Source: Massalongia carnosa
Taxonomy: Eukaryota
DNA length: 64,000 bases
Assembly: GCA_965645245.1 (NCBI GenBank)
Contig: OZ287075.1
Location: 1,612,001-1,676,000 of the forward strand
Direction of reading: 5' to 3'
Shown here: in pieces, positions 1-64,000 of the stretch
Layout: each line of letters opens with the position of its first letter
Numbering within the stretch: position 1 is the stretch's first letter
Translations under genes and position numbers: made by a program
Notes under the pieces: generated by a model
Database searches by the model: none
What the model saw: only the letters and a program-made list of their open reading frames with translations
What the model was told of the DNA's origin: nothing

Positions 1-398
1 TAGATGTGAAGCATACCCTACCTTCATGGTCAGTGTCCAGAACATCCTGGTAAGTATAGCCCAGAGCAAACTCATTCGCTACAGGCGGCTTTCTCCTGTG
101 CCTTTCTTGCAGTCGTTTAGGTAGTTCCGGTCCAAGTGTCTCAAGAAACTCCTTCTGGCTTTCAGGATCTCCCCCTACAAGATTCTCAGTCCAGCTCATT
201 CCATCCAAGAAACGATGCCGACCAACCTAGCACAAGAAGGTTTTTCTCAGGTAGTTTCTTCCCAGTGGCAACATCGTCTAGCATAGATGACCACATGTTT
301 TTCTCCGCTTCTCCATAACATCGTTGCCTATCATTATTACTAACATTCGAGGTACTTGCAAGTCCATTAGTATTTTGTTCGGGATTAGTAACAATCAT
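1..398 (-). CDS. Dynein light intermediate chain, 5' part (continues beyond window start)
   Basis: ATG at 398; exon 1 (398-227) ends NMWSSMLDDVATGKKLPEKNLLVLG; intron 226-175; exon 2 GDPESQKEFLETL...PPVANEFALGYTYQDVLDTDHE matches the fungal DLIC N-terminus. Confidence 0.85.
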
Positions 399-879
399 CT
401 CTGAGACACGGTAGATTCGAGAGAAGGTTGGCTTTCTCTAAGGGATTCCATCACACGTGCTATGTACGGAGTAGGAAGTCTTATAACTCGGACAGGGATT
501 TCCAGCTGTCAAATACGCTAGTTAACCTCGATAGCTCATGGGTAGATCCGCACCTTCCATGTTAGCTCCTGGCACACGTATTGCTACAGAGTATGCAGTA
601 ATCTTGCTGCAAATTTTGCTGCAAATTTTGCTCTCTAGACCTGCGTCGCCCGGCTTCTCAAACAATCAAACCGATGGTGATGGTTTACAACGACTATTCG
701 CACCTCTTTAAAGCCAAATCTTCCTTAATGTACGGAGTAAAGGGGCAGCACTTGACTTCTACTTCGAGGGACACGTTTTCCGACCTGCCTTTGGAATCCA
801 CCTTGCCACAGGGCCGCACACAGATTGTTGAGTTTATCAATACTAGCTCTTTTGGCGTAGTTGTATATTGGATATCGAC

Positions 880-1700
880 ATGAATACAATTCGAGAAATC
901 CAATCTCTAAACAAACGTGAACTAGAGAATGGAGTGTAAGGATTTTGATCCCCAAAACCGTTTCGCTATGGAACACTTACGCGCCTGGCAGATCTACAGA
1001 AGCCTCTTGGCATGCAGACTATCGAGATACAGCCTACATATATATAGGCGGGCTCCCCTTCGATCTCTCCGAGGGAGATGTAATGGCCATCTTCTCTCAA
1101 TTCGGCGAGCCAGTTTACGTCAATATAATACGAGATAAGGAATCTGGAAAATCTAAGGGTTTTGCTTTCTTGAAGTATGAGGACCAGCGTAGCACAGATC
1201 TTGCAGTGGATAATTTAGGAGGTGTAATAGTACTGGGACGTGTGCTGAAGGTGGATCATACCCGTTACAAGCGCAGGGATGATGAAGAAGAGATGGAAAG
1301 GGAGCAGGCTCTCAGCGGTCAGAAAAATATCAAGCCTGGTGGTCTGAATGGAAGGCAATCTAGTGAGGATGAGGCCGAGGAGCAGAAGCGGCCACTGCTC
1401 AGAGAAGAGATCGAGCTGGCTGCGTTGATTCGGGAGCACGATGAGGATGACCCAATGAAGGAATATCTAGTGCAGGAAAAGAAAGAGGAGGTTGCTAAGG
1501 CTCTGGCCGTTATGAATCAGAAGGACCACAAAGGGGGTGGTGAAAAGAAACACAATAACCAAAAAAGCCACCGCCGCGATCGTCATAATCACAAACGTCA
1601 GCCAAGGAGGCATAACGACGGTTCTGATTCAGGGGCTAAGCCAAAAAGCAATCATCGAACTCATAGAAGTCGCAGAAGCAGCTCATGCAGCCCTCGATGA
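880..1700 (+). CDS. IST3: U2 snRNP/RES complex RRM protein Ist3/Snu17 (RBMX2 ortholog)
   Basis: ATG at 880 (MNTIREIQSLNKRELENGV), intron 936-991, then SWHADYRDTAYIYIGGLP...KGFAFLKYEDQRSTDLAVDNL, the RRM signature of Ist3/RBMX2; basic C-terminal tail. Confidence 0.93.
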
Positions 1701-2289
1701 GAGGATCAGCGCTTAACTCAAGGTCAGAGATATAAAATCCCGGCCGCGTCAAACTTGAAGATTTACGTATATTACAAAAATACAGCTGAACTATATCCAG
1801 TTCCCACCTCTCTATGTCGAGACTGATCACTAAGCCTTGGGAGTATTGTCTACCAAGCTTTCAAGCAGCATTCAAAAAAACTTATTCTCCCCAGATGACT
1901 TTTGAATTATCTACGGAGCCTGAAGGGTTTCTAGCTGCTGGCAAAGAATACCCTCCGAACTAGCTATGTATCTAAACACAAGAGCGGATTTCCCCAGTGC
2001 TTGCTGGTCGTAGGACAGATCACCGTGGTCTAGCTGCAGGAAGGTGTTCTAGAGGGGGTTAAAGCTAGTGGGAGAGGACGAACATTTTAGGAAATTTATA
2101 TTAGGGTTTCTCTCCAAAAATATAATGGTATTGAAGCGCGAGATTGATGCGAATAGCAGTGAACCAAACTCTGCAAGCGGAAACAGACTTTATAAAATGT
2201 TTCTACATCAGAAGTCCACCAGAGCAAGCCGTACATAAATTTGCTCCTTTATGCCTTGCTTGCATCAACATGGGACAGATATTTCCATA

Positions 2290-3722
2290 TTAGCTACCCA
2301 AATATCTCTTCCATCCATTCCTCACGCAATGCCTCTTCCCATCCTCGCCTTCTCCCAGTATGAATCTCTCCCATCTTCCATCCCTCCCCGCACCAATCAC
2401 TAGGATCGTCCAGTCATTGGTCCATCCAATAATGCCTTTCCGGGCCTTCCCGCCCGGAATTCCCGGGATCGGAATCGCGCCGCCTGTTCCTAGCGCCGTC
2501 TGCGGATCATCGTCGATCTCAAAATGTGCCGAGGTGAAGGAATAGACGTCGGAAAACACGCGGGGGAGCAAAGGTATTCGACCCAAGATGCCCCATTTCT
2601 GATTATTGCCGTCGTCGCTACTGCCTCCCGTGGAGAAATTGTTTGAGTGCCGGTGGGATCTGCTGCTAGCGACAATGGATTCGATGCGAGAGGTTTGTAG
2701 AGAGTGGGGCAAGTCGAATATGTGAAGCGTGGCTTTATCGGAGGAGACAGCTAACAGGGTGCTATTGGGGGATATGGCGATTGAGAAGATGACGGCATGA
2801 TCGACACCGCGGCGAAGCTCGCCAAGGCGAGCACAGTTACTCGTTGAGAATATCCTTACCAGGGTTCCCTAAAGAAAGAAATGTTAGCTCCCAACGCACC
2901 GCATGAACATAAACCTTTTATTTACCGTTTCGCTTGCAGTCGCCAGAATTTCTCCGTTGGGACTCAGCTCCATCGCTCTCAGTGGTGAGCTGTGTGCTGG
3001 GATAATGCTAACGTTCCCCGTCCCAATCTCTACCATCTGAACCTGCCCCGGCGTGCGCCCCGGAAAAGCTACAACCTTAGAACCTAAACAGCACAATCCT
3101 AAAGGATTGTCCGCAGTCTCAAAAACCGAGACTTTCTCGGGTGGAGAGGAGAAGGTGTACATATGCATGCTGTTGTGAAGCGCGACAACGATCCGTGACC
3201 GGGAAAGGCTGACCCGATTGACTTGTGAACGGAATTCTAGGGTAATAACCGCCTTTTGCTTTGCATCATCCCAGATAATCACCTGGTAAAACGAGTATGA
3301 GTAGTGATGCGTTACTCATGCGAACTTCGAAGGATGGCTGCGCTTACCGACCTTGTTCTGCGGGAATTTAGGTTGCTTCCCTCCTCCGACTAGCGCTATA
3401 TAGTTGGCTCGACCGAGCATTTCAGCGCCGAATATCCCAGCATTAAATTCTTATTCGGTGTGGATTAGCTTTGGGTTATAAAGGCTGGCATCTAGGGGGT
3501 TCAGTGCATACCCCGTGAAACTTTCAATTCGCAAGGCTCAGAGTTGAAAACTGTCAATATAACTTATGAGCAGCAGTCTTTCTAATGACCGTTGGTGAGA
3601 GTTTTGAGCCTACCACAAAAGCCGCTATCAAGTCCTACTGAGAAGCAACTGCTGTCTTGGTTGAAGGCGACAGAAAGAGAAACAGGACCTGCAGACTCAT
3701 CGATGGCAGGTCGGGTATTCAT
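2290..3722 (-). CDS. HSV2: PROPPIN WD40 autophagy protein Hsv2 (Atg18/WIPI family)
   Basis: ATG at 3722 ([30 protein letters not shown]); spliced exons include [45 protein letters not shown] and the lipid-binding ELRRGVD motif; stop at 2290. Confidence 0.88.
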
Positions 3723-4091
3723 AGTAGCTGAAATTAGGAGGCTATGGTGGTAAGTATCTGCAGCGACTAAAAACAGTCGGGGGATAGAATGAATGGTAAA
3801 CCATGAAGAAAAGTAAGGGAGTAGTCATATCCTCATGATATGCGACTCTACGAATTCTTGAAACCAAATAAAAAATAAAGTATGAAGCTTGGTTTCAGCG
3901 CTATCTACTTAAGGATTAGTTCATCAAATCTAACGCTCGTCCCCAGCTTCACGCCAAGAGAAACCCCTTTAGAGCACTCTCCCTCCACCGCGACAGACCT
4001 TACTCCTGCATTACTTCACCAAACAGAGATTTTGACATTCCAGAGTTCTGCCACAGTACATTCCTCGTCTTAACTTACCAATTCAATCAAA

Positions 4092-5588
4092 ATGTCGTCT
4101 CCTCTCAATGCTGTCAGTGGCCCATGTTTAGCAAAGCTCTTACATTCTTTTTCTTTTGCTCTTATCAAGCTTTCGGATGCTGACCCAATGCTTATTTGCA
4201 GATCAAGATGCGGCGAAAGAAGAACGTGAAGAAGGGCATACAGTTCTGTTTGATGGTTTGCGGTGCTTCAGGAACAGGTTAACCCCATCATTAACTTCTT
4301 TCTTCAACAATTAACCCAAGTTACAGGTCGTACTACATTCGTCAACACCTTGTGCGGTAAACGGGTTCTTCACAGTAAGGATGCAGATGATGCAGTAAAT
4401 GCACATCTAGAAGAGGGTGTTAGAATCAAGCCGATCACAGTCGGTAGGCGGACTTTGTCCAGTTCATGAAGCTTAGATCCAAGCTGATGCTATGGAAGAG
4501 CTAGAGCTCGATGAAGAAGGAACACGCATATCTTTGACAATAGTCGATACTCCTGGATTTGGGGATCAAATTGACAACGAAGCGAGGTAGGGCAGCTCAG
4601 ATATTATAGTCCCTTGTAACCCTGCTAACGAAACCACCTCGCCTAGCTTCTCCGAGATTGTGGGTCATCTAGAAAGGCAATACGATGATATTTTAGCCGA
4701 AGAATCGCGCATCAAACGTAACCCAAGATTTCGGGATAATAGAGTGCACGCCCTACTTTACTTCATCACCCCAACTGGGCATGGGTACGCCTACATTGTT
4801 CCATTTCTCGGGGACATACTATTAACTTCCGTTCAGCCTACGTGAGCTTGACATCGAACTGATGAAGCGTCTCTCACCTCGTGTAAATGTCATCCCGGTT
4901 ATCGGGAAAGCGGACTCCCTTACTCCTGCTGAGCTTGCGGAATCGAAAAAGCTTGTCATGGAAGATATCGAACATTACCGTATTCCAGTGTACAACTTCC
5001 CGTACGACGTCGAAGAGGATGACGAGGATACTGTTGAGGAAAACGCTGAACTTCGAGGTCTGATGCCTTTTGCTATCGTAGGGTCAGAAGAGACAGTCGA
5101 GATCGGAGGGCGTCGAGTCCGAGCACGTCAATATCCTTGGGGAGTAGTAGAGATTGAGAATCCCCGCCATTCAGACTTCCTTGCTATCAGAAGCGCCCTA
5201 TTGCACAGTCATCTTGCGGATCTAAAGGAAATAACTCACGACTTTCTATACGAGAACTACAGAACGGAGAAGCTGAGCAAGAGTGTAGAGGGTGGTGCAG
5301 CTGCGTGAGTCAATTATCTTTTGCCGTCCAACGGTAGCTTACGCTTACACTCCTAGTGACTCCTCCATGAACCCCGAAGATTTGGCCTCCCAATCGGTCC
5401 GTCTCAAGGAGGAACAGCTTCGCCGGGAAGAGGAGAAACTTCGAGAGATTGAGGTCAAGGTCCAGCGGGAGATCAACGAGAAACGACAGGAGCTGTTGGC
5501 TCGTGAAAGCCAGCTGAAGGACTATGAAGCACGGATGAATAGGGAGCAGAGCACTCCCAGAGACGATACTAATGGCGAAATGGCCTGA
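4092..5588 (+). CDS. CDC11: Septin Cdc11/AspA
   Basis: Multi-exon gene: MRRKKNVKKGIQFCLMVCGASGTGRTTFVNTL P-loop, DTPGFGD, VIGKADSLT, RQYPWG, C-terminal coiled coil. The N-terminus is typical of Pezizomycotina AspA/Cdc11. Confidence 0.9.
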
Positions 5589-6265
5589 AGAGGCTTTGCT
5601 TTGTTGGAGAGTTTGTTTGTGGCTTGGTGGTGCAGGTGCCCCGGGACTAGCTTGCTCGGATTATCTCAAAGCGTTCCTGTTCAAAGTGCCAAGTCGAAAC
5701 TCTTTTTCCAAACCCCCACCACTAGGAAGATCCCTAATTCGTTTTGAGTCTGATCGGGACGCTAGATAATGTTGATTTCTTCAAGAGAGCTTGAGATTCA
5801 GGAGAAAATCGAATAACAAAAACTCGTGTAGTGATCGCAGAATACTTAGATTGTGATATCAAATGATAATAGATATATGTACCCCTTATATATGTCGTAG
5901 ACCTTCAGCTACTCGTCTAGTTATCTACCTCCCATCTAGTTGGTCATTTGACAACATTTGTAGCACATCTATAGCGATCTACTAAGCTATGCATTGGATC
6001 AGGGGAGAAGATTCAGTGATACGGATGATGAAGGACTAATAGCGGATTAATCATGGTGAAAGAATACTCTTCAATTATTTAATAGTGGTTATCATTTGGT
6101 CCTGTCAAAAATAATGAGGCATGTGATCTGTACTCCTTCCTAAATAGTCTAGCCTATTGTTCGCCACTTGAAACAGAATCCCACTTCCGCCTCTTACTAC
6201 CTCACTCACTTCAGCTTCACCTTCTTCTACCTGTCTTCAACAATATTTTCCAACCTTCTTATGAT

Positions 6266-7199
6266 ATGTCGGCCAACACCAAATACCAGCCAGCGGCCCA
6301 GCGCGACTCCTTTGAGGAGTCGAATTACACCCAAGCCCCTCCTTCATACCAGGCTGAACCAAGTAGCCACAGCAATCTTCTTGGAGGACCGAGGAGTGAG
6401 GATGACAACGTGCCGGACGATTTTAAGGTATTTATGTGCTTAGCTTTTCATGATACGGTTGCTGATTTGGTTTTAGTTCGGTGGATCCGTCGCTGAGGCT
6501 ACGTTGCCTATCCGAATGCAGTTTGTCCGCAAGGTCTATTCGATCTTGTAAGCCTTCTTTACTAATAATTTGCTATACCCAAGCGGGCTGTCTGACTTCT
6601 GTAGAACTCTTCAGATCCTTGCCACGATCGCAGTCAGCTCCGTCTCCTACTTCAGCTCAGGCTACAAGCACTGGATCCAGTCAAATCCATGGATGATGTG
6701 GGTCTCTCTCCTCGGAGCCATCGGATTCATGCTCTTGACATTTTGGAAGCGCAAGTCTTACCCAACAAATTTGCTTTTTCTCAGCGGATTCACAGCTTTA
6801 GAGGCATACTCCATCTCTGTAATAGTCTCGTTTTATGAAACGAAAGTGGTGCTCGAGGCTCTCATTCTCACAGCAGGTATCTTTGTTGCGCTAACTCTAT
6901 TCGCTTGTCAAACGAAGTATGACTTTACATCTTGGATGCCATATCTCTTTGGAGGGCTTTGGATGCTAATTCTATTCGGATTCATGGCGGCCTTCTTCCC
7001 TTACAATAGCACGGCCGAACTAGTATATGGGGGAATCGCTGCTCTTATTTTCAGCGGATACATCCTAGTGGATACTCAACTGGTCATGCGACATTACCAT
7101 GTTGAGGAGGAGATTGCTGCAGCTATTTCGCTGTACCTTGATATCATCAACCTCTTCCTCGCGATTCTGAGAATCCTCAATAGCCAATCAAACAACTAA
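6266..7199 (+). CDS. BXI1: Bax inhibitor-1/TMBIM family protein Bxi1
   Basis: MSANTKYQPA...DDNVPDDFK, two short introns, IRMQFVRKVYSIL, multiple TM helices, C-terminal AAISLYLDIINLFLAILRIL motif. Confidence 0.9.
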
Positions 7200-7979
7200 A
7201 CGATCCACTACTTTGGCGAGGGATACAATCATCAGAACTCGAGTATAGCAATATTGGGAAAACTTCAGCACGACGAATGGATCATTTGGGAACAAAGGGA
7301 CTGTGAAATGGATTGGAACTCGGATGGTGGGTGTATTGGGTGTCTGGCGTTTTATATATATTGGATGCTTGCTTCTCCGCAGTTATGTACAACTCCCTGT
7401 GTAGCCTTGAGTTTTCGATACGATTAATCAAACTAATCAGAAAATACCACTTAACTTATTTGCCCTAGTTTATCAATGAACAATGTTCTTGTGAACAATT
7501 GTCTCATTTTTTCATGAAGTAAAATCTGCCCCTGCATCAAGCCGATCTCTGTCTCTAATTGGCTTCAAATAATTTTTAGATCTCTCGGGTTCCGGCCCGA
7601 TGCCCGTGCTCAATTGGCGAGTTCATATTAGTCGGACCTAAACTGCGCACCTTGATTCACCCCATTCAGCTGGAGGAGAGTTATAAGTTCTACTTCTCTC
7701 ATTCATTGATTCATCTCACAGTCGTTACAAGCATTGCCCGCCAGTTGTTAAGTTAAATTTTCAAACCAACAGGCCCCAACCCTTCATGCATCACGCTCCA
7801 ATCATCAAAAACCCCCCTTTTCAACCTTTAGGTATTGCCTAGGATTTAGTACCTCCTTTAAGCCTCATCTCTTCATGCTTATATCGAAACTCATCCAGGA
7901 ACTGATCTTCGATGTTTGTGTAAAACTCATTCTCTGCGTCGAAACTCCAGCTCGCAAAAATTTCTAACCCCTAAGCATT

Positions 7980-9670
7980 ATGGAAGGGATGGAGCACTCC
8001 GTCTCTCCCACAGACAGTAATTCCTATTCTTTAGCTCGGCTAGATGAAGCTGGCAACCGGGAGCCCAGAATTAGTCGAGTCATAGCCAATAACTCCAACT
8101 TTAAGGAGGAAGATAGGCAAGATGAGGATGGAACAACCGAGTGGAAGGACCATGCACCAAAAAGACGAGTCCCGAAGCGCAGGACCAGGCGAAAGAATGA
8201 TGGTATCTTAGCTGCCATAAGTCAATGGATTGTCGAGCACCAGGTTGGTAAGTAGTGGTTATCCTATTATTCTTGCTTCTAGAATTTACTAACTAGCTTA
8301 GGCCTTGCTGTTAACCTGCTGCTACTTCTTGCTATGACACACATATGTTTCCCACGAGCCCGCAGACATACAAGAAAATTCTTTCAACTCTCGTGTTACA
8401 ACCGCACCTCGGGTAATTACACATTGGGTCAAGACGATATTTTCATGGTCGCGTACTGGATTGTTGTGCTTACAGGCCTACGAGCGGCTGTTATGGATTA
8501 TGTGTTAGTCCCGGCGGCCCAGGCTGCAGGAGTAGCAAAGAAAAAGGACATTATTAGGTTTGCAGAACAAGCTTGGGTTTTTATTTACTCCACTGTCTTT
8601 TTTTCTCTTGGAATGGTAAGATTCATTGGCTCAAACAGAAGAACTCGGGACAATATATGAAGGCTGACTAGTAAAAATAGTTTCTGATGTACCATTCTAA
8701 TTACTGGCTGAACATGCGACAACTCTGGGCTGGATGGCCAAACAGAGAGCTGACCGGGCTGTTCAAATGGTATTATCTTGTACAATTCGCATTCTGGGTG
8801 CAGCAAATACTGGTTGTCAACATTGAGCAGCGGAGAAAGGACTATGCACAGATGTTCACCCATCATATTATTACCTGCGCCTTGATGTTTGCAAGTTATG
8901 GTTATCATCAAACTAAAGTCGGTAACTTAATATTGTGCCTCATGGACGTGGTAGACCTGTTCCTTGCAGTAAGCCAAACCTATTCTCATGAGTCAGATTT
9001 TGGGTATGAGTTGACTGATGACTAAAAGTTTGCAAAAATGTTGAAATACCTACGATTCCAGTTAGCTTGTGATGTCGCCTTTGGTGTTTTCTTAGTCGTC
9101 TGGTTTGTGGCAAGACAGGTTCTTTACCTGCTAGTTTGTTACTCAGTCTACGCCCACATTCCTGAGGAAATCACATATGGCTGCTATTGGGGTTCTACGT
9201 CTAACCTGAAAGGGCCAATTGACCCTCCAGATGTATTCAACCATCTGACTCAACCCTTTCGAGATCCACAAGGTCTAGTTTGCTGGGACAATAAAATCAA
9301 ATGGACGTTTCTGTGCATACTACTAGCCCTACAAGTGCTACTACTAATATGGTTTGGAATGATTATCAGAGTTGCATGTAAAGTTATCCGGGGAGGGGAG
9401 GCTGTGGATTCAAGAAGCGATGATGAGGAAGAGACAGAGATGGATGAGAATGACGCAGATCCCTACAAGGAAAAGGTGTATGAACATGAAAACTCTATCG
9501 AAGTACTGCCACTAGAAGAGGAGGTAGGCGTTGAGGCCCTCAACTTAAGTACTCCAAGGAAGGGTCCGTCGAGGATTTTTCGAAAAGGAGGCGGTGCTGC
9601 TAGTGGAGTCACTATTCCTAGCGATCGAAAGGAGCTTCTGGGAAGGATAGGTTGCGACAAAGGGGCGTGA
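7980..9670 (+). CDS. Ceramide synthase (TLC/LAG1 domain), BarA-type
   Basis: Four exons; Lag1 motif RRKDYAQMFTHHIIT...KVGNLILCLMDVVDLFL and acidic DSRSDDEEE tail. The motif variant resembles the BarA/Bar1 (glucosylceramide-pathway) clade more than LagA. Confidence 0.88.
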
Positions 9671-9972
9671 TGATGAGCTCTGGTTGTAGTCTGGTATGGT
9701 TTGTCACAGGTGGTTGTTTTTGGCGCTATACCACCTATTAGGGTAGACAAAATGACATCAAGTTTAAGTATTCATAACTATACATAGTTAGATTATGAGT
9801 GCCCTTAGGGCCACCTTTCTTGAAGCCAAACGGGTATAGCGCAACGTTCGGGATTTAAAGAATCATAAACTGAGCACCTAACATCGCAACGAACCAACCT
9901 GCCCAAAATTCCATTATTTTCACTAAAGAGATGACGATGCAGTAATCATGTACATAGCAAATTCGCACAGAT

Positions 9973-11308
9973 ATGCCACTTCGATTACGAAAACCTCTGC
10001 AATCCGCTGTACAATCAATCCATAACACGCCCTTGTCACACCTCCAATACCTCTGCCAATCCAAAACGAGATCCTTCTCGATAATACCTCGCCATGCACA
10101 AACCAAGCAACGGGAAGCAATGTTTCGCTGGATCAATGGACCTGGGGCCGTCTTCAGAGACCCTTTACCAGGCTCCACGAATTATCTCAATGCATACGAC
10201 AAGTATGGACGCCTTCTTCGTAGTCTTGACGAAAAGACGCGTCAAGAGGACCCCACCAAAGATCTCACAGACTCGGCCGAAGATAATGATGGAGAGGTTG
10301 GAGATAAAAGGCTGAATGAAGAGAATATCGCGGGCGATCGACCTATACCCAAAGAGGATGCGCATGACCTAATGCCCTTTCCGATGAACATGCAGTTTAA
10401 GAGCCAAGCAGTGCTAAGTGAAGAGTTAAAGGACCATATTTATGATCAGGTTGTAAGACTTGGAAAAACTGTGAAAGTCGTAAGTGCAGAATTGAACGTG
10501 GAGATGCGAAGGGTCGGTGCCGTCGTACGACTGAAGACGATAGAAAAGCAATGGGTGGAGCAGGTATGTTGGTCTTTCCATTCTATGTACCTCCTATAGC
10601 CTATCATATGATGAGCAAACTCGATTAGTCTAAAAGACAACCCATTGGTTACCAAATATATTACAACTCTCTGATTCTGTGATCCACATCTGACTTTTAA
10701 TACTCCTTTCTGTCACTCTTCTTTGCTGACCAAAACGTCCTCTTCTTAACGGACAGGGTAAACGCCTAGCGATGCCTTATGCGAACGCCATCCATCACAT
10801 GCTCCCGAAAACTCCTTATATCGGTGGCGGCTACCAACCCATCCATGAATCAATTCACGACCTTCCAGTTCACCGGACCACCCTTAGGCAGATCTTCCAC
10901 CCAGTATCCGAATCCCGCCATTTTACACGCGCAGACGCAGGCAAAGTGTTTTCGCGGGACCTCCTCCCTCCCGAAAATCGGGTCCCGCACCCTGAACTTA
11001 TTGAGCTAGAGCGCTTGAAACTTTCAGGGGTGCATATAAAAGAAAGCAAGGATATCATAAGGAAACAGATGCTAGCGAAGGATGAGATGAGGGACACGCA
11101 AAGGAAGGAGGCAAAGGAGCGAGAGGAGAGGACGATGAAGAAGGTGGTTCCTTCTGGGAGAGGGAGATGGGAGTTTTGGTTTAGGGATATTAGTGTGGAG
11201 AGCGTAGGGAAGGGTGGGCGAGATTCGAAAGGGGTTGGGGCTAGATATGGACTCCCGGCTCAGGATCGGAAGAGGGGGCAGATCAAGATTCCAAAAAAGG
11301 TGGAGTAG
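9973..11308 (+). CDS. Mitochondrial small-subunit ribosomal protein mS45 (MRPS35/Bot1 family)
   Basis: Basic presequence, MFRWINGPGAVFRDPLPGSTNYL, PFPMNMQFKSQAVLSEEL, RVGAVVRLK; intron 10564-10756; exon 2 QIFHPVSESRHFTRADAG...GVGARYGLPAQDRKRGQIKIP. Confidence 0.85.
10603..10683 (+). ncRNA. Intronic box C/D snoRNA candidate
   Basis: Box C ATGATGA (10608-10614), box D CTGA (10671-10674), short terminal stem ATCAT/GTGAT. TCGATTAGTCT and ATTACAACTC are antisense to LSU rRNA segments AGACUAAUCGA and GAGUUGUAAU (rRNA sequences recalled, not aligned). Confidence 0.72.
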
Positions 11309-12381
11309 GTGGTTGGTGAATGAGGCGCTGGCTGTAGGATAGGAGGATATATCCCTGCATGTATGAAGTATACAACGGTGCGAGCTTAGAACTGCACCGG
11401 AAACTTTTTTTTTCATTTTCATTCTAGCATTGGTTTACTTCTCATGCTGTATCGATATTTATTTTATGATAGTTCGGGCTCATTGAAAATTTTCCTGAGC
11501 TAATCGTGCTACTCGCTTCCATTGCATAAGTGAGTAGCTACATCTGCGTAGTTGGCATCTGCTTTCTATTATTTGCTTTTTTCTCTTCTGTTTTGCTTAT
11601 CATTTTCATAGGATTTTTAATCAGATGCTCCTTTCACTCAAATTTTCCTTGGTTTCAACTTCTTTTATTTACTAGGAGATTGAGCAGGAGCAACAGGAAG
11701 CGATCTTTAAAACTCTATGGAAAAGGCCTAGAACTTAAGTGATAAGAGGGGAAATTTTACAGAGTAGGTAGGTTGATCTCTAAAACGATCGACTGTCGAT
11801 GAGGGATGGGTGTCGGGGTTTTTGAATGCATATACCATCCCAGAGGTAACCAAAATTAAGTATAGGAAACGCCTGGATAAACGACAGTATTGGTTGATTC
11901 GAACAGAATGACTACAAGATCTTATGTATAGATTCCTCGTTAATGATAATCATACCTATCAGTGAAACTAACCCCCATTCTTTTTCTTCCCGAAGTACAT
12001 TTTGAAGACGCGCGACGGGCCAGCTGCATCAAGAGATTGATAATGCATATAAAAAAAGGTTGGAACCGCTGCCGCCATTCTAACTCGAGCAGCTCGGTGT
12101 TAAGGTGAAGCGAAACACTTCACGCTTACCTTTTTGCTTCCACAGCGGCCGGAAGCACGTTGGGTCGATGGCATGAAAGCACAAATAAAAGGATAAGCGT
12201 GCAATAAATCTTATCCACCACGCACACACTTTGGGATTCACCTTTACCTGTCGTCCATGTTGTGTGTGGTCTTCATAAAAACTCACCACTATAGAAACAA
12301 GTACTTGTGATTCTAGCTATATTGCAACCCTTCATTTCTTCCATGCAGAATCATGTTCACTTCTTTTGTTCTTTCCTCAAT

Positions 12382-13301
12382 ATGCTATTTTATACTCATG
12401 TCTTCCTTCCCACCTTCTTAGCAGCAGCAACAACGCCCGCCAACCGCATTCGCGATGATTTCAGCCTTTCACATAAAGACACAGTCCTCATCACGGATAG
12501 GTCGAATCTCGACTCCTCCAAACCGGCCCTGAGTTTTGATTCCCTGGCTTCTGTTCCTGATTTATCTCCACAACCCGCCGACTTGTTTTCAAACACCCCG
12601 GTTCTCAACCCTTCAAGCCAACCCGCAGCTCAACCTTCCGACCTTGAATCCGCTATGTCGCCCACAGAAAACCCCGCCGACATCCCTTTGCCCTCCTCAC
12701 CATCCTCTCAACCAGCAAACTTCCCGCCTAACATCCGATCGCCAAGGAGCAACCTCCATTTTCACCAGATCATTCTGGCGTCAGCTTCCCGCCCAGGCCC
12801 CGGTCTAACGCTCCTGATTGTAAGGGGTTTAAGCTACTGTGCTGCTTCGGCGATATTTGGGAAGATGCTCGAGGGAATTTCGTGGATTCCTGCTATCCAT
12901 GTAAAACCCCTTCCATCAATCCCTCTCTTTATGCTTTGCTTCCTTTTTGTACTACTAGGGATCTCAAACTCTTCCGGGAAATGTATCATTTATTGGATTG
13001 AGTTTGGCTGACAAGCGCGCTTAATTCTGATAGATTTCAAGTGGTTCCTCTGCGAGCATATAGAAACTATGTTCTGTTGTCGGGTCTACGAGGTTGGTTT
13101 ATTTCCTCTCCCTTCCGTGAAAAAAACAGTCCCGTTTTACCGCATTCCTCATCTTTCTCTTGCTTTTCCATAATTCTTCAATATCATTGCCCCGCTGATC
13201 GCTCCATTGTAATCTAGTGGTGGGTGCTCGAAGGAGTGGACTGCTACACCCCATTTCCAGAGGATGAAATTCCTTCCGCTCCCGCGAAGCGCATGCTGTA
13301 G
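12382..13301 (+). CDS. Secreted Pro/Ser-rich protein with C-terminal 8-Cys hydrophobin-like domain (one frameshift near 12730-12740)
   Basis: Signal-like MLFYTHVFLPTFLAAA; introns 12901-13033 and 13093-13217 join CKGFKLLCC...SCYP / YFKWFLCEHIETMFCCRVYE / WWVLEGVDCYTP in phase, giving C-X6-CC-X15-C-X8-C-X7-CC-X12-C. Confidence 0.6.
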
Positions 13302-14898
13302 CCTCGTGCATATCGGGGCTCGGCGTAAAATGTGATCAGACTGTCGGTGAGGAGTATCCTGAAGCGCTTAGTGTGGGCATATTTTTGGAAACTAACTCCG
13401 GAGGGTTGAGGGGGAATATCTATTTAGGATGGAAAATAAAAAGGCCTCGAGGATACATCAGGAGTCTATCGTAGGACGAAGCAAGATTTCTCTGACAATG
13501 AACGAAACAAATTTTCTTGGAATTAGAAGCCCCGGCCAAATCAAGGTAGAGGATGCTCCATACAGCTCCAACTTTCATTATCCCCCCCCCACCCCAATCT
13601 CCTATATCGTTAAGTCGAGTCCAAGCTCTACTAATCAGAAAACAAACTATTACATCCCTTCTCCCCCTACACGCATCTTTTTATTCCCAAAACCCGGCGA
13701 GAAGGAATAGCAGTCCCAGCTATTACACCATTACGTGATCGTATTACGTTACCCCCCCCCCCTAAATTTGTCAGAAGCCTCACTTATCTGCAACTCGATA
13801 TCCGATATATATCATCAAATTCACAACCTCTAGTGTCACTATCAGCAGCACGGTTTCGAACCCCTATCCACCAACCATGCTAGCAGCGCTCCTTTCCCTC
13901 TCAGCGAGGCGAGAGCCCCCCTCCCCCTACCCCTCTTGGTTTACTCTCGTTTGTGGTGTTTGTGGTGGTATCATCACACAAGAAAAAGGAAGAAAGAAAG
14001 AAGAAGAAAGAAAAAATAGGTACACAAAAATTTGCAAGTCTTGCAATGCTGCAGTTAGTACGTACGTACGCAAAGAGAAAGAAATCAGCCTCTTTTTTAT
14101 GTATTTACCTAGGTATCCAACTAATTCATCCAACCTATTTTTACAAACAAACCATAACCCCCTCCCCTCTCCCATTCCCTTCTTTTACTTGCCCTAGTCT
14201 CTCTCTCTTTATTTATTTTAAGTTTTTTTTTAAAAAAAAAAGGGGAGGGGCGAAGGAAGGGGAGATATGGGATGTGGATATATATCATAGAAAAATTTAA
14301 AGACAAACATCCCCAAAACCCCGGTAGTACATCCCTATTCCTTACAGCCATATCTAGAACCCCCCCTAAAAAAACTGGATCAGGTTAGCTAGCTTCCTAG
14401 TCCGTTTACCTTGCTCACTTCAGACCTAGCTTGTCCAGAGGGGGGGTGGTGGGGGGGGTGGTAGTTCACATGGGAGGGGGAAATGGAAAAAGAGAAGGGA
14501 TGGTGGGAGGTGTGATGGGACGGCCGGGGGGAGGAAAGGGGGCGAGGGGCTGAATAAATAAGGATGGGGAAGAATTCGTTCGTTCTAGTTGGATCAATGC
14601 AGTAAGTACATGTCTTTGTAGCGCAAAAGAACAAGGGATTAGTCAGAGTGATTTGATGCTTATTACACAATTTTGGCTCGACTATTAAACTGACCCATTC
14701 ACCGGCTCCCCCCAGGTTTAAACCAAATACTTCAAAGAGGGAGAAGGAAGGGCCGTAAAACCCTTGCAACCCCCACCCCCTGACGGGTTCGACTGAATAA
14801 CAACGCTCGCTAGACCGAGTAGAAATGAATAAGGACGCACCCAACCACGCCGTCTTGCCGCTCCAAAGCTGTGACAACACCCCAAAAGGCTGCTATAC

Positions 14899-15721
14899 TC
14901 ACGCCAACAGCCAGGCTCCGGCGCCCACCAACATAAGTGCAGTGCCAGCAACCCCGCTCATCAAGGGCGCGGCATTCACAAAGGGGATGGGGCTGGCGGT
15001 CGACTTAGGTGTGGATTTGGACGTATTGCTGCCGCGGGCTCCCGTGCCGGTGGGCTTGCCGCCGGAAATGGTAGCAGTTGCCCTGGCCGTGGCACTTGTG
15101 ACGGTGGCCTTTGCAGAGGCGGTCGAAAGCCCCGTCGTTTCCCCATCCAATATACCTGTGGGCAAAACCTTGGCTAGGTCCGCGGAGCCGATGCTGACTA
15201 CGTGATCCGCCACGCTGACAATGTAATTGGCGACGCTGGTGGGGATGGCGCTGACCCAGGATGGGTAGGAGCTCTCGGTGATGAGAGAAATGATAAAGTC
15301 AGACGGGTCAGAGGAAATTTGATCTTGCACGTCGGAGGGTATGGCGGATTCGAGGGCATTAATCACGGAGGTGAACGAAGGGGTGTCGATCAACGAGGCG
15401 GCGTAGGAGATGACATCGGATTCGATTTGGGGGATGACCGACTCCACAGCGGGGATCAGGGAGGTGGGGATCGCAGCTTCGAGGTCGGCGAGATCGGAGC
15501 TGACGGCCGGGTCGGCGAGGACGCTCGATGCGAGGCCGTTTAACTCGTCGATGATTTTGTTGGTCTATTCCAAAAAGGGTAGGTTAGGGATGGAACCGAG
15601 ATGATGAGGGAGTCAAACGTACATCTACCCCATCCGTAGTCGCAGTTGGGGTTGGCGAGGGAGCTGCAGCTGAGGCATAGGTGGAGAAGAGGGCAAGGCC
15701 CAGGTAGAAGGTGGAGCGCAT
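14899..15721 (-). CDS. GPI-anchored Ser/Thr-rich cell-surface protein
   Basis: Signal peptide MRSTFYLGLALFSTYASAAA, one short intron, S/T-rich stalk, hydrophobic C-terminus NAAPLMSGVAGTALMLVGAGAWLLA. Confidence 0.8.
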
Positions 15722-16899
15722 CTTAGCAAGTGTTGGGGATTTGATCGGTGATACAGAGGACTTTGAGTAGATGAAATTTGGAGGATGGAAAAGAGAGGGG
15801 ACCCAGTCTATTTGATAACGAATGGATGCAAAGACACAGGGTTTAAGACAGCAGCGAGAGGCACAAGATGTGCAAGATGTGATATGTAGGAGGATGAAGA
15901 AGGGTGGGGAGAGTGAATGGTGAATATTATATGCTGTATGTTTACAGATAAGAAGGCGGGATTCCAAGGATACTTAACTGTCACGGCCAGCCTCTGGGAT
16001 CACTTCAGCTCCATGAATAGAGCTAATTAATCACTCCTAGGAAGTTCCCGACAGGGTTTCGGTCTTCACATCCCCCAAGCCCTAATGCTTATTTTCCATG
16101 TGGCTGAGTCGGCGGGAGCCAGTCCGAACACGCAAATAAATGAACAACATGGTTAGATGTGATGAATGCCATGGCTTATGGGTTTATGCGGCGCAATAGC
16201 ACGCCTTACGCTCAAGGACGCGAAGGACGCGTAGGACGAGAAGGACATATCATCTGATCAATCCACCCAATAGCGGAGAATCTCGCAACCGGCACCGGCT
16301 GTCTGGTTTAGGCAGCATCTATCTGCGTGTTGGGTCCATGCAACTTTCCGAGTGTTTCTCGTCATGTTCAGTGGGCAATGTGCAACTTTCCGAAGACAGA
16401 GGACTAGACGTGAAAACCACATGCGTGTGCAGCGCAGCGGTGAGTGGCATGGTGACGCCCCGGGGCATAGGGAATAGGCTGATGGCGAGACAAGTTTGCT
16501 CACTCAGCGGACTCCGTAACTCGATGTCTCCGTATCTGTGTCTCGGCGACTCATCACGCTACGCATACAGAGTACCAAATAGCTCAAGTGCGTGTTTATG
16601 GGTTAGGGGACGTACAGCCTGATTGGAGAAGGATTTGTCAGGAGAAGGAGGAGATGAAAGGCGTCCGGATGAGGTTGAAGATGATTAGTCCCTGGTATGG
16701 GACTGTTGTATTTGCAAGGTATCGAATTAGGTACGCTTAGCACAGTGACCACTGGAGTGCTAATCATAGGTTTCCCGAGCATAAGCGTTCAAAGGCGGAA
16801 TGTGGGGATAACGATTGGCTCGTTCTCAACGCCAAGATAAATCAAGCTTTAAACCTATGGGTTTGGCAATTGGCCTTAAGGGTTCAGGGTTCAGGGCTA

Positions 16900-16957
16900 G
16901 TACACAGTAACTTACACAGTACACAGTACACAGTACACAGTACACCGTACACAGTAT
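16900..16957. repeat. 7-bp minisatellite (GTACACA)n
   Basis: About 6-7 near-perfect copies visible. Confidence 0.8.
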
Positions 16958-18270
16958 AGTCGGCACTCGAAAGTCTGTACTTTGCACTCTGTACAGAGTA
17001 CTGATACAGTCCTAATCATCCTCCAATGAGGTTCTTTCTATCTTGTTCTGATGACTGATACCTAATGCGTAAAGCCTATTGCGGCAGTGGGATCACATTG
17101 AACCCTTTTTAAAACCAGGGAAGTAAGGGCTGGCCTAGGAAGTCCTAGTGAAGCTCATACATAGCCCATACCTCATGCTTACAGAGTAACAGCCTGTTTT
17201 CCCCCATTACACCCCAGACAGAACGCGTATGCCTTTGACGCCTCTCCCGCAAGGCGTGATGAACCTCATCGAAAGATTGGAGATTCGAACAAATACCTTT
17301 CTCATCGTCTGCCATGAGAGCCACTGGTTCTGCATGGGAAACACTAGTGGAGCAGGATGCCATAATGGTTATTGAAAACGTATGCCAATGCTCCGTACTG
17401 AGCTTGTGAGATCTAGGCATAGGCACTATGGTTTGGGCCATAGTCATGACATTCATGGAGGGCTATGTTGGGGCGTGGCCCCATTTTTTTAAAAACAAAA
17501 GCCAATCAGTTCGCGATGGTGACGAGTATTTGCCATTCGCCAACTCAGAGCCCCTGTCTTCTCCAACGTATTGTGCAGGTAAAGCTAAAAATCTTCACCA
17601 CGATTGAAAGACCAAAAATAATTGCGATCTTGCGAGGACTGCTCTGCACCTCAGGACTCTTCCGCATCTGAAAGAAATATTCAGCCTCGACACAATAAGC
17701 TATTTGCTGGATTCTTGATGTGTGTCGTAGCCCATGCTCGAAGTGCGTCACTCATGCCTCGAGACTGTTGGGGCCCATATGTGCTGGTAGCTGGTCCACA
17801 TAAGGTAAAAGACGAGAGAGAAGAAGGAGAAATGCCACAAATCTGCACCACTTTCGCTGGTTGATCCCATGAACTCTCGTTACAAGGAGTTTGCAGGAAT
17901 TTGCCTTATCACCTGGGAAAGAGAGAAAGGGGAGCCATCGCCAGATCTCGAGCTGACTCCCCTTCAGCGGTCTGCCTTCCGCTGACAACTGGAAGCCTTG
18001 ATTTTATGACGACAGATTGAAGACGTAGCGTCGCGAGCATCCTAATACTCTCGAAAGACCAACAACCTTACACCACAAGGTTCTAACGTTAACAGAACGC
18101 TGAGAGAGGTTCCTTTGAAGAGTACATGTCTCGGACTGCGTACGTTAGATCGAAGGGGCCTTGGTCAAGAGCTCGAACAATGAGGAATTCAATGCAAGCA
18201 CAAGCCTAGGTATGAAACCAAAAAGGAACACTCCCACCCTCAACAAATTTCGAAGGATGAGACGAGAGAT

Positions 18271-18654
18271 GATGATGATGATGATGTATTCATACTCCGA
18301 TATGTCACCGGCCTTAGGCCGGCCCATGCGGGCAAAGCTATCTAAGTTATGTTACATGGAAAACCTTTTTCAGGTGTAAAAACCATATCCCTTGATACCT
18401 GTCCGATGTGACACCGGGTCGACGTCGGACAGGAGACGCAGAGCGAAAATCATGTGAGAACTGTGACGCCTTGTGAGATAAGAAGGAAAAGAGAAGTGAA
18501 ACTACTGTTAATTGTACAGTAGTGTAGATGCCAGTGAGAATTGGGTCAGTAGACCTGTTTTCATTAGCCAAGTAGTTAATATCTTTAGAGTTTTTGATGT
18601 TTCGGTCAGCTGTTGATAGTTGTTCGTGCCAGCGGCGCAAAACATCTGTTCTCT
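18271..18654 (-). mobile_element. Heavily 5'-truncated Tad1-like LINE (ORF2 C-terminus, 3' UTR, (CAT)n tail)
   Basis: Minus strand encodes GTNNYQQLTETSKTLKILTTWLMKTGLLTQFSLASTLLYS*, followed by the shared GCCCGCATGGGCCGGCC..GGCCGG motif and CAT tail; 14-bp TSD ATGAGACGAGAGAT at 18257-18270 and 18655-18668. Confidence 0.92.
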
Positions 18655-19317
18655 ATGAGACGAGAGATATCAATGCCCGAATGAATATAAATCGTTACAA
18701 GAGGCGCTTCACAGCATGTCTTTTTCTGAGCAGCCCGTTCAAGCTCCCCCTCACCTTGACCTTCACACTGAGTCTTCCCTCAGAAAGACCGAAAAAGCCC
18801 CAACCCGTTCGCTTCTTCACATTCGCCCCCTTTGTTGATCACTTTCCAACCATCTCGCTTAACGAAGTCTCTTTCCTACCGTTTTTGTTTCACATTTCAG
18901 TTTTCCGCTCTCTCTCCCCATTTAGTTTCTACAACGACATAGAGGGAATGAATCACACTTTACCCTGCAAACCGCTATCCTTAATATGCTACTACCTACA
19001 GCGTTAACTAAACCTCTTCCATCTTACTTCCTGTTTGGCATTTTCTCCCTCCCCGTCTCAACTTATCTTACCAACCCTCCATTTCCCTCCCCCGTATTCC
19101 CGTCCGTTCCGATCCATCCTCCTCTCCGCTCCTCTTCTCATCCCCCCCATATCCACTACCCATCCACTACCCCACTCTGCATTCCTAACAAGATTCTTCC
19201 CTCCGAACCCCTTCCTCTATCTCTAACCCACCAATCCACCTACCCCATCTACTCTCCCATCGCCGAACCGACTAACCAACCGAGCAACTAAACCGCTCGC
19301 CGTCCCTCCCTCCCTGC

Positions 19318-19390
<73 letters not shown>
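19318..19390. repeat. (CAT)n microsatellite, about 24 units
   Basis: Pure trinucleotide run, not preceded by the LINE 3' motif. Confidence 0.95.
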
Positions 19391-22198
19391 GTATATCCCA
19401 GCGTCCGGAAACCCATCCAATCTTTATTTATTTATTTACTATACCAACCCCCCCTCCCCTTCTCCCTTTCTCCCTTACCATCCACTAGTTACTAGGCTAA
19501 GTCAATCTCTTCAAAGTACACCGCCCATAGGCTTTTTTTCTTCTCTTTTTTTTCTACCAGTGGTGGCGGTGGTATTTTGTATGTAGGTATTTATGTATCA
19601 CACCAACTACCGGTCCATCCATCCATCCATCCATTCATCCATTACCAAGTACCAAGTAGAAACAACCAATGAGCCAAATCTGTCTCTCTCTCTCACACAC
19701 ACTCACACACAACCTACCTATCACTATATACAACAGATTCCGATAGATCGTCTCCTATCTCTATATATATACACTTACGCACCCTCGCAATTTAAATACT
19801 TTTCTTCAAGAACGCGATGAGCTATGTTGCTCTATTCATCGGTTTCCCGCTCGTTTGGGGAGGGGGGTTTCCTTGGAGTTGTAGGAGTATGGAGATGTGG
19901 GGTATGGGTAGATACGCAGATGGATTCTCAGTCTCTTCTATCTCCCTCTTCCGTTGCTTTTTTCTTCTTCTTGAGTCTAAAGCAGAAGGAAACGAAGACA
20001 GTCTGACTGTCTTCTTCTTCTTCTCCTTTTTTCGGTTGTAAAACCCCTCTCACCCCCCTCCCCTCAAGTAAATTCAACTCACAAAAGAGAACGAACAAGT
20101 TACCTAGTTATCCATCTTCGTGTGTGGTGTCTGTTTCCCCCCGCCTTGACGATGATGTGAGAGAAAGGTAGAGTGATTTTCTTCTTTTAAATTTCTTCTT
20201 CATTCCCTTCCCGTTTTCCCAATTTTTTTTTCTTTCTTTCTCCCTACTCTATTCACAACAACCCATCAATTTAATCAGCCCATCATTCTCATCTCTCTCG
20301 CGCGCGCTCTTCTTTCTACTATTCATTCCCTCACTCTTTCCAAAAGCGAGAAAACCGCAAACTGAGCCCCTCGGTTCGCCAACTCCTTTAATCCTCTCTC
20401 TTTCCCGCCCCCATTTAAACAAGACACAAAAAGAGACAGAATGACAGAAGATAGAAAAGGATGAAACGGTCAACGAAGCAAGCCGAGAAGCGAATTTCAG
20501 AAGACAAAAGAAATGTGAACGAAGTGTTTGGGGGGGGCGGGGGAGGGGTTCGATCGATTGAGACGAGAAGAGAGTAAGAAGAAGCGTTTCTTTTCGTTTT
20601 CTCTCCCCCTCGTCATTCATCCATACTACTTACTCTACTCACACTGCTAAACCCACACGAAGCAAAACCTACATATTCTCCCTCGCGTGCCAAACCCTCA
20701 AATCCCCCAATCCAGCAGCTATGAATCATCGACCGAAAGGCATTTCCGTCTTAAACCACTATGTACGTATATTTGTAATCTTCCCTCCACGCCATTATCG
20801 AATTAGATAGAAAAGGGGGGGGGAGGGAACGAAATTGGGCTCAGGATGAGAGGATGGAATAGAGAGAGAGGTTGAGAAGAAGAAGAAAAAAAGGGGAGGG
20901 GGGAAGGGAAAGAAGAAAGGAGAGGAGAGGACAAGAGCGGAGAGCGAAGTAAAGAAAATAGACTGAGAGAAGATCGAGAGAAGAACAATAATAGAAAAAG
21001 GGTTGAGAATTAAGCCATTCATTCATATCTTCCTCACTGTAATCCAAGCACGCTTTCTTTTCAAATTCTTCTTTCCCCCCGACCCGACCCGACCCGTTCA
21101 TTCCCTTCCATTTTCCTCAACCCCCTCACTTCCGCCCCCCACAACCCAAAACAAAGAAGAAGATTACCCATCCATCCATCTCATTGAATCCCCCCGCTCG
21201 TTCATACGTACATACATACATGAGCAAGCGAGTAGCATCTGCAAACCGGATTGGGGAACGTATCTGGTTAAATGATTTGATAGAGAAGGATGTGATGAGA
21301 AGGGAAAATAAACAAGGGAAGGAAGTGAGTTGGTGCATGAGTGAGTGAGTGAGTAATGGGGATTGATGTGGGGGGGGGGGGGGAGATTAGGGGGAGGTTT
21401 AAGGAAAAAAGGGGGGGGAAAGGAAGGAAGACAGTAAAATGCGAGAAAGAGAAGACACGATCCGAAAAACTGTAAACCACGGCATGCAATGACATCTCTC
21501 TCACCCACTCACTCATTCGCTTTCCGTCATTTCGATCTTCTCTAGAATTACAGGTTCCGAAACCTGAACGAAATACACCACCTAACATTTATTTATCCAC
21601 AGGGATGAAGCCGCTACTCTTCCTCCCCCAGCCGCTCTAGCGTTCATCCATCCACCCCGTGCAGCAATGAAAAAAATGCGCACTTTATCCATCCCTAGCC
21701 CATCCCATCCAAGCCAGCCCTGCCAGCAATTCCTCTGGCGTTTCCCGGGGAATAATATTCCATTAATCTGTAGAATTAGAGAGTGAGCAAGAGAGAGGAT
21801 ACAAGAAACCAGCTTGGCTCAAAGCAAAGGCGCCGCGGTGGAGAGCATAAAATTTCATCAAAAGACTTGCATCCAGCTTATTGAGCCGACAAGGAGCGAA
21901 GACTTTTACATGGTGTTTCTTGATGACGGGGGATAGGTAAGTAGGTTCGCTGGGAGGGGATATAAAAACGAAACATAGACACATGGGTCCCGTGTGATCC
22001 CAACACGGATTTTATGCATGGCAAGATGCAACGAAGTGGCAGATCTCGAATAGGATGACAGCCAGCAGTGCGGGAATCCGTGTCAAACCGCAAATGCACA
22101 AGCGAACAAACGGTTGGGGAATAAACAGGTCGTGAGCGGTCATTGTACAGGAGGAGCGAGAGATGAGATGCGAGGAATCCGAGACTGAAGATACGCCA

Positions 22199-23420
22199 TC
22201 ATAGAAGGATTAGGTAGTTTGAAGGTGCAATGCCCGTTTCGCCTGTCTCCTTCTTCGCCTGCCACCACCGCCCGCTGACGTCCGACACCTCGAGGATCTC
22301 GTGCTTGGAGAAGCTAATCTCGTTCGCGTCATCCGGGTTCGCTTCGTACGAGTAGATGGCCTTGGCGCGGTATGGGTACTCGGTCGGAGACCCAACATCG
22401 TTTCGTGGGTCGAGATGGTCACCCAGGCCGCCCATCGGGGCCACCGTGGTAGGCGTTTGTAAGGGGGAATTGGACGCAACGGGTCCGCCGAAGCGAGGCT
22501 GGGATGCGTTACGGTCATTGGCACCTGCAAGCCCTCCGGGGTAGCCAGACACCGGCGACGACGTCTCAAAGCCGTTGAGTTGCGCGGACGTGTACATCTG
22601 CGGGGCGTTGTTTCCTGATATGGTTGTTTCGGGCCTGCCGTTGCCGTAATGAGGGCTTATTGGTCTGCTGTGACGCATTGATCCGCGCTGCTCTTTGTGC
22701 AGGGCAAATGAGTCTATGTAGCCGCGATGGGCGGCTTGAGGGGTTGATCCAAAGTAGAAGATCCACACAACCTATGGACTGGTCAGGCATCGCACTGCCA
22801 TCGAATAAGACCTGCACCTACCGATACCATGGAAAGTAGTATATACCCAGCCGCAGCGGCTTCTTTAGCGCCATCGGACTCATATACTAGTATGTTGGTA
22901 ATCGAACTTGTATAGGCAAGACCCACAGATAGGAAGCCAACAATCTGAAAACATCAGCATGCGAGAGAGAAACCGATAGGGGCCTTGCGTACAGCTACGT
23001 GATATGTCTGCGCTGAATCCGACGCCATAACTATCAACACTCCAACAATGCAGCAAAGCATGTACGCAACAGTCCACCACCCAAAGTTAGGGTAATCCGA
23101 CCGTATGTTTGAGATCAGTGATGCGATGAAAGTTATGAGCCAAGCTAGCTATAGCACGAATATCGTCAGCCATATAATTCTCCACTCCTGACCCATCCTG
23201 CGCCGGGGAGGGGGCGACGCACATATGCAATTGATATCGTCGCAAGCGCAAATGGATCTCCGATGATATGCCCTGATCGATTTTAGCGAGTGTTTTTTTT
23301 TTCCACCGTTCCATGCAGTTTACCAAAACTAAAACCGCGCCCGAGACCACGTTGATTGCTATCCATATGGCCGTTCATTTTTCGAAGTGATGGTGGGTTG
23401 AGACTGTCGTACGAGGGCAT
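22199..23420 (-). CDS. SHO1: High-osmolarity signalling membrane sensor Sho1 (4 TM + SH3)
   Basis: ATG at 23420; spliced exons [46 protein letters not shown] and SH3 domain [39 protein letters not shown]...[11 protein letters not shown]. Confidence 0.95.
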
Positions 23421-25505
23421 GTGAAGCTCACAAGGGGGAATTAAATCGCTGGAGAGGGTGAATTCGTTGTATTGCTGGTCATGAAGGGAATTGGTGAGTA
23501 AATTCGCTCAAGGTAGGATGAAAAGAGAAAAGGATTGTTGGGGTGCAGTCGAGATCCGAGGGGTAAGAGGAGGCGTGCCGTGTTCCTTGCGTAGGCCGTT
23601 GTGTGGAAACGAAGAAAAACGAATTTCGCACTGGCCCAGGAAGTGCGAGAGAATATGACGGCCGTTGGGTTGCTGTTGAGCAAGACAAGCTAAAGGTCAC
23701 GGAGATGGTCAAGAGGTGTATTTCTGGATGAGGTTTGAGGTTGAGGTTGGTCGAGAGGTTTGCGACGACCAAGTTTAGTTTCCAAGTTGAAAGAGGGAGT
23801 TCATTAAGTTTCAGGCTGAAGTTACGGAACACCAGTGACTAGGTTTGTTATGGCAGCCCTGTACGGATCGATACGGAAGAGGTAATCAGTACGGATACAG
23901 AATAGATACAAGGCTCATCGGTCTAAAGAGGTCTCATTTGATTTGCTGGGTGCCGGTAGAGTATTCTCTATACGGAGTACGTAACACTCCATACATGCCT
24001 CCTGCCGCCTATCTACCGCCTATCGATGGACTTTGTAGCTATTATTTACCATGTACGGGGTATCTGTATCATTTCGCACGCGCCCTTTCTCCCGTACATA
24101 CAACGATTTTATTTTTAATTACCGAATGGTAAATGCCCTATCAGACTCGCCCTGACGAGCCGCCCATCAAGATCAAGTCTCATCCATCGACAGAGCCTTT
24201 TCTATGGTCTGATTCCTAGGTAGTTCTAAATATTGCTTATTCGTTGTCACGATCGTATGATCTGCTTCGATTCAATGAAAGAATTATGGCTTCACGTATC
24301 GCAGATCTGAAGTGTTTAGTTCATCGAGCAGAATAAGACGAGGGAAGATATTACATCAAATGAACAGTCACAAATCACTCATAGAAAGATAGCTACAAGA
24401 AAAAAACTACTTTGATTTAGCCTTGTTAAACATACAGTTTATTGATGTTGTCGTTGTCGTTGTCGTTAATTTGTGTCAACAACGCCAACAATCATCCGGT
24501 CATCAGCGCAAAGCGTCGTTAATGTCAACATAGTCCCATAGGTCTCATTGTTGATGTTCATTATCCCATGCAGAGCTTCTTCAGTTTCCTTGTCAAAATC
24601 ACACTCATAGGCTGCTTGACAACAAAGTAACCAACTGACAGTTTCATCTCTCGACTTGAGCGATTAAAACATAAAATTAAGAAATGTAGTAGGCATATGA
24701 CAGGCTATTTTGAATCGGACTTCGCTCAAAATACTCTCTCGACCCCTTGAAGCGTACAAACTTACACTGAACGAGTAAATTCAACGCTTTCTCCGCGATT
24801 TGTGTTTCAGCATGAGACTGCTTGAGATGTAGCTGAAAAGTGCAGTCGGCATCCTACCGCTTTACCTTGACGGAACATAGGTCAGGTCATGGTGATCTTC
24901 GAGAAGATTCTCAAACCTATTGAAAACCCTCGGAAACTGTTGTTCACTACTACTCCATTCCGTCCTTTGATTTTTCGAATGTGGTTTCAGAATAGGGTTT
25001 CATTGAGAGTATTCAAGGCTTGCATCGACCGACTATGGTGTCTTTCTGAGTTTATAATGTGCCTTCCCTCGTGATTGAGCAGGCTTCAGGTCTACGAGAT
25101 CCAACGATCAGCTTGCCACCTTCTCCACTCTTATGATACAATGGAAAAGCTTGATAGTAAACGATCTTGCACTCGAGAGCAATGCAGTTAAATATCATTT
25201 CCTAAACAGTGCTCCTGATATTCTGAGCTCTTTTCACCGCTGAATATCAGAACTCGATACAGATAAGACTCGAGACGGACGAGCCTACACCATCGGTCCT
25301 CCTCCTTCTACACCATCGGTCCTCACCACGGAGACGCCAAAGGCCTCACCGTGGGGCGACCGTCAAACATAGATTTGCTCCTATCTCTTCGCATCAAAAC
25401 AATGCTAATTTAACGCGTTCACACGCGTCGCAGACGTACGTACGGAAGAGGATACGAAGGCCAACCGCCGGGGGGTAGAATGCGCGCGTCCCTGCACCAT
25501 GCTTC

Positions 25506-26218
25506 TAAGGGTTCAAGTCCCTTCATGCAGTCATCAGCTGGAAGAAGATGTGGACCAAAGGAGCCGCATCATCCCCCACCCGGGCACAGTCGACACGCGT
25601 TCTAGCTCCTGAGAGTTCAAGTCTCCCCATGCAGTCATCAGCTGGGATCAACAGAACGCGTAAAGGCACCGGGGCGAATGCTGTCACCTCAAGAAAACTC
25701 CATCTCGGAGCAGAATAACAATATCCCATTTAATAGGCCCGGCCTGTTAAATAAAATCGAGGAAAACAAAGTCACAAAACACATAGTCATCAATCACACG
25801 TTGTACAAAGCACACAGTCACAAAGCACACAGTCACAAACATACAGTCACAAACACACAGTCACAAAACACACAGTCACAAAAAACACAGTCACAAACCA
25901 ATAACACGTCCCTGTGAAGGGGGTTCTGCGGGGGCTCGTTAAGACAGATCTGCACCCCGTTAATATCGGAGTACATATTTTTAGAGGTTCAAGTCCTTTC
26001 TAGCAGTCATCAGCTGAAAATAATGTATTTTGACACGGGCATGGTGTGGATTTGACACGGGTAGACCTCGATGGATCACAAAACGAATGAAAAGAGTTCA
26101 GCGGAACTTCGTTAATATTGTTCTCGAAGACCTCGTTAATAAGATTTTCATAGACCTCGTTAACAACGTTCGGTCATACTCTTAAAGGTTCAAGTCCTTT
26201 CATGCAGTCATCGGCTGA
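25506..26218 (+). repeat. Four dispersed ~36-bp repeats with T-arm/B-box-like hairpin
   Basis: Copies at 25506, 25610, 25982 and 26183; consensus TARRGGTTCAAGTCCYTTCATGCAGTCATCAGCTG. Confidence 0.85.
25763..25897 (+). repeat. 13-14 bp minisatellite (ACACAGTCACAAA)n
   Basis: About 6 good copies plus 2 degenerate copies. Confidence 0.85.
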
Positions 26219-28553
26219 GAGCTAAAGACGTACGACACGGGTCAGCTATGTCTATCACACGGGTCTCCTTCGTCTACAACACGGAGCCCTCCGGCTGAAA
26301 GAAATAAAACATATAGACACATAGTGTAGGGTCACACCCTACACGATACAAGGGATTTGGGTTATGAAAACCATCCGATTGATGGCTACCGTGAGCAACA
26401 CGGCCCGAACCGGAGTCGTACCGGGGATGGTGGAGGCAACCTAGTCATCAAATAGGACACCCTTGGGACAAGAAGAGGGCAATATACGAGGAACCCGTTA
26501 ATTGATAACAGTCTAGGCCCTGAGCTAATAGACGAATTTCAAACGAGCACCCCTCCGAGTTGTCCTCGACTTGTTTTGGTTAGTAGGGACGGAAATCGAT
26601 ACTATACTGCCTGGTCAGGAGCATAGCTGTCGAAATCCCTGCGAGACATGGTCGGTTCATAAACGGGAGACCTTTATGAATAACGCGAAGTGGGCGTAAA
26701 AAACCCGTGAGGCGTGGTATGCAATGGCGGCCACCGTACGGAGACCGTCTGCATAGCCCGAGAGGACAGTATGCGCATGTCGGTGTATATAGAGCAGGGA
26801 ATGTCTATCTCGCTCGTAACGAGACCCCGTCGGTTCGCCGGCGCATGGGCTACGGCTAGACTCGCCCTTGATATATGCTTAAGGAGTAAACTGGGTTTGA
26901 CCTGGGCGAAAGGGACGTCGTTCACCCCAATCGTAGAATTCATCAATAGTCTTGGGCCGTAAAACGCACCAGTGAGATGAACGAAAACTGGGATAGAGAC
27001 TTCACGAAGGAGATGTCAACTCTATTTTATCATTCTTAGCCCGGCCATAACATATGGTTCTACTATATGGCACATGCCAAAGGATATAAAAAAATCGAAC
27101 GGCATCTCAAACAAGCTAGCCGTCATACAGAATAAATGCTTACGAACTATAGCTGGAGCATTTAAGGCGACCCCAATAGCGGTATTGGAAGCAGAAACGT
27201 ACATAGCTCCTATTGACATACATCTAGATCAACTTCAGACGCAGGCTAGACATCGCTTGTGTCAGGGAGGTCAAAAGAAATTCATCATCAATGCATGCAA
27301 CTCTATTGCAAACAAACTCAGAGGCCGGGCTGGACGCAAACGAGCTCCTGCGAGTACCCCGGGAATGCTGAAACACGCATGGGCCAAGAAAATAATATCG
27401 GACACACATAAAATCGCGTCGCCGGTAGCGCACCCACCATGGGCCGAACCGCCCCCGAATACAGCTCGAGAAATTGAAGAGGCGCGGGCGGCTCAAGGTA
27501 AAATAACCGCAAAAATAAAAAAACGATATATAGACGCATGGCAGACCTCATGGAAAACATATCAGAATCGCACATCTACGCCTACTCCAGCACAGGTAGC
27601 CCCACTAACCAAAAAAGGCATCAAATTACACAAAACTCTAGCCAAAGCAGAAAGCGCTCTAACTATCCAGATACGCTCAGAAAAGATAGGCCTAGCCGAC
27701 TTTCTATTTAGACGTCACGTCCCCGACGTCCTAACACCAAACTGTCCATGTGGCTGGCCGAAACAAACCGCGAAACATGTAATCATGTTTTGCAAACTTA
27801 ACAGCAACAGACAGTCAATGTTACGTTCTATAGGCACAAACAACTATCGACTAATTACCGACTCATCCAGAGCGATGAAACTAGTCACCGCTTGGTTAAT
27901 GAAGACCGGCTTACTGACTCAATTCTCAATGACAGCACAGCATTTATATCATTGACAACCACACGTCAAGTCGCTAAAAGGCGACTTTCCTTTCCTTTAA
28001 CCTGTCACCGGTCAACTATTCTTCAGATAGATCCCTCGACCGAGACTCGAAAAGTGTTCGGAGAGATGTCGGATTACTTGGTTTTTCTTCCTTAAAAGGT
28101 TTTCCATGTATTATATAATTCCATAGATTTGCCCGCATGGGCCGGCCTTCGGCCGGTACCACATCGGAATAAGAATTATCATCATCATCATCATCATCCT
28201 GATATTCTAATACAGGTTTACAATAGAGCTTTGCGTCTATTTATTTGAATTATTGAGGGGTAACTATTCTGATTCAAAAGCCAGAGATCTTTCTTCTAGA
28301 TTCACATTAGTTGAACGTGCCGAGCCTTTCTTTACTGCTACTTCTCAAAACATGAAATACTGAAAAGATCGCAAACATAACTACAATCTAAGTCTCGAGA
28401 GAAATCGATGATTGGAGATACAACGAGTACGAAATGAAAATATAATAATACAGGCGGCTGTCTTGTTAAAACGAGGAACACTATATCTACAACTTTGTGG
28501 AATGTTTATAACCATCTCCTTTTATGGAGAGGCTTTGCTTCCGCTTCTATGTA

Positions 28554-30119
28554 CGAAGGATGACGCCGAAAGTCCTTGCTAACGCTAAATATGCAGCTAA
28601 AAAAGCCACTTTACATGGGTATATTTGCATGGATAGATATTTATTATACGGTCGTACGACTCCGATCTCTCTGCCTTCTCTATACTCGTTACCTCCGTCT
28701 AACAATATCACCTCGTCAACATGTCGCTTTATACGTTCAATCCAGGACTGAATTCTTTTCTGCGTCAAATCCTCCGTCCAGCACTTTGTCCAGGCCTTTT
28801 CAGCCTCAATACGAGTCCGCGGAGCACTAATCGAATGATTCTTCGCTTCATCCAGAACCAGCAAGGCTCGATCATGTTCAGATCAGGAGAATTTCTAAGC
28901 CATAACAGACGCATGACGTTAAAATCCACAAAGATCAGATTTTGATGTTTGGATGCGTGACTGGGGGCCTTGTCTTCCTGTACGATAGTGTTTGGTCGAT
29001 CTATCATACATTCTTTTGCAAACGGAAGAAGCTTAGGAATTAAGACGAGTTTTTGATAACGATACCAGTCTACTCCTCCCTTGCCATCTCGAACGACTTT
29101 ACCGTGTGTTTTATCCCATTTCCAGATAGGTTTTCGACCTCCTGGATTACGTAGCTTCATTCGTCTCATGCTGGTTTCTAACTCTCAATTCTCTTTAGCT
29201 TCTGATTCTAAAGTCTCATTGAGTTTATCTAACTCAATTTGAGCCTCTCTTTTCTCTTTTGCGGTCTCTGTTTTCCAGATATGAAAAGGTCCTTTCTTAT
29301 CGTACGAAAAACAGCCCCAAAACAAAAACTCGGAGCATCCTTTCCATCTACGTCGAATACACGTTTTAGCATACATTTCTTTCGAGGTACGCCACTGAAG
29401 TCTTCTTCCACGTCTAGAACCCAATATAATGCTTGTTTCTTCAGTCCATGTAACGTTCTTCCAATCATCAACAGTCCAGTGCTGATATCGCAAACAAAAT
29501 TGCAGACGAGCCTCTTTCATGATCGAATCTAGACCTGGCTTTTTCGTGCTTTTACAGGGGCGAAACCCATTCTGTTTAAGCGTAGGAAGTATAGTAGTGG
29601 AGGAGAGTTTATGATCAAAGCCAATCATAGCTGATGATTTTTCTCTGCTATTTCGGTCTTGCATTACATTATTCAATATAAATTGCTCTACCTCCGGTGT
29701 AACCTTTTTAGGTCGTCCTGAACGAGGTGCATCTTCTATATATTCTACTTCTAAAACACGAGATACAGCTGGATCATATCCATGCTGTCGTGCTTTGATT
29801 TTGAGAGCTGATATCGATCTTGTGGAGACTCCAGTCACTGCTTGCACGATTTTTGCCGCAATTCCGTGTTCTACAAGCGCTAAAGCCTGTATTCTTTGTG
29901 CAATCGTGAGACTATTGCTCTGTGCATTGGGCATGATAATGATGATGATTAAAACCTTCTACTGAATATCAGATGTAGTATTACTGTCTTTTTGACGACG
30001 AGAACAGAAGCAAATTCGAGATTTTCTAGACTATTTTAGTACTATATTCCCCTTGTAAGCTAATAAACACTAATGCACGTCTCATGTACGCTAGCAAGGA
30101 CTTTCAGCGTCATCCTTCG
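28554..30119 (-). mobile_element. Tc1/mariner DNA transposon
   Basis: ~30-bp TIRs CGAAGGATGACGC(C/T)GAAAGTCCTTGCTA, TA dinucleotide on both sides (28552-28553, 30120-30121), internal transposase. Confidence 0.95.
28620..29934 (-). pseudogene. Disrupted Tc1-family DDE transposase
   Basis: HTH region and RSGRP linker, WTEETS (first catalytic Asp reads as Glu), VQEDKAPSH, SPDLNMIE; in-frame stop at 29185-29187 and a frameshift near 28820. The 3' end is approximate. Confidence 0.88.
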
Positions 30120-30168
30120 TACCCCTTAAAGGTATCGCAGGCTTCATTTAAAAAGTTGACAGTTTAAG

Positions 30169-32586
30169 TAGGGCTAGGATATGTATTAAACATGTTTATT
30201 GACTAACCCGATCGGGAAGTGTTTAATACGTGTCAGTTGGCCCAACTGACAGACACAGGGATTAGCTACAGGGGGGGCGGAAGAAGCGGGAAGATAGAAA
30301 GTGGGGAAAAGATACTTTATTTTGTTAGCAATTTGCGTACAATTTTATGTACTACTAGCTAGGTGTTTATCCAAGCTCTCGTCGCATCACCAAATATCGT
30401 TTGACTCGCCGGTCTTTCGATGATGACATGGACGTATCAGATAAAGAGATCTCTTCTTGCAGTAGTCTATCCTCCATCTCACAAAGATCCGTCTCATTGA
30501 TGTCGATGCCAGCAAACTGAAGCTTGCTTTTGAAATCTGTTGGCCGATTAAGAGTACACTCATTCATGTAAATAAACATGAGTTTATCGACATTGATGGA
30601 ATGTAGAGAGTTCCGACTTTTGGTCATGATCAAATTCATGACCGACCAATTTCTTTCTGCCAGCACCGAATTAGCAGGCAGCATTATTACCTTTCTAGCT
30701 ATGTTGCTGAGATCAAAAGCAAAGCTTCTGGAAAAGTTCCAAAACAGCTCCGAATCCGTTTGATATGTCCAGCATTCGGAGGCAGGATAAAAACCGTCTT
30801 CTTGATTTCGAAAAGAAAGCCATTGCTTCATTGCCGACTTTGCTTCTTCAACGTTCAGATATTCAGCAAAGAATCTATGCATGATAGAGAAAAATGCCTG
30901 CGACGTGGATACTCCAATCACCTGAATGTTATGATTCTGAGGAACCAACAGAGCTGCTACCACATGAAGTTCAGTTATTTGACTGAGATATCGATCTTCC
31001 CAAACTATCTCTGCAATGTGATGCAAATCCATCTCAGAATCTTCATCCTCTTTGGCCATTGTATATAGGTAAGATCGAAGCCTGTTCCAATTGGCAGTCA
31101 CCGCGTACAGTTTATGCCCCTCGGCCTCGGACATGTATTGTGCTTTATGTATGGGATCAAGAATTTTCTGTACGATGGCCAGCTTTTTCCAAAACGAGAA
31201 GTCGTTGACGAATGTTCCTAAAGGATGACTTCTGCCCTGATCAATGCCCGGAGCATTTTGCTGAAAAATAATCCAAAATTGCCTGCTTGCTTTTTAGCAC
31301 CGAGTTCAAAAGGCCTACAGTCGTACCCCATCTGGTCAAAACGTTGAGAATCAGTGATTGACGTCGATTGTATGCCTTTGAAAGTTATAAATTAGCAATG
31401 ACGTTTTGATGCCGCATTGAAATTTCATTCCTACTTACCTTCATCTGAAAATTCCATAGAATGGCCAATTCTTTATTCGATCCACGAAAAGCTATCACTA
31501 TCGACTGAGCTTTTTGCATGATGTCTGCAAAAAAAGGAAGCTTCAAAATGTCTCCCAAAAGAAGCTGTAAACCGTGACTGTCGCAAGGAACGAAAAAGAC
31601 GTGTCTCATCTCAGGAAACTTTCGAATTTCAGACCACATGGCCTTCATAGTAGAGCAAGTATCTGTTCCTATACAATTGACTCTCCAGAGCTGATTATTG
31701 GTCGCTTCTCTACAGCCTTTTATCATCCACTCAGCTTGAACAGCTGCAGTCATCGTCTCAGCGATGCCGGCCATTGCTTTTAAATGAAAGCCCCCCCCTC
31801 GAGAGGTAGCTGATGAAGGGACATGACAACAGAGATTAATAACCCGTTCCTTCTTAATGTTGGCCGTTTCGTCGGTAAAGAAGTTGAGATACTTAACTGC
31901 AGGCATCTAACTGCTGATTTACTTTCAGTTTAACCGTCTCATAGGCGTCGTCCAATAAGTTCCCGCCAACGAGCTTATGATGTGGAGGTTTATATCCAGG
32001 ATGCAGTGCTTGATGATGAGCAATCACATAGGGATTTTCGAAGTGGTTAAACGGAAGATTGGTCATAAAGACGGACATTGCAGCAGCGCGATGAGCATGC
32101 GCAACTTGGGCTTGATTTAAGGGACGAATCAAAGGGGTGATGGGCAATTGAATCAAAGATTTGCTGCTCCTAGAAGACGTCTCTTGCTGTCTTCTTTTTT
32201 GCACTTCTTGAAAGGCATTGCATGCCTGCAAATGCTGCTGACCCCTGGTAGCAACTTTGGCAGACTAATATCCGCAATGCGTACAACGATGCTGAGGGTA
32301 TTTCATGCCTTCAATGATGACATCAACGAAATTCTCATCTACCAATGCATTTTTCGGTCGACCGCCAGAATGTCCAGATTGTCGAGACATGATCAATGTA
32401 TGTATAGAGATAATAGGAAGGTACCTCAAATTAGGTAGAAATGTCTAGTAATTTCAGGTATTGATCTATGAGAAAGATATATTTGACATGCTTAAGTAAT
32501 ATTATACCAAAAAGACAGGGTCCAAGTCTGCACGTGACGTATAATACGTGTCAGTTGGCCCAACTGACGTATTTTTCCTAGCCCTA
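30169..32586 (-). mobile_element. hAT-superfamily DNA transposon
   Basis: 11-bp TIR TAGGGCTAGGA; 8-bp TSD AGTTTAAG (30161-30168, 32587-32594); subterminal palindrome GTCAGTTGGCCCAACTGAC near both ends. Confidence 0.95.
30367..32390 (-). pseudogene. Disrupted hAT transposase (BED finger, DUF659-like core, dimerization domain)
   Basis: ATG at 32390, CTHC...H...C BED finger with an internal stop, FFTDET, GTDTC, VPCDSHGLQLL, TRWGT, PANSVLAERNWS; several frameshifts. Confidence 0.88.
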
Positions 32587-35500
32587 AGTTTAAGCACCCG
32601 ACCCTAGAAAGATTAAACTTTAAATCTTCACATATTTCATGATCCGACATTGATAAAAGATACTTTAGACAACCAATAAAAATAAATTCTCCGAATTTTG
32701 TTTGAGCATTCAGACCCACAACTCAAGCAGTTATATTTTATCTTCATCTAAATATATAAAAAGGCTCGAGGTACTTAGATTCAGTTAATGTCTCCAATGT
32801 TTCCATTATCCAATATATCGGCATTTCTTGAAATGTACCCAACCGAGTTCGATAGAACCATGATAACCAATCTACTAACTACGATAGTATGTATAACCCC
32901 TTGAAAAGCTTAGTCTCGATACCAGACAGATTTGGGCTCTTCTCCCGGTCAGGATATTTGCGATGCAGGCCGTGAGTCTAATATGAACCTTCTCGGCAGT
33001 AGAGAGACCTCTTTCTTGCACTTCCAGTGTGAGCGGGCCTCACATTTTGTTCGAAACCCGTGATTTCGAGGGCCTCGAAAGACTAATCGTCCCCCCTACA
33101 ATAGAGACTCGTGAACAAACGTATACCTTCTCATGGTCTTTTGCGTTTTTACAATGCTTTGGTACAATTAGGTCACGAAATATTTGAAACCAAAACCGGG
33201 CGTTGTCGACATGCAGTGGGTTATGGTTCTAGATGAGTTTGCTTTTTTGAGTTTCATTGAGGACTTCAAGTATGTGCTCGCAGCTTGGAAGACAGTTAAA
33301 ACTTCGAGGATAGATGAGGATAGTGTTGGAAAGTAGAAGAGCTGTCCTCAAATTGCTCCTGTTCTTTGTGGGCCTTTCTACTCTCATAATCAGGGTCATA
33401 TCCGGGTTCAAGTGACAGCTATATCTATCCATAACTCACCCTAAGACCCGATTAGCTGAACTTTACGAATAAGGCGGGGAGACTATTCGCTTAGTCCTCG
33501 AGTTACTGAAGTTGGAAAAATCTACTGGCTTGATCCTAAATAGATTTCGTTGTAATCTTAGAATCCAGGAAGGCGCGCTAGGAACGAATCTATATATTAT
33601 TGATTCGTGCTCATGCTTTTATATTTCCCTCCTCACTCTAAGATCTTATATTATACTTGAATCAATATTCATACTTATTATTACGGATCAATATAAAATC
33701 AACTCTGCTAGACGGCGGGGTCACTTGTCCACCGCAGTGTAGCACGTAGAGCTCGCTGCAGCGATGGTCTATGCGGCTGAACGGTTTTCGGAGGGAGAGG
33801 ACGTTCCGAAAAGTATTTTTTAGCAAGGGGTAAGATTCCTCCCTGGTTATGGTGGTCGAGCTGACTTTTGTTAGGTATTGGATAGCCTAGCTATGCTTCG
33901 CCATCATGTTCAGCTTCCTACAACGTTCTTGAGATCTGTAGAATATCTGGTTGGTATCATACGTTATAACAGGTTTTTTGTGGTTTCACGGGGGAGATTG
34001 TTGCCGCTGCCGTGGGACAATTGCAGGACCCGATGCACACTCTTCTATTGGCATGGTGCATGGGATTTGCTTATGCAGGGACCGATCTTCTATGTTTTAT
34101 TGGAAATGATCGCTCAATATTTCACCGATTCCGTCGACTTCCTTTCTCATACTAACTTGTATAGATGGCCTCACCAGAACCGGACCATTCAGCTTCAACT
34201 TTCAAAGAGAGAACTGAACATTCCGCTCCAACCTGTCTTGGGGTCACATGGGCAAAAGTTTTGGAATATCACACACCCTCTTTGCGAGAGATTTCTTTCC
34301 CATCATCGGTACTGCTTGCAGCCACGGTAGACAAGAGAGGAGTTTGGCTGCAAACGGTATTCCGTATATACTTGGAAGTCAGGTATCGAGGAGGCTTTTG
34401 GTTCCCCTTGTGAACTCGGACTCAGGACCTTTTTCCCTACTATGTACGCTTCGATTGCTTTCCAGGCTTTTCTAGAAATAGATATGCTCTTAGCTCATGC
34501 TGCTGATATTGTGCTATAACATCCGTTGCTCACTTCTGGCATTTTCCTAGAGTACCGAGAAAACGTGGCCGAGTCTTGACTTGGAGTTGATTCTCTTACT
34601 CTTCTGCATTAGATCCGGGTAAGAAAGCCAACTAGAAACAAAGTCAACAAAAAATGATGATTAGACTGATGCCATCTTCACCCAAAGAATAGTGCTAAAA
34701 TTAAACCGAGGGAGGTGCTGTGCTTGTCCTTCGAGTGTTTTCTCTCTCTAAAGGTTAAGTTTGAAACGCAAAATGTACTGGAGGACTTGCCTGAAGTAAT
34801 TAAAGATCCTTCGGCGGTCGGCAATAGAAATTAATGAAAGAATATTTTATGGCATATTGAAGATGTATCAAAAAGTATATACCTATGAAATGATGGACAT
34901 TGTTCGAAAGCGCGATGTCAAAAAAGAAACAAATAAGGGGCAGAATGATTGAGTTTCGGTTCGGCATTCCCTAATGATTCTTATTTGAAAACCTGAAAAC
35001 CCGATTTTTCTTGACTACTTTAAATTTAACGTCTTGATTATGGTGCTCTCATGGTATGCATCAAAGCGTGCATTGAATACTTCGGCATGTAGCAAGATCT
35101 TTAGGTGTTCAGGAGGCACGCACGCAGGTTAGACGCATACAGGTTTTGATAGTGTATTCTTGGTAAATTCAATGCGCCCATTCATGCGAAGCTTTCCTTA
35201 ATACGATCAAACAGATCCCAGCGCCCCTCAAGCCCTGATAGCTGGCGGTGTTCAAAAAGGACTCGAAACTGGTTGAGGATTTTAAAGTGAGATCCTGTAG
35301 AAGAGGTTTCAAAGAAGAAAACAGAAACCGAGGAGCATCGTCAAATCATTTGTTTAAGCCTGGTAGAGCTTACCTCCCCACCCCCATTAAGGGTCTGTCT
35401 GTGTTCATATCACCAATACTGATTTGATAATGCCTGCAAGCTATGTCTTAGATGGCGCTTGCATGGACGAGCATTTCTGTTCTTATTAGAGTTTGCCTTG

Positions 35501-35879
35501 TCAAATTGTTCATCGCCTGAGATGGGTACAACAAATTTAGGGTCAGTTCTGGAAATGGCAAGGTCAATGAAGTTGTGAACAAGGGAACTGCAACTCTTAT
35601 GAGTGAGGCGGCCTATAAAGCTAAGACATGCCCACCTCGGTCGTATCGTGGCTCATGAGATGTAGATGAAGCCATGATTGATTGGTTCATCATGTTTGTT
35701 CTCTCCCCAATGATATAATGTTGTCCGCATTCCAAGCAAAAAGGACGTTCACATGTGTTGATGAATACTTAGAATTCCAGTTACAGTCCCCTAATCAAAC
35801 ACGATCATGTAAGTTAGCTCTCAGATATACTCCGAGCGCAACATACAATTAACCATTTTTCGATGTAGGCGCAATTAAC

Positions 35880-37200
35880 ATGAGGAAAGCGCAATAACCG
35901 AACGATTGGAGAAGCTTGAATCCATTATCACCGAAATATGCAAAGTCTCAGGCTCTCCGGGACTGTCCCTCGGTGTGATGCATGGTGGAAAGCTGATCCA
36001 CCGAGCTGATCCACCGAGCAAATTTCGGACTTCGCAATGGTAAGTCGAAGAAAGTCCCCGACTCCAATACAATGTACAGCATCAACTTGATAACCAACGC
36101 ATTGACAGCCATTACATTTGGTATTCTGGTAGAAGACGGTAAAATCAAGTGGGACACCCTGTACATACCGCCCTGGATGGTTTCGGCTGAGGACATAGCA
36201 AGATTGATGATATGATAATTGTTAAGGATCTTCTTTCACATCGTTCTGATATCATTTCGTGCAACACGTTCTTCTTTCAAAATCACAACATATTGCTGTT
36301 GGAGAAGTATGAAGCTATCATGACATTCAACTATGCCAATCAGAAGCAGGGGTTTCGTGATTCCTATCTCTATAATAACTTTGCTTATGCAGTTGCTGGA
36401 CTTGTCATTGAGCAGCTATCCGGAAAGGAGTATGGCACCTTTTTGAAAGAAAATATCTTTGACCCCTTACAATTGCCAAGGACAACTAAGGATATATTGG
36501 ATGACACCAACATTAGAAGATCTAACTCTCTTTCCCGTCTCAAGCCCTAACGTGGGCACTGGGACTTTGTTTGAAGGCGCAGCAGGCGTCAAAAGCTTTG
36601 TTAATGATCTGCTACAACTTTATAAAGCACTTCTTATCACAGTCCATGGCTACATTGAGTTAGATTCCACATCCACCGAAGATTTTCCCTTCAAGCAGTG
36701 CCCAACGCTAGTACGTGGACATAATTTTCTCGGCGGCTCATATCTTCGAGAGCATGTATATGGACTTGGTTGAGTACGTTATCAGCTTCCAGGACCATTA
36801 GGTGGGCAAGATCCCGGTCACGATTACTTACAGCTAGCTCGTGAGAGCGCGTGCCAAACACAAATCCTAGCATTTACCTTACTGCATACACTGGACGTTA
36901 CTCCAATCCAGTCAAGAGCTTCTTTGTTGAGATCTCTCTGGATGTGGATGGTCTAACCATGACTTTTCAGGGGTTTGAATCTCAACGCATCCTCTCCGTC
37001 ATTATCATTATGACACGTTCAGTTAGCAAATGACACACAATGAGGCAGCGAAGCGTGCATGACTGACGGTCAACTTCCTTCCTTCGTATTACTTGCTCAG
37101 GTTCGGAGTACAAAAGGGCAAGGTTGACTGTTTTTTCTGGACAATCGAGAACATAGATCTACTTTCTGAAAGGTTTATGAAAGAAGGGGAAACGGACTGA
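35880..37200 (+). pseudogene. Degenerate beta-lactamase-like (AmpC/serine hydrolase family) gene
   Basis: Fragments in shifting frames: PGLSLGVMHGG, GILVEDGKIKWDT, VKDLLSHRS, YLYNNFAYAVAGLVIEQLSG (YxN motif), LKENIFDPL; multiple stops and frameshifts. Confidence 0.8.
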
Positions 37201-38600
37201 CAGCTGTAAACATCATTCCTTTCGTAGCTATTACTAGATCTCCACCACCAGACAGCCTTTACGAGTTATTACGCGAAAACATCGTTTACTTGGCTTTCGC
37301 TAGCTTCTGAGGCTGCTCGAAGGCCCATACCGGGATATTTTTTCAGCGTTGGCGAGGCTAGAACAACGAGATACCATTACATCCTAGCCTTCACCATTAT
37401 TGGATCAGGTTTAAGTCTTTGCTTGTTTGGATAAGTCAGACTAGATGTCCAGAAAATCGAAAGCCGGGGTGAGGAATGTAGGAATCGGGTGATATCAGGC
37501 TACCGTATCACTCTTGAATGTGCTACAATATCCCATCAGTAATCGTGTCATATCTAGACTTGATAATTTCAGGCAACTCCAAGGCATATTCTGACTAGAT
37601 TCAGGGCGCCTTGACTGTGCAGAGAGGCACTTGATGACCAGCCTATAGCAGCCTAACCTTCATTCGGCCAGTAGGCAACTGTCAGTGCTCTTGCAGGAAG
37701 TTTTGGTGATACCATGTGATCGATTTTAATTTACTTTAATTAGCTGTTGATAGATCATTGCGTGCTTGCATGTTTTCTTATAGTAGGGATATACAATATT
37801 AGGCTCAGTTTCTATTACACAGAAATATGTAGAAAGGTCTAGGACACTTGACAAGAGTTCTAAAGGCATAACGATCAGGTCAAACAACTCACCATCATAG
37901 CTCAACGTATCGAACGGTACCCCTTGCTTCAGACAGCCAAAGTCCATTCTCATATCGAAGCCATCCTTGTTGAAGTAGAAACGTTATGCACAATTCTTGA
38001 TCAAAGCTGTTGCAGAGTACACCAAAGGATCTATTCGAAAACTCTTGTGTGCATTCAATAACCGCAAGGAGAGAGAGATTATAGCAAGCGCTGACAGGCT
38101 AGAAAGAGAAAAAGCAATCTGGTGCTGTTTATCGTTTTTATTCAGCTGGACGTCAGTGTTGCTTAGATGGATATATTGGAAAACATTCAAGGCGGTTTTG
38201 AGGGACTTGTCAAAGACACAGCAACTACGGTGTCTGAGGGGCATGTGGTCTACCATCATGAGTCTGCCACGCCCTCAATAACTCTAAGTCTTCTCGATCA
38301 GCATCTACTGTGTAATGCTTGTGGCGCTTCGTGGACGTGGAGGAACATCTTGATTTTTACTCATAGTTTTGAAGCCCAGCACAGAAAACGTTAAGAGCCG
38401 AACAACTTCCAGTTATAGTGACCTATTGGTCAGTCCACAAGCCCGACGCCCGGATTCCGTGTGGTACCTGATTGGAAGCAGAGCAATTCCACAAGGACAC
38501 GGTGTGTCTTGTAACCGCACTTTGTGTAAATAATATTCAAAGCAGTAAGATTGCTAACATTGCCTCTGCCCAGACTTAATCGTCAGCTCACCATCAAGCG

Positions 38601-38648
38601 ATACCGAAGTAGAGCATACCGAAGCAGAGCATACCGAAGCAGAGCATC
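38601..38648. repeat. 15-bp tandem repeat (ATACCGAAGCAGAGC) x3
   Basis: Three consecutive copies visible. Confidence 0.8.
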
Positions 38649-39470
38649 AACAGTCAAAGGATGAAGATATACGCCCCAGAGCTACTCCTGGAGAAACACA
38701 TCATAACTTCATCAAGCCACGAAGCTACAAAAACGCATGTCAGCACAACGGGGACTTACTTGCGGAAAACTCGAAAACGTACCACCTCAGCCATCGCCAT
38801 CGTTACGAAGGGTCTTATACGACAGATGATAGCATCCAAGTCAACGGAAACGTTAGCAACTCAGACGCCATCAAGTTTTTTTTTTGCCGCGCGTCTGAGC
38901 TCATCAGATGTACACGGCCATACAGAGTAGTTCACTGGCCGTACATTAACTAAGGGTAGTTGCAGGGCTAAGTATCAAATGGTTGTTTCCATATTATTCG
39001 AACAGCTCATATTTTTACCCCCAACTCGAAGAGTATTTTCTCTGACGATAGGACGTCTGGATTTTTGGCTTCGAGGATGAATCTTGATTTACTCAGATTG
39101 GAAATTGGTTTAGCTATCAAGTCTTCATAACCTGCAATGCCCAGATGAAGGTTAAATTGAAATCCTAGTAACTTTTTATATGTACTGAATGTCCTCTTCT
39201 CCCTCAATGAATCACCATCCCTTACGGTAACATTTGATAGCAACCTCGAGGGGTATTACATCAAAAGCAGGATGCTTTGCTTGTTGCTAAGGTTTAATAT
39301 ACAAAGTTTCGCTATTATGAATATATGATATTAGTGTTGATTCCTTCATCTTCGTAGGATTCCATTTCGATTGATCATCGGATAGTGAACGGTCGACGAC
39401 GCTTTCAGCTTAAGAACGTTAGCACTTTGAGAGCCATCATACAGGAATGTCTTACATATTGTTCCTCAGG

Positions 39471-40055
39471 TTACGGGACGGGACTCAATGGATACAGGAA
39501 CTCTACAGGGTCTAGTAGAGGCTGAGGGCGATAGAATCGACTGATCGGAAACACGGTTTGTGGAGGATCGCCTTCTTTGGGCTGCGGTGGCTCAGTAGCA
39601 ACCCAACAGGCAATACCTTCAACCCTCCAATTTGCGGCCTGAAGTTGTTGCACGTTGACCGGATCTGAAGTCCAGATGTGATCACCGGTGGCATCTTCGA
39701 TAAGTCGATACAAAGGCACGGTACCAACCGCTTCTGCACCGTACACATAGAAAGCACCATCCTCCATCCACACGCCAGTACTTAAAACCTGTTGTTTCTC
39801 CGCCGGATCGCTTGTGTAGAAGTACTCTACATTTATATTATTGGCGTCGATCGGAGAGCGAAGTTGAGAGAAAGGGATCAGGTTTGGAGCTGCGGCCGGA
39901 TTTTTGTATGCGTATCCAACAGGGCCTTCGTATTCAAAACCAGAATAGTATATGTCAGTCTCATGGTAGTCTTCTACAGTAAGATAGTATCTGTTTAGAC
40001 AATTGACCGAGACAATAGCAATAAAAAGAACGAGCAATCTGAAGGATGCGGCCAT
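39471..40055 (-). CDS. Intronless secreted protein with DUF5648-like repeats
   Basis: Signal peptide MAASFRLLVLFIAIVSVNC; repeated module YFYTSDPAE...EDG and VPLYRL...GDHIWTSD...WRVEGIACWV resembles DUF5648. Confidence 0.7.
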   Translation of the reverse strand: MAASFRLLVLFIAIVSVNCLNRYYLTVEDYHETDIYYSGFEYEGPVGYAYKNPAAAPNLIPFSQLRSPIDANNINVEYFYTSDPAEKQQVLSTGVWMEDGAFYVYGAEAVGTVPLYRLIEDATGDHIWTSDPVNVQQLQAANWRVEGIACWVATEPPQPKEGDPPQTVFPISRFYRPQPLLDPVEFLYPLSPVP

Positions 40056-41270
40056 TGATAAGGCCGTGGCAAGATAATGACAGTGCGATATTGAATCTAA
40101 GTATAGAAAGGGCTCTAGCAATGGACTGGTTTGTGAATGCTAAGTAAGAGAGAGGAAGAAGAAGGAATGAACGGGGTTGCTGGCCCATAAAGTAGTGTTT
40201 TACTTCCCTCTTGGAGCTCTGAAAGGACTGTGAAAGGGCTGAAGAGCTAGGCTCATATAAATCTCGAATACGGCACGTCGGCCGGCTTTAAGCAGGTGCC
40301 TACAAGGACTCGATTCTGTTTTGTCCAACAGCATTGGTTATTCAATCTCCATCAGGAGGCATGAAAGGGAACCTCAGCCGCCTGTCCTGCAACAGGAACA
40401 CGGCTGTACACCCGTAATTGTTAATGCGAATAGGCTTTCCACGTCAAGGAGTCGGGAATGTTTACTGAGTGCTGTGTGTCCTTACTCTGGGTCAACCGAC
40501 ACGTAACTTGGCAATCGAGAGGCGTTTGTCATGTTCAAGGATGGACTTTGGTGATTAAATTAAAGAGTGCAACTTTGTAGCCTGATTCATCACTGACTGC
40601 CTACGGTTCCGGTTCCGTAATGGTAACCATCAAATAGGCTGGGCAAGTCCACGGCTGACCACAGCTTATGGTGCGATTTTTAAAGATTTGATTTTTCAAA
40701 GATCCTTGCTGCATCCTTTGAACGTTTACTAGAGGGTTATTATTGCTTGTTCCGGGGCGGGTCTAACCAGGCTAAGGCCGCAGATGCCGGGCTGCTTCCA
40801 AGTGATGCGGAAGATATAGGGGTTCTATCTGCTCATGAACCGTTTGGAGATTGATTGGTGACGCAATGTAGGGTTTTCTGATTTGGAACTTACGATCACT
40901 TCTTCACTATCAGTATTTTCCCTGTCCGCGTCGATTATGTTCATCTAGTACAAATTGCATTGTTAGATGAGGTCTGGACACCGATTAATACTCCAGCTAT
41001 TTTTATGCCTCCCGTCATCCAATGGCTAACTAATCTGTCAAACTCATAACTATGGAGTCTTGACGTCAAATGATGATCGCGGTTTTATAACTTGCTAACA
41101 TCATCTTTCTGCGATGTTGCAGAACCGAAATAAATACTTGCTCCCGGGATGATAACGGATCAAGCTGTATCTGCTCAAAGCCATACCCCTGACGGAATAG
41201 ATACGCTGACTAGTTTCCCTTAGCTAGTGTTATTAAATGGGCCGGCAGCGTGATCTTGCATGAAGAAGAT

Positions 41271-41563
41271 ATCAGCTGCTGACAGGTGGGGGTGCTGTCA
41301 GCCGTGCGGGAATCAATGTCCCGAGCTGATTTTTTGTCAGCCGTGTCAGTTTACGTTCTGACACCAGCATGCAAATTAGGTGGCTGATCAGCTGCTGACA
41401 GGTTGGGGTGCTGTCAGCCGTGCGGGAATCAATACCACTGATGTCCCGAGCTGATTTTTTGTCAAGCCGTGTCAGTTTTACGTTCTGACACCAGCATGCA
41501 AATTAGGTGGCTGATCAGCTGCTGACAGGTGGGTGCTGTCAGCCGTGCGGGAATCAATACCAC
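41271..41563. repeat. ~116-127 bp tandem repeat (about 2.3 units) rich in TGTCAG/CTGACA inverted pairs; terminal region of the Crypton
   Basis: Unit ...GCTGACAGgt(g)ngtgCTGTCAGC...GATGTCCCGAGCTGATTTTTTGTCAGCCGTGTCAGTTTACGTTCTGACACCA; the second half recurs at 50076-50130. Confidence 0.92.
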
Positions 41564-42214
41564 CAATCGAAGCGTGGCCCCACCCAAATTAGTATGTGCC
41601 GGTGGCTCAAGTAAAGTTTTTCCGTCCCCGAACTTTGTCGATTTCTCAACCACCACGTTCAAAATCCACCTCCACCACCACCTCCAACCTCCAACCACCT
41701 CCTCCAACCACCCCCATACCCGAGAAAGCGGCTGGGACAAGCACGAAAACATGACAATGAAGGCCTATATGCAGGCTATTTACGCATGTGCCTCTCAATT
41801 GCTCTCGATGCGAAACGTCATCGCTTCGAGGTTGAAAAAGGTCGACGTGACTGCTTTTGCGACAAATCATTTACACTGAACTCGGTAAATTAATTACTTG
41901 AAAGAATTGAAGATTATTTATCATGATGATTGCACGTAAATGACTGCACTGTCTTTAGAATGCAGTATGAATGTGGAATAAATAAATTAACCTAGCAATT
42001 CAACTCCAAACATGTCCAAAATTCAACCTTCGTACTCCATTTCCTATCGAAAAAGACGGTGTAAACACTGGAAAAACTGCTGTAAAAACACCCATCACCT
42101 CCAAAAAGTGCGGGAAAATACGAAAAGCAAATGGTTCAACGAAAATCTAAAACAAACTCCAAAAATGCACAAAAAATCATTCATCCACCCTTTCCTTCGT
42201 CATTCCGATTCTCG

Positions 42215-44711
42215 TCACCCTCGCTTGCCCTTCTTGATCTCGTTGGCCAGCCCGTTCAACTGTAGTACTCCTCGCTCGCTATCCAGCTGCTTTGCCATCT
42301 CTTCACGTGAACCTGCCCCAGCCCGGCGAGTGAAGTACTCGATGATGGTAAGTCTTTGGAGTAATACTGTCGCTCTTTAGCAGGCTATCCTCGTCTCCAG
42401 CCGGAACCATAGCTGGAGTTTAACTTTCCCACAGCTGGCCCGGTGCCCAAACCAACAGTCCACTCCCTCCACAAATCCACCACTGAACAGACCTGTCGAT
42501 TCAAAAAATAAGAAGACGAGGCCGGAAGTTCGACAGAGACGTCAGCGCTGAAGAAAGCAAGCGCATGCTCGGATGGCGAGGGCGAGCGGGTGAGACTATG
42601 AGGCCGAGAGCGACGAGAGCGGGGGCGATGAGAGCGAGGAGTAGGAAGATCGTGAGCGGAGGGGCTCGAGGAGAATGAGGTGGTGGCCGCAGGGGGGTGA
42701 AGCAATGGATCGAGCGTATTTAGTGGAATCGGTGACGTAGCTCGAGGCAATTGACAAATCTGGGAGGGGGTCAAGGTGAATGTGACCTTGCCGGTTAGAA
42801 AATCATCCAATTTGCCTTCCATCAGACTGAACAGCTCCCTTTGTTTCAAGAATCCAGCGTTCATCAAACTGGTGAGGCCCACATGCAAAGCAACCACCTG
42901 CTGACCCAAGTGAGGCAAGGCAGTACGAATCAAACTGTTTTGATCCATCTCCTTCTCGTCCAGATGAGCCAAAACATCCGCAGCAAAAATGACATACTCC
43001 GGCAGAGAAAACAAGCGATGATTCCACAAAGGATGCTGAGGATATTTCTGTCGAAGAAGCACGGAGTCCTGCAGAAATACCACACGAAGATAGTCTAATA
43101 GCCTTACGAACTGAATAGTGGCTATATCATCGAAAGAATGCTTCAACCACTTGTCTAGAGAAGGCCAGAAAGAAGACAAAAGCTCTGAAGATGGCGTGAC
43201 TGCTGCTCGAGCGATATGATAGGTTCCAGGATGCTTTGGATCGAATCCAGCAATGCCTCGCATGAATTCTCTAGGCAGGGACGTAAGATAGCCCTTGTGC
43301 ATGGAGTCGGTAGTCCAATGAGCTGCACGACGTATCTGATCCTCCTGAATGCCTTTCAGCTCGGCATACTTTGTTCCAGAACCTCGCCCAGCATGAGTGA
43401 CCTTGCTATAGGTGAGGCCGAGGGGACTGTACACGCTGTGAATCCATTTGCGCTGGCTGGAATCAGAGATTTCTTTGCTGACGTCTTTAGGAGAGGCTAT
43501 TAAACAAGAATCGTCAGTCGCATTATATCACTGAATTATTTCGCCGAACTGATAAAAACAATACAATAAAATGAAGGCAGATTCAGAGAAAAAACGATAT
43601 TTTATTCAAAAAAGGGGGGGAAAGCGGAAAACTTCGAAAGCAGATGGACGAATTGAGAGCAATTTAGTGAAATGGATTGAACAAAAAGAAAAACTGTGAG
43701 AAACGTCGTCAAAACAGTGAGAAAATGAAAGAAAATCTCCAAAACTCACCGATCAGGACTCGTGTATTATACCAGTCCTTATTGCTTCCAAAATTCGGAA
43801 AAGGTTCACCCGATTGCTCCCAACGCCAGAAAAAATACACCGATAATGCACTCATACCACAAAGCGAAAGGTCCTTGTGCCTCAGTATCCCATTGTACTC
43901 GATGCGCCCATTCTGATTGGTTTTACCATTGCCCATGAGGTAAAGCAATGCCGGGCAGGGCGAGGGACCCTCGTTGTCAAACATGAGTAGCTGTAAATCA
44001 GGAGACTCACCCCGAGCAAGAAGAAGGTGTCCCATAAGATAATCTAGACGTCCTCGTAGGTTACCTCCGAGAATGGAGGCCTTGAAGGAGTAAGACTGCT
44101 TCCAAAACTCCTCCAATATTTCCCGGAGGGCCTTTTCATCATAGCCATCTGCTACCGTTCCTCGACCTCGATCCTCGAAGGCCAGCTTCTTCTTGATATG
44201 CTGATTTCGCGAAGAATCCTTCATAAGAGACTTCAGCGCATTGCCATTGGGATGAGGACGATTGTGCTGGCCTCGGGAAACTTGATAGGACCACAGCTCT
44301 ATCAGCGCAGTCTTGTATCCCCTTATTGAATTGTATTTGAGAGTTTGAGAGTCCTGATCCTCGTCCGAGTCAGAGTCGAGGGCTTGAGCTTTGCGATTTT
44401 TCTTTGCCCGGTTCATGACCCTGTCCTGAAAAAATCGCACCACTTTGGCTTCATGTACAATTTCTCCATCATCATAGTGATGCTCTTCGCAGAAAATCTG
44501 TGCCTCAATTAGTCAATTTAAAAAATCCACATAGCCTAATGAGAGTGAATTTTAAAAGGGGGGTTACCTTCCATTCCTTGACCACCCGAGTATACGCGCG
44601 ATTGGTGTTTTTAGGCCTGCTAATTTGCGTCAAGGCCAGGGCAGAGTGCTGTGCACGAAAATTGGCGGTGTCATTGTCCAGATTACGCTGAACTTGTTCG
44701 ACGGTAGCCAT
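42215..44711 (-). pseudogene. Crypton tyrosine recombinase (Ndc10-II-like YR + C-terminal GCR1_C domain), damaged
   Basis: ATG at 44711 (RPKNTNRAY), introns 44567-44498 and 43749-43497; motifs LLARGES, NGKTNQNGRIEY, RHKD, KVTHAGRGSG, AAHW...KGYL; GCR1_C VVDLWREWTVG...GSGWRR. Stop at 42385-42387 and a frameshift truncate the tail. Confidence 0.87.
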
Positions 44712-45034
44712 TGGTAAATATTTGATAAGGGGGAGAGTGACTGTGTATTGGAGGTGTTCTGCGCGTGCGACCGATAGGGCTGAGATTGAACGCGGGCGCA
44801 AATGTGGTAGGGCTGAAAAGTGAAGAATTTGAGCTGAATAATTAATGAAGGCGTAGGTGAAATTTTGATGCTTAGTAAGCAAATGGCTATTTTTTAACCA
44901 GTAATTAGATGGCAGCAGGTGCTTATTTATATGGTAGCAGGCTATAAGTTCACCGTGAGACATCAGAGATATCACTGGGGATTTTGGTGGGGCTGGGTGC
45001 GGATATCACTGATGTCCCGGTGATCGAGGACGCG

Positions 45035-46496
45035 ATGAACATTCAACTCGAAAACACGTTCGTGATCGCGCACGCGGAGCAGAGAGATCAACTGCTGTTC
45101 AAGATAGATGACTATCTGATAGGTATAGGAGACGGAGGGGAACCGGAGGGAACAGGGATTCTAGAGGAGGTGAAAAATTTTCTCGATAATCAGAGAAGCA
45201 TCGACAACAACAACGAAAACATACCGAAGCCCATTCACGACACCCTGACTGAAATACAAAGAAGTCTAGCCCGTATCGAAAGTGCTAAGACAGCCACAAC
45301 AACCACAAACAGCTATTCCGCAGCCGCCACCAGAGGTCAAGCCTCCGAGGCCCCCGATTCCCCGCCGCACCAAGCCAATCACTTCTTCAAAACAAACCGA
45401 ACCCTCACCACAAGAAGTTCGTCAGGCCAGAGCAATGACCGTAGTCATTTCCAGCGCAAGCGACAAGGAAAAAATAAAGAACATGCCCACAAAAGATCTC
45501 GTGGAGACACTACAAGCAGAAACGGAGGGGATTCGGGGAGTTTCCCGCCTCATAAGCGGAGATCTCAAAATTCACACGGAATCACTGGAAGTCAAAAAGA
45601 CTCTACAAGAGAAGTCGGAATGGACCCGAAAAATAGCCGACTCAGCGGCGATTAAGACACGGACATACTCGGTCAGAGTAAATGGTGTCAAGATGGAACA
45701 CGTCAAAACCGCCAACCAATCGCAGGCCATAGGGTACCTGCAGACTGCTAACGCACGCCTGCACCCGAACCTGCAGATAAAGAAAATAGCCTGGTCCACC
45801 AGGGCTATAAGGGAAAAGAAGGCGCTACATATGGAAGTCGCCACCGCCGAAACGGCCAATCGGGTCATAGCCGAGGGTCTCATAATCGACTATGAAATCA
45901 AAGACTGTGAAAGATTCACAAAGGGATGCACCATGACGCAATGTTTTAATTGTCACAAATATGGTCATATAGGTCGATCATGTCCCAACCCCACCGCCTG
46001 CGGTCACTGTGCTGGGGCTCACCCTAGCACCGAATGCAACATGGAAACAACAGGTAGATATCGAAGATGTGCTGCATGCAGTGAAAAGGGACACGAAGCC
46101 TGGTCAACATCCTGCGAAATCAGGAAAGTCGAAAAACGCAAAGCAGAGAGGGCCATGCAAAAACGGGTCCCATTCTACCCAGTAGTCGCCCCCGTACCGG
46201 CCCCGTTCAGGTTCCAGAGCGAAAACATCAACCCGGTCCTTGGCAGCACAAACAGCAAAAAGAGGAAAACCGTACCCCCCTCCGATACCCCCCCGAATCC
46301 CCCACGAACGGGAACATCCTGGGCTGACACGGGCATCATGAATCCAGAAAACATGACAAAGGCCCTTGCAAAACCAGTTGTAGGTAGACCCCCACTCAGA
46401 CCCCGAGCTGTATCTACTGCCCCGGCGATAATCAGAGCAAACAACACCACCAACGACCCCTCGACCTCCCAGGCCGAATCAATGGACGTCCTATGA
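45035..46496 (+). CDS. LINE ORF1 gag-like zinc-knuckle protein (one frameshift near 45380-45400)
   Basis: QCFNCHKYGHIGRSC, CGHCAGAHPSTEC, CAACSEKGHEAWSTSC. Confidence 0.85.
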
Positions 46497-49400
46497 GGGA
46501 CACGAAATCTCTCTCCATATTGCAGTACAATGTCAGAAATGACAGAGTGAGTACAATGTTACCCCTCTTAGCCGATCCGAACACTCAAGACTATGACATT
46601 ATCGCAATTCAGGAACCCTGGCGCAATCCATCTATTCCTACCACGTTAAGCTCTCATCAAAGTGGGTTTCATTTATTATATCGCCCAAATGGAGACACCA
46701 GAGTGTGTTTCTACATAAATGATACTATTGACCCTGATAGCTGGGAAGTAAAGTATCCGTCGGCCGACATGTGCACCCTAAAAATTCGAATGAAAATTGG
46801 AAACACATCAGACGTGATCCACGTCCACAATGTGTATAATCCCTCTTCCATTTCCTATTCTTCTATAGACAGTCCGTCCACGCTAGCAACAGTGAAACGC
46901 CAATTAATTGCAGAGACAAAACACATTTTACTGGGCGACTTCAACCTACATCATCCATTGTGGAATCATTCGTCGAGGCCTACTCAACATGCGGAGTCGG
47001 AACAATTACTGAACATAATTGAAGAGGCAAATCTATCACTAACACTTCCAAAAGGCACCATTACATGGGAGGCTAGACAATCGTCTAGCACAATCGATCT
47101 TGTATTCATGTCAGAAGAATTAATGGATAGACTAGAACATTGCATGTCAAGACCGGAACTCAATCAGTCGTCCGATCACATTCCGATCTCCACCCGAATT
47201 GCGCTGAACAGTGAGGTTCAAACAATCAGAGAACGCAGGGCCTGGAAACTGACGAACATGAGAAAACTGAGAGAAGCGGAAAAGAGGGCGCCCCCCCCGA
47301 AGACCCCCCGATCCCCCGCCGAAATCGATGCTTACACCGTGTCAATTCAAAAATTTCTTCAAGAAGTGATAGAAACCTCTGTACCTTGGGCTAGACCCAG
47401 TAAGTACGCCAAACCCTTTTGGAATGATGAATGCAGTGTGATCACGAAAGAAACTCGTAGGCTCAGACGTGTCTGGTCCAATTCCAGAGACATTTCTGAT
47501 TGGATAACATACACAAAATCCAATCACAGAAAACAAAAAATCATTCAAAAGGCTAAAAGACTGTCGTTCCGCAAGGAAATAGAAAAAGCCACCGAATCGC
47601 CTACTGGTCTCTGGCGACTAGCCAAATGGGCGAAAGACAAAAGTGACCAGACAAGAGAAATTCCCAAAATGCCCAAGCTCGTTCGAGACGACCAAGTAGC
47701 AGAGACGTTCGAGGAGAAATCGGACATGCTAAAACAGAAATTCTTTCCACCCGCCCCTCCGGCCGACCTCAGCGACATAGAGGGTTCATTTTACCCCAGC
47801 CCGCCACAATGTCCAATGATCATAACCAAACTAGAGGTGAGAGAAGCCATACGCCGACTCAAGCCCGATACGGCCCCGGGTCCGGACGGAATAGCGAACA
47901 GAATTGTAAAGGCATGCTCGGAAAAGCTAGTCGAATTACTCACCCCACTGTTTCAAGCATGTGTAGAACAAGCATATCATCCTCGTGCATTCAAAACCGC
48001 CAACACAATCACGCTCAAGAAAACAGGCAAGGATGACTATTCGGCCCCGAACGCCTATCGACCCATAGCACTCCTAAACACGCTTGGAAAAGTAATGGAA
48101 TCCATCATGTCACAAAAAATAACCCATCTAGCGGAAACCCACCGACTCCTGCCCGACACCCAGATGGGCGCCAGACGAGGAAGATCAACCGAATCTGCAC
48201 TAGAATTGTTGACTGAACAAATTTATACAGTGTGGGGCCAAGGCACAGACAAAGTAGCCACATTATTGAGCATGGACGTAGCAGGAGCCTATGACACAGT
48301 GACACATCGAAGACTGATTCACAATCTTCGCAAAATGAAAATCCCAAAATGGATCACTGACTGGGTGAACAGTTTTCTGAATGAAAGAAGCACTACCCTG
48401 GCGATTCACAGCCGAGTCACGGGCATATTCGATGTAAAAACCGGAATCCCACAAGGCTCCCCCATTTCTCCTATTCTTTATCTGTTCTACAATGCAGACC
48501 TACTAGACATATGTGAAAGACCAGGCAGCAACACGAGTGCTCTAGGCTTCGTAGATGACATCAATGTGCTAGCATACGGAAAAAGCACCGAAGAAAATTG
48601 CAAGACGCTAGAGGTAATTCACAAAAAATGTGAAAAATGGGCAAGTCGACATGGTTCAGTCTTCGCTCCGAAGAAATACGAATTGATACATCTGTCAAGA
48701 AATCCGAAGAAATTCAACATGTTCACTGTTATTCAAATAGGAAATAACATCATAAAACCAAAGACAGACATCAGAATTCTAGGACTTCAAATCGATTCAA
48801 AATTGAAATGGGGTGCTCACACAAGGAAAATCCAGGAAAAAATGACAAAACAATCCAGGGCATTGACAAAAATATCCACCTCCACATGGGGCGCCACTCT
48901 TCTAAAGGCATGCCAGGTTTACACCGCCGTAGTCCGGCCGGCCATGACGTACGGCTCCACCATTTGGCACATGCCAAAAGAAATTCAAAAATCAAACGTC
49001 ATCTCAAACAAACTGGCTGTCATACAAAACAAATGTCTAAGAAACATAGCTGGAGCCTTCAAAGCAACGCCCATAGCTGTACTTGAAGCAGAGACATTTA
49101 TAGCCTCAATTGACATACATTTAGATCAACTACAGGCCCAGACCAGACAACGCCTGTGTCGAAATGATCAAAAGAGTTTCATCACAAATGCATGCAACAA
49201 AATAGCCAATAAACTTCGAGGTCGGCAGTCATCACTCCAGGAACGCTGAAATACGCCTGGGCCAAGAGAATCACATCGGAGGCACATGACCCTCCAACAC
49301 CGACACCAAATCCACCATGGGCCGAATCCCCCCCGAATCTCGCCCGAGAAATAGGGGAGGCACGCGCCGCTCATAACAAAATAACTGCTCAAATAAAAAA

Positions 49401-49833
49401 ACTACACACATTTGCATGGCAGGCCTCGTGGAGATCATATCAGGAACACACACCCGTTCCCACCCCGGCACAATCAGGTTCACTCTCCAAAAAACGCATC
49501 AAATTGCACGAAACTCTAGCCAAGGCGGAGAGCGCGCTAGCCATTCAGATACGCTCAGAAAAGATAGGCCTAGCCGCCTTCCTACATAGACACCGAGTCC
49601 CAGACGTCTCGTCCCCGAACTGCTCATGTGGCTGGCACAAACAGACTGCAAAACATGTGATCATGTTTTGCAAACTCAACGACAACAGAAAAACTCTGCT
49701 AAATACGATAGGTACAAACAACTATCGATTAATCACTGAGTCATCTAAAGCAATGAAATTAGTCACAAAGTGGCTAATGAAGACAGGTTTGTTGTCACAA
49801 TTTTCGCTGACAGCACAGCATCTATACTGCTAA
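46493..49833 (+). CDS. LINE ORF2 endonuclease/reverse transcriptase (frameshifts after ~49230)
   Basis: APE motifs IIAIQEP, LLGDFNLHHP, SSDHIPI; RT motifs APGPDG, YRPIALL, GIPQGSPISP, GFVDD; C-terminal CSCG...HVIMFC; no RNase H domain seen. Confidence 0.92.
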
Positions 49834-50035
49834 CAGTAGGCATGCTTTGTTTCATTTTTCATACTTGTCTTAGATCAAAGGTTTTTTCATGGAGCACACG
49901 GCTGGGACCCGGAGGGTCCTCGGCCGGACACAGGATTGCATGGTTTTTCTTCCTCAAAAGGTTTTCCATGTACTATAAAACTAGATAGACTCGCCCGCAT
50001 GGGCCGGCCTTCGGCCGGTACCACATCGGAATAAG

Positions 50036-50076
<41 letters not shown>

Positions 50077-50738
50077 CTGATGTCCCGAGCTGATTTTTTG
50101 TCAGCCGTGTCAGTTTACGTTCTGACACCACAACTTGACAGAGTAAATTTCACGTGCTCTCAGAGTTTTGAAAAGATTTGAGCCTATGCGCTGATGAGCC
50201 CGTGGCATTCAAGCACCCTCGAGGTCGATTATAGCTTGAATAATTAATTATAGCAAAGCCTTTCTCTGTAAGGGACGGTCAATAGATCGACCAGTTTTAA
50301 GCCATGTACATTTTAAGACGGGAAATTGCGTACCTATAAGTTGGCATAGAATTTCTCTTTCTTGGCGAGCATTGAATGTCCATCCTCGCGTCTTCTCACG
50401 GAAAAAACCAGCTTCGAAAGAATTTTGATCGAAGAATTTGACAACCACGTAGTTCCTTTACAGCTGCTGTCCTATGAGGTCTTCAGATTTGTAGAGCGGA
50501 CTGAACGGGTTTGGTTGCTGAGAAAATTGACCAGGATAAGTGAGATTTTTGGAAGGACTTCCTTATTAGACGCCAAAGCTCCTAGAAAACCCTTCGATAT
50601 GTGTATTGGCACTAATTTCGGAGCATAACTTATCATAGCCCTAATTTGGTAAGGCAGGAGAGGTTGACATTTTTGTAGAATGCACGAAAGCTTCGTTGGC
50701 TCGAATATTTCCAAAAGCAAAATCGTCTAGATCAAATA

Positions 50739-51442
50739 TTAAGCCCCATAGGCCTCATTGTTCTTAATCTCACGGGCTTGAAGGGCTTCCTCACGCCTCA
50801 CTCGTTTTTCGACAGTTGTCACTCTTCCCTCCCACTCCGTCCAACATTCACCCCCTCCCAACACCCCTATTTCATACCATCGCTGTAAGGTCGCAGCACT
50901 TCTGAGCCTTAGATCAGCCACCGTTTTCGCATGCGCCTCTTGCAACAGCTTCAACCGAGCAAGTCTTGGCTGTAGCGAGATTAGAGACACCGACGAATCC
51001 ACAGAGGGTATTGGGACGTCGTTAATCGAAGTGAGGCGTGAGGCCGTGTTAGGATAAGATGTAGCGCACGAACTAACAATGGCCAAAAGCTCGGACGTGG
51101 TCAGCGATGTTGAGGGAATATCCGAGGTTGTCGGTTGGAAAAGGTCAGGATGCGCCGAGTCTGTATTAGGAGATGTCAGATGAAAAGTGACCAAGAAATA
51201 TCGAGGGACTTACAGAGCTTGAGAAGACCACCGAGAGCGGGTGAATTATTGGAAAGTCTACGTAAACCGCTCTCGACTATTGCTAGACGGGCAAACACAG
51301 TTTGGTCCTTTTCCTGACCTGCAGCATCATGAGGTAATTCTTCAGCCTCATCTTTTCCAGTCAAGAGGAAGCTGAGCCTCTGCAGCCGGCGCGCGAGCAA
51401 GTCAATGGTTGCAAGCGCAGTCTTCTCCTCTAGATTACCCAT
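50739..51442 (-). CDS. Nuclear distribution protein RO10 (dynactin-associated)
   Basis: Two exons: MGNLEEKTALATIDLLARRLQRLSFLLTG... and HPDLFQ...TASRLTSINDVPIP...LRLRSAATLQRWYEIGVLGGGECWTEWEGR, typical of fungal ro-10 homologs. Confidence 0.8.
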
Positions 51443-52147
51443 GACTTGATGATTGTTCGGATATTTTATTCTAACGCGGACCCTGAAGCATAGAAATAAT
51501 TTAATTTACTTACATAGATGAAGTCGTGTATTTTATATTAATTACTATGTCACTACCAACCCACAGCCTAAGCCGTTGAACCTTTCTCTTGTTCAATCTC
51601 GTTTAAAAGCCTTTAAATCGATAACTCTTCTACAAGACCAAGGCCCTATCTATTTATTACACCAGTGTGCATCCTTTGACATGTCTCAAAGGTTTTTCAA
51701 AGCACAGCTTGTAGAAGCGTAGAGCTTCAAGGACAAACTATATCCAACAGGTTTTGTGCAAAATTAAATACGATCTTGAACTGCTCTCGACACAGGCTTT
51801 GCATATCCCTGTGAAACCTTTCTACTGAATTGTTGAGCGTTTGCATTGGGAGGTTATGACATCTGTGATTCGATAATTTTGATAAGTGCTTAGCCACACC
51901 TAGAGCGTTACTGTAAGGCTATGTGCGCCTTGCAATTGAAATAACTGTCCTCCGCTTTCTTTTGTGTTCTCAATTTTCCTTTGCAGACTTCTCTTACCCT
52001 CGCTACTTCTCTAATCTTGGTTACTTTGAATTCGGGGTTGCCTTTCATACTGTCCATTATTAGTTTGTACTTTAAGCAACGCTTTTCCTCGCAAGATTGC
52101 AATATTGATGCTGATGCATAGCCGAGGAGATCCTAAAGGACGCAAGG

Positions 52148-55100
52148 ATGGTTGAATTTGGCGTCGCTGCTGGTGCACTTAATGTTGTCTCTCTAGCAAT
52201 CCAACTTGCGCAAAGTTTATAGCAGGCTGTTGAATTTTGGGACTCGGTGCAAGATGGACCAGATGAGATTGGTCAAGTCGTAGTTCACGGCGATACTGGG
52301 GTCGGGTCAAGATAGCTCTGAAAGAAAGCGAATTATCGAAGCAGCACGACAATATCAAGAGCTCAATGGATGTATTGACTCTCCTACAAACAAGTCGGAA
52401 TCTGTAGGTTGATGGACAGAAAGCTTGAACATAGATATACTAATATAGTCAAAGTATTGCAACAGACCAATATAATGGGAAGTTGGATGTGATGGCAGCA
52501 GAAATTCAGGCTGTTCGTTCCATGAATCTCCCCTCGCCGTTGTCAAATCGAACACAAGATGCAAGGACCAACATCGATTTCAATGCCACAGTTTCTGCCT
52601 CCAACTCGCAGATTTTGGTTTGTTCCAGCGGTAACACAGAACTAGGCTACTTGATGACCAGGACTAAGATCAGTTGGAGAGCGTATAGTGCCGGCTTAGT
52701 GACGTTGAGCTTCCGCTCAAACTCGACCAAGTTGCTGGGGTAGCAAGCGGAGTCGAGAAGCATAGTAGAAGAGAATACTATTGTGCACAAGACATATGTG
52801 ATCAGATTGGTATTGCTGCTTGGGTTTTGCCGTAGGGGTTTCAACTACGAGTGAACGACTCTTTTGATACATGGTCCTTGAACACCATTCGCAGGATTCC
52901 TGATAACAGTCTTATATTTCAGCATTGCTCAAATGGGAACATACAAGGCGTGAAGGAGTTGATTCGTTGTGATATGGCATCATCTTTGGATGACTTTCTC
53001 TGCCTCTTACTACGTAAACCATTATCCGTGGCGGGAATTCCGACAACGTTGAAAGGAAAGGAAGGGGCGACCATGAACGAAAATCTCGTACCAAGAAGTG
53101 CACAATGCGAAAGTGAGCATAGAAAGGCGAAAGAGTCTCTGGTAATTAAAATCAAAGAGTATCTTGACCGTGTGGGTAACGTAGGAGACCCGGTAGCGTT
53201 GCAAATTTTGCAGGAATCGAGAATTGTGCTGGAGGCACAAAATCAATTAGACAAAAAATCGCACGACACCACACACGTGGTATCTGCTCTAAATGATATC
53301 AAAAGCACTCTACAGAGAATTGAAAGCAGAAAGGAGATCCCAACAGCAAGAAACTATGCCGCCGTCGCCGCGGCGGGACACCTCAATGAGGGCGGATCTG
53401 TGCCGGTTCGAAGCACTCTAAACAACGTAAAGACGCAGAAAGCGAAGGAACAAACACCAAGTATGATCAAAAGGGCAAGGGAACTCACCATACCAGTGAC
53501 GAAGCGCGAGGATCGAGAAAGAATAAAGCAAACGTCCACAAAGGACTTGGTGGAGGCGCTACAGAAGAGAAATGCAGGAATAATAGGCGTATCGCGTCTC
53601 AACAGTGGAGAAATTAGGATACACACCGAAACGGCAGCGATTAAGAAGTCACTGTATGACAATACGGGCTGGGTGCGTGAAGTAGCCGCATCGGCAGCGG
53701 TGCAAAGGCGTACCTTTGCCATACAGGTATGTGGCGTCAGGATGCAACACATCGACGTCACCAATCAGACGAGAGCCATTGAGTACCTACATGCCGTTAA
53801 TGCACGACTGCATGCGGGACTGAAGATCGTAAAGGTCGCTTGGTCCAACAAGGCCATCAGAGAAGGAAAAGTGCACTCTACGCTGCACATGGAAGTTGAA
53901 ACTGCACCGATGGCCAACCGGCTCATCAACGAAGGTCTACTCGTAGACTACGAGATCAAGCACTGTGAAAGATTTCACAAAATAACATACTAGTGCAATG
54001 CTTCAACTGCTATAAGTATGGGCATATCAGCAAATGGTGTAAACACCTCACGGCCTGTGGGCGTTGTGCCGGCGGACATCCTACGCACGAGTGCAATCCC
54101 GAGACGACCGGAGCCCACCCCATATGTGCCACGTGCGAGAAGCCTGGTCACCCAGCGTGGTCCCCTGTGTGTGTGGTTCGAACGAAGGAGAAGAAGAAAG
54201 TAAACGACGCAAGGAAAAGAAAAGCGCATCTATACGAAGCTGAAGGGCTGGCGGTGGCGCCAGCATTCAATTTCGGAGCCAGCAACCCCCCAGCAGAGGC
54301 AGGGACTACAACGGTAGACCTAGACTTACGGACGGAAGACTTACCTACCACATGGAGTCTTATTAATGGGAAAAAAAGGAAAATATCGCGCACAATAACC
54401 CAATCCGCCACACAGGCGAATCAGCCGAGGAGCCTACCAGGTGCCGAGACCGGAATCACATGGAAGGACATCGAGATCATGAACCCGGCAAACAGAATAA
54501 GGGCGATGGCGAAGCCCACTCTGGGTAGACCCCCCAATGCTGTTAATAGTGCCCCCTGCCCCCCTACTACCCTATCTCCTCCCATCCCTCTCCCATCCAA
54601 ACCAGCAGTCACCCTAACCGCTCCGCCCCCACCCACCATCCCACCGCGACCGCTCCGCAAGGGGCCCACTTGGAAGTACAAATCCCTACCCAATCGAAAA
54701 CGACTCCCTCGAGAGACATGGATGAAGCTTATTGAAGGACAAAAAATCAATTAGCATCCTACAGTACAATGTCAGAAATGATCGCGTAAGTACTATGATA
54801 CCATTGCTAGCGGATTCAAATATACAGGACTACGACATCATAGCAATCCAGGAGCCGTGGCGCAACCCCCACGCTGCGACCACGCTCAGCCCGCATCAAA
54901 GCGGCTTTCATCTACTCTATCGGCCAGGAGGTGACACGAGAATGTGCTTCTACATCAATGATAAAATAGATCCGGAAAGCTGGAAAGTAGAATTTCCAAC
55001 CGCTGACATATGCACATTGATATTGCACCCCCGCGAGAATGACGGAAGCCACAAGGAAATACACATTCACAACGTCTATAATCCATCACCCACCTCATAT

Positions 55101-58100
55101 TATTCAAGAGACAGCCCCTCCACCCTCCCAGATGCTCAACGCCAGCTCTCCGCCGACGCTCATCACATCTTACTCGGGGATTTTAATCTACACCATCCTT
55201 TCTGGAATGGAGCCACCAGACCCACGCAACACGCAGCCGCGGATCAGCTGCTAGATATAGTCGATGAAGCCAATCTGTCGCTAACCCTGCCCAATGGAAC
55301 CGTCACATGGAAAGCCCGAAACTCATTCAGCACCATCGATTTGGTTTTCATGTCAGAATTCCTAACAGAGAGGCTAATTCACTGCATGTCAAGACCAGAA
55401 CTCAATCAGTCATCCGATCACATTCCGATATCCTCCCGCATCTCTTTGGAAAGTGAGACGCTAACACAGACAAAACGCAGAGCCTGGAAGCTGCTGAACA
55501 TGGAAAAGTTGAGAACAGCAGAATGCAACGCTCCCCCGATAACACTTCCTTGCACAGTGGAGGAGATTGATCGAAAGACGGATAAAATACAAAATTTCTT
55601 ACATGAAATAATATCTGCGGCCGTTCCATGGGCAAGGCCTAGTGCTTATGCAAAACCATTCTGGAACGAGGACTGCAACAACGCCATGAGAGAAACACGC
55701 AGAATTCGAAAAATTTGGACAGCCTCTCGAAGTCTCAATGACTGGAAAACGTACATGAAATTGAATGACAAAAAGCAAAAGATAATCAAGAAAGCCAAAA
55801 CATTGTCATTCCGAAACGAGATCAGTAAAGCGTCTGAATCATCTCAGGGCATATGGCGGCTGGCGAAATGGGCAAAGGACAAGAGTCACAAGGCGCGCGA
55901 AACACCAAAAATGCCAACACTGACTTTCAACAATCACAGCGCGAACACCTTCGAAGAGAAGGCTGAAATGCTGAAAGGCATCTTCTTTCCTGCTCCGCCT
56001 CCGGCGGATCTACAGGACATACCCGGGTCGGTCTATCCGGCAGCCTCGGAGTGCCCAACAATCATAACGAAGAAAGAGGTGCTCACGAACATTCTACGCC
56101 TCAAACCCGACACGGCTCCTGGACCGGATGGCATACCCAACAGAGTTCTCAAAGCGTGCTCTGAGACGCTGACCGAGTTGTTAACTCCTCTATTTCAGGC
56201 GTGCGTAAATCTGGGATATCACCCGCGAGCATTCAGAACAGCGCACACGATAACGCTGAAAAAGGCGGGCAAAGACAATTACGAAACGACGAAGGCCTAT
56301 CGCCCGATAGCACTGCTGAATACGCTAGGCAAGGTGATGGAAGCCATCATGGCAAGCAAGATCACTCACATGGCCGAAAAGCACGAGTTACTACCAGGCA
56401 CCCAGATGGGAGCCAGACGGGAAAGGTCCACCGAGTCAGCACTAGAGCTGTTAACCGAACAGATTCACACAGTGTGGGGTCAAGGTAATGATAAAGTTGC
56501 CACGCTGCTCAGCATGGACGTGGCCGGCGCGTACGACACGGTTTCGCATCAAAGACTGATCCACAATTTTCGAAGAAGAAAAATTCCACAGTGGGTCACC
56601 AACTGGATAGGATGCTTTTTGAAAAACAGAAGGACCACTCTTACGATCAACCGACGAACCACCGACGAGTTTGATGCGAGAACCGGAATTCCGCAAGGTT
56701 CACCCATCTCTCCCATTCTGTATTTGTTCTACAATGCGGATTTACTAGACATATGTAACAGGCCCGGCACGAAAACGAGCGGACTCGGATTCGTCGATTC
56801 GATGACATCAATGTACTAGCATATGGGAAAAGCAAGCAAGAAAATTGCAGAACGCTAGAAAGAATTCACAGAGAATGTGAAAGATGGTCTCTACGGCACG
56901 GATCCTTATTTGCTCCGACTAAGTACGAGCTTATTCATTTATCTAGAAATCCAAAGAAATTTGATATGACGGCTACTATTAATATAGAAAACAGCCTAAT
57001 CAAACCAAAAGCGGATATAAGAATACTCGGTCTTCAAATAGATACCAAACTTAATTGGGGTGCTCACATACGGAAAACGCAGGAGAAGATGGTCAAGCAG
57101 AGCATGGCCTTAACAAAAATTTCCACGTCTACCTGGGGAGCTTCGTTCGCTAGGGCCAGGCAAGTATACACGGCGGTGGTGCGGCCGGCCATGACATATG
57201 GTTCAATCGTCTGGCACACCCCGAAAGACGTAAACAGAAATAAATCCATAACGTCCAAATTGGCGGTCATTCAGAACAGATGCCTACGCACAGTCGCCGG
57301 AGCGTTCAAGGCTACCCCGATACCGGTGCTGGAGGCAGAAACACACATAGCCCCAATAGATGTGTATTTGGATCAACTGCAGGCTAAAGCCAGATATCGA
57401 CTACGAATCACGGGGCAAAAAGCACTCGCTAACTCCGCATGCAAGATAATAGCTAATAAGCTACGGGAAAGAGCGGGTCGAAGAAAAACTCCACCGCCAA
57501 CACCCGGAGAACTGAAACACACATGGGCCAAGGCAATGTTAAATGGAGAGGCTGCCGTCAGATTACCGCCTTCCGCGCCCCCGTGGTACGAGGCCAGTCC
57601 AGAATATCTCAAGGAGTTGAGAGAAGCGCGAACGGCCCAACGGGCACATCATACGCGGCTCATGGAGCATCATATGAAAATATGGAAGTCAACATGGGCG
57701 ACTTATCAAAATCGCATTCCACTCCCCACCGAGGCTCAACAAGCTTCGGTTGACAAAAAGAGATTAAAAATTCACAGCAATTTGGCAAAAGCGGAGAGTT
57801 CACTAGCAACGCAAATTCGCACGGAGAAAATCGGGCTAGCCAACTTTCTTTTCAACCGAAGGGTACCCAATGTAAACTCACCGGCGTGCATATGTGGATG
57901 GCCAAGGCAGACGGCCAAACACGTCATCATGCACTGTCAGCTAATAGACGGAAGAAATGAATTATTTAATCAAGTGAAAACTAACAATTATCGCACGATA
58001 ATTGAAAATTCCGCAAAATTGAAAAAGCTGACAGCATGGTTAATGCGGGCAGATATACTAAAACAGTTTTCAATTGCAGCGACCATGCTGTACGGATAGT

Positions 58101-58345
58101 TCCCGTCGACACAGCATTTGAAATGTTTGACTTCTTCCCCTTTTCTTTCGTTCTTTTCCTTTTTCTTTCAAGGACCTCACAGATACACGTTATTAGGTAC
58201 ACTGAGGGGTCATGGGGATCCCGCAGGCGATAATTCTGGTTACTAGGTTTTTATTCCTTAAAAGGTTTTCCTATGTACAATAGTCATATAGAACCACGCC
58301 CGCATGGGCCGGCCTTCGGCCGGTGACATATCGGTGTAAGAATTT

Positions 58346-58387
<42 letters not shown>

Positions 58388-58422
58388 TTTGGATATCGAT
58401 AGCTCTGGTAGGAGTCTTTACA
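52148..58422 (+). pseudogene. HeLo-like N-terminal / ankyrin-like gene relic interrupted by a LINE
   Basis: MVEFGVAAGALNVVSLAIQLAQSL*QAVEFWDSVQDGP; IPDNSLIFQHCSNGNIQGVKELIRCDMASSLD continues after the LINE as IDSSGRS followed by a GTAAGT donor. Confidence 0.55.
52992..58380 (+). mobile_element. Full-length Tad1-like LINE, second family, with (CAT)n tail
   Basis: ~80-nt 5' UTR, ORF1 (ATG 53073) with three zinc knuckles, ORF2 54732-58099 (APE-RT-CCHC) with a frameshift at ~56800, 3' hairpin at 58298-58324; TSD CATCATCTTTGGAT at 52978-52991 and 58381-58394. Confidence 0.96.
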
Positions 58423-61400
58423 CGTAAGTATTATTTACTTTAAAACCCTAAAACTTAGCCTTACTCATGGAATAGTACACATGCGAGTTGCACATAGATT
58501 TATGTCGATACCTTATATGCGGTTTAGATGCAGATGTTGTGGAAGGATGAACTGGGTGGTGTGCGTGGTCCACTACTGCTAGGAGTGCAAGAGAACAAAC
58601 AAACAAGAGAAGAACAAGACAATAGAATAAGAACAATAACTAGACTGGTCACTGTATACCTCGCGCCTCGTGCCTCTGCCTCGTGCCTCTGCCTCGTGCC
58701 TGTGAACTGTAAGTGTTGATGCTGTATGTTGTAGCTATTGCTACGAGCAAGGAAAAGAACTACCTATATATCTAGAAGGAAAGACTGTCACCTGACTTTC
58801 CCGAGAATCAGCCGAAAAGAACCAACTGCCGAACCGCTAGCAATTTGAATTTTGAGCATCACCGCTCCACCCCCTACAACGTTTACTTCACCGATGATGA
58901 GAAATTGTAGGTAATCTCGTGATCATCCCTTTTTCCGTGTTATATTGCTAACTTAAGATATGCTCTAGAACTCCAGCTTACGCTCTCAAGCGGCTGCCAG
59001 CTTCATATACGACATGTCTTGCACAAATTTTAGACGTTCTTATGAGGCAGGAGAATTTTGATGCTTTATCATCACTAGATTCAGGCCAACATGAACTTGT
59101 GTATCAGGGTTTCGACTTTGATCGTGGATTACCATTGCAAAATCTAAAGTATGCGCTCCAGGAGGATTATTTTTGTTCCGATGTTTGTTCTCGTGTGGTT
59201 TTCGTTTATACCAACTTTTTATATTTTGATATGAGGGCTTTGGAGGCTTCACAGGCCGTTAAATATCTTTGTACTGAATATGAGTTGATATGTCAGCGGT
59301 CACTTAAGGATTAATATGGAATGATATATTCCCTCTTTTATGGCAATGTTTATTGCGCTGGTTTGGCTTTGTTAGACACAAAGATCATGAAAGAGCAGAC
59401 CAGCAAGCGCAGAAAATATCTGCCATACTGAGATTCTCAAATGATCTACACAGAGCCGATTACTATGGTAGAACATGGCTTAATTTCTTTCTAACGTCAT
59501 GCCAAGGCTCTGCTTTACTCTAGCTATACCTACTGTCTGAGAATGGCATTAATCTTCTTGAATACGGTCGACGAGAGCAGAATCTTCATTGTGATGGGTT
59601 CACAAAATCTTACTCTGTTTGCTGTCTCCATGCGTTTCGAATTGCCTATAGCGAGTCAGGAAACGACATTACGCTTGAAGTCGTTGTGCAGCGGAATCCC
59701 CATTTCAATCATCTTGACCATAATTATTTATGCATCGGACTTTTCGTAGTAAGAAGGACTTGCCTTTCTGAACCAGATGATGCAATTATTAGCAATGATG
59801 GACGGCCAACCTGTAGAATTCCTGGCGCGCGGGAAGAAAAGATGAAGCCAAACCCGGACTTGATATGGGTAAGGTATTGGATAGGAGTCATAAAAGGATA
59901 AAACTCGATTTCTGACGTTAATCAGAATAGCGAATATGAGATACTCGTTTACGAAGTCGTGCAAACTCGCCCACTAATATCCGCGTGAGCTCTCGCAACA
60001 TCTCTCAGCAGTATCACAAATTTAAAGGGGAACCACCGCCGGTACCGCATCTTGGCTTATTACAACTTTCTATTTTATCGCCTTCAACGATCTATCTGAG
60101 GTCTTCTATCGACCGAGGACGTGCATTTTCCAGCCATTGGAGGAACAGGGATACTAGGCTATCGTCACAGCAAACCGGGGGGGTAATATTCAACACACTA
60201 TCCAAGAAACAAAACCAACAATTTCTTCCGCAATTTTCATCCCAACAGAATCCTAGTAACGAAGTTCGCCTCAAGACTTTTCCTCCCAACGAGATGATCA
60301 CCTAAAGTCTGCCACCGATCTTCAATACTCATTGCAGTCGACGAAGATTCTCTTCTGGGTGCTCAAAGGGGACTTGAAGGCGGGAAGAAATCCGGTCGAA
60401 AAGACGACGTTATGGCCGCAGGAGCTGCTATTGGGATGAGAGGACGTCATGGGTGCTAGAAATGGTGCATTTTTTATGAATAATGAAATCCGAGTGGCGA
60501 GAACGACGGGAACTATGTCTTAAAGGAAGAGCTTGTCGTTTATCTTTCATTGTTATTTTTCGCAAGTTTATGGAGAGCTGCTTATAATACCTCGTGGCAG
60601 TACTTCTCCCTTCCTTTTCGATTTGCTAAACGGCCTAGTTCATATAGCGGTAGATGATGGTTTAGCATTTTACTTTTTCCTACGATTATTTTTCTTAAAT
60701 AATATCCGAACGCACAAGTTCCCGGAAGAAAATATCCATAAGCACGCCTTCATGTTTTCAAATCCATCTGAAAAATAAACCTAGCAGGAGAAATAGACCG
60801 TTTAATGAGGGTCGGCGGTATCGGCGAACATGGACTGAGATATACGCAATTTAGGTTTCAGTTTTAGAGTTGATTGATAGTAGCTGCTTCTCTTATTTCC
60901 ATACTCTTAGAAGTTGCTGTTCTCCGAGTTGGGAGGTTATCCTTTTGCTGAATTTTCAGACACAAGTGACTCAATACATCTTGACGATCTCACAACTCCA
61001 GGATCTCCTCATTTCTCTTTGACCTTTCTGCTTATTGCATTTGCTCTCCCCCCTATTGCAAATCCGGAATTCTTCATACAGCACAACGTTTACCCAACAC
61101 CGTGCGTCTAATCTTGCCTGGTTCATCTAGAACTTTTTATGTACACAGAGGGGTAATATTGGGTAGAGCTGCTGTCACATTGTTGGTTTCAAAGGATATT
61201 TCTAGGCTTGGATTGGGCTGTGCTCGGCGGAAAGGTTCACGATTTTTTTTGGCTTCTTTAGAGCTCATTACGGACTTTACTATTCCGGCAAAGAGATCAT
61301 CATCTCAGATGCCGTCCTGCTCACTCTAAAAAAGTTGGTAGATCGCGATGATACTAATCTTGAACTCTAAATTAGGTGGCTAAAAGCCATAGATGTATTA

Positions 61401-62648
61401 AGTTCATCTCAAGCAAGAAATTCTGGCTTTTATTGAGATTAGACTGAGCATACTCAACGATAGTCTCAAAGTGTGGAAGAAATATGCCATAAGGCTATTT
61501 ATTGGGTTTGAAAGGTTTCAAGAAAATGATCAGATCGTGTAAGTAAGAAAGCGGGAGAATCAAGAAAAGCTTCGAAGACGAGGGTCATCTGGCCTAAGGT
61601 ATCACGCTAGACTCTCTACTAGTACTCCTTGAACAAATTGGTGGAAATTGATCCAGCGGCTGCGGAATCATGGATTAGATATCCATACTTGATATCTTTG
61701 TCACAAATTTGAGAAAGATAAGGGCAGCTTCTCAACGATGGGCTGGGGAACGAATGAAATGGTACAGAGGAGCTGTAAATGAGTTCATACTACTGTGTGC
61801 CTTGCAGACTTCTACGGATGCACCATTAGGTCAATTGACAGTTTTAGCTATGTAATCAAATAGGCTCATGAGGTGGCCTAGATGTCAAATCGGGTGAAAC
61901 CTTCACTAGGGAGGAGCTTGACATTTATTTCGTTCCATAGTGGATTCTTGATGCTGGCATGAGGTAGGTCCTTACTATTTTATGTGGACCCCTATGAAGG
62001 TGCATCAACGTGGTGGGTGGTTTTCCTGAAGAACTTTAAAGGTAAGGAATAGTAAGGCACATGATCAGAGTCTCGTCGTTCACGGTGGCATAACAGGCAA
62101 ACTATCGAGTTGACGGTGGAGACTCTTGATGGTTTTGCTGTAGGCTTTCAGGAGTACTCTAGTCCCAACGTCGCCCTTGGAGTCATGGCTAACGCTATCC
62201 TACCAGTGCCATGATTCAAGAATGCTCCATGCTCGAATGCTGGAGGGAGCGATATTGAGAGCACGGAACGAAACGACCTTTGATGCGGTTGCAAGGATCA
62301 ACGTAACTGCTTTCCTAACTATTCAGGTTAGACTACTCCGTATTAATATTCTGACCAATCAATGTATGTATAGGATGCGAACCGAAATCCGACAGGAGTA
62401 CTTTTTTCCCATATGATAGTTTACAGATTATCAGTGTCATGGCTGTTACAAGGACGTGCATCACAGATGTTGATGGGGGTCTCGGCTGTTTTGCCGTAGG
62501 TCGAGGAGTTCCATTGGCCATCTGGCTCATGAGGGTTACGACGCGTTCAGACGAAGGCTTGTTTATAACCACCAGCTTTGCAGAAGGAAGTCTTCCTCTT
62601 CTCTTTCATCAAAGGTCTGAGTGATCACCTAACACCATCTCTTATCCC

Positions 62649-64000
62649 ATGGTTGGATTTGGCGAAGAGATTTTATTTCGAAGTATTAAAATTGTTCATG
62701 CCGTGGTGGCTCTGGTAGCAGTTAGTATTCTCATATGGAGTGGAGTGAGTACCCTAGACTTGTATTAGCATCAAAATTTGTTGGTTAACATTTTGATGGG
62801 CATATATTAGAAAACCTGGGCCCAAGACGTACTATAGCCATTTCACCGGACTTTTCTTCTCTGCATGTCTTCTTTTTCAGACTGCTCAAAATGTGCTTCT
62901 GATCACTGGCTTCACAAGAACAGTTCAAAACCGCTGGCATCGTGGATTTTCCTATTTCTATTGGTTTACGCTTGCATTATCGGGCTTCATATGTGGGATC
63001 GAGTATTCTTTCACGCCGAAGCCCGAAGTCATTGCGCTTCAACTCCTTATCTTTGTCTCTGGCCTAGCTGGTGTAGCATCTATTTCTTATGTGCATCGAT
63101 GTTCTATGAAAATGCCTATTCATTCAACTATCAACAATGATCAAATGCCTCTCCTCGAGCAAGATCCTACAAACATCGAGGTTTCGGCCGTGGACGAACT
63201 GCATGTCTATGCCCAGGAGCCTGAACCATCTCATGGGTTATTCTCTAGTCTCGAAAGACTTACACCTAGACGGATGGGACATCATGGCCAAGGTTCACGA
63301 TGGAGCTATTTATTCTTTCGGATCTCCAACAGATTCCTGAAACTGGTTCATTGGATTTTTTCTGTAATGTTCATTGCTGGGGCAATTACCCTTGCTTCAA
63401 GTTACCGATTCTTGAACCCGTGAGTTATGTGTCTCTACCCCTTCTAATAGATACTCATTATCAGAGAGGAAAGTGTGTGCAAGTAAAACTCCCTTCGGGC
63501 CAGATCCGTTCTGTCAATTATAACTGTACCACCGTTCCTTTTAATGGCACCTTCCTTCCGACAATCTGGTTTGAAGCGAGTGCCGCTCACGGTATCGTTG
63601 ACTTTTTGGGTCTTCAAGAGTCCCTTGCTGTCTCCCACGGCAGAAATTCATGCTCCTATGATCCTCCGAATTTTGGCTGGTCAGACAGGCTTCCATCTAA
63701 TCTTCCAAATTATCTTACCTATTTTCGTCCTCTACTAGACGCCATCCATAAACAGGACGAAGCCAAAATCATTGTAGGCTGGGGGGGTGGTGGGTATAAT
63801 GCATTAAAACATGCTATCGAGGATACTGTCACGACCAAAGCCCTCGTACTGTTGGATACTTCTCCGGATGGAATTGAGTGGTTTGATTTGCAAAGAAAAA
63901 ACAACTGGGACGGAACACACCTTCAGGATTATCGTACCAAAGACATGGCCGGCCGGATCCGGCTTGCTGCGATAATCCTATCGTTGGGAATCCCTTGGTA
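62649..64000 (+). CDS. Membrane-anchored alpha/beta-hydrolase-fold protein, 5' part (start and first exon uncertain)
   Basis: TM-rich exon (62812-63419), intron, then IWFEASAAHGIVDF, CSYDPPNFGWSD, IIVGWGGGG, ALVLLDTSP; runs off the window end. Confidence 0.65.

Follow-up and report, generated by a model that had tools for sequence, protein, structure and literature searches.

Composite elements that ride on a LINE are well established in mammals, with SVA and U6-L1 as examples, and, to our knowledge, are documented in fungi essentially through MINE. Elements of the RIME/ingi type are internally deleted LINE derivatives, non-autonomous and mobilised in trans, which keep the LINE 3′ end and also retain the LINE's own 5′ end. 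The MINE elements of Magnaporthe grisea are described as a non-coding RNA, WEIRD, fused to a 5′-truncated copy of the LINE MGL and flanked by direct repeats of 10–20 bp (PMC2104539). According to the same description, the junctions vary (28 sites in 33 elements), chimeras of MGL show a GCC*A/U motif at the site of chimerisation, and one MINE copy inactivated an avirulence gene (PMC2104539). The U6-L1 and other template-switch chimeras of mammalian LINEs are presented as two-part products in which a LINE forms the 3′ part and there is a single set of target-site duplications (TSDs) (PMC2104539; see also PMC4476161), and the 5′ partners given for U6-L1 are known small nuclear RNAs, each chimera usually being a dead-end pseudogene (PMC2104539). 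SINEs that share the tail of a LINE are a further comparison, in that they are described as being mobilised through a LINE-derived 3′ end under "stringent" recognition (PMC3747384).

In the 64-kb stretch of DNA analysed here (the window), the reading of positions 25225–28196 as one retro-insertion with a 12-bp TSD, in which an unrelated non-coding 5′ module (X) is joined to the 3′ end of a LINE, is supported (Table 1). The sequence-only reading had noticed that the 12 bp following the CAT tail recur some 3 kb upstream, and the repeat is exact: a scan of both strands finds TCCTGATATTCT at 25213–25224 and 28197–28208 and no third copy in the window. A 9-mer scan of 20000–27000 returned this match, which extends to 12, and one unrelated 9-mer at 22613, and by our own arithmetic the chance expectation for a 12-mer match is ~7000/4^12 = 4e-4. 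The insert between the two copies is 2,972 bp long and ends in (CAT)7, and the empty site around it would have read …AGTGC TCCTGATATTCT AATACAGG…. A TSD of the 10–20-bp class thus encloses the entire insert, as in LINE/TPRT retro-insertion, and three further LINE insertions in this stretch share its conserved 3′ end of ~110–125 nt and have TSDs of 12–15 bp. Because one 12-bp TSD encloses both parts, we read the locus as a single bipartite insertion, and because its 3′ part bears the terminal domain and tail of every LINE lineage in the window, we read its mobilisation as LINE-type; a single LINE-mediated (TPRT) insertion of a bipartite X-LINE element is, in our estimate, probable.

Table 1. 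Coordinates of the insert, of the features within it and of the other LINE insertions, numbered along the window
Feature	Position	Strand	Remark
5′ TSD copy TCCTGATATTCT	25213..25224	+	exact 12-mer
Module X, 1,816 bp, non-coding	25225..27040	+	dispersed multicopy family by protein shadows
Two exact CTACACCATCGGTCCTC copies, 23 bp apart	25285..25324	+	
T module 1	25502..25544	+	loop TTCAAGT
T module 2	25606..25648	+	
Minisatellite, period 15 (ACACAGTCACAAAAC), 8.9 copies	25766..25898	+	
T module 3	25978..26020	+	within ~200-bp repeat unit 1
T module 4	26179..26221	+	within second ~200-bp unit
Last 60 nt of X	26981..27040	+	open in LINE ORF2 frame
LINE ORF2 C-terminal part, 5′-truncated at junction	27041..27955	+	293-aa ORF remnant
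LINE 3′ UTR	27956..28177	+	last ~105 nt form the conserved terminal domain
(CAT)n tail, 7 units	28178..28198	+	last 2 nt overlap 3′ TSD
3′ TSD copy TCCTGATATTCT	28197..28208	+	exact 12-mer
5′-truncated LINE copy	about 18654-18269	-	TSD ATCTCTCGTCTCAT
LINE1	45020-50075		TSD ATCACTGATGTCCCG
LINE2	52992-58380		TSD CATCATCTTTGGAT

The LINE portion of the insert comprises the last 1,137 nt of a LINE followed by (CAT)7, and both parts of the insert lie on the + strand and are directly joined, as in MINE. The junction from X to LINE homology, first placed at ~27039, does exist, and blastn and protein alignment put it at 27041. In the blastn comparison 27041–28198 aligns with 48938–50060 (73% identity) and 27041–27255 with 57185–57399 (70% identity), and the encoded protein is almost wholly identical to its close relative P0004 once residue P21 (nt 27041) is reached. 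The transition at this position is abrupt relative to LINE1 and LINE2 and also relative to the autonomous relatives P0004 and P0080, in which ...QIYTAVVRPAITYGS stands in place of the ...QLYFIILSPAITYGS of the window. The LINE part begins CCGGCCATA, with a GCC-A step 6 nt inside, and the GCC*A/U chimerisation motif, which was described for another LINE, MGL, is absent at the junction itself. The ORF2 remnant has its first ATG at 27074 and its stop codon at 27953–27955, it differs from the autonomous relative P0080 at 4 of 293 residues, and the LINE subfamily behind the tail is recently active. Within the 3′ UTR a terminal domain at 28074–28177 (~105 nt), containing the hairpin CCGGCC-TTC-GGCCGG, is conserved among four LINE lineages, which have this domain and the (CAT)n tail in common and are 82–85% identical over their 3′-terminal ~105–125 nt, as against 64–73% over their coding parts.

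Module X, on the other hand, is LINE-like at most in its last nucleotides. It holds no ORF of at least 150 aa, no Pfam family was found at E≤0.1 for its 10 stop-to-stop ORFs, and the sole Rfam match at E≤5 over 24900–28400 was SpR10, a bacterial sRNA, at E=0.78, which we judge to be chance. Smith-Waterman scores of X against the rest of LINE1 and LINE2 (21–30) are not significant against shuffle maxima of 30–31, and tblastn with the LINE1 and LINE2 proteins gave significant matches at the junction alone. The view that the intervening DNA does not resemble ORF1 or ORF2 therefore holds by both methods for X as a whole, but not for its last 60 nt, which appear weakly LINE-like and in register with the LINE just upstream of the junction: 26/60 positions are identical to LINE1, a count equalled or exceeded at 13/4920 other offsets, and 24/60 to LINE2, equalled or exceeded at 53/5248. 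Several runs of T4–T5 lie within X, because of which Pol III transcription of X is unlikely; with these runs, a single implausible Rfam match and 0 tRNA genes found by ARAGORN in the whole window, the suggestion that the element is SINE-like finds no support in the Pol III sense.

Other copies of X are known through the protein shadows of spurious ORFs in a public protein collection. A 68-aa ORF on the minus strand (25523–25729) has a letter-identical protein on 4 contigs, and its 90% cluster contains 11 variants of 92–100% identity with 15 contig occurrences, a count that may combine several assemblies of one species and in which 7 distinct longest-contig sizes can be told apart. The ORF at 26674–26943 has 6 variants and 7 occurrences, whose colinearity with the window extends from 26451 to about 27030; P0077, a more divergent copy of X, has sequence up to about 27030. 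The P0130 copy looks 5′-truncated, since this protein shadow aligns with 26943–26692 and then diverges, as it also might after a nested insertion in that copy. A 113-aa X shadow retrieved three proteins from the representative library (P0075, P0076, and P0078), and with this query the library held neither a longer junction-spanning ORF nor a relative outside the X family. X is, as judged from these variants, a young and dispersed repeat that is apparently lineage-restricted. In the three 90% clusters of the LINE subfamily, inspected in full (14/14 proteins), the junction-type ORF (starting MPKDIKK) was found in P0127, a protein on 1 contig that matches the window ORF exactly, with two weaker candidates in P0084 and the frameshifted P0086, and the X-LINE junction is demonstrated at one copy, that in the window. 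Since the X shadow has 15 occurrences and the exact junction-type ORF is on that one contig, most copies of X would have no intact version of this LINE segment attached, which weighs against a composite element. The sequence-only reading had offered two options, a non-autonomous family that borrows the LINE tail or a template-switch chimera that captured another RNA. As X is a young module present in many copies, it is not the one-off capture of a single-copy RNA, but the fixed junction that the other option calls for is confirmed for this copy alone.

The interpretation that we favour is that of a MINE-like bipartite LINE chimera, or else of a non-autonomous composite. The likeness to MINE, as far as that system is described, lies in a non-coding 5′ part of ~1–2 kb that has no recognised function and runs in the same direction as the 5′-truncated LINE to which it is directly joined, in flanking direct repeats of 10–20 bp around the whole element, and in a 5′ part that is multicopy and lineage-restricted in a fungal host. 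This likeness is one of architecture; the junction differs in having no GCC*A/U, the (CAT)n tail of this LINE is counted as a difference from what is described for MINE, and the four structured 43-nt modules of X have no counterpart that we could see in the MINE description (PMC2104539). With tail-sharing SINEs the element has in common a mobilisation via a LINE-derived 3′ end, which here consists of a conserved terminal domain of ~110–125 nt that includes a GC hairpin, and of a tail of short tandem repeats. It departs from them in its length (3 kb, where SINEs have 100–500 bp), in 915 nt of ORF2 coding sequence that go far beyond a SINE tail, and in the absence of a tRNA, 5S or 7SL head by ARAGORN and Rfam. 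The U6-L1 type agrees in its bipartite form, but the 5′ partner here is a repeat of 1.8 kb that occurs at least 15 times in near-identical form.

In the mechanism that we propose, a LINE reverse transcriptase would act in trans, recognising the LINE 3′ end of the RNA and priming on the nicked target. It may then have left the LINE RNA at ORF2 position 27041 and, by a switch of template, continued on an RNA containing X (route a), or the fusion of X and LINE may already have been present in one transcript, which it copied as far as the 5′ end (route b). X presumably provides the transcription start or promoter that the LINE tail is missing, and it perhaps adds RNA stability or binding sites, roles that may fall to the four structured T modules. 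We rate a MINE-type origin, in which the template was repeatedly switched to X RNA and the junctions vary, at somewhat under an even chance, whereas a family with a fixed junction that transposes as a unit strikes us as doubtful. If the MINE-like reading is true, the element would be a second independent fungal example, with a young, multicopy, and lineage-restricted non-coding head, and the closeness of its LINE tail to an autonomous copy (4/293 aa) would mean that TE innovation by this route recurs and is still going on. The literature that we searched contains no description of an X-LINE element, but the search was narrow and one may still be published.

The insert could instead be an internally deleted LINE, in which X is the long 5′ UTR of a P0080-type subfamily that lost ORF1 and most of ORF2 before it was retrotransposed. 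The counts of X (15 and 7) are of the same order as those of the RT-bearing proteins of the subfamily (P0004, P0015-17, P0080, and P0128), the AT skew of X (+0.16) has the same direction as that of the LINEs (0.22–0.27), and its sub-repeats of ~100–200 bp are reminiscent of monomer-type LINE promoters such as that of mouse L1. However, both full-length LINEs of the window, LINE1 and LINE2, have short 5′ regions, with the ORF1 frame beginning <~300 bp from the TSD-defined 5′ end, and neither tblastn nor Pfam found an ORF1 remnant in X. Nor does X have detectable similarity to LINE1 or LINE2, 5′ ends included, which sets it apart from RIME/ingi, although the true parent in this case would be the P0080 subfamily. 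The 15 occurrences of X also exceed the RT-bearing variants, opposite to the usual bias of 5′ truncation, a weak point in view of the bias of ORF calling. We consider a deleted LINE improbable.

A 5′ transduction, in which a 5′-truncated LINE (from 27041) had landed downstream of an X repeat and a transcript started in X was then retrotransposed whole, would give the same product as template switching and is compatible with the single TSD, and with X being a repeat such neighbourhoods can arise. It nevertheless requires a specific source locus and, as the sequence of P0077 reaches about 27030, the natural end of X would have to lie within ~10 nt of the point of LINE insertion, and we hold this read-through to be quite improbable. 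Two separate events are conceivable as well, namely a 5′-truncated LINE (about 27037–28196) with its TSD and a later insertion of X at the TSD/LINE boundary that duplicated ATTCT; this 5-nt repeat at 25220–25224 and 27032–27036, together with a multicopy X, permits such a nesting. Yet a match of 5 nt is close to what chance would give, X has neither terminal inverted nor long terminal direct repeats, and a landing within a few bp of the LINE 5′ junction is expected ~1e-3 times genome-wide by a rough estimate. The weakly LINE-like, in-register end of X would also be unexpected for an unrelated element, and we regard two events as very improbable indeed.

The internal organisation of X bears on what the non-coding head might contribute to a MINE-like element, and the four T modules are concrete candidates for this. 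The four T-arm-like modules and repeated motifs pointed out earlier are all present: GTTCAAGTC occurs four times, every copy inside X, GACCTCGTTAA twice, GACACGGG three times, and the CTACACCATCGGTCCTC pair is as tabulated, with CGTTAA present six times in X and ACACGGG four times. Two of the modules fall in repeat units of ~200 bp, spaced 201–202 bp apart, that combine a T module with CGTTAA and ACACGGG motifs. Each module is 43 nt long, and in module 1 an outer 5-bp helix is combined with a T-arm-like 5-bp hairpin and a conserved 16-nt stretch. The four copies show compensatory changes in two nested helices, whose U-G pairs speak for the sense strand and whose topology differs from the acceptor/T-arm stack of tRNA. 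A first candidate for a third helix was rejected, with 25% of cells paired. A covariance model of the module, run over the window with filters off, recovered the four training copies alone, the next best hit having E=1.2, and single modules do not fold more stably than shuffles (z from +1.2 to -0.7). CTGATGA-type motifs are familiar from hammerhead and box C/D RNAs, but such a reading of CTGATGA on the modules' minus strand was discarded, as Rfam gave no match and the plus strand accords better with the U-G pairs.

We also consider, as an unlikely elaboration that joins functional T modules to a renewal of the tail, that X is a dedicated structured "rider" RNA that evolved to exploit the LINE clade. 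The T modules would then be functional RNA elements that, for example, recruit LINE proteins or host factors or stabilise the transcript, and the last 60 nt of X would be a degenerate stub of LINE ORF2 that allows X to renew its LINE tail through a template switch to the homologous position of a fresh LINE RNA. If true, a long non-autonomous retroelement would in this way have a means of refreshing its tail. As to the folding of X at larger scale, the 3′ half gave z=-2.0 in the sense and z=-1.5 in the antisense orientation, values that are not decisive with 20 shuffles. The minisatellite between T modules 2 and 3, initially given a unit of 13 bp, proved to have a period of 15.

The composite insert (25225-28196) consists of module X (25225-27040), a LINE 3' part from 27041 on, and a 3' end of seven CAT/ATC units. 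The 12-bp repeat that the sequence-only reading had placed around it, TCCTGATATTCT, is exact and occurs on either strand of the window only at 25213-25224 and 28197-28208; by our own arithmetic the chance expectation for such a repeat is about 4e-4, and 9-mers scanned over the 7 kb that precede the tail gave no other extendable match. The feature is real, its limits are correctly drawn, and the insert is the product of one insertion event. The window contains at least four APE+RT LINE insertions, among them two full-length copies, LINE1 and LINE2, and a heavily truncated minus-strand copy, from a further LINE lineage, whose conserved 3' domain survives along with a (CAT)6 tail. The target-site duplications (TSDs) of these siblings indicate that a 12-bp duplication is what this LINE clade makes. 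The first nucleotide after the 5' TSD is G in the composite (25225), LINE1 (45020) and LINE2 (52992), and X and LINE1 have in common, within their first ~30 nt, a loose ...ACTCGA... pattern whose Smith-Waterman score is not significant.

Table. Sibling LINE insertions in the window and repeated features of module X
Feature	Position	Strand	Size or copies	TSD and position
LINE1	45020-50075			ATCACTGATGTCCCG, 45005-45019 and 50073-50087
LINE2	52992-58380			CATCATCTTTGGAT, 52978-52991 and 58381-58394
5'-truncated LINE copy	about 18654-18269	minus	~385 bp	ATCTCTCGTCTCAT, 18668-18655 and 18270-18257
Exact 17-mers	near 5' end of X		2
T modules	in X		4, ~44 nt each
Minisatellite	in X		15-bp unit, 8.9 copies
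Units of CGTTAA-type motifs, one T module and ACACGGG motifs	in X		2, ~200 bp each

The terminal ~105-125 nt are common to all four elements at 82-85% identity, while their coding regions share only 64-73%, and hold both GCCCGCATGGGCCGGCC-TTC/TAA-GGCCGG and the CAT repeat. Such conservation is what might be expected of an end that the reverse transcriptase must recognize. The first 3-6 nt of the LINE1 and LINE2 duplications (ATCA, CATCAT) can equally be read as CAT tail, an overlap suggesting that the nicked target may anneal to the RNA tail during priming; in the composite only 1-2 nt are shared between TSD and tail. Homology of the composite to LINE1 and LINE2 (blastn) starts exactly at 27041. 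The open frame 26981-27955, used as query against a public protein collection, retrieved an autonomous subfamily with an RT domain upstream (P0004, P0016, P0080, P0082, P0128 and others). At the junction these proteins read ...KARQIYTAVVRPAITYGSTIWHMPKD and the window reads ...RRRCQLYFIILSPAITYGSTIWHMPKD, with near-identity from the proline encoded at 27041. Counted from the first Met (27074) to its stop codon, 4 of 293 residues distinguish the window ORF from P0080, an autonomous relative, and it is letter for letter that of P0127 (one contig), so that the LINE tail derives from a very recently active lineage.

Module X lacks ORFs of at least 150 aa, tRNAs and any credible Rfam match, and ten of its short ORFs gave no Pfam signal at E≤0.1. 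Its sense strand is mildly A-rich (AT skew of 0.16, against 0.22-0.27 in the LINEs and -0.03 to -0.09 in the flanks) and CpG is not depleted. Runs of T4-T5 lie inside X and argue for transcription by Pol II over Pol III; in the Pol III sense the composite is no SINE, and the SINE-like reading is not supported in that form. The repeats make X markedly modular (Table). The minisatellite noticed earlier is present, with a unit of 15 rather than 13 bp. The four T modules are also there, with GTTCAAGTC and GCAGTCATC(A/G)GCTG invariant in all four and a predicted outer 5-bp helix around a 5-bp hairpin whose loop is TTCAAGT, a structure derived by eye from these same four sequences, all of one element. 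In each helix 95% of cells are paired and three of five pairs show changes on both sides; the covariation score was reached by none of 500 shuffles, and with the 3' partners shifted by 1-3 columns the pairs with double changes fell from six to 1-3. A single U-G pair, kept by all four copies, would be C-A on the opposite strand, which identifies the structured strand as the sense strand of the element. The T and acceptor stems of a tRNA have contiguous 3' strands, whereas here it is the 5' strands that adjoin; hence "T-arm-like" holds for the loop, not for the fold. No additional T module was found elsewhere in the window.

X is repeated and young. Copies of X were traced through the protein collection, where spurious ORFs serve as a shadow of the genome, although which ORFs get called is haphazard. 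A 68-aa minus-strand ORF (25523-25729) recurs letter for letter on four contigs, and its 90% cluster holds 11 distinct sequences (92-100% identical) with 15 contig occurrences and seven different longest-contig sizes, counts in which more than one assembly of the same species may be combined. P0071 is colinear with the window on to 25771; P0074 is 100% identical over 25526-25729 and diverges immediately past 25729, so its X copy is rearranged beside the minisatellite. A second shadow (26674-26943) has six variants (P0075-P0079, P0130) in seven occurrences, colinear with the window from 26451 to about 27030. Among them P0078 points to another copy that has lost ~196 bp internally (about 26577-26772), and P0130 matches 26943-26692 and then passes into unrelated sequence, as a 5'-truncated X copy would, a nested insertion being another possibility. 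A search of 1.84 billion representatives returned three matches, all already-known members of the X family, and so, to the extent that proteins can tell, X is lineage-restricted.

The parent subfamily forms three 90% clusters (4 + 5 + 5 = 14 members); 13 of the sequences were inspected directly, and P0127 was compared by script with the window ORF. Since X has a stop at 26978-26980 and no ATG, a protein start at MPKDIKK is expected where X lies upstream; only P0127 (one contig) and the frameshifted singleton P0086 have it. P0084 starts later, at MLKHAW, and in at least seven subfamily proteins ordinary LINE sequence extends upstream past the junction. The contig sizes of P0086 and P0084 (1,633,556 and 2,812,471) recur among the X-shadow contigs, a suggestive but weak hint of a link to X. 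Given the scarcity of junction-type starts, the majority of the 15 X occurrences have no intact copy of the composite's LINE segment attached. This pattern fits variable junctions, as in MINE, better than a single fixed-junction family, and proves neither. MINE of Magnaporthe is the closest published case: 1.1-kb non-coding WEIRD is fused to 3' parts of the MGL LINE (230-5461 nt) in 31 copies flanked by 10-20-bp repeats, with 28 junction sites among 33 chimeras and, reportedly, no solo WEIRD gene (PMC2104539). The composite resembles MINE in the structural features that could be compared. It lacks the GCC*A/U motif at the junction, a motif described for a different LINE. It is a LINE-mobilised bipartite or composite retroelement, a kind already known.

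We propose that LINE proteins supplied in trans bound an RNA with the LINE 3' domain at its end, and that a staggered nick served to prime reverse transcription; the insert has kept both the 3' recognition region and the tail. The cDNA could then reach X by a template switch from LINE RNA onto an RNA bearing X, at the ORF2 position of 27041, or if the template were an already fused X-LINE transcript. X would have to supply transcription from nucleotide 1. The last 60 nt of X before 27041 are open in the ORF2 frame and match LINE1 at 26 and LINE2 at 24 of 60 positions in register, values reached at 13 of 4920 other offsets for LINE1 and at 53 of 5248 for LINE2, in a post hoc test whose two comparisons are not independent; at the protein level this stretch gives T.T...T.....Q.Y against TSTWGATFPKARQIY in the parent. 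Further upstream the match is background, and X resembles the rest of LINE1 and LINE2, 5' ends included, no more than shuffled controls do, which bears out the earlier reading that this DNA is unlike ORF1 and ORF2 of the window's LINEs. If the stub is real, X would end in degenerate LINE sequence and the junction would be a recombination between homologous positions, not a random jump. Alternatively, X might be the parent LINE's own 5' part left by deletion, which we consider unlikely. Retrotransposition of a read-through transcript, from X through an adjoining LINE tail, would also yield a fused template; we hold it to be about as unlikely. That X and the LINE part arrived in separate, nested events is very improbable. 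The covarying T modules and the LINE-like junction stub are the traits of the composite worth pursuing.

The window looks fungal. Its left third carries ordinary genes (RRM, PROPPIN/WD40, septin, Bax inhibitor, TLC, Bot1p, SH3), and from about 25 kb on mobile elements are packed (Tc1-type HTH, hAT fragments, an NDC10_II/GCR1_C-type ORF, LINEs). Directly downstream of the composite, 29185-31906 (minus) holds Tc1/mariner-type transposase HTH, hAT dimerisation and DUF659 fragments; the composite inserted into a stretch already rich in transposons. The NDC10_II and GCR1_C ORFs (42385-45005, minus), a combination found in Crypton-like elements of fungi, stop precisely at the LINE1 TSD (45005), and LINE1 thus appears inserted into that element; an ORF beyond LINE1 (50739-51209, minus) has no Pfam match. 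A long microsatellite, (CAT)n/(ATG)n with about 24 units (19319-19390), beside a G-rich low-complexity stretch, has the LINE-tail trinucleotide without an attached LINE body, and at 41271-41563 about 170-180 bp are locally duplicated in tandem (92% identity).

Follow-up and report, generated by a model that had tools for sequence, protein, structure and literature searches.

At the left border of a CryptonF transposon of Massalongia carnosa lies an array of short repeated units, and we consider the chances about even that these are the transposon's own terminal modules set head-to-tail, with the termini placed from one locus, from contig breakpoints and by analogy. Reading the array as a set of end-to-end junctions or mini-Cryptons has support but not proof. 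The window, that is, the whole stretch of DNA analysed, comprises 64,000 nt of the forward strand (1,612,001-1,676,000) of contig OZ287075.1 in assembly GCA_965645245.1. The features of the array are listed below (window coordinates; strand where one is assigned).

41271..41317: unit B1, outermost on the left, adjoining unique DNA and with no L before it; contains the palindrome GCTGACAG-N9-CTGTCAGC
41318..41366: unit A1, joined to B1 via a 9-bp deletion (ACCACTGAT absent); contains GCTGA-N7-TCAGC and GTGTCAG-N8-CTGACAC and terminates in ...TGACACCA
41367..41386: linker L1, GCATGCAAATTAGGTGGCTG, 20 bp
41381..41397, minus strand: CryptonF subterminal box CAGCAGCTGATCAGCCA, spanning the L1/B2 border; second copy at 41508-41524
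41387..41433: unit B2
41423..41448: candidate lox-like site CGGGAATCA-ATACCAC-TGATGTCCCG, at the B2/A2 joint
41434..41493: ACCACTG plus unit A2, with two 1-bp insertions relative to A1 and to the right-end copy A_R
41494..41513: linker L2, same sequence as L1
41514..41558: unit B3, with a palindrome spacer of 7 nt

The 125-bp tandem unit A-L-B occupies 41271-41563 and lies where the original prediction had placed it. Tandem Repeats Finder reported a period of 125 with 2.0 copies and 96% matches over 41316-41563, and by repeat search A-L-B is duplicated with 98% identity across 57 nt. The same search found B three times, at 41271-41317, 41387-41433 (98%) and 41514-41558, where the ungapped score is only 64% because of a 2-bp deletion that also leaves the B3 palindrome with its 7-nt spacer; the 9-nt form at this place (41532) was seen in contigs of three sequencing runs. 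A1 (41316-41366) is identical to the right-end copy at 50080-50130 in 51 of 51 bases. Contigs without the extra A that A2 carries at 41464 were present in two of four runs (X4 and X2). The array amounts to ~2.4-2.8 head-to-tail units, a count that comes, as does the internal order, from the window assembly alone, contigs of 31-letter words being blind to unit number. Linker L was found solely between one A and the following B. The 11-mer TGTCAGCCGTG is common to A and B in direct orientation (6 of 2000 shuffles), and TGTCAG occurs 42 times in the window, 14 of them within the units (344 nt together), and is absent from the 3.45-kb interior. No short repeat common to the outer boundaries 41271 and 50130 was seen; there is a 51-bp direct repeat there instead. 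To the right of the array the locus continues as follows.

41557..41563: ATACCAC, left 7-bp direct repeat (gene strand GTGGTAT)
41564..45002, minus strand: interior of the full-length copy, ~3.45 kb
41577..41588: left arm of the subterminal pair, GCCCCACCCAAA
42215..44712, minus strand: Crypton gene in three exons, NDC10_II/tyrosine recombinase plus GCR1_C
~44712-44570, 44512-43750 and 43515-42215, minus strand: the exons, with predicted splice sites
44982..44993: right arm of the subterminal pair, TTTTGGTGGGGC
45003..45009: ATATCAC, right 7-bp direct repeat (gene strand GTGATAT)
45010..45019: first 10 nt of A_R (TGATGTCCCG), severed by the LINE
45020..50074, plus strand: LINE retrotransposon in A_R, with ORF1, an endonuclease-RT ORF2 and an (ATC)13 tail
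50088..50130: remainder of A_R, gene-strand outer end TGGTGTCAGAACG..., where the repeat family ends on the right

The element is a CryptonF DNA transposon. Its gene matched the Pfam domains NDC10_II (1.1e-33 and 3e-15) and GCR1_C (5.2e-08) and is also supported by tblastn; 18 of 18 homologues carry PF16787 and PF12550, and of the HxxR...W/H...Y residues, H45, W71 and Y80 do not vary across an alignment with 17 homologues and R48 hardly varies. The GCR1_C match spans positions 2-40 of the 80 in the profile, and the remainder sits behind a stop and a 1-bp deletion absent from other copies. These lesions are an in-frame TAG at 42382-42384 and the loss of one base at 42357, after which contigs of all four runs have an extra G. 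The Crypton gene of the window copy is a pseudogene. The interior is bordered by ATACCAC and ATATCAC, which fit the TGRTAT/TTGRTA type of CryptonF terminal repeats listed in Additional file 1 of PMC3212892. The subterminal inverted pair that had been predicted near 41577 and 44982 was recovered, complementary at 11 of 12 positions, a value equalled 70 times when the two 60-nt ends were shuffled 20,000 times. The LINE (domains RVT_1 and Exo_endo_phos) splits A_R at 45019/50088, as had also been proposed, with a 13-bp target duplication, CACTGATGTCCCG, at 45007-45019 and 50075-50087. Its ORF2, on the strand opposite to the Crypton gene, holds the sole RT of 41200-50200; no other RT domain was found there.

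The locus was checked in four independent public runs from two studies, whose reads were examined as contigs built from 31-letter words. Both outer joints to unique DNA were recovered in independent runs: the unique contigs of X1, X2 and X4 end at 41300, 30 nt into B1, and begin again at 50101/50102, and the joints were also present in a strain differing at 12 sites in 1.8 kb of left flank. The host element is multi-copy. Taking contig depth as a rough guide and not as copy number, the summed depth of the interior was ~6-30x that of the unique flanks in the four runs, and in X2 the units stood at ~9-17x the flank and the interior at ~10-13x. A contig of X2 and X5 passes from 45013 straight into A with no LINE between them, which shows that the right end is intact in another copy; no second Crypton copy lies within the 64-kb window. 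The units gave 0 exact matches among metagenome contigs and 0 matches in protein space. That they might be an ordinary satellite, independent of the Crypton, had been named as one of the outcomes that would refute the prediction. The findings speak against it: there are ~2.4 units, their summed depth is similar to that of the Crypton interior, and they carry the end motifs of Cryptons, namely GCTGA boxes, the subterminal box and the TGGTGTCA 5' terminus.

These end motifs were recognized by comparison with 80 metagenomic CryptonF relatives. The set of end features typical of the family, which was derived in this analysis from the relatives and is not a published definition, consists of GCTGA-box palindromes, a GCTGA(W)TCAGCCA (GCTGAWTCAGCCA) box and a TGGTRT / TGGTGTCA 5' terminus. 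A ~135-nt 3' module rich in GCTGA boxes is common to 15 relatives, in whose final 150 nt GCTGA/TCAGC words number 2-7, and it is this word that is conserved family-wide; TGTCAG had been predicted as a putative binding motif of the recombinase or GCR1_C. The array contains 14 such words in 293 nt and A_R 2 in 51 nt; the end regions of the interior (41564-42541 and 44834-45009) contain none. When the 3' module of the relatives was made into an nhmmer profile, it found no match in the array. With box patterns picked after both the window and the relatives' sequences had been seen, CAGCNGCTGA(N)TCAGCCA matched the window only at the two L/B borders, on the gene strand (0.00 expected), and 7 of the 80 relatives, where it invariably lies downstream of the gene, on the gene strand; TGGTRT-N4-20-GGCTGA, likewise picked, had four window matches, all in units and on the gene strand (0.26 expected), including one at A_R, whose outer boundary 50130 is TGGTGTCA. 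The motif (T)GGTGTCA is the 5' start of a tandem copy in L051 and occurs upstream of the gene in L001, L011, L015, L055, L060 and L080, and the alignment of L027 and L065 starts exactly at TGGTAT. Repeats one element length apart were present in 2 of 56 self-compared loci. In L059 the tandem dimer is complete, and between its two copies there are 247 transitions, 1 transversion and 0 gaps (a RIP pattern); L051 holds one complete element followed by the opening 74 nt of another, which begins at TGGTGTCACGG and runs up to the contig end. The head-to-tail junctions of both loci read TGGTGT.

A candidate site for the recombination is found at the B2/A2 joint, precisely where the mini unit is without interior. 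Its inverted arms match apart from a single additional base on the right and abut a 7-bp spacer, an arrangement reached at a fixed position in 139 of 200,000 shuffles (7e-4), and the spacer is duplicated at both borders of the interior as ATACCAC/ATATCAC. The array thus offers a concrete candidate recombination site for a poorly understood class of transposons. The site at 41423-41448 does not figure in the original prediction, which had taken the palindromes of the units as the arms around the crossover. Every inverted arm that it named is present; their assigned role did not hold, with the cores lying beside the palindromes or only partly within them. At the L/A joint, TGGTGT and the A palindrome GTGTCAG-N8-CTGACAC have 4 nt in common, and at the B/A joint ATAYCAC is outside all three. 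The spacers of these palindromes, of 7-9 nt, differ between A and B, so that they could not recombine mutually. Beside the cores, the GCTGA-type palindromes would probably serve the end modules as protein-binding sites and not as crossover arms.

On the gene strand the element would then start with a 5' A (TGGTGTCA...), continue through the interior with the recombinase gene and finish with B and L at the 3' end (...GCTGATCAGCCACCTAATTTGCATGC). The locus would be a concatemer of three elements: a full-length copy, dead and broken by the LINE; a 127-bp mini copy A2-B2-L1, formed by the end modules alone; and a 96-bp mini copy A1-B1 that would have lost L. Each L/A joint (...GCATGC/TGGTGTCA...) resembles a circle or tandem junction of such an element, and the element's tyrosine recombinase may have built the concatemer via short TGRTRT-type cores, presumably TGGTGT at L/A and TGGTAT/TGATAT at A/B (plus strand ATAYCAC). 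Full or mini circles could have integrated beside a resident copy; otherwise, recombination between repeated cores could have produced the array, a route that would also remove the interior with its breakpoint exactly at the lox-like site. The joint that had been predicted, ...CTGACACCA/GCATGC..., is reasonable as a circle or tandem junction, and its plausibility comes from the head-to-tail tandems of the relatives with their joint at TGGTGT. Supporting observations are that the second copy (X2, X5) likewise has A straight after the interior and that the B/A joint of the mini unit is the lox-like site. The proposal of junctions or mini-Cryptons has partial support, from the end motifs and the TGGTGT tandems of relatives. 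The outermost unit stands against it: three conservative integrations should leave three Ls, and the absence of the 20-bp L there is left unexplained by simple conservative integration of circles.

Native subterminal repeats, with A at the 5' end and B-L-A-B at the 3' end, to which slippage or unequal crossing-over added a unit with no circles involved, are a possible if rather doubtful explanation. The missing outer L would need nothing special if the array were 2.8 copies of a repeat, the 96-100% identity among the units is what a recent local duplication would leave, and the 11-mer TGTCAGCCGTG shared by A and B suggests that the unit may in turn go back to an earlier internal duplication; moreover, L004, L009, L011, L014 and L041 have tandem repeats shortly after the gene or next to the 3' end. 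Slippage, however, predicts neither a B/A joint exactly on the lox-like site nor a spacer equal to the direct repeat of the interior. The L/A joints, in addition, match both the family's TGGTGTCA 5' terminus and the outer boundary 50130, and relatives contain true head-to-tail tandems of whole elements.

It is unlikely, in our estimation, that the Crypton is the interior alone (41557/64-45002/09), integrated as a circle into the lox-like spacer of a pre-existing 125-bp repeat, which would be a non-autonomous partner or a preferred repeated target, with unit 2 as an empty site. The features that fit this possibility count against terminal modules: the 7-bp direct repeat of TGRTAT/TTGRTA type, the 12-nt inverted pair and a length within the 2.9-4.6 kb typical of fungal CryptonF (PMC3212892, Additional file 1). 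In the unit that would be the empty site, inverted arms adjoin the 7-bp spacer directly (139/200,000 shuffles), a circle would set the inverted pair 9 and 13 nt from the core (70/20,000 shuffles), and ends of the interior without TGTCAG and GCTGA are expected if the units are foreign. Yet the interior is without any of the family-typical end features that 15 of 15 aligned relatives show and that the units have, the outer boundary 50130 is the 5' terminus motif of the family, and the second copy has A after the interior. Unit depth close to interior depth leaves room for few empty units, and the arms beside the core in the presumed circle junction are unlike those of the presumed target. That the array is an assembly artefact or a meaningless chance arrangement is very improbable; its internal order is known from the window assembly, and 31-mer contigs do not register unit count, but the outer joints appear in runs of two studies, including the strain with 12 differences in 1.8 kb, the units are distinguished by specific indels not created by repeat collapse or expansion, and the motif statistics speak against chance.

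CryptonF DNA transposons were reportedly described by Goodwin et al. in 2003 in fungi and oomycetes. Kojima and Jurka (2011) treated CryptonF and gave 2.9-4.6 kb as the length of the fungal ones, and in that work published Cryptons are described as having no inverted or long direct terminal repeats, just repeats of 4-8 bp (PMC3212892). The element of M. carnosa resembles them in its single intron-containing gene for a tyrosine recombinase with GCR1_C, its ~3.5 kb, its multiple copies, the short TTGRTA/TGRTAT-type direct repeat bordering the gene-bearing part and its presumed movement by circles (PMC3212892); it differs by the 51-bp sequence at both ends and the ~2.4-unit head-to-tail array of end modules. 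Non-autonomous Cryptons such as CryptonS-N6_PS (465 bp) and CryptonA-1N2_OL (353 bp) are internally deleted and keep the ends of the autonomous partner, as units 1 and 2, with A + B(-L), would do here, whereas the present units, at 96-127 bp, are several times shorter than any entry listed (PMC3212892, Additional file 1). The mini units here are also known from one array alone.

Tandem prophages, CTX-phi and ICE form bacterial arrays through tyrosine recombinases, in which recombination between a circle and the end of an element already in place gives a head-to-tail array whose inner joints equal the circle junction. Here, by contrast, we deal with a eukaryotic transposon known from its sequence, and its last unit is without the 20 bp that a conservative reaction keeps. 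In DIRS-like, Ngaro and PAT retroelements the direct repeats are split as A1-interior-B1-A2-B2, to which the gene-strand layout A-interior-B-A-B-A-B and the tyrosine recombinase of our locus are similar. A retroelement of DIRS/Ngaro type was ruled out, the RT described above belonging to the LINE, and template switching, the rationale given for split repeats, is inapplicable to a Crypton that encodes no reverse transcriptase. Finally, loxP, FRT and dif consist of inverted arms flanking a 6-8-bp spacer (PMC3212892). Although its arms are shorter than 11-13 bp and carry one indel, the candidate site CGGGAATCA-ATACCAC-TGATGTCCCG, as read from the DNA, shares with these sites inverted arms of 9-10 nt directly abutting a 7-bp spacer.

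The tandem array at 41316-41563 has a period of 125, with 2.0 copies and 96% matches (Tandem Repeats Finder). It is formed by the repeat units A and B and the linker L, and lies next to the interior, the gene-bearing part (~3.45 kb) of the CryptonF copy. The layout on the plus strand is the following.

Layout of the units on the plus strand, by sequence reading
41271-41317: unit B1, after the left unique flank
41318-41366: unit A1
41367-41386: linker L1, 20 bp
41387-41433: unit B2, then ACCACTG
41441-41493: unit A2
41494-41513: linker L2
41514-41558: unit B3, then ACCAC
41564-45009: interior
45010-45019 and 50088-50130: A_R, the right-end copy of A, then the right unique flank

A1 and A_R were identical in 51/51 bases, the differences among B1, B2, and B3 amounted to one substitution and one 2-bp deletion, and L1 was equal to L2. 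The observation of the array stands: every inverted arm named by the original prediction was found in the sequence. TGTCAG, proposed there as the binding motif of the recombinase or GCR1_C, was concentrated in the units, with 14 of the 42 occurrences in the window (33.6 expected) falling in 344 nt of units and 0 in the interior. The subterminal inverted pair (41577-41588 and 44982-44993) was complementary at 11 of 12 positions, a result equalled in 70 of 20,000 trials with the two 60-nt ends shuffled. Two other likenesses were dropped as nonsignificant, namely, a degenerate B copy at the right end of the interior (300/2000 shuffles as good) and A and B as mutual inverted copies (292/2000 shuffles). 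GCATG at the left of B1 and CAACTT at the right of A_R were rejected as split remnants of L, their spacing being wrong. The Rfam search of 40800-41800 for a known RNA gene as target in the units gave two snoRNA matches only, both in the flank and at chance level (E above 3). In the single-copy DNA ~780 bp to the right of the element, the sequence GCATGCGAAAACGGTGGCTGATC at 50912-50934 (minus strand) shares 19 of 23 bases, in inverted orientation, with L and the beginning of B (GCATGC-N6-GGTGGCTGATC); this likeness may be fortuitous, or else mark the remnant of an old end or a target-like site.

The Crypton gene extends over 42215-44712 on the minus strand (the gene strand) in three exons and contains NDC10_II (1.1e-33, 3e-15) and GCR1_C (5.2e-08). 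Both domains were present in 18/18 database relatives (666-2000 aa, 30-48% identity), and the homologue alignment shows conservation at the HxxR, W, and Y positions of the recombinase. A recombinase with GCR1_C is the architecture that Kojima and Jurka (PMC3212892) give for CryptonF, and gene content and copy number place the element in CryptonF. Neither another Crypton-type gene nor a second copy of the element was found within the 64-kb window. The gene copy is a pseudogene, with an in-frame TAG inside GCR1_C (42382-42384) and a 1-bp deletion and frameshift at 42357 (minus strand). The contigs of all four public runs have an extra G after 42357, which restores the GCR1_C frame; since these contigs are without the deletion, the other copies in those organisms are probably intact at that site. 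A_R is interrupted by a 5-kb LINE (45020-50074, plus strand) with RVT_1 and Exo_endo_phos domains, a target duplication of 13-15 bp (13-bp copies at 45007-45019 and 50075-50087), and an (ATC)13 tail. The LINE looks full-length, with ORF1 of 408 aa, ORF2 of 953 aa (endonuclease and RT), and an extra ORF of 206 aa, and its summed contig depth in the public runs exceeds that of the Crypton and climbs toward the 3′ end, where it is ~10x that of the Crypton.

A recombinase-alignment scan of metagenome contigs gave 80 loci that encode relatives (L001-L080), of 158 confirmed candidates, with a median length of 3.1 kb. A 3′ module of ~135 nt was common to 15 loci of several families. It consists of GTRGATA, GTCGCTGAGGGCACGG, ~22 nt, and GGCGCTNAGCC-GCTGAWTCAGCC-AYMAAA, and ~10 nt after AYMAAA CCGTGGAYATACTA-TTGATR follows. 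The likeness within families ends directly after TTGAT in L005/L006 (99.8% identical to that point), in L016/L032, in L029/L034/L043/L047, and in both L059 copies with L066. On the 5′ side, the L027/L065 alignment starts exactly at TGGTAT, and behind it lie a palindrome of the GCTGA type, GTGGATAT boxes, and a doubled GCTGAT box. The 6-bp terminal repeats of fungal CryptonF, which include TTGRTA (Additional file 1, PMC3212892), are in agreement. Other features were seen near the ends of some relatives. Telomere-like repeats AACCCTAACCC, one and a half to two, lie in the terminal modules of L011, L019/L021, L023, L029, L044, L047, and L063, often adjoining CATATATA, and are absent from the element in the window. 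An array of ~640 bp of 35/73-bp repeats (L004:4931-5572) starts at most 10 bp from the 3′ end of the element. In L066, a 50-bp inverted repeat, 96% identical, brackets the element at 1217-1266 and 4541-4590, which gives the impression of an insertion into another repeat or palindrome.

Four motif observations support the proposal that the units are Crypton end sequence. GCTGA/TCAGC words number 2-7 in the last 150 nt of the 15 relatives, compared with 0.1-1.7 per 150 nt outside that stretch; the window counts were 14 in the 293 nt of the array, 2 in the 51 nt of A_R, and 0 both in the first 978 nt and in the last 176 nt of the interior. The box CAGCNGCTGA(N)TCAGCCA, derived from the 3′ module of the relatives with one base permitted to be missing, was found in the window only at the two L/B borders, both downstream of the gene and both on its strand (0.00 expected, a figure that, like the other motif statistics, is optimistic because the patterns were written after both sides were seen); it was also present in 7/80 loci, each time with this strand and placement. 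The four window matches of TGGTRT-N4-20-GGCTGA (0.26 expected) were all in units and on the gene strand, at the outer ends of A1 and A_R (TGGTGT...) and at the two B/A joints (TGGTAT...). Finally, on the gene strand, TGGTGTCAGAACG is the sequence at the 50130 boundary. The L051 tandem copy and contig L011 both start with (T)GGTGTCA, which also lies upstream of the gene in L015 and L055 and, at matching distances, in L001/L051 and L060/L080.

Against this assignment, a profile search (nhmmer) with the 3′ module of the relatives gave no match in the array. Its two weak window matches, at 1624-1642 (minus strand, E 0.16, GGCTTAGCCCCTGAATCAG) and 16099-16121 (minus strand, E 1.1), have no recombinase gene nearby and could be chance or relics of other Crypton families. 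An exact-pattern scan of the metagenome contigs with part of A gave 0 matches. In a protein-space search for further copies by way of spurious ORFs over the units, the array ORF matched only itself, with 0 matches among 1.84 billion protein representatives, and the ORF across interior-B3-L2-A2 matched only the window's own ORF and P0020. The latter is a 124-aa ORF on a 2.44-Mb contig of another public assembly and covers the interior-to-B stretch at 85% identity, with a B of 9-nt spacer. Therefore, a second assembly (related strain or species) holds the same element family; P0020 is silent on what follows B, because the ORF ends inside B.

Self-comparison of 56 loci, each 2,500 nt or longer, detected repeats one element length apart in two; most other loci would be too short to reveal a tandem. 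L059:2-5805 is a whole-element head-to-tail tandem of two copies, repeating every 2,957 bp. Between the copies there are 247 transitions, 1 transversion, and 0 gaps, which is the signature of fungal repeat-induced point mutation (RIP) on a true duplication. They have one joint in common, ...ACTAT-TGGTGT-TTACGG..., and comparison with L066 shows that it is the end-to-start junction of the element. In L051:2284-5659, after a complete element of 3,302 bp, a second copy begins at TGGTGTCACGG and is cut off by the contig end after 74 nt.

The B2/A2 joint (41423-41448) reads CGGGAATCA-ATACCAC-TGATGTCCCG, a 7-bp spacer directly flanked on each side by an inverted arm, the arms differing by one indel. 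This lox-like site had been missed by the original prediction; at a fixed position, 139 of 200,000 shuffles yield one. The interior occupies that spacer exactly, with ATACCAC at the left and ATATCAC at the right (GTGGTAT and GTGATAT on the gene strand, of the TGRTAT type of the CryptonF terminal repeat). Therefore the mini unit, A-B(-L) without interior, is either an element whose interior was removed exactly at a site of recombinase style or an empty target site. The palindromes that had been taken for crossover arms probably do not hold that role, considering that the crossover-like cores lie beside them (with the exception of TGGTGT, which overlaps the A palindrome GTGTCAG-N8-CTGACAC by 4 nt) and that their spacers differ between A and B, so that A and B palindromes would be unable to recombine mutually. 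They are better seen as putative binding sites. TGTCAG is a candidate binding motif; across families, it is GCTGA/TCAGC that is conserved as a word.

Of the seven listed public sequencing runs, five, which come from three studies, contain 63-70% of the words sampled from 40700-50699. They correspond to one lichen metagenome and two coded organisms, and their contigs were compared with 39500-51500. In runs X1, X2, and X4, the unique contigs of the left flank end at 41300 and those of the right flank begin at 50101/50102, running right. From the index description and from how Logan assemblies are made, we take the contigs to be built of 31-letter words; under this assumption they break 30 letters into a repeat, and thus the repeat family spans 41271 to 50130, in agreement with the element boundaries first proposed. 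The right-hand break is explicable by the in-locus A1 copy alone; the left-hand break is not explicable by an in-locus copy, because the first B1 31-mer is unique within the locus. As a rough guide only, the summed contig depth of the interior relative to the flanks was ~6-10x in X1, 10-13x in X2, and 27-34x in X4, and that of the array in X2 was estimated at ~9x the flank (~11-17x at single places). One contig (X2, X5) passes from the right end of the interior directly to A, with six letters different and without the LINE; therefore, at least one further copy has A after the interior.

The locus can be read as three head-to-tail elements whose ends were joined by the element's recombinase, a reading that seems to us evenly balanced between right and wrong. 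On the gene strand, the order would be A_R-interior-B3-L2, then A2-B2-L1, then A1-B1, with A as the 5′ module and B-L as the 3′ module. A full copy would start at TGGTGTCA... (A) and end in ...B-L, and each L/A joint (...GCATGC/TGGTGTCA...) would be a tandem or circle junction like those of L059 and L051. The recombinase would act on TGRTRT cores, present at both joint kinds, and circles would integrate beside resident copies. The two minis would be end modules only, the interior having been deleted by recombination between two ATAYCAC cores. The junction of a full or mini circle would read ...TGACACCA/GCATGCAAATT... and that of an interior circle ...GGATATCAC/CAATCGAAGC.... Three conservative integrations are an incomplete account, because the outermost unit is without the 20-bp L. 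Tentatively, and with more doubt than belief, we propose that the recombinase uses TGRTRT cores in GCTGA-palindrome modules and that A-L-B (125-127 bp) may be the complete minimal site and the smallest non-autonomous Crypton, one that could form circles and insert again. New circles would prefer the ends of resident copies since those carry cores, and head-to-tail arrays would build up.

The high identity of the units and the absence of L at the outer end would also be accounted for by a native split-repeat end that slippage or unequal crossing-over had enlarged. This explanation leaves the coincidence of the joints with recombinase-style sites unexplained, and we consider it rather unlikely. 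It is also conceivable, but unlikely, that the Crypton is the interior alone, integrated into a 125-bp repeat. The 7-bp repeat at its borders, the lox-like empty site, its own inverted pair, and its typical length all speak for such an insertion. Against it, the interior would then lack any family-typical end feature, the second copy too has A after the interior, and the depth of the units is about that of the interior. An assembly artefact is very improbable; between X1 and the window there are 12 differences in the 1.8 kb of the left flank, and thus the outer joints exist in an independent strain.

Among the classes of eukaryotic DNA transposons, only Cryptons are believed to move with no other enzyme than a tyrosine recombinase. 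The locus and the 80 metagenomic relatives together supply a concrete junction sequence to seek in circles, two candidate crossover cores, and conserved end-module motifs (GCTGA-box palindromes, the GCTGAWTCAGCCA box, and TGGTRT termini). The value is that the Crypton recombination site is made directly testable. If A-L-B is the minimal site, it would be the first definition of a Crypton attP-like site and a ~125-bp substrate for a eukaryotic recombinase system. A functional 125-bp unit would serve in binding and recombination assays and possibly as a new eukaryotic site-specific recombination tool; if it is non-functional, the array is still a clear case of head-to-tail pile-up.

In full-text searches of the literature, we found no account of Crypton tandem arrays, end palindromes, or recombination sites beyond short repeats, nor a description of these three motifs as conserved end motifs. 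According to PMC3212892, Crypton ends are hard to define, with only 4-8-bp repeats, and published Cryptons have "neither terminal inverted repeats nor long direct repeats," whereas the element in the window has a terminal direct repeat of 51 bp together with an array of junctions. The two minis would be the shortest non-autonomous Cryptons, compared with the 353-465 bp of the shortest ones listed (Additional file 1, PMC3212892). The split direct repeats of DIRS-like elements and Ngaro are similar in layout only, the element in the window being without reverse transcriptase. Bacterial integrative elements form tandem arrays, and the array presented here would work in the same way.
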